A DNA stretch of 64,000 bases from Eledone cirrhosa (Eukaryota). A program made the translations under genes and the position numbers. The notes below the pieces were generated by a model that saw nothing but the letters and a program-made list of their open reading frames with translations, was not told the DNA's origin and ran no database searches. The stretch spans positions 306,094,001 through 306,158,000 of the forward strand of contig OZ024741.1 in NCBI GenBank assembly GCA_964016885.1. The letters are read 5' to 3'. Shown here piece by piece: positions 1 through 64,000 of this stretch (positions are counted from its first letter, which is position 1; the number at the start of each line of letters is the position of its first letter).

Positions 1-202
1 ATTTTAAGCTGTGATCATGTTGCAGCTAACTCAGTAGCCATGTGAGAATGTCAGGCATGTGTTTCTCGAGTTTTATCCATCATCAGTGATATTCATTTAC
101 TCAGTACCGAGACAAGATTTAGCTATAGCTTATGTACTTTTTTCAGGTGGTGATGCTCATTTGCATATACTGCCAATTAATTCTAGCTGTTCAAGCTCAC
201 AC

Positions 203-620
203 TGCTTTTGGGTCCGGATAATCGCCCCCCCCCCCCCATCGCTTATTAGTTTTTCTAATACTCCACTCTTATTCCACCCCAACACCCTGCTTATTAAATT
301 TTGCTAATCTATGTCCGACAAAATTTTATTTTATGTGGTTGCATTCCTGCGATAATTAATTTTCTTTAGACATTAAAAAACATTATACATGACAAAAAAT
401 AATATTACAAGAAATCTCATAGATTATAAAATAAATAGGATGGGTTGGGTCTCAATATGTAAACTAAATGACTAATTCTGGTTTTTAAAAAAAATCAGGG
501 GAGATAACCTAGAAAATGACCCCCTCTGTCTAATTCTAACCTCCCCACTTATTTCAACTCCCCGTTTATTCCACCATCCCCACACTTATTCCACCCCTCC
601 TATTATTTGGGACTTGAGGG
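203..620. mobile_element. Degraded Tc1/mariner/pogo-like MITE copy
   Basis: Shares body and the tattatttgggacttgaggg-ta end with 12306-12621. Confidence 0.55.
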
Positions 621-690
621 TATATGATCATGAGTATTTCCAGCTGGTCTTTTATTTCCACTATTCAACCAAAATATAATCACTACTTAC

Positions 691-805
691 CACCACTTTC
701 CTTTATAGTGTACAGTTGCTCCATTTAAGAAAACGATGGATCCTTCATAACAAGAGGTTGGGTCTAAATGTTTAGTTTTTTGTTCTTTTGGTTCATAATC
801 CTTCA
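691..805 (-). CDS. Internal exon of Cys-rich host gene (start of a VWC-like module)
   Basis: Acceptor ttgtctttaaatcag| and donor TG|gtaagt; 115 nt, phase 1 to 2; encodes KDYEPKEQKTKHLDPTSCYEGSIVFLNGATVHYKGKW(C); in frame with exon 1950-2105. Confidence 0.65.
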
Positions 806-1350
806 CTGATTTAAAGACAATGAAAATTCGTTTTGAAAAAGTAAAAGTAATGACAAAATTAGAGATCAATATAAAGTTATTAATTCAAAACAGTTTATGA
901 CAATGATTTGTGATTTAGGCACAAGGCCAAGAGTTTTGGGGGAGGAGAAAGTCAATTAAATTGACCCCAGTATGTTAGACAACCAGTCTAACCCATGCAA
1001 GCATGGAAAATAGATGTTAGACAGTGGTGATGATAATGATGATGATAAACAATATAAAGTGTTGTATTGTAGAAACATGAGCAGTTTCAGACAGTTTGGT
1101 ATTAAAAGGGTTAAGTGGTTACAAATGTATATGGATTTAGTGGTTAGTTAGCTGTCAATGCAGGTATGCTAACCCCTACTTGATACACATGTTTTTTTAC
1201 ATTAAACTTTAACCAATGGTAATAAAAAAAAAAAAGAATAAATAAAGGGCAATATCTACATAATATATACGTATATATGTGTGAATGGTTTTGTAATATG
1301 GTTGAATGGTAGCTGAGTTTTACTGGAGCCAACAGCTAATTTTACAATAT

Positions 1351-1520
1351 ATTAGAAAGAAACAGGGCCCAATGGCTGAGCTCTTGCCATTTTGACAGCT
1401 AGTTCCAGACCAGTCTGTCAAAACGGTAAGAGCTCAGCGCTGTGCCCCGATTCTTTCTAATATTACGACACTCTACAATCCCAAGTATTGAGTACTTTGT
1501 TGAATAATGGTCTAACTAGT
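1351..1520. repeat. Old fold-back relative of the family-C hammerhead terminus
   Basis: Imperfect inverted repeat 1351-1408/1415-1461 around gctgagctc, followed by cactctac...aagtattgagtactttg as at 19869/26874/49177. Confidence 0.5.
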
Positions 1521-1571
1521 TTAATACTAGTTTAATTCTGATATATATATATATATATATGACAAAAAAAA

Positions 1572-1797
1572 CACACAGTCCATGCTGTAATGTGGCCGTA
1601 TAGGTAACACGGTAAAAGCCTCCCAGTCCACACTGTAAATGTGGTTGGTGTTAAGAAGGGCATCCAGCCATAGAAAACCTGCTAGACAGTCCTATACGAG
1701 CAAGACACGGTCACCCGACCAATCTTGTCTCAAGTGGGACAATTCCCATCTAACCCATGCTAGCATGGAAGATAAACGTTAAATGATGATGATGATA
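1572..1797 (+). mobile_element. SINE with Meta-like domain and RTE-type 3' tail
   Basis: gtggttggtgttaagaagggcatccagcc core; tail aacccatgctagcatggaa...(atg)n resembles the RTE 3' end at 48927-48970. Related copies at ~2400-2560 (-), ~2885-3075 and ~8545-8800. Confidence 0.65.
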
Positions 1798-1949
1798 TAT
1801 ATATATAAGCATCGACATCATTTAACATCTGTTTTCTCTGGTAGCAAGGGCTAGTGTCTCTCTGTGGATGTATGCCTTTGTGTTTGTGTATACTTTAATG
1901 CATAATTATGTAAACTTGTTCAATCAGGTATCCCACCTGTCATACTTAC

Positions 1950-2105
1950 TGTGGTTTCTATTGTCATCTTTTTCCTTCACACACCATCCTCTATTTGGAA
2001 TGTTCTGTTCTTTGTCCTCTGGGGTGACAATGTGACATACATAGCCATCTGGACACAATAGTGGGTCTGCATCATCTTGTTCCTCTGTTGTGCTACATGA
2101 CTGAT
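1950..2105 (-). CDS. Internal exon of Cys-rich host gene
   Basis: Acceptor ttctgttttggttgtttag| and donor A|gtaagt; 156 nt, phase 1-1; (D)QSCSTTEEQDDADPLLCPDGYVCHIVTPEDKEQNIPNRGWCVKEKDDNRNH. Confidence 0.7.
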
Positions 2106-3285
2106 CTAAACAACCAAAACAGAAAGCAGAATAAATTGGAGAAACATTTGGAGACCTGAAAAGAAAGTTAACCATTTTGATACTAACTCAGTCAAAACTG
2201 TATCTGGTTCAATGGACAAAACCATTCATTTCAAAGATTCTTATTTCAATTAAAATCTTCCAAAATAGTTTTATATAAAACCCTTTAAGTTATGTTACAA
2301 ATGTTATCTTAATAATCATTTTCATTGATTAATTCAAATACAGGTTATTTTATCAGAAATCTGGTAATGAAAGGGTTAAAAAATGAGTCATGTACTAGTA
2401 TCATCATCATCTTACACCTTACATCCACTTTCCCTGTTGGCATGGGTTGATGACTGGGTCATCATGCTCCAAGACTAGATGGCTCAGAGTATGATATTCT
2501 GGTCACACTTTTTGTATTCTGGCATGATTTTTATGGCTGGATGTTATTCCTAATACCAATTACTTTACAAGGTGTACTGCAGGTATTTTATCATGACACC
2601 AGCAATACAGCTTTACAAATTGTACTGGATATATTTTATCATGACACCAGCAATACCACTTTATAAATTGTACTGGTTACATTTGAATGTGACACCAGCA
2701 TTAACCACTTTGAAAATTGTACTGAGTGTATTTTATTCTAATATGCAAATTCATCATTATACCAACATTGCTACTTTACAGAATATACTGGGTGCATTTT
2801 ATTATGGCACCAACGCTAGAGAGGTTGTTAAGTAAATATAAATTATTACAATACTAATTGTGGTACTAACACTACCACTCTGTAATGAAGTAGTTGCAGT
2901 GTCATGAAAAAATACACTCAGTACATCCTGTAAAGGGGTTAACATTAGGAAGGACATCCTACTGTAGAAACCATGCCATGTAAGTAAGATTAAGTTGCTT
3001 TCACTCATCTGGTCTTGGACTGTGACAACTCATACAATCCTTGCTAGAATGGAAAGTGGACTCAAAATGATGATGATGACGATAACGACAGTGGCAGCAG
3101 CAGCAGCAGCAGCGACGACGGCGACGATGATGATTATATTCAGTGTTACTTACATTCATCTGGTGTATCATTGTCTCGTATCAACCAATATGGTGCTGTA
3201 AAAGATTTGAAAAATCCTGTTTAACTATGAGCTGAAACTTTCAGTTAATACATAGGGATCTAGATTCAGTTGTGTGAAGTCATTT

Positions 3286-3545
3286 AGCTTAGTGGTTAGG
3301 GTGTTTGACTCACAATCATGAGTTCAATTCCAAGCAGTGTGCTGTTTCCTTGAGCAAGACACTTTATTTCCCATTGCTCCAGTCCTCTAGTCCGTCCAGT
3401 TGGCCAGAATGAGTTGTACCTGTAGTTCAAAGGAACAGCCATGTCTCACACTGTCATGCTGAATCTCTCTGAGAACTACATTAAGAGTATATGTTCCTGC
3501 CAAATGCATGAGCAGATTGTTCTGTTGTTTGAACAACTGGAGCAC
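3286..3545 (+). mobile_element. Degraded tRNA-derived SINE
   Basis: A-box-like tagcttagtggttag and B-box-like gagttcaattcc, followed by ccttgagcaagacactt. Confidence 0.55.
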
Positions 3546-4405
3546 TCATTGGAAACTGACGGAGTTACAATCTCCCCCCACACACCTACACACACAAACA
3601 GTCTGTTGTGAATGACTACTATCTGACTGCTCTATTTTTACCAGATTTTATTTTAACTCAAAGACCCAGAGGCTCATCAGGCCACAGCTTATCCTGGTTT
3701 CTTTGTTTTTAAGTAGTTGAGAGTACAAGACAGGACATAAGTCTTTTGATTCCAAACTGCCTGAAATACCCTTACTTCTACAAGACTAATCTTAATATAT
3801 TAAAGTGGTTATATTTATTTAAAAACCTTCCATTATAATTCTATGTAAAAACTTTTGTTAAGTTGTATTTCAAACTTAATAGTGATAAATTAATTATAAT
3901 ATTTGACTAAATTGCATAAGTTCTCAGCTATTTTCAAAATTATTTGAAAATCATGGTCAGTATCTTTCATTAGAAATATAGTACCAAAAGAATTAACTCC
4001 TAGCTGGTGGTCATCTTTTTGAGCTGTGTAGACTGGAGCAATGTGAAATGAAGAGTCATGCTTAAGGATACAATGGAAAGATTTGAACTCAAAACAGAGA
4101 GCCAGAACAAATATCAAAAAGCTTTCTATCCAAAGTTCTAATGACTCTCCCAATTTGCCATCAACCATATTGATCTCATTAGTCTAGGAAGTATCATGTA
4201 GATCAGAGGTTCTCAAAGTGGGTGCTGCCACCCCAGGTGCATTAGAAGGTCCAGGAGGTGGTAGAGATGATATAATAGTGTATTAAATATCAAATGATAC
4301 ATATTATATATAAATATAGTAAAATAAAAAATATATGATATTTATTTATACATAGTATATATTATATTATTTATTATATATTTGCAGCATAGTTAGGTCC
4401 CTTTA

Positions 4406-4525
4406 CGGTCTGAGTTCAAATCCCGTTGAGGTTAACTTTGCCTTTCATCCTTACGGGGTCGATAAAATAAAGTACCAGTAATGCACTGGGATAATTGGTG
4501 GCCTCGTGCTAAAAGTAGAAACAAT
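4406..4525 (+). mobile_element. SINE fragment with Deu/Nin-like domain
   Basis: B-box gagttcaaatcc followed by gcctttcatccttacggggtcgataaaataaagtaccag; other copies at 5147-5280, 12010-12095 (-), 13665-13795 and 19245-19335 (-). Confidence 0.7.
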
Positions 4526-4557
4526 TATATATAAATTAACGATTTTTTTATTATATA

Positions 4558-4703
4558 CTAGCAGAATGGCCCGGCGTTGCTCTGGATTTGCTCTAGGGTT
4601 CTTATATATTTGATATATATTTATCCTTCTCGAGCCTTGTGAAGTAAATATGTTTGTTTATATTTTGTTATTGTGTATGCAAAAATATCTGTACACGAAT
4701 ATA

Positions 4704-4748
<45 letters not shown>

Positions 4749-5532
4749 CAGTACAGAGAAGTACGGAATACCTCGGCCTCGGGTTGGTGTCTACATTTTG
4801 TGTGCTTATAAAAACAATTCGTTGTACATTACCAGGGTTTTTTTTGTTAGAAGAAAATCAATACTTTATCACGAAATAAATACTTTTGTTTATATGTGTA
4901 TGCAAAAATATCTGTACACGAATATATATATATATATATATTAAAATAACAGATTAAAGTTTAAGCAAAGAATCGCTGCTTTCACACTTAACGGGATCTT
5001 CTAAAACTAAAATAATAAATCTGTGAACGCAGAAGTAAATATTTCGAAAAACGTTACACACTATATATATACACACACACACCGCGTCATAATGACGTAA
5101 TGCAGATAGCCAGGCATACATACAGATATTATAAATCCTTATAAATCTCGGCGAGGTTAACTTTGCCTTTCATCCTTATGGGTCGATAAAATAAAGTACC
5201 AGTCACTCACTGGGGTCAATTTCATCGACTCCCCCTCCCCCCAAAAAATTGCTGGCCTTGTGCCTAAATAAGAAACCGTTATAAAGGCGTGACGTTATAT
5301 CTATGTATCTATCTAAAAAGAGAAAGACTAAGAATTATAGACAGAGATCGCTAAATCGCCTAATGCAGTGTCTAGGGCATTGAAAATTTGAAATTTATTT
5401 TGCTCAAAACACGCACGGGACCATAAGTATTACATGTGTAAAGTTTGAAAACACTTGGTTGGGTGGTTCTCGAGTTTTAGTGATTGGACAGAAAGACAGA
5501 TAAACAGACATTCTCTGTTTTAGTAATATAGA
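4558..5532 (-). mobile_element. Non-autonomous Helitron (Lep1-like)
   Basis: Minus strand begins a|TCTATATTACT with (CTGT)-like repeats and ends with GC hairpin ccagagcaacgccggg...CTAG|t; A/T insertion site. Confidence 0.75.
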
Positions 5533-5823
5533 TTATTTACAATTTATGTGTAGGCAGGTCTCTCTGGGGTGGGGTGGGGTGGGGGTGCTGAGGGTATTAC
5601 ATGGCCATGAGGTAGGCAGGGGCAGTGGCCCAAAAAGTTTGAGAATCTCTGATGTAGATCATAGCCACTGCTCTCTTCTTTTAACACTGTCATTTTTACA
5701 TCCAAATGAGGGGAGGAGCATTGGGGTTAGGGTGTAATCCTTCTGATACCAGATACTAACCCTCTTCCAATCATCTCTGGTCCTATGAAACTAAACCACA
5801 CATTTTAAAGGGATCCTATTTAA

Positions 5824-6007
5824 TCTTTTAGCATTTAAACTGGCTGTATCCGGCCAGGATTCTCTCACCTCTTCCTGTTCAAACTGGCCATAACCGGCGT
5901 CTCATACTTGTGTTCAGTTATTGTTCTCAAAATAAATAATATTGTGAGATAAAGTGTTTATTATGAAAATACAATAGTATATATAGAGTAATGTAAATGC
6001 TAAAGGG
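5824..6007. mobile_element. piggyBac-like MITE
   Basis: TTAA flanks; TIR (cc)ttttagcattta / taaatgctaaaggg; second copy at 12898-13118. Confidence 0.65.
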
Positions 6008-6282
6008 TTAAATTAAAGTATTCGACACACCTATACACATATAGACATTGACACACTCACACACACATGAAGATGGTCAAGACCATGTGAAAAGAAAAGA
6101 TGATGGGAATTGCATAAACATTATTAGAGAGAGAAAAAATTGACTGACTCCAGTACTGGAGTGGCACTTATTTATCAATCCTGAATAACTCACAGTATCA
6201 ACAGCCAGAACAAATACTGAGGCAGTTGAGGCAGTTATAATATCATTTACAAAGAAAAAACAAATAACAATACTTTCCTTAC

Positions 6283-6324
6283 CTGATTTCACAATCCTTC
6301 GTGGAGCTACACGCCAATCAATCA
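6283..6324 (-). CDS. 42-nt micro-exon of the same host gene
   Basis: Acceptor ttctaccatttcag| and donor CAG|gtaagg; only the phase 1-1 frame is open (IDWRVAPRRIVKS), which matches the next exon's phase. Confidence 0.5.
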
Positions 6325-6349
6325 CTGAAATGGTAGAATATTGCAATAT

Positions 6350-6364
6350 AGTAGTAGGTGTGGG

Positions 6365-6398
<34 letters not shown>

Positions 6399-6405
6399 GT
6401 GTGGG

Positions 6406-6457
<52 letters not shown>

Positions 6458-6580
6458 GTGTGGGGTAGTAGTAGTAGTGGTGGGGGGGGGGGGGGTAGTG
6501 GGGGAGGGAGGTGGTGGTCAGAGCAACCATTACAACTATGGTATTAGCTACTGCTACTGTTACTACTACTACTACTACTA
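6350..6580. repeat. (TAG)n/(TAC)n microsatellites
   Basis: Direct inspection. Confidence 0.9.
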
Positions 6581-7102
6581 ATTAATGGTTCTACTCCTCA
6601 GAACTAACTTGTTGCCTACAGTCACCCACCCAAACCACCCAGAACACTAATCTCTACTTTCTGGTACCCTGATTGCATTACATCTCCTCTCAAGCCCCAC
6701 AACTATACTCCATACTTAATTCCTCCACCCCAGAACATCAACTCTCTATAATTTCCCATCCCATCTCCACTGCCACTCAATGTTTTGGGAGTGGTTTATA
6801 GTTGTTGTCGTGTTTGTTTTTCTTGCAGATGTCAGCCTTCAGATGTTAAAAACATATTGATCTCATCAGTCTGGGAACTCCCACCCACTCCCCAACTTCT
6901 TGTGAAGATCATGGCCACTGCCTTCTGTCATCATTTTTACATTTATTGTGTGTGGGCTTATGGGGAAATTAGGTTTAGGGTGAAACAAAGAAAGAAGAGT
7001 TGAAAAATCTAAATTTGTGAAATAGTTTTCTCTTTTCTTCCCAGGTAGCTGTTTAGTATGTATGTATGTATGTATGTATGTATGTATGTATGTATGTATG
7101 TA

Positions 7103-7719
7103 TGGTGCTACTGGTAACATGTATTCCAGTACAACCTGTCCCATGGTCGGGTCGTTGGCAACTAAACTGGCAACCCCACCAAGGTTTCTTGGTGAGGAGG
7201 GTGACTTTGGACATCCTGCAGGACTAAAAACAAAACCTGTCAAAGGGCAAAGGAGCTCTTAAGAGTCAATGGCCATCCAAAATCACCGGGAGAGATGACC
7301 CCTTAGCCTTTGTCAAGGCAGAATTCTAGGATAAGGAAAACTCTGATATAACACCTGCAACCTTGATGGTATCCAATGATGTTGACTTGTTCTTCTTTTT
7401 GGTAAATATCATCTTGGTTAAGAGAGTGGGACTGGCTTTGTGCAGTGCCTTTGCTCACTATAAAAGCTTCACGGCACAGGCATTGCTTTGTATCTGGAGA
7501 TCTCTCTGCACTTGTCGTCACATGGTGCCATGGGCCCAGCACTATGTGTCGATAATTGTCACCGGTGTAGTGTTTGTACCAGAGTTTTCAAGTCGCTGGC
7601 CGGACTAAAAAGTCACACTTGTTTAGCGCATCGGTAGGGGTTCTCCTACATGGATATAAAGTAGTGGCCGTACTCGAAAACGAGTTGGCAGCCACCATGT
7701 ATGTATGTATGTATGTATG

Positions 7720-7720
<1 letters not shown>
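7103..7720 (+). mobile_element. Short RTE-related element flanked by (TATG)n
   Basis: Residual C-terminal zinc finger CSVCTRVFKSLAGLKSH at ~7567-7617; (TATG)n on both sides. Confidence 0.5.
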
Positions 7721-7776
<56 letters not shown>

Positions 7777-8170
7777 TCGATTGAACCTGGGATAAACATA
7801 TATATATGTGTGTGTGTGGTGTGGTGTGGGTGTATGTATACAAAAAGAAAAATCAAACAGAAATAAAGCAAATGACACAGTATAATGAAGTGATACTATA
7901 TAGATATATTATTAGTTTTATGCTAGCCCTTCATCGGAAAATAGAAATTAAATGAGAAATTAAAGAAGAAATAGAAAGATAGAGGAGACTGAGCAGTGGC
8001 AGAAACATAAAAAAAGAATTCTTGAAAAAAGCAGGTCTATACACATCACCATCTCTTGGAAAACTGTTGATGTTGACATTGTTGTATAAGTTGATCTTGT
8101 TTTAAAAGGTGGTGATTGAATGTATATATATATATGATAGGATGGGGGAGCTCAATGGGTAACCTTAGAC

Positions 8171-8350
8171 CAGGCATGTCAAACATGCGGCCCTTTACAA
8201 GCACACCTGAAACCCGCACAAAGGTTTTTACAGTGTGAGCACGTTTTATCTTTGTCATATAAAATAAAAAAATATTAGTTGTAATGTGTGCAATTAGTTG
8301 TCGTATGTGACCCATGTGGCTCTTAGGGGACCCTCAATTTGACATGCCTG
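8171..8350. mobile_element. hAT-type MITE
   Basis: 13-bp TIR caggcatgtcaaa/tttgacatgcctg; exact 8-bp TSD ccttagac. Confidence 0.85.
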
Positions 8351-9494
8351 CCTTAGACTATTTAGATGGCCAGATGAGAATTTCCTATCTGACCATTGAA
8401 ACAGTTTGAGCTTAACTGGCAGATTCCCCATCCTATAATAATATCTACACTCTACTTTCCCTAAGTATGGTTTACTAAATTGAATGATAATCTTACTAGT
8501 TTTAACTAGTAACACCTCATCCATATGTGTTTGTATATATATAACAAAAAGCACCCAGCCCACACTGTAAAGTGGTTGTGTAGGTGTCACGACAAAAAGC
8601 ACTCAGCCCATGCTGTGAAGTGGTGGTGTAGGTGTCATGACAAAAAGCACCCAGCCCACACTGTAAAGTGGTCGTGTAGGAGTCACAGCAAAAAGCACCC
8701 ACCACACATTGTAAATGTGGTTGGCGTTAGGAAGGGCATCTAGCCGTAGAAACCAAGCCAGAGACAGTTATATATGAGTAAGACATTGTCACCTGACCCA
8801 ACTTAACTCAAATGGGATGACCTGAAATATGTATGGATTGAACCATGTATGTATTGAAATCATTTAAGAAAATAGAAAAATCAAACACTCACAAGCTGGT
8901 TCATCAATCTTATGTGTACAAGTGTAAATACAACCATTAAAACAGCATCGTTTGTGCTTCTTGCTTTTGCAATCCTGGTCAGTCTTACACTGGGACTGTT
9001 GGCAGGCAGATTTTGGATAAGATTTTGGTACTGACGGACAAGCTTCTTGTAAACTGGAAGCCTCTTCTTTGTTAGGAGAATCTCCTTGGTAATCGTAATC
9101 AATCTATTTTTGAGAAAAAAAAAGGGGGTATAAGCTTTATGAATTATCAAAGTACTGGGGGTATTTGAAATTTGAAAACGTGAGAGTCCCAATTGTAGAA
9201 AATTGGTTAAATTGCCCTTAGAGATGGAAAAAATTAATTTACTCAATTTTCTCAACTATTGTTTTTAGTGTTTGACTGTTTGGGACGCTTACATTTTCAA
9301 ATTTCAGACAGAAGTATAACATCATGATATAAAATTGACCCTGGAAGGGTGAAAGACCATGGCAAGATTTGAACTCAGAAAACAAAGGTGTAGTAATATC
9401 ATTTCAATATTTAAAATTGAGGTTTTAATATTCTATTTTTTACATAAAATTTTGTTCTGAAGCTTTAGTGAGTAACATATTTTGTTGTTATATG

Positions 9495-11240
9495 AGAGTC
9501 ACAGAAGAGATGACAAAGGATCGCAATGAGTGGAGAGATGCCATGCTGAGAAGGACCTATCCAACCAATGCAAGCGTGGAAAAACGGATGTAAAAATGAT
9601 GATGAGGATGATGATGATGTGTCAGTTTGAATCAAGATGTTGATGGAGAAAAGTGTGCTCTAAATGACAGTGCACTTAGCCTCACCAATGCTCATAAGAG
9701 GTTTGGAAATGTTACTGTGGGAGATTGTTGAATGTGAAGAATGGGTGAAAGGAAGAGAGACTATTCTCAGTAGACTCAAATGGGGGACCAGTTATCAAAG
9801 TTGGCAGTTATATGGTTAAAGAAGCCATCAGCGATATGAAAAATGGAAAAGCTGCTAGACCTAGATAGTCACTGAGATGCTGAAATCATCTGTTGATGTA
9901 GAATTCTAGCTAGTAATTCTCATAATCAATCAGGTAATACATAAGGGTGTCATATTCAGTGACTCATGTAGTAGTATAATCATTAATTGTTACAAAGGAA
10001 AAGTTGACATACAAAGTCATTAAACTAATGAAGCACATTATGGAGGTAGCAGAAAGAGTTTTAGCAAAACTAATTAGGCAAGCAATCAGATTAGATGAGA
10101 ATTAGTATGGTTTAGTGCCAGGGTGGAGTACCACTGATGACCTTTTTCTCAGTGAGATAACTAGGAACTTTGCTTGTAGTTATGTGTAAGTGGCTATATC
10201 TAGCTTTTATTGACCTAGAGAAGATCTTTGACAGAGTATCACGATCTGTTGTCTGGAGGTCCTTAAGAAAACTAGGTATAAATGAGTGGCTTATGAGAGC
10301 AGTTGAAGTTATGTACAAAAGTACTGTCAGCAAAGTGAGAAGATTTAGAGAAGAAATTCCTGGTGTGAAAACAAAACTTAGAATTGAAAGTCCTCAGAAT
10401 AAACTTAGCAAAGCTTAAACTTCTAGAAAGTAGTGAAGAAAATAGGATTATGCTGCCATCAAGAAAATGGTCATGCTCAATTTACAGAGAAGTTTGTAGA
10501 AACTTCATCCAGGGTAAATTTTGAGTGCACAAGAGATATTAATGGGATCATAGAAAGGCTAACAGAGAAAAGATTTTGCATGTGGCAGATGTATTAGAAG
10601 TAGTTAATAGTGAGAGCACAAGTAAAATAAACTCTTTCCAATCCAAGGAATGCTTCATATAAGTAGTTGAGAGCTTCTCCTACTTAGGTGATTAAATTAG
10701 CAGTGTAAAGGGATGCTTCAAAAGTCTTGTAGTGTAAATATAAATGGAGTGCTGGCTACAAAGGGATTCTCACTCTGTGTGAAAGGAAAATTATATGATT
10801 ATTGCATATGGAGTGCAATGTCTCATGGTAGTGATACATGGGAATTTAATGCAGACGGTATTGTAAGGTTAGAAAGTAATGTGTAATGTTATTGTACCTG
10901 AATGATGAAACATGGATGATTATAAGGAATAAATGGGTATACGGGTAATCAGTTATTGTGTGTAAGAGAAAAGATTGCACTGGTAAGGACATGTAATGTA
11001 TATGGATGATGATTGTGGGGCGAAGAAGTGCCAGCAATTCTTAGTGGAAGGAAACAGTAGGAAAGGCAGACTAAGGAAAATTTAAGCAGAAGTGGTGAGA
11101 GTTGATCTTAGAATGCTGAACCTCACAGAGGACATGACAGAGGAATGCAATGAGTAGAAGCAGGCTATGCTGGAGAAGACCTGGGCAACCTTTGCAAGCA
11201 GGGAAAAGTGGACGCAGAATTGATGATGATGATGATGGTG
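9495..11240 (+). pseudogene. Decayed RTE-clade LINE (RT remnants)
   Basis: LYLAFIDLEKIFDRVSRSVVWRSLRKLGI motif at ~10190-10280; many stops and frameshifts; 3' end tgcaagcagggaaaagtggacg...(gat)n; a second 3' end at ~9495-9618. Confidence 0.8.
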
Positions 11241-12305
11241 GTGGTGGCACATGTGTGTACACACCCAATAGAAGCCATAGAAAAGTTTAGAGAGAAAAGT
11301 ACATACACACATACACACACATAATAAAAATCCTTGAAATGATTAGTCAGTTTATAAACAGTCAGCAACTGTTATGAAGTATTTCCATATGTGTGTATTT
11401 GTGGGCGTGTATGTGTGTATGGGGTGTATACAAGTGTATCTGTTTGTATGCGTGTGTTTGTGTGAGTGTGTATGCATGTGTATCTGTATATGTGCGGGTG
11501 TGTATACGTATGTAGATGTGTGTGTATGTGCATGTATGTGTGTGTATGTGTATATGTCTGCATATGTCACTTTGTCTCACAGACTAGGCTTTGTGTTTAT
11601 ATCAGATTAATGGAGTTTAATCTAATTGAGCCCACCACCACCACCACAACTACTATGACTGCTGTTACTACTACTTCTACTACTACTACTACTACTACTG
11701 AAACAGTGAAATAAATAAAAAAAACGTAAAGTGAATTTAACAGTTTGTGTGTGTGTTCTGAATAGCGAAATGACTCTTCCATGATGTAACTATTGCCTTC
11801 AACAGCTGGAAAGAGGCAAAACTAAATATAGGACTGTATGCATGTTTGGATCTATAACTCCCGATGGAATCGTAGGGGTACTATTGGACATATGACATTT
11901 CTAGGGTACTTGAAAACTGGCAGAGCCCATCCCTTCTTCAGGTCTGAACCCATCCAATTTCTTCCAGAGAAGAAGAGAGGAAGTGAGAAAGAAATATAGA
12001 GGAAGAATCAACCCCTAGTATTAGACTGGTACTTTTTTTACCGACCTTGAAAGGATGAAAGGCAAAGTTGACCTCATCAAGATTTGAATTCAGAGAATGC
12101 AGAGAGAGAAAACAAATACTGCAAAGTATTCTATCCAATGTTTTAACAATTTGCCAATTTGCTGCCTAAATATAGAATTATTACCACTCTTACTACATAT
12201 ATTCACTAATCATAGGCTGATAAAATTACAAGTGTTGGCTGAAAAGTTCATAGGCTAACCAAAATACTCTCATGGAATGACCAAATGAGGTTTATTTTCA
12301 ACATA

Positions 12306-12621
12306 CTCTCGAGTCTCGAATAATCGTCCCATTCCCCTTACTTATTAATTTTTCAGATTTTTTCCAACCACCCCTGCTTATTAAATTTTGCTAATCTATC
12401 TCTGGTGAAATTTAATTTTAAGTGGTAGCAGTCCTGCGACATTAAAAAGCATTACAAGAAATCCCATATGTTATAAAATAAATAGGATGGGTTGGGGTTT
12501 CAATATGTAAACTAAATGACTAATTCTGTTTTTGTTTTTTTAAATCAACGGTGACATCCTAGAAAAATTATGGATTCTCCATCTCTTCCAAGCCCCACCC
12601 CTATTATTTGGGACCTGAGAG
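12306..12621. mobile_element. Tc1/mariner/pogo-like MITE
   Basis: TA flanks; imperfect TIR ctctcgagtctcgaataat / attatttgggacctgagag; an inverted copy lies at ~14388-14721. Confidence 0.7.
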
Positions 12622-12897
12622 TAGTTCTTGGAAAGAAACAATGCAGCTATTAACAAGAAGAGTTGAAATTAATGCATGCAAGTTTTCACAGTTCTAGCAT
12701 CATTCCTTCATAGTCAGCTTATGAACTTTTCAGCTGACCCTTGTATATTGTATATTAGCTCAAGTAGAAAACAGGAATATATCATTGTGGTAGTGATAGA
12801 AGTGGTCTGCATAAATAATTTGTGGCTTTGAGCTTCTGCCTGAATTTGGTTGTCAGTTAAGCAACTAAATTCGACCATTCAATGCACAGTTCTATAA

Positions 12898-13118
12898 CCC
12901 ATTAGCATTTAAACCGGCCATATCCGGCCAGAACTGCCTCACCTCTTTCTGTTCAAACCAGCATTAACTGGCTACCCATATCTACATTAACGTATTGTTC
13001 TCAAAATAAATAACATCAAAATCTTGTAGATTCGATATTATGTGAGATAATTATTTAAGATAAAGCCTTTACTGTCAGAATACAATAGTAAATATAGAAT
13101 AATGTAAATGCTAAAGGG
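12898..13118. mobile_element. piggyBac-like MITE
   Basis: cccattagcattta ... taaatgctaaaggg|ttaa. Confidence 0.65.
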
Positions 13119-13984
13119 TTAAGCAACTAAATTCGACCATTCAGTGCACATTTCTTTGAATTTTTCATCAGCACATATTCACCAAACATTCTAATATTTT
13201 GCTTATACATTTTAATACAAAAGAGAAGTGTGATAGTGTAACATATATATACAAATTGTTCAGAAGTGACAAAATGTCTGTGAGTACATTATACTGAAAT
13301 TACCCCTGTAAAAGAATACTGTATGTTGATATATTTTTGGTCCTCCACTAACTTGAATGTGGATCCACAAATTAATAGTATACTTTTCTCAATAACTGTC
13401 TTACAACAGACAGGCTGGTATGAATAGATGAACATATGTTCTTACCCCCTGGACCAATCAGCTAGCATGTCAGCCATTCATCTGCCTAGATACACTAGTC
13501 TCGACAGATGTGCCTACGTCATCACCTTTCAGACCAATCGGTTAGTGTGCCAATGTTATCACTATTCAGACAATTCAGTTTGAGTATCGACATTATCACC
13601 TTTAAAACCAATTAACTAATATGCCAGCACACCATGCTTTGTAGCATATAGTTATGTCCCTTTATGTTCTGAGTTCAAATCCGAAGTTAGCTTTGCCTTT
13701 CATCCTTATGGGGTCGATAAAATAATGCACTGGGTCCATTATATCGACTTTCCCTTCCCCTAAAATTGCTGGCCTTGTGCCTAAGTCAAAAACCATTATC
13801 ACCTTTCAGACCAATCAGCTAAGCCCCCCTGTCTCATGGAGCTTCTTCCTCTGATGGGATGCACTCCTCCCGATTTTGTGGAGGAAAACAGCAATTCAGT
13901 TACTGAAAACACGAGATACTTGCACAAAAAGGAAGCGTTTGGTCAAATCCCAGCTAAGGGATTCTACTTCAATTCTAGTGTATC

Positions 13985-14372
13985 AACACCTTCCACTCCA
14001 ATCAATTTGTGTACCAACATTATCACCTTCCACTCCAATCAACTTGTATACCAACATTATCACCTTCCACTCCAATCAACTTGTATACCAACATTATCAC
14101 CTTCCACTCCAATCAACTTTTGTACCAACATTATCTTCTTCCACTCCAATCAACTTTTGTACCAACATTATCTTCTTCCACTCCAATCAATTTTTGTACC
14201 AACATTATCACCTTCTACTCCAACTAACCAGTATACCAACATTATCACCTTCCACTCCAATCAACTTGTATACCAACATTATCACCTACGCCAATTAACC
14301 AGTATACCAACATTATCACCTTCCACTCCAATCAACTTGTATACCAACATTATCACCTTCTACGCCAATCAG
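13985..14372. repeat. 37-bp minisatellite
   Basis: Unit accaacattatcaccttccactccaatcaacttgtat, about 10 copies. Confidence 0.9.
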
Positions 14373-15434
14373 CTAGTTTCCATATGTACTCTTGGGACCC
14401 AAATAATAGAGAGGGGCTGAAATAAGAAGGGGTTGGTGGACATTTGCTTAAATTCTTATAAGAGGGTGATAAACAGGGGGGGGGGGGTCAGTAATTGTAT
14501 AGTGTATGTTAGAAAATATGGGATTTCTTGTAAAATAAAATAATTATTAGATTCTCCAGCTGATGTATCGATATGAATCACTTACAATAAAATTTCGCTG
14601 AAGATAGATTAGCAAAATTTAATATGTGGGGGATGAGTTGGAACAAAAGCAGGGCGTTGGAAAAAAATCTTAAAAATTAATAAGCAGGGTTGGGGTGGGG
14701 GCGATTATTCAAGATCTGAGAGGAATCACCATTGGAATCAATCAGCAAATTAGACCATGGCTATATTAATTAATGTCCCTCTAGAGAAGATCATAGAGGA
14801 ACTTACCAACTAGAGTTATTAGCACTGATCGTTGGGATGCAGCTCAGCTGAGAGAGACTAGGCCAGATAACACAGCCTTTAGTCACAGGACAAGCAGTGC
14901 TGGATTTAGGACAAATGAGGTCCTGTGCTAGTTAAGTTATGAGGTCCATTACTTGGGCCCTGAAGGGGGTAAAAACATTTTTTGGGAGGAAGATGCCCCC
15001 ACCCTGGACCAACTGGAGGTGGGGGGGGGGGTGCTTAATCACAATGGTAAATCCAGCATTGAGTTCAAGGTTCTAGTGTACCAGTTGAGTCTCCCTCATT
15101 CTACTTGACCTTGACCAGAAAACTGATTTGGCTGGTGAGTGTTAGTGTGGATGATAATTGAGAAGAGATAGGGAACTGAGAAATGAGTGCAATAACACTG
15201 AGTGAATCATTTCGACCGGGCCAGGAAGGGGTGGTAGCAAGCTTAGTGTCGGTAGTGAAATTTGGTACAGAGATAGGTAGTGGAGGAGTACAATGGTGGA
15301 GAGAGGGATGACTTAACTAGTAGCTGGGTAGGTGGAGGAGAGTTATCGTTAATTTAAACACGTTCTGAGGAAGAAAGACACAGCTCTGTTGTAATAACTT
15401 ACACGGCAGGAAACACATGTGATGAAAATGAACG

Positions 15435-16190
15435 GCAGTGTCAGTGGCAGAGAGGTGAAGAGGAATGGTGGAGGAGTCGGTGGTGGAGCTGATGGAGAAG
15501 TGACAGGGGAACTGTGGTGGTGGTGGTGGTGATGGTGTGGATAGTGTCAGTGGGGATGGTGGTAGAGTCGGTGGTGTAGCTGATGGAGAAGTGACAGGGG
15601 AACTGTGGTTGTGGTGGTAGTGATGGTGTGGATAGTTTTAGTGGGGGTGGTGGTAGAGTCGGTGGTATCGGTGGTGGAGAGGTGAAGAGGAACCGTGGTG
15701 GTGGTGGTGGTGGGGTATGGATAGTGTCAGTGTGTGTGTGTGGGGGGGGGGGGGTAGAGTCGGTGGTGTCGGTGGTAGAGAAGTGAGCGAAACTGTGGTT
15801 GTGGTGGTAGTGATGGTGTGGATAGTGTCAGTGGGGGTGGTGGTAGAGTCGGTGGTGGTGGTGGTGGTAGAGTCGGTGGTGGTGATGGTGTGGATAGTGT
15901 CAGTGGGGGTGGTGGTAGAGTCGGTGGTATCGGTGGTGGAGAAGTGAAGAGGAACCGTGGTGGTGGTGGTGGGGTATGGATAGTGTCAGTGGTGGTGGTG
16001 GTGGTGGTGGTGGTGGTGTCGGTGGTAGAGAAGTGAAGGGGAACCGTGGTGGTGGTGGTGGTATGGATAGTGTCAGTGGGGTGGGGGTGGTGGTGTCGGT
16101 GGTAGAGAAGTGAAGGGGGACCGTGGTGGTGGTCGTGGTGGTGGTGGTATGGATAGTGTCAGTGTAGCTGGTGGTAGAGAAGTGAATAGG
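15435..16190. repeat. G-rich ~90-bp minisatellite with (GGT)n
   Basis: Recurrent tggatagtgtcagtggggg...gtcggtgg...agaagtga units. Confidence 0.85.
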
Positions 16191-16463
16191 AACAGAACGT
16201 AGCCTGGTTGATGAGGTCGATCAACCAACGTGGTAGGTATATGTAGGTTAGTGGGTAGGTAATTAGTTATGTAGGTGGCTAGCTGGAGAGGAGGCGGGTG
16301 GATAACAGGAGTAGAAGTAGGTAAAGTAAAGCACGATGTTGTGTAGTTGGGTGGTTGAATAACACAGATGTGAAGAATGTTTGAAGACAGACACACAGAG
16401 ACGAAATAACAAAATAAATTAGAATTAGACATGAGATGAAATATAAAGGGAACACAAAATCTG

Positions 16464-16506
<43 letters not shown>

Positions 16507-16699
16507 AGAGAGAGAGAGATTGGGGGGGGGGGGAGAAGGAGAAGAGATAGAGAGAAGTGGAAAAAGAGATAGCGGTGGGGAGTAACTATTTACAAACCTC
16601 CTCCAGCTTACTTTTATTACAGAAAATAAACAGACATACATTATACGTACATCCTAAAAGATCAAATCTCTGTCTGTCTTTCTCTCTCATATATATATA

Positions 16700-16744
<45 letters not shown>

Positions 16745-16748
<4 letters not shown>

Positions 16749-16838
16749 GGGGGTCAAATTCCCGAGATCCATGGACGAGTTCTCTCCAGCGATCTCTGTC
16801 CCTCATTATCGCTGCCATGTCCTGCGTCTCAAACAGTG

Positions 16839-16840
<2 letters not shown>
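16745..16840 (-). mobile_element. ~95-bp 3' fragment of an RTE-like LINE within TA repeat
   Basis: Minus strand reads ETQDMAAIMRDRDRWRELVHG, resembling RTE ORF C-termini. Confidence 0.5.
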
Positions 16841-16897
<57 letters not shown>

Positions 16898-17115
16898 AAC
16901 TCTATTGTCTATAGTTAGTATTCTTTTCACTTTAGCGAATCTGGTCTCTTGCGATTTGAACACATATATGTATATATCTGTGTTTGTTTTTCTTTTATAT
17001 TCAATTGTAATACACGGCTCGGAAAAATCTCTTTCTTAGAGCTATTTTATTGTAAGAGACTATTTTGAGTTTCTAACTCAATATAAACCTTTGATATATA
17101 TATATATATATATAT

Positions 17116-17961
17116 TGTTATACTTGGGGAGGGTCATGTTGCCAATAAGAAACACACACACCAGTTGCTTTCACTTCAATTTATTATAAATTAAATTTAT
17201 CAATTTAGGAATTTATAAATTTCCGGTTGGTTGGTTAGTTCCACAACCAGATGATTGTTCATATATTGTCAAAGTTCTTTCGTCACACATTCGGTGACCT
17301 CTTCAGTGACTGGGGATTCTTTTCTTTGTTTTTGTGCCTCTCCTTTGTTCTGTCCTACGCCATCTTGTTTGTGTGTGTGTTGTGTGCTTAGTTTGCGCAT
17401 ATGTTACATCCGGGTGTCTGTGTGTGTTTATATTTGTTTATTTATTTGTTTATTTACATGTTACTGGTTGGTTGGTTGTTTTATGTGTGTGTGTGTGTTT
17501 TCATTTTGTCCTTAATTGTAAGTTGTGATGTTGCTGTTCCATTCATGTTTTCTATTTAATTTTGGTTGGAGTTCATTTATGTTTATTGCCTCTGTGATTT
17601 GTCTAAACATTGCGTCTTTTCTGTGTGTAGATTCTATTTTTATTTCTATGTTCTCTAATTTACCCTTATGTTCTATTTTAGCATGTTGGTGGAGTACAGG
17701 TGATTCTTTACTATCTTGAAGCTCTCGCCAGTGTTCATTTATCCGTTCCCCTATACTACGGCTGTCTCACCTATGTACACTATATTCTTATCTCTACATT
17801 GTCCTTCAGTACATCTTATGCTATATACTACATTTTTAGTTTTACAGTTAATATGGGAGCTTAATTTAAAGATTATACATTCCTTATCTATACAGGGAGG
17901 TCTTTGAAAAGGGTATGTATTGCTAATAAGTGTTTTTATGGAGGTACCTGGTCTTTCTACT
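17116..17961 (-). mobile_element. 5'-truncated Penelope-like element family A (GIY-YIG end + pLTR)
   Basis: Homologous to 27166-28120; hammerhead motif at 17268-17311. Confidence 0.85.
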
Positions 17962-18272
17962 AGAAACGAAATATATATATATATATATTGACTATATATA
18001 TATATATATATTGATTATATATATATTGACTATATATATATTGACTATATATATATATATATATATCAGTCTAAATCTTTTCCTGAGTCCTGTATTTTCG
18101 TTGCTCTGGTGGTGCGGGTGGACTGCCGATCGCTATATTTGATTTGCTAAGATGTCTAAACGTATTGTTATTACTCTGGGGTACTTTTCCCCATCCGAGT
18201 GCTAAAGCTACATACCGAATTTGCATTCGTTAGCTTGGCCGCGAAATAAAGCTTCGTTAATGCTGTACTAAA

Positions 18273-18324
<52 letters not shown>

Positions 18325-18462
18325 TATATATATTTTCCTGTTACTATAGATATATATTTTTATATATATATAATATTTATGTATTTTCTTATATATATAA
18401 ATAAATATATATATATAAATAAATATATATATATAAATAAATATGTATATATATATATAAAT

Positions 18463-18493
<31 letters not shown>

Positions 18494-18502
18494 AATAAAT
18501 AA

Positions 18503-18543
<41 letters not shown>

Positions 18544-18644
18544 TATATATATATATATAAATAAATAAATATGTATATATATATATATAAATATATATAT
18601 ATAAATAAATATGTATATATATATATATAAATATATATATATAA

Positions 18645-19236
18645 ATTCCAAACCTGGAAGCATGGCCTAGAATCAAAAGGCCTTAAAGTTAACTTGTCTA
18701 AGACTAAAGTTCTAGTTTGTAGGAAGGAAAATAGGGCACCGGTCCCATCTGGGAAATGGCCATGCTCAGTGTGTAGGAAAGGAGTAGGCAGAAACTCCAT
18801 TTTATGTCCCAAATGCAAAGTATGGGTGCATACAATATGTAGTGGGATCACAGGTAAGCTAACTAAGAATATAGATTTTATATGCGGCCGGTGCTCTGGT
18901 GCAAGTAGCAGCAAGTGCACACATAATACTAGCTCATTCCATTGCACAGATGGTTCTATAGATATAGTGGACACCTTCCGTTACCTGGGTGACAAAATCA
19001 GCAGTGGGGGAGGGTGCTCTGAAAGTACAGTAGCTAGAGTCAGAACGGGATGGAAAAAGTTCAAAGAGCTTATACCACTATTGGCCGCTAAAGGGTTCTC
19101 TCTAAAAATGAAAGGCAGGCTGTATGATGCCTGCATGCGAACAGCAATGTTACATGGCAGTGAGACCTGGGCATTGTGTGCAGAGGATATACGCATACTG
19201 GAGAGAAACGAAGTTTGCATGCTCCGCTGGATGTGT
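18645..19236 (+). mobile_element. RTE-clade LINE fragment (RT C-terminal part with Cys-rich insert)
   Basis: ORF 18694-19323: KTKVL...WPCSVC...FRYLG...LHGSETW. Confidence 0.85.
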
Positions 19237-19339
19237 AATAATAATTGTTTCTACTTTAGGCACAAGGCCAGCAATTACCCAGTACATTACTGGTACTTTA
19301 TTTTATCGACCCCGTTAGGATGAAATGCAAAGGTAATAA

Positions 19340-19940
19340 TAATATACGTGAACGGCAAAGCATAAACGAACTAAGTTCTTTTATTCACTTATTTGTTTAT
19401 TTATTTATTTATGTATTTCTTTAGCCTAGCCATAGCGAGAGACTTAAGTCTTAGTAACCAGATTTTGCTTATATTTTTTTTCTCGCTCAGTACCTTTTAC
19501 AGTTTTACCTTTCATTGTTCTACTTACCGTTTCGACCTCCTCCCCCTGCCCCTCCCCCGTAACCTCTTTGACCTCACACCCAGCTGTAGCTGGCACTACC
19601 AACGCATGAATGGGTCTACTCCACCCCCTCTCCCCTTTTCTCCTACTGGCAGGTTTAGCTACCCCTTCCCCCACCAACTTGCCATCACAGATTTACTACT
19701 AACTTGTGATGTGACCAATCCTGGTGATTATCTCTTTGACCATATATGGAATTACCCCTTGATAAGTTCGGCTATTTAAATACCAGAATTAATTTTTCAT
19801 TCAGTACAGAATTAGCCGTCGAAACGGCTTGAGCTCAGCCGTCGGGGTCTTACTTGTTCCTATTACCCACTCTACTACCCTAAGTACTGAGTACTTTGGT
19901 GCGTTATGGTCCACCTGGTTCCTTACCACATTTCCTTCGT

Positions 19941-19941
<1 letters not shown>
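19340..19941 (+). mobile_element. Non-coding 3' terminus of hammerhead-bearing element family C
   Basis: Same 3' end (...ccttaccacatttccttcgtt + TA) as 26791-26938 and 49112-49250. Confidence 0.65.
19754..19848 (+). ncRNA. Type I hammerhead ribozyme with mutated core (family C)
   Basis: Stem I acccc/ggggt; core ttgataa (two changes from CUGAUGA); long stem II cggcta...tagccg; GAAA; stem III cggct..gagctc..agccg; GUC. Confidence 0.65.
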
Positions 19942-21426
<1,485 letters not shown>

Positions 21427-22101
21427 TTTTTTTTTCTTGACTACCATACAGAGCATTTTGGTTTAACTTAAGCAGATCTTGTATTAATTTTGATTTTTCT
21501 GAGTAACATAATTTAATTTGATATAATCTTGTTTGATTTGGTATAATCTTTTCTGTATTTGACCCGATTTCGTTGTTTCTTGTATGATATGCTGATATTA
21601 CAATAACTTCGTATATTTGTAAACAAACATTTACATTCAGCTTATATATACAACTTACATCGTGTTTCTATATCTCTATGTTTCCGGTTTCTTCTATTCA
21701 TTAATTTAAATTTAAAAATTTATTTTTATATTTATGAACTGCTGTTGCTCACTCTGTCTCTATCTCTCTCCTTTCCTTCCTCTCTCTCTCTCTCTCCCTC
21801 TCTCTCTCTCCCTCTCTCTCTCTCTCGATCAACGAGCTCTCTTTCTTCCTCTCTCTAGATCAACGATATCTCTCTCTCTCTCTCTCTATCTCCTCTCTCT
21901 CCCTCTGACCTTCCCCCCCACTCTTCCCGCTATCTCTCTCGCTCCCCTCTTCTGTCTCCCCCTTTTCTTTTCTTTTCTTTTCTTCTGTTTCTCTTTCTTT
22001 TTCTCGCTGGAGTTATATCTCTATCTCCCTCCCCCACTCTGTCCCTCTCTAACCTCTACCCTACACTTCCCACTGTCTCTCTTTCTCCCCTCCACAGCGA
22101 A

Positions 22102-23026
22102 ATGGACTGCATGCAGGAAAAATGTGAAATCAGGAGTCAGCGAAACTGGTCAAAGATGGAACTAGCGGTTTTGATCAAGGGGTGGACCATGGCTGATGGG
22201 TCCCCACCAAGCAAAAAGATGGCGGAGAACCTGAAGAGCCATGGGTTTCTGAGGACCCTGGCACAGATAGAGAGAAAGAGAAAAGAAATTGAGAAGGCGT
22301 ATGTCCTCATAGCGCCTCATATGGCGATGCTAAGCCGTGTCCTCAGGGAGGGATGAGGAGAAGGAGAGGGAAGAGGAAAAAGAAAAAGAAAAGGAGGAGA
22401 GCACAAGCACGGACCTGAAAGAAAATGATATACCCTCCGCCACAGGCAAGGAGGGCAGGCAGGGCAACCAACAAGCTAAGGGCAAAGGTGAAAAGCGAAA
22501 TCACCCTCCGAAGGAGAACCAAGCGCAGAGGGACCAGTGGACAACTGTTCAAAGAAAGAACAGAAAGCACCGAGACACTGGGAGCAAAAAACCCCAAGTA
22601 ATGTGCAAGTTTTTCAAGAACGGGACATGCTGGCATGGAGAGACAGGGATGGGATGCAGATTCGCCCACCCTAGGTCTCAAACGAACTATGCCCATCATA
22701 CTCGCGCAACATGCCCCAGCCAAAGCCGAAATAAGCCGCTCCAGAAGTATGCTGATGTCGCGCGTGCTGCACCAACAAGGAGAAGGCACGCACATGCCGA
22801 CGAGATACAGATGGCAGCAGCAGATCAGAAAAAATTTTTAGTGATGGCAGAGAAGATTGTGGGACAGCTGACCTGGCTGCATCGTCTCCAGAGCCAGGGT
22901 CATCCACACCAGCACTCGAGACCACCGCTGTTAAGGGACCCAGAGTGGCCGCCGCTGACACCAGACCAGGTGTCATACCGACAGCCATTACTGGCACCCC
23001 AAAAGTCACACCAGTGCTGCTGCTGA
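22102..23026 (+). pseudogene. LINE ORF1 with CCCH zinc finger, apparent frameshift at ~22350
   Basis: ORFs 22102-22356 and 22337-23026; CKFFKNGTCWHGETGMGCRFAH (C-x7-C-x8-C-x3-H). Confidence 0.7.
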
Positions 23027-25969
23027 ATGTCAGGGGCCTGGTGAAATTCAGCAACATGAGTAAAATTTCCTACCTGGGAGACTTAGCCATAAGCAATCAA
23101 TCACTATGCATGGCACTAACCGAAACGCACCTGACAAGCAGTATAGCAGATGCAGAAATACATATACCGAAATATACTGTATTTCGTTCGGACAGGAAGG
23201 AGAGAACTCATGGTGGGGTTGCTCTGTATATCCGTGAAGATGTCACACCAATTGTACTGTTGACACATTCAAACTCAGTCTGTGACACACTGATAATACA
23301 TATGAAGCAACTACAGACGGTAATATGTGTCACATATCGGCCGCCCGATGCCCCCAGTCATGAGGGTAAATTTGAGGATAGCCTAAGTAGGATAGAAGAG
23401 GTCCTTGACAAACTGGACCAGGGTCTCAACATCCTACTGCTGGGAGACTTCAACCTACCAAAGGTCAAATGGCCTGAGGGCCACCTCCTCCCTGGAATGA
23501 CGTCAATAGAACAGAGACAGACGGAATCCCTGCTGGCCCTTGGAGCAAGCAATACTCCTCCCAACAAGAGGCGAAAATGTCCTGGACCTCTGTTTTACAA
23601 ACAACGAAGTGTTAATCCACAATGTAAAGGTGACACCAACAATTCTGTCGGATCATAACTTAGTAGAGCTAATGATATGTGGTCCAAGAGAACCAACAGA
23701 GACAAAACCACCAAGAAGCTCCGGGACGCTATCCAACCTTAACTTCTACAAGGCTAACTGGAAAAAGATTAAGAGTGAAATCCGGAAGCAAACATGGAGT
23801 GAAAACATCGCCACACAAGACACTAACACACAATTTCAACACTTCATGACAACGATACACACCATATGCAAAAAGTTTGTCCCGGAGAAAGAGGCAAACA
23901 GACACAAAAATCTTATTCCCAGAGATAGGAAAATCCTTATGAGACGTAGAACTAAACTCTCAAACCAGTTGAATAGTCAACAAAACCCAAACAAGAAGGA
24001 ATCCTATTTGAAACGTGCACTACTTGACACCGAGATTGCACTCAAACTTTCAGATGAGAATGAGAGGGCAAAGAAAGAGAACAGGGCCATAGAAAACATT
24101 AAAACAAACCCTAAGGCCTTCTTTAAATTTGCAAAAGAAACTGCCTCAGTACACTGCAAGATTGGACCACTCTTCCACACGGACGGTTCATTAACCGAAA
24201 ATCCCCAAGAGATATGTGAAATACTGAACGAACAGTACAAAAGTGTCTTCACATGTCCACTGAGGCACATGCAAATAACGAAGCCAGAGGAGTTCTTTGA
24301 TGCCACAACACTACATCAAGAAATGGCAACCATCAACCACATAGACATAACGGAGGAGGATGTGGTGTACGCCATTGATGAAATTAGAACAGACTCGGCT
24401 GCTGGACCTGATGGATTCCCAGCAGTTCTCCTAAAAATATGTAAGAGGGCCTTAGCAACTCCACTGAAGATGCTCTTCAGAAGCTCCTTGGCTAGCGGTG
24501 TACTACCCAGGGAGCTGAAAGAAGGCACAATATGCCCTATCCATAAAGGAGGTAGTAGAGCGGAGGCCAAGAACTATAGGCCAGTCTCCCTGACGTCGCA
24601 TATCAGTAAGGTCATGGAGCGAGTCATCAGAAAGAAACTAATCACTTTCCTCGAAGAAAATGACCGCCTGACTAGCACGCAACATGGCTTCCGCCCAGGA
24701 AGAAGCTGCCTTACACAGCTGCTACATCACTACGACTGGGTACTGAGACAACTACTAGACAGCTCACATGTAGACGTGATATATCTTGACTTTGCGAAGG
24801 CCTTTGACAAGGTCGACCACGGAATGATATGTCACAAACTACACGGACTCGGCATAACTGGAAAAGTAGGTGAGTGGCTGCATGGCTTCCTAAGGGACAG
24901 AAGCCAGGCAGTCGCAGCAAATGGGGCCCTCTCGAGGGAAACACCGATAACAAGTGGGGTGCCTCAGGGGACAGTCCTGGGACCACTACTGTTTTTGGTG
25001 GCTCTCTCGGACATGCCCTCTGTGGTGCATGCAACAACATCCCTCACTAGCTATGCTGATGACACTAAGGTAGCACAGGCAATCAAAAACCCGGCTGACG
25101 CTGCCCTCTTACAGCAGGATCTGGATGCCATATACAGATGGGCGGAAGAAAACAACATGCAGTTTAATGCTGGCAAATTCCAAGCCCTACAATACAAACC
25201 TGCAAACACAAACACAAATATAGCGGAACACAGCTACACAGGACCAGGAGGGACCGATATCCCCGTGTCAAAATCGATACGAGACCTGGGCATAGACATG
25301 AGCGATGATGCATCTTTTTCTTCACACATCATGAAGGTGGCGACAGCATGTAGACGATTCGCTGGCTGGATCTTGAGGACTTTCCTTACAAGAGATCGAG
25401 ACACCATGTTGACACTGTGGAGGACTTTTGTCCTAAGCCGCCTGGACTACTGCTCCCAGCTGTGGTCACCCCATAGTGTCAAACTAACCACGGAGCTTGA
25501 GGCAATCCAGCGAAGCTACACCAAGAGGATTGCCAAGATGAGGGAGACAAGCTACTGGGAGAGGCTGAAGGAACTGAACCTCTACTCCTTGGAGCGAAGA
25601 CGGGAGAGATACGCAGTGATCTACATGTGGAAAATCCTGGAGGGACTAGCACCAAACTTTGGCATTGGGAGCTGGACCAACCGTCGAACAGGACGTCACT
25701 GTGTGGTGCCAAAGGTCCCGTCTTCCACATCTAGAATAAGGAGCAGGTATTGCAATAGCCTGGGATTCAAGGGCCCTCAACTCTTCAACAGGCTGCCGAG
25801 GCATCTGCGAGACTTGCATGACGTGGAGGTGGATGTCTTTAAGAAACATCTCGACACCTTGTTATCCAGGATCCCGGATGAGCCCACAGCAAGACACGAG
25901 GGAAACCTAAGGGCAGCAGCAACAAACTCCCTCCTACACCAGTGGCCAACCTATACAGGCTGGAGATAA
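22945..25969 (+). pseudogene. LINE ORF2 (AP endonuclease + reverse transcriptase), frameshift at ~23540
   Basis: LNVRGL, LTETHL, GDFNLP, SDH (APE); NYRPVSL, QHGF, YLDFAKAFD, GVPQG, YADD (RT). Confidence 0.93.
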
Positions 25970-26050
25970 AATGTGTAGCAACAAGGGCGGTGCCCCAGCA
26001 TGGCCTCAGCCGGATGGCTGAAACAGGTAAAAGAGTAAAAGAGTAAAAGA

Positions 26051-26120
<70 letters not shown>

Positions 26121-26291
26121 TTATATATATATTTATATATATATTTATATATATATTTATATATTTATATATATATTTATATATATATTTATATATATAT
26201 ATATATTTATATATATATTTATATATATATTTATATATATATATATTTATATATTTATATATTTATTTATATATATATTTATATATATATT

Positions 26292-26324
<33 letters not shown>

Positions 26325-26349
26325 TTATATATATATTTATATATATATT

Positions 26350-26410
<61 letters not shown>

Positions 26411-26479
26411 TTATATATATATTTATATATATATTTATATATATATTTATATATATATTTATATATATATTTATATATA

Positions 26480-26529
<50 letters not shown>

Positions 26530-26569
26530 TATATATATATATATTTATATATATATTTATATATATATT

Positions 26570-26634
<65 letters not shown>

Positions 26635-26661
26635 TTATATATATATATATATTTATATATA

Positions 26662-26712
<51 letters not shown>

Positions 26713-26747
26713 TTATATATATTTATATTATATTTATATATATATTT

Positions 26748-26790
<43 letters not shown>

Positions 26791-26793
<3 letters not shown>

Positions 26794-26936
26794 AACCAGT
26801 AAGACCCCGACAGCTGAGCTAGCTGAGGAGCTCAGCTGTCGGGGTCTTACTGGTTCCTATTACCCACTCTACTACCTCAAGTATTGAGTACTTTGGTGCG
26901 TTATGGTCCACCTGGTTCCTTACCACATTTCCTTCG

Positions 26937-26938
<2 letters not shown>
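26791..26938 (+). mobile_element. Family C terminus with 5' fold-back
   Basis: Perfect 30-bp inverted repeat 26791-26820/26829-26858. Confidence 0.75.
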
Positions 26939-27032
<94 letters not shown>

Positions 27033-27057
27033 ATATATTTATAAATATATATATATA

Positions 27058-27095
<38 letters not shown>

Positions 27096-27111
27096 TATAA
27101 ATATATATATA

Positions 27112-27170
<59 letters not shown>

Positions 27171-27321
27171 ATACTTTGGGAGGGTCATGTTGCCAATAAG
27201 AAACACACGCACCAGTTGCTTTCACTTCAATTTAATTTATTATATATTTATAAATTTACAAATTTATAAATTTCTGGTTGGTTGGTTGGTTCCACAACCA
27301 GATAGTTGTTTATATATATAT

Positions 27322-27366
27322 AGTCATAGTTCTTTCGTCACACACTCTGTGACCTCTTCAGTGACT
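27322..27366 (-). ncRNA. Minimal type I hammerhead ribozyme (PLE-A pLTR)
   Basis: agtca CUGAAGA g gtcaca-gagtg-tgtgac GAAA gaac UA tgact. Confidence 0.8.
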
Positions 27367-27671
27367 GGGGATTTCTTTCTTCGTTCCTGTGCCTTTCCTT
27401 TCTTCTATCCTACGCCATTTTGTTTGTGTGTGGGTTGCGTGCTCCGTTTGCGCATGCGCCACATCCGGGTGTCTGTGTGTGTTTGTGTTCATTTTTCTAT
27501 TTTTCTATTTATATTTTTCTATTTGTTTGTTTATTTATTTATTTATTGTTGGTTGGTTGTTTGTTCTATGTGTGTGTGTGTTTTCATTTTGTCTTGTGTG
27601 TGTTTTCATTTTGTGTGTGTTTTCAATTGTAAGTTGTTTGTTCTATGTGTGTGTGTGTTTTCATTTTGTCC

Positions 27672-30381
27672 TTAATTGTAAGTTGTGATGTTGCTGTTCC
27701 ACTCATATTTTCTATTTAATTTTGGTTTTAATTCTTTTATGCTTACTGCCTCTGTAATTTGCCGAAACATTGCGTCTTTCTTGTGTGTGGATTCTATTTT
27801 TATTTCTATGCTCTCTAATTTACCCCTGTGTTCTATCTTAGCATGTTGGTAGAGCACAGATGATTCTTTATTATCTTGGAGGTCTCGCCAGTGTTCATTT
27901 ATTCGTTCCCCTATACTACGAGCTGTCTCACCTATGTACACTATATTTTTGTTTCTACATTGTCCTTCAGTACATCTTATGCTATATACTACATTTCTAG
28001 TTTTACAGTTAATATGGGGGCTTATTTTACAGGTTATACATTTCTTATCTATACATGAGGGTCTTTGGAACGGGTATGTCTTGCTAATAAGTGTTTTTAC
28101 GGAGGTACCAGGTCTTTCTACTATCTTAATATTGAGATTATGTTTCTTTAGGGCCCTTCTAAATTTGTAGGCTAGTTCGCCTCTAGGGGTTGTATTGATG
28201 AACATTACACTCTGGTATTTATTGCTATCATACCATGAGTTTATTCTATTGGCCTTGTTCTTAGTTCTTTCTATTCTATTCCAAAATTTGCTCCTATACA
28301 AGGGGCAGGTCCCATTTATGTCATTATTTACCATTTTTTCCCATTTGGTTCTGGCTCCTTTATACACTCTGATTCTATCTCTCTGATTGTAGCCAGAGAA
28401 CTGCATACGGTGGATGAAGTGTTGTATGTGTCTCTCTAGTTCTTCGGGGTTGCACATGCGGGACACATTTCTCATCACCCGTACCAAATCCGCAATCAGT
28501 ATGTTGATTTTGGTATGGTCCGAAATGGCCGAGTTTCGGTGGATCAGATGTTTGGAAGTCATGGGTTTGGCATAATGGGAATGGAGGATTTGTTTTTGGT
28601 TGTTAATTGTATCTAACCAGAGCTCTGTGTCTAGTACAGGTAATCGATGGTTGGGGTGTCTACTTGGGTAGTCTATAGTAACTCTAATGCTCTGGTGGAT
28701 GGAGTTTGCTATTTGCTGGATGCTTTCCATTGTGTTTTTCTCTAGTTCCTGACTGTTCTTTAGTGGGGGTGTCTTAACTACGATGTTTATATCATCTACG
28801 TAGCGGGAGTACATTATCAGGGTTAAGCTGTCTTCTAATTGTTCATTAAGTTTTTGTTTAAGTCTACTGTCCCACCATACCATGAATAAGTTAGCTATGT
28901 CGCCTGCAATGCTAACACCAATGGCTGCTCCTTCCTCTTGGGCATATGTTTTACCATTAAATTTGAACATATGTTCCTTAAGGGTTAATTTTATGCTGGC
29001 CCCTACCGCATGTGCAATCATTTTCTTCAGTTCATCGTGGTTTTCGGGTGTCCGTATGGCTCTGGTTCACTCGTTCCATCTATCTGTGAGGGTTTTCTTG
29101 GCCATTGAGGTAATGGTAGGTGGTCTGCCTCTTGCTGGTCTTGTAGGGCACATGTTGCTAAGGTCATAAGTGTCTAGGTAACTATTACTATGGGTAAGCT
29201 TAAGTAGAAGTCCCAGCTCACTGGTATCAATCCCACGGAACTCAACCTTGCTCTCGCTGATCATTTCGACGCATTTCTCCACAGCAAAATCCACGTCAAT
29301 AGATGGATACAGGGACACAACATCCATACTGCCTATTATGCAGTTTGTTAGGTCCCCAGATCGGTTACCCGCGCCGATTCTGCTGAGGAGGTCCTCCGTG
29401 CTGTCACACACATCTGGGGACATCTCAATGATGGGGCGTATGATCAGGGAGAGGAAGTAGGACAGTCTGTAGTTACTAGCAATGTTAGCCCCACAGACTG
29501 GCCGTGTTGGTGGTCCCGCGACAGGGTCCCAGCCCGTTTTATGGTCTTTTCGAAGCCCATACAACGCCGGCACGTCATTGTTCCAGGCCTGGAAGTTGTT
29601 GGCAGTCCTTTTGTTGGGCTGCATTATATTTGTCCACATCACCATATGGGCATTGAGGGTTTTTTTCTCTATCCTCATGCTCCTGTGGTGTTACCTCTCT
29701 TGTGTTAGTGATGTGGGGTTGCATTGCCTGGATGTAGTTTGGCAGGCTGTCAACCGACATTCTGCCAGACTTGTCTGTTGGAAAGCATGCTATCTCTCCA
29801 TTACGCGAGCGCTGCATGAGCTTACGCAAGCCATTTGCAGATTCTTCTCCCAGTTGCTGGGCCTCTATTCTATTATGCTTCTTGCTATACTGTTCTATAA
29901 TATTTCTAAGTTCGGATTTAGCTATACTAAATTGTGCTTCTGTTTGTTCATCGACCTGCGACGGCAACTGCGTGCGTTTGTTAAATGGCAAAGTCGTGGC
30001 GTGGACTCGTCGTAGGTCGAATGATTTATCGGAGGGGTTATAAAACGGAGAGTTCCAGGCTGGTGCTTTATGTGTACTAGTGCTATTGTTATTGTTAGTT
30101 GTGTTGTTTCTATTTCCACCAACAGCAGCAGCCTCAGCTTCATGGTTGTTTCTATGTCTCTCATAATTACTCCTGTCTCTTTCCACTGGCTCAATGTTGT
30201 TATCTACCCTATTTTGTGTGTCTGTGTGTTCGTCTTGGTTATTCTCTTTGTCCTTAGTCTCCCATCTCCTTCTCCTTTTTATCCTATTACTTTCTCTTAT
30301 TTCTCTGATTTCTGTGCTACTGTCATTACTTGTTTTCTGTGTCTGTGTGTTTGTTAAGATTGTGGTGGTGGTGAGAGGCAT
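27672..30381 (-). pseudogene. Penelope-like RT + GIY-YIG ORF, interrupted by a frameshift (~29680) and a TGA (29067-29069)
   Basis: PTDKSG, GSMDVVSLYP, QEEGAAIG, RYVDD, NVVYSIRC...YIGET...R..EH. Confidence 0.9.
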
Positions 30382-30872
30382 TGAATGCGTGTGTGTTGTT
30401 GTTGTTGATGTGTGTTGTTGTTGTCTCCGTGTGTGTGTGTGTTATCGTTGTTGTGTGTGTTGTTGTTGTTGTTTGTGTTTGTGTGTCTGTTGTTGTTGTA
30501 TCTGGGTATGTTGCTATTGTTGTTGTTGTTGATGTGTGTGTTGTTGTTATTGTTGTCTCCGTGTGTGTTGTTATTGTTGTTTGTGTCTGCGTGTCTGTTG
30601 TATCTGGGTATGTTGCTATTGTTGTATCTGGGTATGTTGCTATTGTTGTTGTTGTATCTGGGTATGTTGCTATTGTTGTTGTTATTGTTGTTTGTGTCTG
30701 TGTGTCTGTTGTTGTTGGGATGTGTGTTGTATATGTGTGTGCGTATATTGTTGTTTTTGTTTTTGTTTTTGATGCTCCAGCGTAGTTTCGTAAATGATTT
30801 TTCTATTTCTGACAGACAACTAATCATATTTACCTTCTTGAATGTCGCAAAAAATTAACCCTTAAGGAACAT

Positions 30873-32171
30873 ATGTTCAAATTTAATGGTAAAACATATG
30901 CCCAAGAGGAAGGAGCAGCCATTGGTGTTAGCATTGCAGGCGACATAGCTAACTTATTCATGGTATGGTGGGACAGTAGACTTAAACAAAAACTTAATGA
31001 ACAATTAGAAGACACCCTAACCCTGATAATGTACTCCCGCTACGTAGATGATATAAACATCGTAGTTAAGACACCCCCACTAAAGAACAGTCAGGAACTA
31101 GAGAAAAACACAATGGAAAGCATCCAGCAAATAGCAAACTCCATCCACCAGAGCATTAGAGTTACTATAGACTACCCAAGTAGACACCCCAACCATCGAT
31201 TACCTGTACTAGACACAGAGATCTGGTTAGATACAATTAACAACCAAAAACAAATCCTCCATTCCCATTATGCCAAACCCATGACTTCCAAACATCTGAT
31301 CCACCGAAACTCGGCCATTTCGGACCATACCAAAATCAACATACTGATTGCGGATTTGGTACGGGTGATGAGAAATGTGTCCCGCATGTGCAACCCCGAA
31401 GAACTAGAGAGACACATACAACACTTCATCCACCGTATGCAGTTCTCTGGCTACAATCAGAGAGATAGAATCAGAGTGTATAAAGGAGCCAGAACCAAAT
31501 GGGAAAAAATGGTAAATAATGACATAAATGGGACCTGCCCCTTGTATAGGAGCAACTTTTGGAATAGAATAGAAAGAACTAAGAACAAGGCCAATAGAAT
31601 AAACTCATGGTATGATAGCAATAAATACCAGAGTGTAATGTTCATCAATACAACCCCTAGAGGCGAACTAGCCTACAAATTTAGAAGGGCCCTAAAGAAA
31701 CATAATCTCAATATTAAGATAGTAGAAAGACCTGGTACCTCCGTAAAAACACTTATTAGCAAGACATACCCGTTCCAAAGACCCTCATGTATAGATAAGA
31801 AATGTATAACCTGTAAAATAAGCCTCCATATTAACTGTAAAACTAGAAATGTAATATATAGCATAAGATGTACTGAAGGACAATGTAGAAACAAAAATAT
31901 AGTGTACATAGGTGAGACAGCTCGTAGTATAGGGGAACGAATAAATGAACACTGGCGAGACCTCCAAGATAATAAAGAATCATCTGTGCTCTACCAACAT
32001 GCTAAGATAGAACACAGGGGTAAATTAGAGAGCATAGAAATAAAAATAGAATCCACACACAAGAAAGACGCAATGTTTAGGCAAATTACAGAGGCAGTAA
32101 GCATAAAAGAATTAAAACCAAAATTAAATAGAAAATATGAGTGGAACAGCAACATCACAACTTACAATTAA
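30873..32171 (+). CDS. 5'-truncated Penelope-like RT C-half + GIY-YIG endonuclease
   Basis: Open 432-aa frame with 5 aa differences from the minus copy. Confidence 0.85.
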   Translation: MFKFNGKTYAQEEGAAIGVSIAGDIANLFMVWWDSRLKQKLNEQLEDTLTLIMYSRYVDDINIVVKTPPLKNSQELEKNTMESIQQIANSIHQSIRVTIDYPSRHPNHRLPVLDTEIWLDTINNQKQILHSHYAKPMTSKHLIHRNSAISDHTKINILIADLVRVMRNVSRMCNPEELERHIQHFIHRMQFSGYNQRDRIRVYKGARTKWEKMVNNDINGTCPLYRSNFWNRIERTKNKANRINSWYDSNKYQSVMFINTTPRGELAYKFRRALKKHNLNIKIVERPGTSVKTLISKTYPFQRPSCIDKKCITCKISLHINCKTRNVIYSIRCTEGQCRNKNIVYIGETARSIGERINEHWRDLQDNKESSVLYQHAKIEHRGKLESIEIKIESTHKKDAMFRQITEAVSIKELKPKLNRKYEWNSNITTYN

Positions 32172-32476
32172 GGACAAAATGAAAACACACACACACATAG
32201 TACAAACAACTTACAATTGAAAACACACACAAAATGAAAACACACACAAGACAAAATGAAAACACACACACACATAGAACAAACAACCAACCAACAATAA
32301 ATAAATAAATAAACAAACAAATAGAAAAATATAAATAGAAAAATAGAAAAATGAACACAAACACACACAGACACCCGGATGTGGAGCATGCGCAAACGGA
32401 GCACGCAACCCACACACAAACAAAATGGCGTAGGATAGAAGAAAGGAAAGGCACAGGAACGAAGAAAGAAATCCCC

Positions 32477-32521
32477 AGTCACTGAAGAGGTCACAGAGTG
32501 TGTGACGAAAGAACTATGACT
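32477..32521 (+). ncRNA. Minimal type I hammerhead ribozyme (PLE-A pLTR)
   Basis: Same motif as 27322-27366. Confidence 0.8.
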
Positions 32522-32672
32522 ATATATATATAAACAACTATCTGGTTGTGGAACCAACCAACCAACCAGAAATTTATAAATTTGTAAATTTATAAATATA
32601 TAATAAATTAAATTGAAGTGAAAGCAACTGGTGCGTGTGTTTCTTATTGGCAACATGACCCTCCCAAAGTAT

Positions 32673-32747
<75 letters not shown>

Positions 32748-32822
32748 TATATATATATAAGTAGAGTGCTTCTTATCCGATATCTGCACTGCTTTATTGT
32801 ACTACAATAAAACTCACCTCCT

Positions 32823-36345
<3,523 letters not shown>

Positions 36346-36348
<3 letters not shown>

Positions 36349-37170
36349 CGGAACACAGCTACACAGGACCAGGAGGGACCGATATCCCCGTGTCAAAATC
36401 GATACGAGACCTGGGCATAGACATGAGCGATGATGCATCATTTTCTTCACACATCATGAAGGTGGCGACAGCATGTAGACGATTCGCTGGCTGGATCTTG
36501 AGGACTTTCCTTACAAGAGATCGAGACACCATGTTGACACTGTGGAGGACTTTTGTCCTAAGCCGCCTGGACTACTGCTCCCAGTTGTTGTCACCCCATA
36601 GTGTCAAACTAACCACAGAGCTTGAGGCAATCCAGCGAAGCTACACCAAGAGGATTGCCAAGATGAGGGAGACAAGCTACTGGGAGAGGCTGAAGGAACT
36701 GAACCTCTACTCCTTGGAGCGAAGACGGGAGAGATACGCAGTGATCTACATGTGGAAAATCCTGGAGGGACTAGCACCAAACTTTGGCATTGGGAGCTGG
36801 ACCAACCGTCGAACAGGACGTCACTGTGTGGTGCCAAAGGTCCCGTCTTCCACATCTAGAATAAGGAGCAGGTATTGCAATAGTCTGGGATTCAAGGGCC
36901 CTCAACTCTTCAACAGGCTGCCGAGGCATCTGCGAGTCTTGCATGACGTGGAGGTGGATGTCTTTAAGAAACATCTCGACACCTTGTTATCCAGGATCCC
37001 GGATGAACCACAGCAAGACACGAGGGAAACCTAAGGGCAGCAGCAACAAACTCCCTCCTACACCAGTGGCCAACCTATACAGGCTGGAGATAAAATGTGT
37101 AGCAACAAGGGCGGTGCCCCAGCATGGCCTCAGCCGGATGGCTGAAACAGGTAAAAGAGTAAAAGAGTAA
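36346..37170 (+). mobile_element. 5'-truncated copy of the 21427-26052 LINE
   Basis: Near-identical to ~25221-26040, including stem-loop and tail. Confidence 0.92.
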
Positions 37171-40112
<2,942 letters not shown>

Positions 40113-40204
40113 TATATATAAATATATATATAAATATATATATAAATATATATATATATAAATATATATATATAAATATATATATATATAAATATATATA
40201 TATA

Positions 40205-40244
<40 letters not shown>

Positions 40245-40245
40245 A

Positions 40246-40304
<59 letters not shown>

Positions 40305-40307
40305 AAT

Positions 40308-40392
<85 letters not shown>

Positions 40393-40407
40393 AATATATA
40401 TATATAA

Positions 40408-40512
<105 letters not shown>

Positions 40513-40523
40513 TATAAATATAT

Positions 40524-40883
<360 letters not shown>

Positions 40884-41020
40884 AATATATATAAATATAT
40901 ATATATATATATAAATATATATAAATATATATAAATATATATATATATAAATATATATATAAATATATATAAATATATATATAAATATATATATATATAT
41001 AAATATGTATATATATATAT

Positions 41021-42090
<1,070 letters not shown>

Positions 42091-42106
42091 ATATATATAA
42101 ATATAT

Positions 42107-42175
<69 letters not shown>

Positions 42176-42186
42176 TATATATAAAT

Positions 42187-42217
<31 letters not shown>

Positions 42218-42220
42218 AAT

Positions 42221-42252
<32 letters not shown>

Positions 42253-42264
42253 GTATATATAAAT

Positions 42265-42296
<32 letters not shown>

Positions 42297-42339
42297 GTAT
42301 ATATAAATATATATATATATATGTATATATAAATATATG

Positions 42340-42399
<60 letters not shown>

Positions 42400-42402
42400 A
42401 AT

Positions 42403-42434
<32 letters not shown>

Positions 42435-42446
42435 GTATATATAAAT

Positions 42447-42478
<32 letters not shown>

Positions 42479-42490
42479 GTATATATAAAT

Positions 42491-42522
<32 letters not shown>

Positions 42523-42534
42523 GTATATATAAAT

Positions 42535-42566
<32 letters not shown>

Positions 42567-42641
42567 GTATATATAAATATATATATATATAAATATATAC
42601 AATATTAAATAAATGGAAAACTATATTTATAAAACCATATC

Positions 42642-42707
42642 TATTTCATTATATATATTTCGGGGATATCATATTAACAATATGCTATGCCTTCATCAGA
42701 CAAAATA
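42642..42707 (-). ncRNA. Type I hammerhead ribozyme (PLE-B), canonical CUGAUGA core
   Basis: Reverse complement reads tattttgt CTGATGA aggcatagcatattgttaatatgatatcccc GAAA tatata TA atgaaata. Confidence 0.8.
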
Positions 42708-43076
42708 CAATATAAACAGTTTTATAGATAAATATATTCGATATACCGTAATAAACATCAACTTCATTTGATGAGGTTTACTCTAGCAGTGAAAATACAG
42801 AGAGAAAGAAAGAGAGAGAGAAAAGAGGGAAATAAGAAAGAAAGACAAAACGAAGAAAAGGAAGAAAAAGAAGAAAAAGAAAAAGAAGAAATGCATGGGA
42901 CAAAATAGAGAGATGGAAAAATATATAAAGCGAAGAGCTTCATGTAAAGAGACAGAAAGATATATATATATATATAGAGAGAGAGAGAGGAAATAGAGAT
43001 AGATACATATATAAATATAGATATAGAAAAATTAGGTAGTGGGAGGTCATTTTGAGTAAGTGTATCAATGATGCAT

Positions 43077-43111
<35 letters not shown>

Positions 43112-44243
43112 GCTCAAGTATTAATGTAAGGGAGATATATAGAGAGATATAGAGAGATATAGAGAGAGAAAAAATTTAAAAATAGCCAGACATATTCGAG
43201 GCGTAGAAAACCCTATGTTTTAATGTATTAGTATTTATAAAACTTACACTATATTGTAAATATCAGTATTCCTGGATGAAACAAGTATTCACAATGCGTG
43301 AAAATTCATTATCTTATGTTTAGTTTTTTAAAAAATTCATATGTCTATGTGAATCCAACTGATTCACTCCGCAAATTCAAAGTTACCGGAAAACATTCTC
43401 AATGTGGTATAAAAATTTGAGCGTATTATTATTCTTGCGATTACTCTACAAGATTATCTATCAAGCAGAAATAGAGAGCAGATTTCAATATACTAATCGA
43501 AAATATATATTATATTATAAGCAGAGATAACAATAATAATGATAATAAGTAAAAATATATAAAAATATAAAAATATAGAATAGAAAACTAAAAAAGAATA
43601 TTACGAAAGAATATTACATAATAAAAATATTGCATATTAAAAATACTACGTATTAAAAATATTACGTATAAAAATATTAAAAATATTACATATAAAAATA
43701 TTAAAAATAAAAATTTACATATAAAAATATTAAAAATAAAAATAAAATAAAATAAAAAATAAAAATATTATAGAATACTACAATACTAAAAGAATAAAAA
43801 TAAAAATAAAAATAAAAATAAAAATAAAAATAAAAATAAAAATGAAAATAAAAATAAACCACAAAGAACAACCCTTCAAAGTTAATTGACAATATATTGC
43901 CAAGTTCACTACAAGACAAAGCCAAAAATTATCTATCAAATCACATCTAGCAAGGAATATCGCAAAGAAGATTATGATGTCCAATAATGTCTACATATGT
44001 TCCTATATTTAATATATAAATATATAAGTTTATCAAGTGTAAGGTTAATTCAAAAAATTTGGAGCATCGGCTTTTAGGGTAGCTTAATTTTTCATGAGGA
44101 ATGTTTAGATAAAAATAAAAATAAAAATAAAAATAAATAAAATAAAATAAACAATAAAAAGAGTAAAAAGAGGGAATCAAAGATTTAGGAATCAAAAGAT
44201 TTATCGGCTAGTTCTCATATAAATATAAATCAAACTAAATATA

Positions 44244-45764
44244 CTACATTTTAAATTTAAATTTATATTTAAACGTTGAGTTTAATCTATGTTTGCAACA
44301 ACTGAATAAATTTGTCCGTAGGTTAAGGGAATTTTTAGATTTTAGTATAAAGAATATCTCCTCTGCGCAGAGGTCACATGTCTCAGAGGATGAATTAAAA
44401 GGAATCCCTCTTGAGACTATATTCCAAGCCGTCGAATATCTAACGTTATCTAGCTTAAGTTGCCAGAGTACACCTGATAGTGCCGTTGAAGATTTTTTAT
44501 TTGGATCTGTGAAAGAATTCTTGTGGTTATTATAGCGAAGTTTAAATTCCGTCGATGTGGAACCGACGTAGTTAAAAGAATTAGAGTCAGTATTAACATT
44601 ACAATTGTATACTATATTTTTAACTAAGCAGTTGTTATTTAACGGACATTTAGATCTATCTCTACAGTTACATTTGTTAACTTGTATATTATTTATGCTA
44701 TTATCAGTAGGTTTTAAGTTCCTATTATTTATTCTATTAATATTTTGTGCTAAATTTTTGGTGGATGAGTAGGTTAATTTAATTGTATGCCTATTGAAGA
44801 TTGAGTGGTACCTATGTGTTCTAGGGAAGCGATTATCAAGAGCTTTGAAAAATAATTTAGCGATGTGGGTTTTAATGTTTAGTGAGAAAGGGGGGGCAAA
44901 CCAAATTATGTTCCTAGTTCTATTTCTTTTTTGTCCTTTGGAATTATTGTAATGCTTTCTATTATAGTTGTTAATGTTGTTGCCGTAATTAAAAAAGTTG
45001 TTACTTTGTTTAGTTTGTTTATCATTATCTATGTACACAATCTTATCAGCATACCCTACCCTAGCTAGTGCATCATTATAGTATTGGGCCTTTTCGTCAA
45101 AAATCTTTCTATTCGACGAGATCCTAGAGATACGTTTTTGGACTGAGTTTACTATAGTGTTTTTGACAGATCTGGGGTGGTTAGAGTTAAAGTTGACATA
45201 GTTTAAGTTTTCATTCAACTTGCGAAAAGGATAGTGGAGACATGTGTTGAGATTTAATGTTATATCTAGGAAATTGACTATTCTATGGTTGTTCTCAATT
45301 TCTATTTTAAGGTTAAAGTAATTAAAAAATTTTGTAATTTGTTTACCTTTTCTATTTAGTTCAGGGTTATTATTATTAATAAGTAAAAGCATGTCATCCC
45401 TATATAAACCTCCGGTAGTACCAGGTATTTTCCTATGTAGCGAATTGATTAAAAATAAGCCCACAAGGTCAGTTACCTGAGCTGAGTCGGAAGATCCCAT
45501 AGTTATGTCAAAATTGCTATCTCTATCTGCTCTGGTCCATAATTTGTCATCAAATTCTATCAAAGTTTTCCTAGCCGATAATATAATATGCATTTCTTTG
45601 CTAGTTAGGTCCGTATGTTTGAATGCGTAATTTAGTGCCTTATTTAGTAGACTAGGGGTAATAGAAGAATAATAGTTAGCTATATCAAGTTGAATAAACC
45701 TATTATTATTGTCATATTTAATTTGCCTAAACCACTCAACAACCTCTCCAGTTCCCTTCCACAA
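44244..45764 (-). CDS. Penelope-like RT + GIY-YIG (family B), open but 5'-truncated
   Basis: [27 protein letters not shown], linker CNCx5Cx5[20 protein letters not shown]...CKH. Confidence 0.88.
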
Positions 45765-45777
45765 GCTCAGGTTAGAT

Positions 45778-45809
<32 letters not shown>

Positions 45810-45810
45810 G

Positions 45811-45896
<86 letters not shown>

Positions 45897-45957
45897 AATA
45901 TATAAATATATATAAATATATATATATATAAATATATAAATATATATATATATAAAT

Positions 45958-45989
<32 letters not shown>

Positions 45990-46243
45990 GTATATATAAA
46001 TATATATATATATGTATATATAAATATATATATATATGTATATATAAATATATATATATATGTATATATAAATATATATATATATGTATATATAAATATA
46101 TATATATATGTATATATAAATATATATATATATAAATATATATAAATATATATATATAAATATATATAAATATATATATATAAATATATATAAATATATA
46201 TATATAAATATATATAAATATATATATATAAATATATATAAAT

Positions 46244-46304
<61 letters not shown>

Positions 46305-46329
46305 AATATATATATATGTATATATAAAT

Positions 46330-46374
<45 letters not shown>

Positions 46375-46384
46375 TATATATATG

Positions 46385-46426
<42 letters not shown>

Positions 46427-46436
46427 TATATATATG

Positions 46437-46470
<34 letters not shown>

Positions 46471-46507
46471 AATACATATATATATATATATATATAAATA
46501 CATATAT

Positions 46508-46562
<55 letters not shown>

Positions 46563-46573
46563 AATACATATAT

Positions 46574-47004
<431 letters not shown>

Positions 47005-47017
47005 AATACATATATAT

Positions 47018-47174
<157 letters not shown>

Positions 47175-47201
47175 AATATATATATATATCTATATATATA
47201 A

Positions 47202-47250
<49 letters not shown>

Positions 47251-47327
47251 AATATATATATAAATATATATAAATAAATATATATATAAATATATATAAA
47301 TATATATATATATAAATATATATAAAT

Positions 47328-47430
<103 letters not shown>

Positions 47431-47431
47431 A

Positions 47432-47634
<203 letters not shown>

Positions 47635-47701
47635 AATATATAAATATATATATATAAATATATATATATAAAAATATATAAATATATATATATATATAAA
47701 T

Positions 47702-47732
<31 letters not shown>

Positions 47733-47759
47733 AATATATATATAAATATATATAAATAT

Positions 47760-47791
<32 letters not shown>

Positions 47792-47984
47792 CTATATTTA
47801 TCTATATATATATATAATTATATATATATATATATATAATTATATATATATATATATATATATTTATTTATATATATATGTTTATTTATATATATAATTA
47901 TATATATATATATATATAATTATATATATATATTTATTTATATATATATAATTATATATATATATATATTTAGTTATATATATG

Positions 47985-48028
<44 letters not shown>

Positions 48029-48130
48029 TATTTATATATATAATTATATATATATATATATATAATTATATATATATATTTATTTATATATATATAATTA
48101 TATATATATATATATTTAGTTATATATATG

Positions 48131-48190
<60 letters not shown>

Positions 48191-48274
48191 TATTTATATA
48201 TATATATATATGTTTATATATATATACATATAATTATATATATATATATATATATATTTATTTATATATATATA

Positions 48275-48970
48275 CAGATGTACAGGGAAATTAGACAGTA
48301 GAAGTCGCACTGATAGACACATTTTTTAAATGCGAGACGGCGCTATAGAAGTGGTGGATAGCTTCCGGTACCTAGGAGATCAGATTAGCATGGGAGGAGG
48401 GTGTTCCGAGGTCATAGTATCTAGAATAAGGACGGGTTGGAAGAAGTTTAGGGAGCTGCTTCCTCTGTTGACGAAGAAGGGTTTCTCCCTGCGTACGAAA
48501 GGCCGGTTGTATGATGCCTGTGTGAGGAGCGCGATGCTGCATGGTAGTGAGACATGGGCAGCAACCGCAGAGGATATGCGACAGCTGGAGAGAATGAGGC
48601 AAGCATGCTCCGTTGGATGTGCAGTGTAAATGTGCGTGAACGACCCAGCATAAATGTGTTGAGAGAGAAACTGTGTCTGAGAGGGATAGAATGTAGTGTA
48701 CGGGAGAGGAGACTGAGGTGGTATGGACATGTGATGCGCATGGAGGATGACCGATGGGTGAAGAAGTGCCAGGAAATGCCAGTTGAGGGAAGACGTGGTA
48801 GAGGTAGACCACGAAAAACATGGGCGGAGGTGGTGAGAACAGACCTCAGATCATTGAAGCTCACGGTGGAGATGACTCGGGACCGTGACGAGTGGAGAGA
48901 TGCTGTGCTGAATAAGACCCGTCCCACCCTTGCAAGCAGGGAAAAGCGGACGTAAAATGATGATGATGAT
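48275..48970 (+). mobile_element. 5'-truncated RTE-clade LINE 3' end
   Basis: FRYLG, LHGSETW, RRLRWYGHV, RGRGRPRKTW; (ATG)n tail; one frameshift. Confidence 0.9.
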
Positions 48971-48991
48971 GTTTATATATATATATATAAT

Positions 48992-49024
<33 letters not shown>

Positions 49025-49047
49025 ATATGTTTATTTATATATATATA

Positions 49048-49111
<64 letters not shown>

Positions 49112-49115
<4 letters not shown>

Positions 49116-49250
49116 CAGAATTAGCCGTCGAAACGGCTTGAGCTCAGCCGTCGGCGTCCTACTCGTTCCTATTACCCACTCTACTACCCTAAGTATTGAG
49201 TACTTTGGTGCGTTATGGTCCACCTGGTTCCTTACCACATTTCCTCCGTT
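49112..49250 (+). mobile_element. Family C terminus (3' half of hammerhead)
   Basis: Matches 19804-19941. Confidence 0.75.
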
Positions 49251-49290
49251 ATATATATATGTATATATTTATTTATATATATATACATAT

Positions 49291-49336
<46 letters not shown>

Positions 49337-49396
49337 TTATTTATATATATATATATAAAATTATATATATATATAGAATTATATATATATATATAT

Positions 49397-50193
49397 ATGG
49401 TTACCAGTCGGAGTTTAGCTTAAAGCTTTCTCTGTTATTGTATTAAATATTTTTCTCTTGATTTGGCCAGAGATTTATATTTCCATATGCCTTATAAACG
49501 TAACTTTCCGTATTTATTACTGTTATGAGATATTGTTTGCTATTTAGGTATCACTTCTCTGTTTTTAGCCTAAGAAAATATCTATATGCGTGTGTAATTA
49601 ATACATGCATACATTTATTTTTTAAAAATTAATTGAGTTCTTAACACGCAGGATTGATAATATTTTTGAAAAAACTAATTAACCCACGTGTATATTATTT
49701 TACTTTTCTCGTGACTCGCGATTGTCTCCCTTTTCCGCTTCGTGACGCTATGATATTTCCTTAGTCTAAAGACTGCTGGAATTTCAAATTTGGCGGTCAT
49801 TCGATGCGTGAAGGGATAACTTAGCGGACACGAGAAATAACTGCGGTAAGAAATATTTTCTTATATCAAAGTTTAATGGGCATCCACTGATGATTTATAA
49901 GTGCCCACCTACATATATTCTTACAGGAAATTATGTTAGGCTTCTACATAAACTGGAAACATTCTCCCAACTTGTAGAAAACTTATAATGAAACGATTGT
50001 TTGGAAAGAGATATATTTTAATTTTAATTATATCTCATATAAAATAATACAACTGGCTTTCCACAAAATACATATAGTTAGCACCCCAAACACTAAATTG
50101 GGATTATACTAACGTATATCCTAATGTTTGTTGAGTGAGATGGTTACCAGTCGGAGTTTAGCTTAAAGCTTTCTCTGTTATTGTATTAAATAT
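49397..50193. mobile_element. Non-coding element with 54-bp terminal direct repeat (743-nt period)
   Basis: 49397-49450 equals 50140-50193; TA on both sides. Confidence 0.65.
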
Positions 50194-50206
50194 ATATATA
50201 TATGTA

Positions 50207-50254
<48 letters not shown>

Positions 50255-50373
50255 TATATATATATATGTATATATATTTATTTATATATATATATTTATT
50301 TATATATATATATATATATAAAATTATATATATATATATATGTATATATTTATTTATATATATATATTTATAT

Positions 50374-51288
50374 GTCCTGGGTATGACATTAAACTACATC
50401 CAGTGGCAAGGCTCCAGTTCGGGAGTTCAGGAGATGTGGGGAATGTGGAGTTACCCCTTAGTTGTCATGACTCCCAGGTCTGCCCTGGCCCGGGGTGGTA
50501 GTACCTGTTAGGGCTCCATTTATGGGTTAAATAACTACCTTATTCGAGTGGCGCCGGTAAGGTATTGTCAGCCATTGAAAAGAAATATGGAGAGTCGATC
50601 TAACAGCACTAGGGTTAGAGCCCCTAATTACACTGTCAAGGAGCAGCCTGGTCGTTATGACTCTGCTGGCTTAGAGCCACAGAGAGGGCCAGTGGATGAT
50701 GGATCAGCTGTCTCTGAGACAAATATAGAGAATGCAGTTTTGTCCTGCAGAAGAGCCATCAAAATGGGCACTTTGAATGTGAGGACGCTGGAGAAGATAG
50801 AGGAGTTGGGACATCTGTTCGAGGAGAGTGGTATACAGATACTTGCGATCCAAGAACACAGGATTCTACACGATGAGCCCGTGAGGAGTGTAATGATCGG
50901 GAAGAAGAGCCAGCTCATCACTACATCGGCAGTAAAGAACACAACAAATGCTGCAGTAGGAGGAGTGGGTTTTGTGTTCAGTGCAAAAACCAATCTGTTG
51001 GTGAGGGAAATAATGCCTATCTCCCCGCGAGTGTTGAGGGTGACCTTCCATGGAAACCCAAGACTGACAGTCATCTCAGCCTATAGTCCAACCGAGGGGG
51101 ACAGTGATGTGAATGCGGAAGAGTTCCATGAGGAGGTGTGTAGAGCTGTCAACGCCACTCAGGCACACAATATCCTGCTTGTTTTGGGGGACTTCAATGC
51201 ACATCCGAGTAAGGAGGGCAGTGAAGATCCTTGCTGGTACTTCCATAACAACACCAACCGAAATGGAAGACTACTGAGAGACACCCTG
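50374..51288 (+). mobile_element. RTE-like LINE 5' part (5' UTR + AP endonuclease)
   Basis: GTLNVRTL, LAIQEHR, GGVGF, SAYSPT, LGDFNA, NRNG. Confidence 0.85.
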
Positions 51289-54217
51289 ATAACAACAATA
51301 GCAACACACACAACTATGACGATAGATATAATGACAACCCCTTAGAGAAACTATTTTTCAACCCAGCTGACAAAACATATAAGATGGGTAATATCTATCC
51401 TACGAGGTTACTCTTTAATAAAAGATTTTGCATACCACAACAAATAGATGACGAGACAGAGGCACAGTTCACCATAGCTAGAAATAAGATTAGACAAATA
51501 GTAGACAGGTATACTAAGAGACAGAGCAGACCAGAGGCCCAACAACTTGGGAGGAAACCTGTAGAAGGCTTGGTTAGCCTCAAGCAGCGCACAAGGGATG
51601 GTGAGGTAGTGTGTCTACCCACAGATAAGTCTGGTAGGATGTCAATAGATAGCATGCCGAACTACATCGAGGCTATGCAACCCCACATCACCAGCACGAG
51701 CGAAGTTGCACAACAAACACACGATGGGATAGAAAAAATCCTCAACGCTCACATGATGATGTGGACTGACATCCTAAAGCCAAGCAGACGCACTGCCAAC
51801 AACTTCCAGGCGTCTAACAATGGCATACCGCCCTTGTATGGGCTCCGCAAAGACCACAAGACAGTCGACGACCCGACAACAGGACCACCAACAAGACCCG
51901 TATGCGGAGCTAATATAGCTAGCAACTACAGGATCTCCTACTTCCTCTCAATGGTTATACGCCCCATAATCAAGATGTCCCCAGATGTATGTGACAGTAC
52001 AGAGGACCTACCCAGCAGAATCAGTGAGTGCAACAAAAACAGGAGCCTATCCAACTGCATAATAGGCAGCATGTATGTGGTGTCACTGTACCCATCCATT
52101 AACATTGATTTTGCTGTGAAAAGATGTGTGGAGATGATCATTGAGAGTGAGGTGGAGTTCTGCGACGTCGACACAGACGAACTGGGCCTCCTACTTAGAC
52201 TTACCTACGACACTGACTACCTAGACAGCCATGACCTTAGATGTTTCTGCCCTAGTAGACCTATAAGAGGTAGACCCCCCACCATAACCTCAATGGCAAA
52301 AAAGACTCCCATGGGAAGGTGGATTGGGTGGACCAAAGCTATACGGGCCCCTCAAAACAATGATCAGGTAAGAAAAATGGTCGCACATGCAATAGGGGCT
52401 AGTATCAAAACTACCCTAAAGGGCCACATATTTAAGTTCAATGAGAAAATCTACACCCAAAATGAGGGAGCAGCCATCGGCGTCAGCATAGCTGGTGATG
52501 TTGCCAACCTTTTCATGGTATGGTGGGAAAGGAGACTTAAAGATCTCCTTAATGAAAGCTCCATAGACCTCATCATGTACTCTCGTTATGTATACGATAT
52601 CAATATAGTTATAAGAACACCCCCACTAGAGAGCACTAACAAGTTTGATTTAGAACGTAGCACGATGGAAAGCATCCAGCAGATAGCTAATTCCATACAC
52701 CAGAGTATAACTGTAACTATAGACTTCCCTTCCAAATACCCTAACAATAGACTACCTGTATTAGACACAGAACTCTGGATTAACACTATAGACGAGAGAG
52801 CCCAAATTCTCCACTCACACTATGCTAAACCCATGGCCTCCAAATACCTGATACTCAAAAACTCAGCAATGTCCAGTAGTGCTAAGTTTAATATTCTGAT
52901 CGCAGATTTGGTACGAGTGATGAAGAATGTGTCCCGCATGTGCGACCCAACAGAAATGGAAAGACACATCCAACACTTCATCAACCACACGCAGTTCTCT
53001 GGCTACAACCAAAGAGACAGAGTCAGAGTATACGAAGGAGCCATGGAAAAGTATAAGACCCTCATAGAACTGGACATGAAAGGAATTTGCCCATTATACA
53101 GGAGCAAATCATGGAATAGCTTAGATAGGGCTAGACATAAGATAGGGAAAGCCACCTCATGGTACGACAACCAGAGATACCAGAGTGTAATGTTTGTGGA
53201 CGCTACCCCTGGAGGGAAATTAGCTAACCAGTGTAGAAAGACCCTGAGAAAGACCCACTTAAAGGTGGTAGAAAAGCCAGGAACCACCATAAAATCCCTG
53301 ATCAGCAAAACCTACCCTTTTAAGAAAACCCACTGTACCAATAGGAAATGTATCATATGTAAGGTGAACCCCCGGATAAACTGTAAAACTAGAAACGTAG
53401 TCTATAGCATAAGATGTACAGAGGGTACTTGCAGAAACATGATACATAGGTGAGACAGCTCGTAGCATAGGTGAAAGGATAGACCAACACTGGGGGGACT
53501 AAAAGGACGAAAAAACGGGTCAGTACTATACGAAAATGCTAGACAACAACATGACGGTAACATAGACAACATAGAAATTAGAATAATACCTAAACATAGA
53601 AATGACCCAGCAGATAGGCAAATCAGAGAGGCCAGTGAAATAGAAATTAGAAGACCAAGGCTAAACAGAAAAAATGAATGGAATAACAACAACACCCAAA
53701 CAAACAACACTGACCTAAGAGAAATATAAATAAGTAAATAAAATAAAATAAAATAAATAAATAAATAAATACATACACAAGCACAATAACAAGCACATAA
53801 ACACACACTAGTCACCCATCACACAGCAAACAAAACACTATACACACACGCAAACGCATGCGCAAAGAAGACAAAATAAAATAAACAAACAAGCAAATAA
53901 ATAAATAAATATATAGACAGACTGAATAAAAAATGGCGTAGACATACAACACAATAGGAGGAAAATATAACACCACTGACGATGTTGGAGATGTGCAACG
54001 AAAGATTTATGATAAACTATATACACGTGTTTGTGTCTATATTGTATCTGTATTAATTTTGACCGTCGGTCAGTCAATGGCAACATTCAGGACCGAGTAA
54101 GTTAGATTACCGATATAAAAGACACAGAAGCGAGAAGCGAAAACTAACCAAACAGTGAGTGTGTTCTGTTATTAATTCTGGCAATACTACACAAATATGA
54201 CCCTCCCCAAGTATAAC
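51289..54217 (+). pseudogene. Diverged, inactivated Penelope-like family A relative
   Basis: ORF 51384-53453 is homologous to 27672-30381; catalytic Asp changes (SMYV, YVYD); frameshift before YIGET; 3' end atgaccctccccaagtataac. Confidence 0.88.
53972..54013 (+). ncRNA. Diverged hammerhead motif
   Basis: acca CUGACGA t gttg..caac GAAA gatt UA tgat, at the position homologous to 32477. Confidence 0.6.
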
Positions 54218-54571
54218 TATATATTTATTCATATATATATGTTTATTTATATATATATATGTTTATTTATATATATATATGTTTATTTATATATATATAT
54301 GTTTATTTATATATATATATATGTTTATTTATATTTATATATATGTTTATTTATATTTATATATATGTTTATTTATATATATATTTATTTATATATATAT
54401 ATGTTTATTTATATATATATATATGTGTATATATATATATATATGTTTATTTATATATATATATATGTCTATATATATATATATATATATGTTTATTGAT
54501 ATATATATGTGTATATATATATATATGTTTATTTATATATATATATATATGTTTATTTATATATATATATA

Positions 54572-54604
<33 letters not shown>

Positions 54605-55197
54605 GTTTATTTATATATATATATATTTATTTATATATATATATATATGTTTATTTATATATATATATATTTATTTATATATATATATATTTATATGTTT
54701 ATTTATATATATATATGTTTATTTATATATATATATATTTATTTATATATATATATATTTATTTATATATATATATATTTATATATATTTATTTATATAT
54801 ATATATATTTATTTATATATATATATATTTATTTATATATATATATATTTATTTATATATATATATATTTATATATATTTATTTATATATATATTTATTT
54901 ATATATATATATTTATTTATATATATATATATGTTTATTTATATATATATATATATGTTTATTTATATATATATATATGTGTATATATATATATATATAT
55001 ATGTTTATATATATATATATATTTATTTATATATATATATATATTTATTTATATATATATGTTTATTTATATATATATATATTTATTTATATATATATAT
55101 ATTTATTTATATATATATATATTTATATATATATATATTTATTTATATATATATATATTTATATATATATATATATATATTTATTTATATATATATA

Positions 55198-55245
<48 letters not shown>

Positions 55246-55251
55246 TATATA

Positions 55252-55301
<50 letters not shown>

Positions 55302-55304
55302 AAG

Positions 55305-55337
<33 letters not shown>

Positions 55338-55488
55338 TTATTTATATATATATCTATTTATTTATATATATATATCTATTTATTTATATATATATATATA
55401 TCTATTTATATATATATATATCTATTTATATATATATATCTATTTATATATATATATCTATTTATATATATATATATCTATTTATATA

Positions 55489-55557
<69 letters not shown>

Positions 55558-55703
55558 TATATATTTATATATATATATTTATACATATATATATTTATAA
55601 ATATATAAATACATAAATATATATATATATATAAATAAATATATATAAATAAATAAATAAATATATATATAAATAAATAAATAAATATATATATATTTAT
55701 TTA

Positions 55704-55746
<43 letters not shown>

Positions 55747-55751
55747 GTATT

Positions 55752-55789
<38 letters not shown>

Positions 55790-55860
55790 TATAAATATAT
55801 ATATATAAATACATAAATATATATATATATAAATAAATATATATATATATAAATAAATAT

Positions 55861-56816
55861 TTCGTTTCTGAATTTGTTTAGCAAGATTCTTTATCTGAAA
55901 TCGTGTGTTGAAACCGATATTGTTATACTTTGGGAGGGTCATGTTGCCAATAAGAAACACACGCACCAGTTGCTTTCACTTCAATTTATTATATATTTAT
56001 AAATTTACAAATCTACAAACTTATAAATTTCTGGTTGGTTGGTTGGTTCCACAACCAGATAGTTGTTTATATATAGTCATAATCCTTTCGTCACACACTC
56101 TGTGACCTCTTCAGTGACAGGGGATTCCTTTCTTTGTTTCTGTGCCTTTCCTTTCTTCTATCCTACGCCATTTTGTTTCTGTGTGTGTGTTGTGTGCTCA
56201 GTTTGCGCATGCGCCACATCCGGGTGTCTGTGTGTGTTTGTGTTCATTTATCTATTTGTTTATTTGTTTGTTTGTTTGTTTGTTTATTTATTTATTTATT
56301 GTTGGTTGGTTGTTTGTTCTATGTGTGTGTGTGTTTTCATTTTGTCCTGTGTGTGTTTTCATTTTGTCCTTAATTGTAAGTTGTTTGTTCTATGTGTGTG
56401 TGTGTTTTCATTTTGTCCTGTGTGTGTTTTCATTTTGTCCTTAGTTGTAAGTTGTGATGTTGCTGTTCCACTCATATTTTCTATTTAATTTAATTTAATT
56501 TAATTTTGGTTTTAATTATTTTATGCTTACTGCCTCTGTAATTTGCCTAAACATTGCGTCTTTTCTGGCGTAGGATAGAAGAAAGGAAAGGCACAGAAAA
56601 AAGAAAAGAATCCCCAGTCACTGAAGAGGTCACAGAGTGTGTGACGAAAGGAGTATGACTATATATAAACAACTATCTGGTTGTGGAACCAACCAACCAA
56701 CCAGAAATGTATAAGTTTGTAGATTTGTAAATTTATAAATATATAATAAATTGAAGTGAAAGCAACTGGTGGGTGTGTTTTTTATTGGCAACATGACCCT
56801 CCCAAAGTATAACAAT
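55861..56816. mobile_element. Short inverted pair of PLE-A termini, two hammerheads (56076-56118 -, 56616-56660 +)
   Basis: Minus arm 55861-56565, plus arm 56566-56816; both tails face TA. Confidence 0.85.
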
Positions 56817-56827
56817 ATAAATAAATA

Positions 56828-56865
<38 letters not shown>

Positions 56866-56984
56866 TATATATATATATATTTATTTATATATATATATAT
56901 TTATGTATTTATATATATATATATTTATAAACATATATATATATAAATATACATATATATATATATAAATATATATATATAAAT

Positions 56985-57015
<31 letters not shown>

Positions 57016-57038
57016 AATAAATATATATATATAAATAA

Positions 57039-57091
<53 letters not shown>

Positions 57092-57796
57092 AATATATAT
57101 ATAAATAGATATATATATATAAATAGATATATATATATATAAATAGATATATATATATAAATAGATATATATATATAAATATATATATAAATAGATATAT
57201 ATATATAAATAGATATATATATATAAATAGATATATATATAAATAGATATATATATAAATAAATATATATATATATAAATAAATATATATATATTTCAAT
57301 AAAAATATAAATAAATATATATATATATATATATATAAATAATTATATATATATATATTTAAATAAATATATATATAAATAACTATATATATATAAATAA
57401 ATATATATATATGTAAATATAAATATATATATATATATGTAAATATATATAAATATATATATATAAATATAAATATATATATGAATAAATATATATATAT
57501 AAATATATATAAATAAAAATATATATATAAATAAATATATATATATATAAAAAAATATATATATATATAAATATATATATATATAAATAAATAAATATAT
57601 ATAAATAAATAAATATATATAAATAAATATATATATAAATAAATATATATATATAAATAAATAAATATATATATATAAATAAATAAATATATATATATAA
57701 ATAAATAAATATATATATATAAATAAATATATATATATATAAATAAATATATATATATATAAATAAATATATATATAAAGATAAATAAATATATAT

Positions 57797-57865
57797 ACTC
57801 TTTTACCTTTTACCTTTTTACTGTTTCAGCCATCCGGCTGAGGCCATGCTGGGGCACCGTCCTTA
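57797..57865 (-). mobile_element. ~68-bp LINE 3' tip (stem-loop + tail)
   Basis: Reverse complement of 25984-26052; second copy at 60477-60545. Confidence 0.85.
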
Positions 57866-58171
57866 TATATATAAATAAATATAGATATATATAAATAAAT
57901 ATATATATATATAAAAAAAAATATATAAATATATATATATATAAATAAATATATATATATAAATAAATATATATATATAAATAAATATAATATATAAATA
58001 AATATATATATATAAATAAATATATATATATAAATAAATATATATATATAAATAAATATATCTATATATATATATATAATTAAATATATACATATAAATA
58101 AATATATACATATATATAAATAAATATATATATATATATATAAATAAATATATATATATATATAAATAAGT

Positions 58172-58208
<37 letters not shown>

Positions 58209-58431
58209 AATATATATATATATAAATAAATATATATATATATAAATAAATATATATATATAAATAAATATATATATATAAATAAATATATATATATAAA
58301 TAAATATATATATATAAATAAATATATATATATATATAAATAAATATATATATATAAATAAATATATATATATATATAAATAATCATATATATATACATA
58401 AATAATCATATATATATAAATAAATATATAT

Positions 58432-58464
<33 letters not shown>

Positions 58465-58650
58465 AATATATATATATAAATAAATATATATATATATAAA
58501 TAAATATATATATATAAATAAATATATATATATATATATATAAATAAATATATATATATATATAGATAAATATATATATATTCATAAATATATATATATA
58601 AATAAATATATATATACATAAATATATATATAAATAAATATATATATATA

Positions 58651-58850
58651 GTTATGTAATAAACCACATAAGGTAATTATTCCATTTACCAGTGGTTTCT
58701 TAAAAGCAAAAAATTTTTTCATCAGAATGAAAAAATCCTGGTCTATTTATTGAATTGGATTCTTAAAAAACGAAAATGCAGTCTATATGAAAGTGAGGCT
58801 GGAGAAGGAAGAAGGAAAGAAAAAATAAAATAAAAACACACACATACACG
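58651..58850 (-). mobile_element. Hammerhead-bearing short element family D, stem II partly deleted
   Basis: Homologous to 62642-62855. Confidence 0.7.
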
Positions 58851-59030
58851 ATAAATAAATATATATAAATATATATATATAAATAAATATATATATATAA
58901 ATAAATATATATATATATATATAAATAAATATATATATATATATTTATTTATATATATAATTATATATATATATATATTTATTTATATATATATATGTTT
59001 ATTTATATATATATATATAAATAAATATAT

Positions 59031-60120
59031 GGAAAGTTATATTTAAATTGTTGGGTTACAACTAGTAAATATTAATAACTGATATAAAAGCACTCGACAA
59101 GTATTTGGAGTATATTTACGATATTAAATAAATGGAAACTATATTTATAAAACCATATTTATTTCATTATATATATTTCAGGGATATCATATTAACAATA
59201 TGCTATGCCTTCCTCAGACAAAATACAATATAAACAGTTTTATAGATAAATAGATTTGACATACCGTACAACATCGACTTGTATTTGAAAAGTTGAATTG
59301 GCAGTGAAAAAATTGTAAACAGAAAGAAAGAAAGAGAGAAAAAAAAGGAAAGAAAGACAGAAAACGAAGAAAAAGAAGAAAAAGAAGAAATGCATGGAAC
59401 AAAATAGAGAGATGGAAAGATAGATAAAGAGAAGAACTTCATGTAAAGAAACAGAGAGAGATATATATAGAGAGAGGAAATAGATAGAGATAGAAATATA
59501 TATAGAAAAATATGTAGTTGGACATCCGTTGAGTAAACGTATCAATGATACATTTATTTATTTATTTATTTATTTAGCTCTAGTATTAATGTAAGGGAGA
59601 TATATGTGGTTAGGAGAGAAACCAGCTGTTATATAGAGAGAAAAATGAAAAGTAACCAGACATAGGCGAGGCATAAAAACCCTATGTTTTAATGTAGAAG
59701 TATTAATATGTATAAAAACCAGGCACTATATTGAAAATATCAGTATTCCTGAATGAGACACATATCCATAATGTGTGAAAAGTAATGATCTTATGTTTAG
59801 TTTTAAAAAATTCATATGTTTATATGATAACTACAAACATCGATGTGAATTTACATGATCAACTCTGCAAACCCTAAGTTCACACAGAAAACATTCTCAT
59901 TGTGCTATAAAAATTTAAGTATACACATATGTGTATATATATACACATATATATATAGAATCTATATTACTACTATTCTTGTCTTTACTCTACAAGATTA
60001 TCTATCAAGCAGAAATAGAGTGCAGATTTCAATATATTAATAAAAAATATATCAGAAACAAAAACCAAAAAACAACAATAATAATAATAATATTAATAAA
60101 TAAATAATAATAAAATAGAA
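59031..60120 (-). mobile_element. PLE-B 3' non-coding region with hammerhead (59160-59225) and extended tail
   Basis: Reverse complement of ~39000-39981 plus ~90 extra nt. Confidence 0.85.
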
Positions 60121-60301
60121 ATATAAATAAATATATATATATATAAATAAATATATATATACATAAAATATAAATATAAATAAATATATATATATATAAA
60201 TAAATATATATATACATATAAATAAATATATATATATATATATAAATATATATAAATAAAAATATATATATAAATAAATATATATATATATATATAAAAA
60301 A

Positions 60302-60335
<34 letters not shown>

Positions 60336-60368
60336 AATAAATAAATAAATATATATATATAAATAATT

Positions 60369-60399
<31 letters not shown>

Positions 60400-60977
60400 A
60401 ATAAATATATATATATATATAAATAAATATATATATATATAAATAAATATATATATAAAGATAAATAAATGTATATACTCTTTTACTTTTTACTCTTTTA
60501 CCTGTTTCAGCCATCCGGCTGAGGCCATGCTGGGGTACCGCCCTTATATATATAAATAAATATAGATATATATATAAATAAATACATATATATATAAAAA
60601 TATATAAAATATATATATATATATAAATATATATATATAAATAAATATATATATATAAATAAATATATATATATATAAATAAATATAAAAACAAATAACG
60701 AAACGAAATTAAATTTCGTTTCGCTTCTAACTCACTTTTGTATGACTGACGCTTAAACAATTAAGTTAAAGTGTATATCTACATATGTATACGGAAGTAC
60801 TAGTATGCATATAAATACACACATGTATACATATGTACATGTACTGAGTTTTTCACTAGACACTTTACAGTGAGTGTCCAGCTAGTCTGTATGTAACCAA
60901 ACAGACGAACCGGGTTTTAAAGTCATACGAGTTTTCAAGGAAACACACTTCCTCTATTCTCCAGAGAGCCAGACAGG

Positions 60978-61022
60978 AATATTGGACTAGTTTCGATGTT
61001 ATTACATCTCATCAGCAATATT
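60978..61022 (-). ncRNA. Minimal type I hammerhead ribozyme
   Basis: aatattg CUGAUGA gatgt-aata-acatc GAAA ctag UC caatatt. Confidence 0.92.
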
Positions 61023-61585
61023 TACCTATCTTCCGGCTTCTCTAGAGAATTGTAAAAGCACATATCGTTATATGCTTTTTCTATGAAAATTAGTAGTGGG
61101 CAGACTAATTTGCATAGAACGTGAGTCATTGTACGCACCGGTTCAACGGAAACGATATTCCTGTCTGGCTCTCTGGAGAATAGAGGAAGTGTGTTTCCTT
61201 GAAAACTCGTATGACTTTAAAACCCGGTTCGTCTGTTTGGTTACATACAGACTAGCTGGACACTCACTGTAAAGTGTCTAGTGAAAAACTCAGTACATGT
61301 ACATATGTATACATGTGTGTATTTATATGCATACTAGTACTTCCGTATACATATGTAGATGTACACTTTAACTTAATTGTTTAAGCGTCAGTCATACAAA
61401 AGTGAGTTAGAAGCGAAACGAAATTTAATTTCGTTTCGTTATTTGTTTTTATCGTTTCCGCTGAATCGGCGCGTACAATGACTCACGTTCTATGCAAATT
61501 AGTCTGCCCACTACTAATTTTCATAGAAAAAGCATATAACGATATGTGCTTTTACAATTCTCTAGAGAAGCCGGAAGATAGGTAT

Positions 61586-61628
61586 ATATTGCTGATGAGA
61601 TGTAATAACATCGAAACTAGTCCAATAT
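61586..61628 (+). ncRNA. Minimal type I hammerhead ribozyme
   Basis: atattg CUGAUGA gatgt-aata-acatc GAAA ctag UC caatat; predicted cleavage after 61622. Confidence 0.92.
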
Positions 61629-62490
61629 TCCTGTCTGGCTCTCTGAAGAATAGAGGAAGTGTGTTTCCTTGAAAACTCGTATGACTTTAAAACCCGGTTC
61701 GTCTGTTTGGTTACATACAGACTAGCTGGACACTCACTGTAAAGTGTCTAGTGAAAAACTCAGTACATGTACATATGTATACATGTGTGTATTTATATGC
61801 ATACTAGTACTTCCGTATACATATGTAGATGTACACTTTAACTTAATTGTTTAAATAAATATATATATATATATATAAATAAATATATATATATAAATAA
61901 ATATATATATATAAATAAATATATATATATAAATAAATATATATATATAAATAAATATATATATATAAATAAATATATACATATAAATAAATATATACAT
62001 ATGAATAAATATATACATATAAATAATATACATATATATAAATAAATATATATATAAATATATACATATATAAATAAATATATATATATATAAATATATA
62101 CATATATAAATAAATATATATATATAAATATATACATATATAAATATATACATATATAAATAAATATATATATATAAATATATACATATATAAATAAATA
62201 TATATATATATAAATAAATATATATATATAAATAAATATATATATATAAATAAATATATATATATAAATAAATATATATATATATATAAATAAATAATCA
62301 TATATATATATATAAATAATCATATATAAATAAATATATATATATATAAATATATATATATATAAAAAATATATATATATATAAATAAATATATATATAT
62401 ATATAAATAAATATATATATAAATAAATATATATATAAATAAATATATATATATAAATGAATATATATATAAATGTATATATATATATAA

Positions 62491-62529
<39 letters not shown>

Positions 62530-62570
62530 TATATATATATATAAATAAATATATATATATATATAAATAA

Positions 62571-62603
<33 letters not shown>

Positions 62604-62667
62604 TATATATATATATATAAATAAATATATATATATATATAGTCATGTAATAAACCACATAAGGTAA

Positions 62668-62733
62668 TTTTTCCATTTACCAGTGGTTTCTTAAAAGCAA
62701 AAAATGTTGCTTTCAATCATCAGAATGAAAAAA
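62668..62733 (-). ncRNA. Type I hammerhead ribozyme (family D, element 62642-62855)
   Basis: ttttttcatt CUGAUGA ttgaaagcaa-catttt-ttgcttttaa GAAA ccactgg UA aatggaaaaa. Confidence 0.85.
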
Positions 62734-63165
62734 TCCTGGTCGATTTATTGAATTGGATTTTAAAAAAACGAAAATGCAGTCTATATGAAAGTGAGGCTGG
62801 AGAAGGAAGAAGGAAAGGAAAAATGAAATAAACACACACACACACACACACACGATAAATATATATATATATATATAGATATATATATATAAATAAATAT
62901 ATATATATAAATATATATATATATAAATATATATATATTTATTTATATATATAATTATATATATATATATTTATTTATATATATATATGTTTATTTATAT
63001 ATATATATATATAAATAAATATATATATATATATTTATTTATATATATAATAATATATATATATATAAATAAATATATATATATATATTTATTTATATAT
63101 ATAATAATATATATATATATATTTATTTATATATATATATGTTTATATATATATATATATACATA

Positions 63166-63986
63166 TATAAGTATGTACACGTACATACATATATATATAT
63201 ACAGACGTACAGTAGTATTTATATATATATACATACATGCACACATATAGATATGTACGTATGGATTCACCAAACATTTATTATAATGCTCGCTGTGTTT
63301 GTAAACAAACATTCCATATTAAGCCGTAGTGTCCAGCAACCATCGTTGCTCGTTTGTTCAACACTGACAAAGGAACGCTGTACTAGTTTCAAGCTTATTA
63401 GCTATCGTCAGCAACGTATACCTTCCTGCCAGATTGTTGAACGTATATACTTACCTTATGCATATTAACGGCGTAGTAGCCCAATTTGCATATCGAGTGG
63501 GTTAATCGGCCGGGTGCACCGAAAACGATAAACGGAAAAAATGAAACAAAATTTCATTTCCCACTCTTTGTACGGCTGTTACTTAAATATAAGTATGTAC
63601 ACGTACATACATATATATATACAGACGTACAGTAGTATGTATATATATATAGATACATGCGCACATATAGATATGTACATACAGATATATGAAGATAGCT
63701 AATAAGCTTGAAACTAGTACAGCGTTCCAGTGTTGAACAAACGAGCAACGACGGTTGCTGTACACTACGGCTTAGTACGGGATGTTTGTTTACAAACACA
63801 CCGAACATTATAATAAATGTTCGGTGAATCCATACGTACATATCTATATGTGTGCATGTATGTATATATATATACATACTACTGTACGTCTGTATACATA
63901 TATGTATGTACGTGTACATACTTATATTTAAGAAACAGCCGTACTAAGAGTGGGAAATGAAATTTTGTTTCATTTTTTCCGTTTAT
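63166..63986. mobile_element. Retrozyme-like non-coding element, 422-nt monomer
   Basis: Minus tandem array 63166-~63680 (period 422) plus inverted arm 63690-63986. Confidence 0.82.
63375..63417 (-). ncRNA. Minimal type I hammerhead ribozyme
   Basis: acgttg CUGACGA t agct-aata-agct t GAAA ctag UA cagcgt. Confidence 0.88.
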
Positions 63987-64000
63987 ATATATATAATTAT

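What the first reader, a model, noticed from the sequence alone, without database searches (positions are those of the whole stretch)
63166..63986. Second, related 422-nt retrozyme-like family with covarying hammerhead
Seen: 422-nt period (63171 vs 63593). The hammerhead keeps the same AATA loop II and ACUAGU stem III as the 470-nt family, but stems I and II differ while still pairing (acgttg/cagcgt, agct/agct). The inverted arm starts inside the catalytic core (63690) and ends at tttat|cgttt, the same junction at which the inverted 470-nt monomer ends. Inference: conserved structure with diverged sequence indicates selection on the ribozyme and a shared mobilisation mechanism, so this may be a diversified family.
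Basis: partly seen in the sequence, partly recalled or inferred. Interest (0 to 1): 0.8.

Follow-up and report, generated by a model that had tools for sequence, protein, structure and literature searches.

The report
Ribozyme repeat bearing Penelope insertion signatures
This is one copy of a very abundant ~420-base repeat that encodes no protein and carries a predicted self-cutting RNA (a retrozyme, a known kind of element); its insertion ends match those of Penelope-type retrotransposons, which likely copy it around the genome.

Summary
Window 63166-63986 is a head-to-head insertion (about 1.2 + 0.7 units) of an ORF-less ~421-nt repeat with a type I hammerhead on the minus strand. It is homologous to the neighbouring 470-nt family also outside the ribozyme (about 65% identity).

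The genome holds 40,289 cores of this hammerhead lineage (5 in the control), in several subfamilies. Compensatory changes occur in stems I and II and in a long-range helix outside the ribozyme.

Copies show Penelope-like (PLE) signatures: 5' truncation, partial tandems, (TA)n targets and two fixed 3' ends 56 nt apart. In 24 of 25 inverted insertions one end has the tail and the other does not. That the inverted arm starts in the catalytic core is incidental.

Verdict: new member of a known kind (non-LTR retrozyme), likely mobilised in trans by a (TA)n-targeting PLE. The partner PLE was not found; cleavage and circular RNA are untested. Interest 0.4.

The parts
63166..63678 (-). Arm 1: about 1.2 monomers, sense on the minus strand, 5'-truncated, ending at the 'short' 3' end in (TA)n
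63375..63417 (-). Type I hammerhead motif: stem I 63417-63412 / 63380-63375, core CUGACGA 63411-63405, stem II with U·U at its base and loop AAUA, GAAA, palindromic stem III ACUAGU; predicted cut between 63381 and 63380
   Evidence: activity untested
63364..63430 (-). Predicted extension of stem I with a conserved UAU x U internal loop (candidate loop I-loop II contact; role inferred from recalled type I hammerhead architecture)
63484..63491 (-). ATGCAAAT (octamer; name recalled), conserved across subfamilies; candidate promoter element, or constrained by pairing
   Evidence: TATGCAAAT in 91 of 104 distinct monomers (row sums); 10 of 11
63528..63583 (-). Internal copy of the 56-nt tail, ending at TTTAT|CGTTT
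63679..63689 (.). 11-nt filler at the inversion junction
63690..63986 (+). Arm 2 (inverted): 0.7 monomer, begins inside the core so its hammerhead is incomplete, ends at the 'tail' 3' end in (TA)n
63766..63943 (+). Predicted long-range 7-bp helix P (63766-63772 with 63937-63943); its 3' strand lies in the first part of the tail; three compensatory changes between subfamilies
63931..63986 (+). Terminal 56-nt tail, between the two preferred 3' ends, holding a predicted hairpin
   Evidence: the hairpin alone is not stabler than shuffles in this family (z -0.26)
60685..61854 (.). Neighbouring insertion of the related 470-nt family: minus arm with tail end, plus arm with short end

Best explanation
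This is a dispersed and tandem, protein-free ~421-nt repeat with a predicted type I hammerhead in each unit (a non-LTR retrozyme), likely copied into (TA)n tracts by the enzyme of a Penelope-like element acting in trans. Shown: unit structure, copy number, subfamilies, two fixed 3' ends, (TA)n flanks, 5' truncation, head-to-head inversions with one tail end and one short end. Inferred: (1) tandem copies are transcribed, perhaps from an internal octamer-containing promoter; (2) the hammerheads cut, probably best as dimers given the palindromic 2-bp stem III and U·U-weakened stem II, and monomers are ligated to circles; (3) a Neptune- or Hydra-type PLE endonuclease nicks both strands of a (TA)n tract; (4) its reverse transcriptase primes one strand at the tail end and the other at the short end, guided by the structure around helix P; (5) synthesis runs through the cut site, often for more than one unit, so the template is a circle (I put 55%) or an uncut multimer; (6) the two cDNAs join by microhomology. 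Long arrays likely then grow locally.
For: Copies: 40,289 cores vs 5 control; 25,270 of the window's U·U/AGCU type vs 0; a tandem array of at least 25 kb on C21. 3' ends: 66 of 80 family-A arms end at one of two sites (37 tail, 29 short), 60 of these 66 in TA-rich flanks; 470 family 39 of 43, 37 of 39. Head-to-head inversions in 25 of 54 and 14 of 27 loci. Of the 25 inversions with both ends canonical, 24 have one tail and one short end (binomial p 1.5e-6 against 0.5); 14 further inversions had a non-canonical or cut-off end and were left out. Most junctions overlap by 1-8 nt. These are the PLE hallmarks as published: partial tandems, adjacent inverted 5'-truncated copy, tail at one end only, (TA)n bias (PMC8557442, passages; PMC3846280, passages); the tail equals the stretch between two RT start sites (PMC11167929, parts 1-2 of 4). 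49 of 80 A arms exceed one unit and 5' ends do not pile up at the cut site (1 of 82 within 3 nt, 1.4 expected), which excludes a cut linear monomer as the main template. Circular folds are far stabler than shuffles (z -6 to -12 for 7 monomers, 15 shuffles each). One clear 13-bp target duplication at a non-TA site (L152). PLE ORFs with Neptune-like and Hydra-like motifs lie in the same window (motifs as). Class and PLE link proposed in PMC7229834 and bioRxiv 10.64898/2026.07.22.740005.
Against: No partner PLE found: no PLE ORF joined directly to a monomer in the 6 loci read by eye among the tblastn hits from 95 and then 135 loci, and no clear likeness to the 3' regions of the window's PLEs (best local scores 24-29, no shuffle control). 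The minimum-energy fold of the window's hammerhead region does not form the catalytic junction and is not stabler than shuffles (z -1.28, 24 of 200). Rfam does not recognise it. Two of five covariation measures did not beat shuffles (98 and 371 of 500). In published work 8 of 9 predicted Xenopus retrozymes did not cut in vitro, and ribozyme cutting was not needed for PLE insertion in vitro. The tail (56 nt; 68-74 in the 470 family) is longer than the published 30-40 bp. Units within one insertion are no more alike than between loci (2.9-3.2% vs 3.3%), so circle and multimer cannot be told apart. In the 470 family 10 of 43 5' ends lie within 20 nt of the cut site (3.75 expected, p 0.005). Loci were the best hits to the window's copies, not a random sample.
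Confidence: 0.8

Rival explanations
1. Same PLE-driven spread, but the template is an uncut linear multimeric transcript of tandem arrays; the hammerhead and circles play no part in mobility (a variant of the best explanation, not exclusive of its other steps).
For: Long arrays exist; arms cross the cut site freely; unprocessed RNA was the main substrate for a PLE in vitro; U·U base and weak stem III predict slow monomer cutting.
Against: Stems I and II covary between subfamilies; stem III is almost invariant (287 matches with another letter at one position, under a longer pattern); a second U·U family also keeps a palindromic stem III, ACGCGU. This points to selection on the ribozyme in source copies.
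Confidence: 0.35
2. The units are solo pseudo-LTRs: 5'-truncated ends of an autonomous PLE not yet found.
For: PLE pseudo-LTRs carry type I hammerheads and give the same ends; retrozymes resemble pseudo-LTRs in Xenopus.
Against: 49 of 80 A arms and 29 of 43 B arms are longer than one unit and continue into another monomer. The PLE ORFs inspected near copies were separate neighbours, mostly across TA tracts. The hammerhead has full helix I and II lengths, unlike the minimal PLE type.
Confidence: 0.07
3. A satellite DNA spread by DNA-level processes (unequal crossover, extrachromosomal circles), or a SINE-like element moved by a LINE.
For: Long homogeneous arrays; LINE ORFs also sit beside TA tracts in the window.
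Against: Two fixed internal 3' ends with variable 5' ends, and the one-tail rule, are not expected from DNA-level spread; LINE priming works from the RNA 3' end (established knowledge) and does not give two divergent arms each with a fixed end.
Confidence: 0.06

Closest known systems
Non-LTR retrozymes of coral, mussel and axolotl (Cervera and de la Pena 2020, PMC7229834; parts 2-4 of 6 and passages read, supplement not readable)
   Same: Small low-GC tandem units, one type I hammerhead each, no ORF, strongly self-paired predicted circle, tens of thousands of copies, PLEs in the same genome. Axolotl HHR_Amex2 also has a U·U mismatch at the base of helix II and cuts better as a dimer.
   Different: Monomers are 410-500 nt against 170-400 nt. 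The parts read describe no tails, inverted arms or (TA)n targeting. Here cleavage and circles are untested.
Vertebrate non-LTR retrozymes as non-autonomous PLE derivatives (Li, Clavereau, Pollet 2026, bioRxiv 10.64898/2026.07.22.740005; parts 1-3 of 5 read, supplements closed)
   Same: Same class and same proposed mobiliser; monomer, dimer and multimer forms.
   Different: Their evidence is co-occurrence and pseudo-LTR likeness; the word 'tail' occurs 0 times in that text. Here the evidence is the insertion ends, while likeness to a PLE pseudo-LTR was not found. No mollusc was sampled there.
EN+ Penelope-like elements, Neptune and Hydra clades, and non-autonomous Chlamys elements (PMC8557442, PMC3846280, PMC11167929; passages or parts read)
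   Same: Partial tandems, 5' truncation, adjacent inverted copy, tail at one end, (TA)n bias, two start sites.
   Different: No RT or GIY-YIG ORF; longer tail; hammerhead of full rather than minimal type.
Newt satellite 2
   Same: Hammerhead-bearing tandem repeat reported to have an internal snRNA-type promoter (seen only as a citation in PMC2220036). That this promoter includes an octamer is recalled.
   Different: No promoter test here; the original paper was not held.

Membership tests
Non-LTR retrozyme | Type I hammerhead motif in each repeat unit | tested here: met
   Rfam models did not reach threshold
Non-LTR retrozyme | Short tandem units, dimers to multimers, GC below 50% | tested here: met
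   median 421 nt, GC 0.37; arrays; at the upper end of the published size range
Non-LTR retrozyme | No protein coding, no LTR structure | tested here: met
   only two low-complexity stop-to-stop frames of about 130 aa overlap it; arms run monomer into monomer; PBS and PPT were not searched separately
Non-LTR retrozyme | Stable self-paired circular monomer (predicted) | tested here: met
   circular MFE z -6.1 to -12.3; part of this comes from a TA-rich hairpin
Non-LTR retrozyme | Target duplications longer than 4 bp when present | tested here: inconclusive
   one clear 13-bp case among 78 insertions; the rest are masked by (TA)n
Non-LTR retrozyme | Self-cleavage in vitro | not testable with these tools
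   needs a transcription assay
Non-LTR retrozyme | Expression as linear and circular RNA | not testable with these tools
   the runs available were contigs of unknown kind
Autonomous EN+ PLE | ORF with RT and GIY-YIG endonuclease | tested here: not met
PLE-mobilised element | Partial tandems with 5' truncation and adjacent inverted copy | tested here: met
   inversions in 25 of 54 and 14 of 27 loci
PLE-mobilised element | Tail at one end only (two start sites) | tested here: met
   24 of 25; length 56-74 nt against 30-40 published
PLE-mobilised element | Microsatellite target bias | tested here: met
   60 of 66 and 37 of 39 canonical ends in TA-rich flanks
PLE-mobilised element | Terminal likeness to an autonomous partner | tested here: inconclusive
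   none with the window's PLEs; other PLE families were not surveyed
Plant LTR retrozyme | Type III hammerhead in two LTRs | tested here: not met
   type I topology, tandem units

The most novel reading that the evidence does not exclude
These protein-free ribozyme repeats carry a conserved RNA element (helix P and the tail) that makes a Penelope enzyme prime the two target strands at two different fixed sites on a circular template, one site per strand. The family would then be a minimal 420-nt natural substrate that both shows PLEs mobilise animal retrozymes and defines the recognition signal.
Probability: 0.4. Interest if true: 0.65.

Novelty: new member of a known kind. Interest (0 to 1): 0.4.

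Why it matters
Which enzyme moves animal retrozymes has been argued from co-occurrence and sequence likeness. Here the insertion ends themselves carry PLE signatures in large numbers, with a near-strict one-tail rule and a covarying helix beside the start sites. That gives a small, testable substrate for PLE target-primed reverse transcription and for asking whether ribozyme circles are true intermediates. It also marks about 40,000 hammerhead cores, plus about 9,900 of a second family, for repeat annotation of this genome. The class, the U·U variant and the PLE hypothesis are all in print.

Tried and rejected
Rfam scan: 0 matches. Meaning of the inverted arm starting in the core: rejected, 5' ends are spread over the monomer. 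U·U at the base of stem II as a novelty: rejected, described for axolotl HHR_Amex2. Cut linear monomer as main template: rejected for family A. Circle versus multimer by within-insertion identity: uninformative. Partner PLE: not found. Pfam on four PLE ORFs gave one sub-threshold RVT_1 match. Sequencing runs: no RNA holder listed. Contigs of four runs of unknown kind, labelled organisms A, A, B and C, cover parts of the element (11,320, 137, 29 and 3 records laid); this shows presence only. Metagenome contigs: 0 matches to a hammerhead pattern. Homology of the 310-nt ACGCGU family to A or B: not shown (scores 46 and 44, shuffle maxima 49 and 52). Earlier findings of the scan: nothing. Literature searches: (retrozyme, hammerhead, octopus, cephalopod, Penelope; hammerhead ribozyme, octopus, tandem, retrotransposon; non-LTR retrozyme, tail, inverted, microsatellite, Penelope) listed no paper on this family or on tails in retrozymes; listings only, open-licence library only. 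One search was uninformative. PMC13282606 (passages) has 0 mentions of ribozyme; PMC9977147 (passages) added only a non-autonomous PLE pair. Unseen supplements of PMC7229834 and the bioRxiv preprint may list related elements.

Full report
OBSERVATION. The window holds two divergent arms. Arm 1 is sense on the minus strand from 63678 to 63166 (about 1.2 units). Arm 2 is sense on the plus strand from 63690 to 63986 (0.7 unit). An 11-nt filler lies between them. The 422 spacing is right at 63171/63593, with a 2-nt indel in a TA run. A motif scan finds a type I hammerhead at 63411 on the minus strand, with the predicted cut after 63381. Arm 2 begins inside the core and cannot form a ribozyme. Rfam has no match.

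COPIES AND SUBFAMILIES. A DNA search gave 1,172 first-look candidates, and the best copies are 96-97% identical. The pattern CTGANGA-N12-16-GAAACTAGTH has 40,289 matches against 5 for the control. Of the U·U/AGCU type there are 25,270, and 1,644 have A or C at the base of stem II. Copies are mostly 1-2 units; 7 of 80 arms exceed two units; one array spans at least 25 kb. Natural monomers cluster near 415-435, 466-470 and 490-500 nt. Divergence between loci is about 3.3% for A and 1.1% for the 470 family in these biased samples.

RELATION TO THE 470 FAMILY. BLAST aligns the two at 64-65% over about 650 columns. Outside the hammerhead the 5' part scores z 16.1, the 3' part z 4.4 (local 3.1) and the TA-rich hairpin z 4.6 against 300 shuffles. 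They are homologous along the whole unit.

COVARIATION. On 14 chosen hammerhead variants, 92.9% of cells pair (shuffled 80.9%, 0 of 500; slid controls at most 49%), and 8 of 18 pairs change on both sides. Two of five measures did not beat shuffles. The rows are related, so this is a handful of events and not a significance test. On 11 whole monomers RNAalifold found 75 pairs, 19 with a change on both sides. Among them is a 7-bp long-range helix (P) with 77 of 77 cells paired and three compensatory positions in different subfamily sets. Its 3' strand lies at the start of the tail. Stem III does not covary in this lineage. A separate 310-nt family of about 9,900 cores has ACGCGU there, again a palindrome, as dimer folding needs (PMC4209133, part 1 of 4).

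THE U·U PAIR. The AGCU lineage lacks the usual G-C at the base of stem II; U·U or C·A dominate (which counts overlapping loci more than once). This was reported for axolotl HHR_Amex2, which cut weakly as a monomer and well as a dimer. The window's hammerhead region does not fold into the catalytic junction by minimum energy.

INSERTION ENDS. In 54 A loci (overlapping loci removed; L164 and L165 are one duplicated insertion), 66 of 80 arms with a visible 3' end stop at one of two sites 56 nt apart, and 60 of these abut TA-rich DNA. In 27 loci of the 470 family the figures are 39 of 43 and 37 of 39. Head-to-head inversions occur in 25 of 54 and 14 of 27 loci. Where both ends are canonical, 24 of 25 have one tail and one short end (p 1.5e-6); 14 inversions had a non-canonical or cut-off end. 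The window's two insertions both follow the rule. 5' ends are spread over the monomer: 1 of 82 A arms starts within 3 nt of the cut site (1.4 expected), and 49 of 80 exceed one unit. The 470 family shows a mild excess within 20 nt (10 of 43, p 0.005). One 13-bp target duplication is clear among 78 insertions.

MECHANISM. Partial tandems, an adjacent inverted truncated copy, a tail at one end and (TA)n bias define EN+ PLE insertions. In vitro the tail is the stretch between two internal RT start sites, and both target strands are cut and extended. The repeat has no ORF, so I infer copying in trans by a PLE, with one strand primed at each site and the cDNAs joined by microhomology. The template spans the cut site, so it is a circle or an uncut multimer; I favour the circle at about 55% by analogy with PMC7229834, and could not separate them. 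PLE ORFs with Neptune-like and Hydra-like motifs sit in the window (my assignment from motifs), but none shares ends with the repeat, and PLE ORFs near other copies were separate neighbours in the loci read. A conserved ATGCAAAT upstream of the ribozyme may be a promoter element, as an snRNA-type promoter is cited for newt satellite 2; it also lies in a predicted hairpin, so this is a lead only.

COMPARISON AND VERDICT. The sequence-level features of non-LTR retrozymes are met, apart from target duplications, which are inconclusive; cleavage and circular RNA could not be tested. It is not an autonomous PLE and not a plant LTR retrozyme. The class and its PLE link are published. My searches listed no paper on this family or on tails in retrozymes, within an open-licence library and without two supplements. 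What this adds is quantitative end-signature evidence and a candidate recognition helix. New member of a known kind; interest 0.4.

Noticed in passing
window 27167-29690 (-), 30813-32680 (+), 55860-56810: PLE family with a CX4CXXC linker (Neptune-like by motif) and its own hammerhead at 27361, 32482 and 56621. The solo structure at 55860-56810 has one arm with a ~60-nt tail and one without; the tail reads as a possible ORF start.
   Followed up: partly
window 37366-39981 (+), 42600-45770 (-), 59030-59330 (-); L034 1558-3069: PLE family with Hydra-like motifs, a long 3' region, a hammerhead-like motif at 39882, 42699 and 59217, and a ~90-nt tail; inserted in (TA)n.
   Followed up: partly
window 51249-54220 (+): Third, decayed PLE with a hammerhead-like motif near 53980.
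   Followed up: no
window 62640-62855 (-) and 58650-58850 (-): Short ~200-nt repeat ending in (TA)n with a hammerhead-like motif at 62723 and 58725 (long stem II region); possibly another truncated PLE end.
   Followed up: no
L097 9134-10000; L196-L207: Separate 310-nt retrozyme family: about 9,900 cores (includes some stray mutants of family A), U·U at the base of stem II, loop AANA, palindromic stem III ACGCGU, long near-identical arrays and inverted arms; looks very young.
   Followed up: partly
L121 2522-2885: Inverted-repeat element with another hammerhead (U·U base, GAAA loop, palindromic stem III AGUACU); seen at one place only.
   Followed up: no
G000:C21:33956000-33981200; G000:C1:95629554-95686995: Satellite-like arrays of family A (at least 25 kb) and of the 470 family (matches over about 57 kb); both have an inverted stretch at one end.
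   Followed up: partly
window 22334-25969, 36303-37034, 41232-42620, 18631-19323, 48372-48972: LINE-type ORFs (endonuclease and RT domains by eye) and truncated copies, several flanked by (TA)n; the window is a nest of TA-associated retroelements.
   Followed up: no
L164 and L165: Same insertion with identical flanks 750 kb apart on C1, likely a segmental duplication.
   Followed up: no
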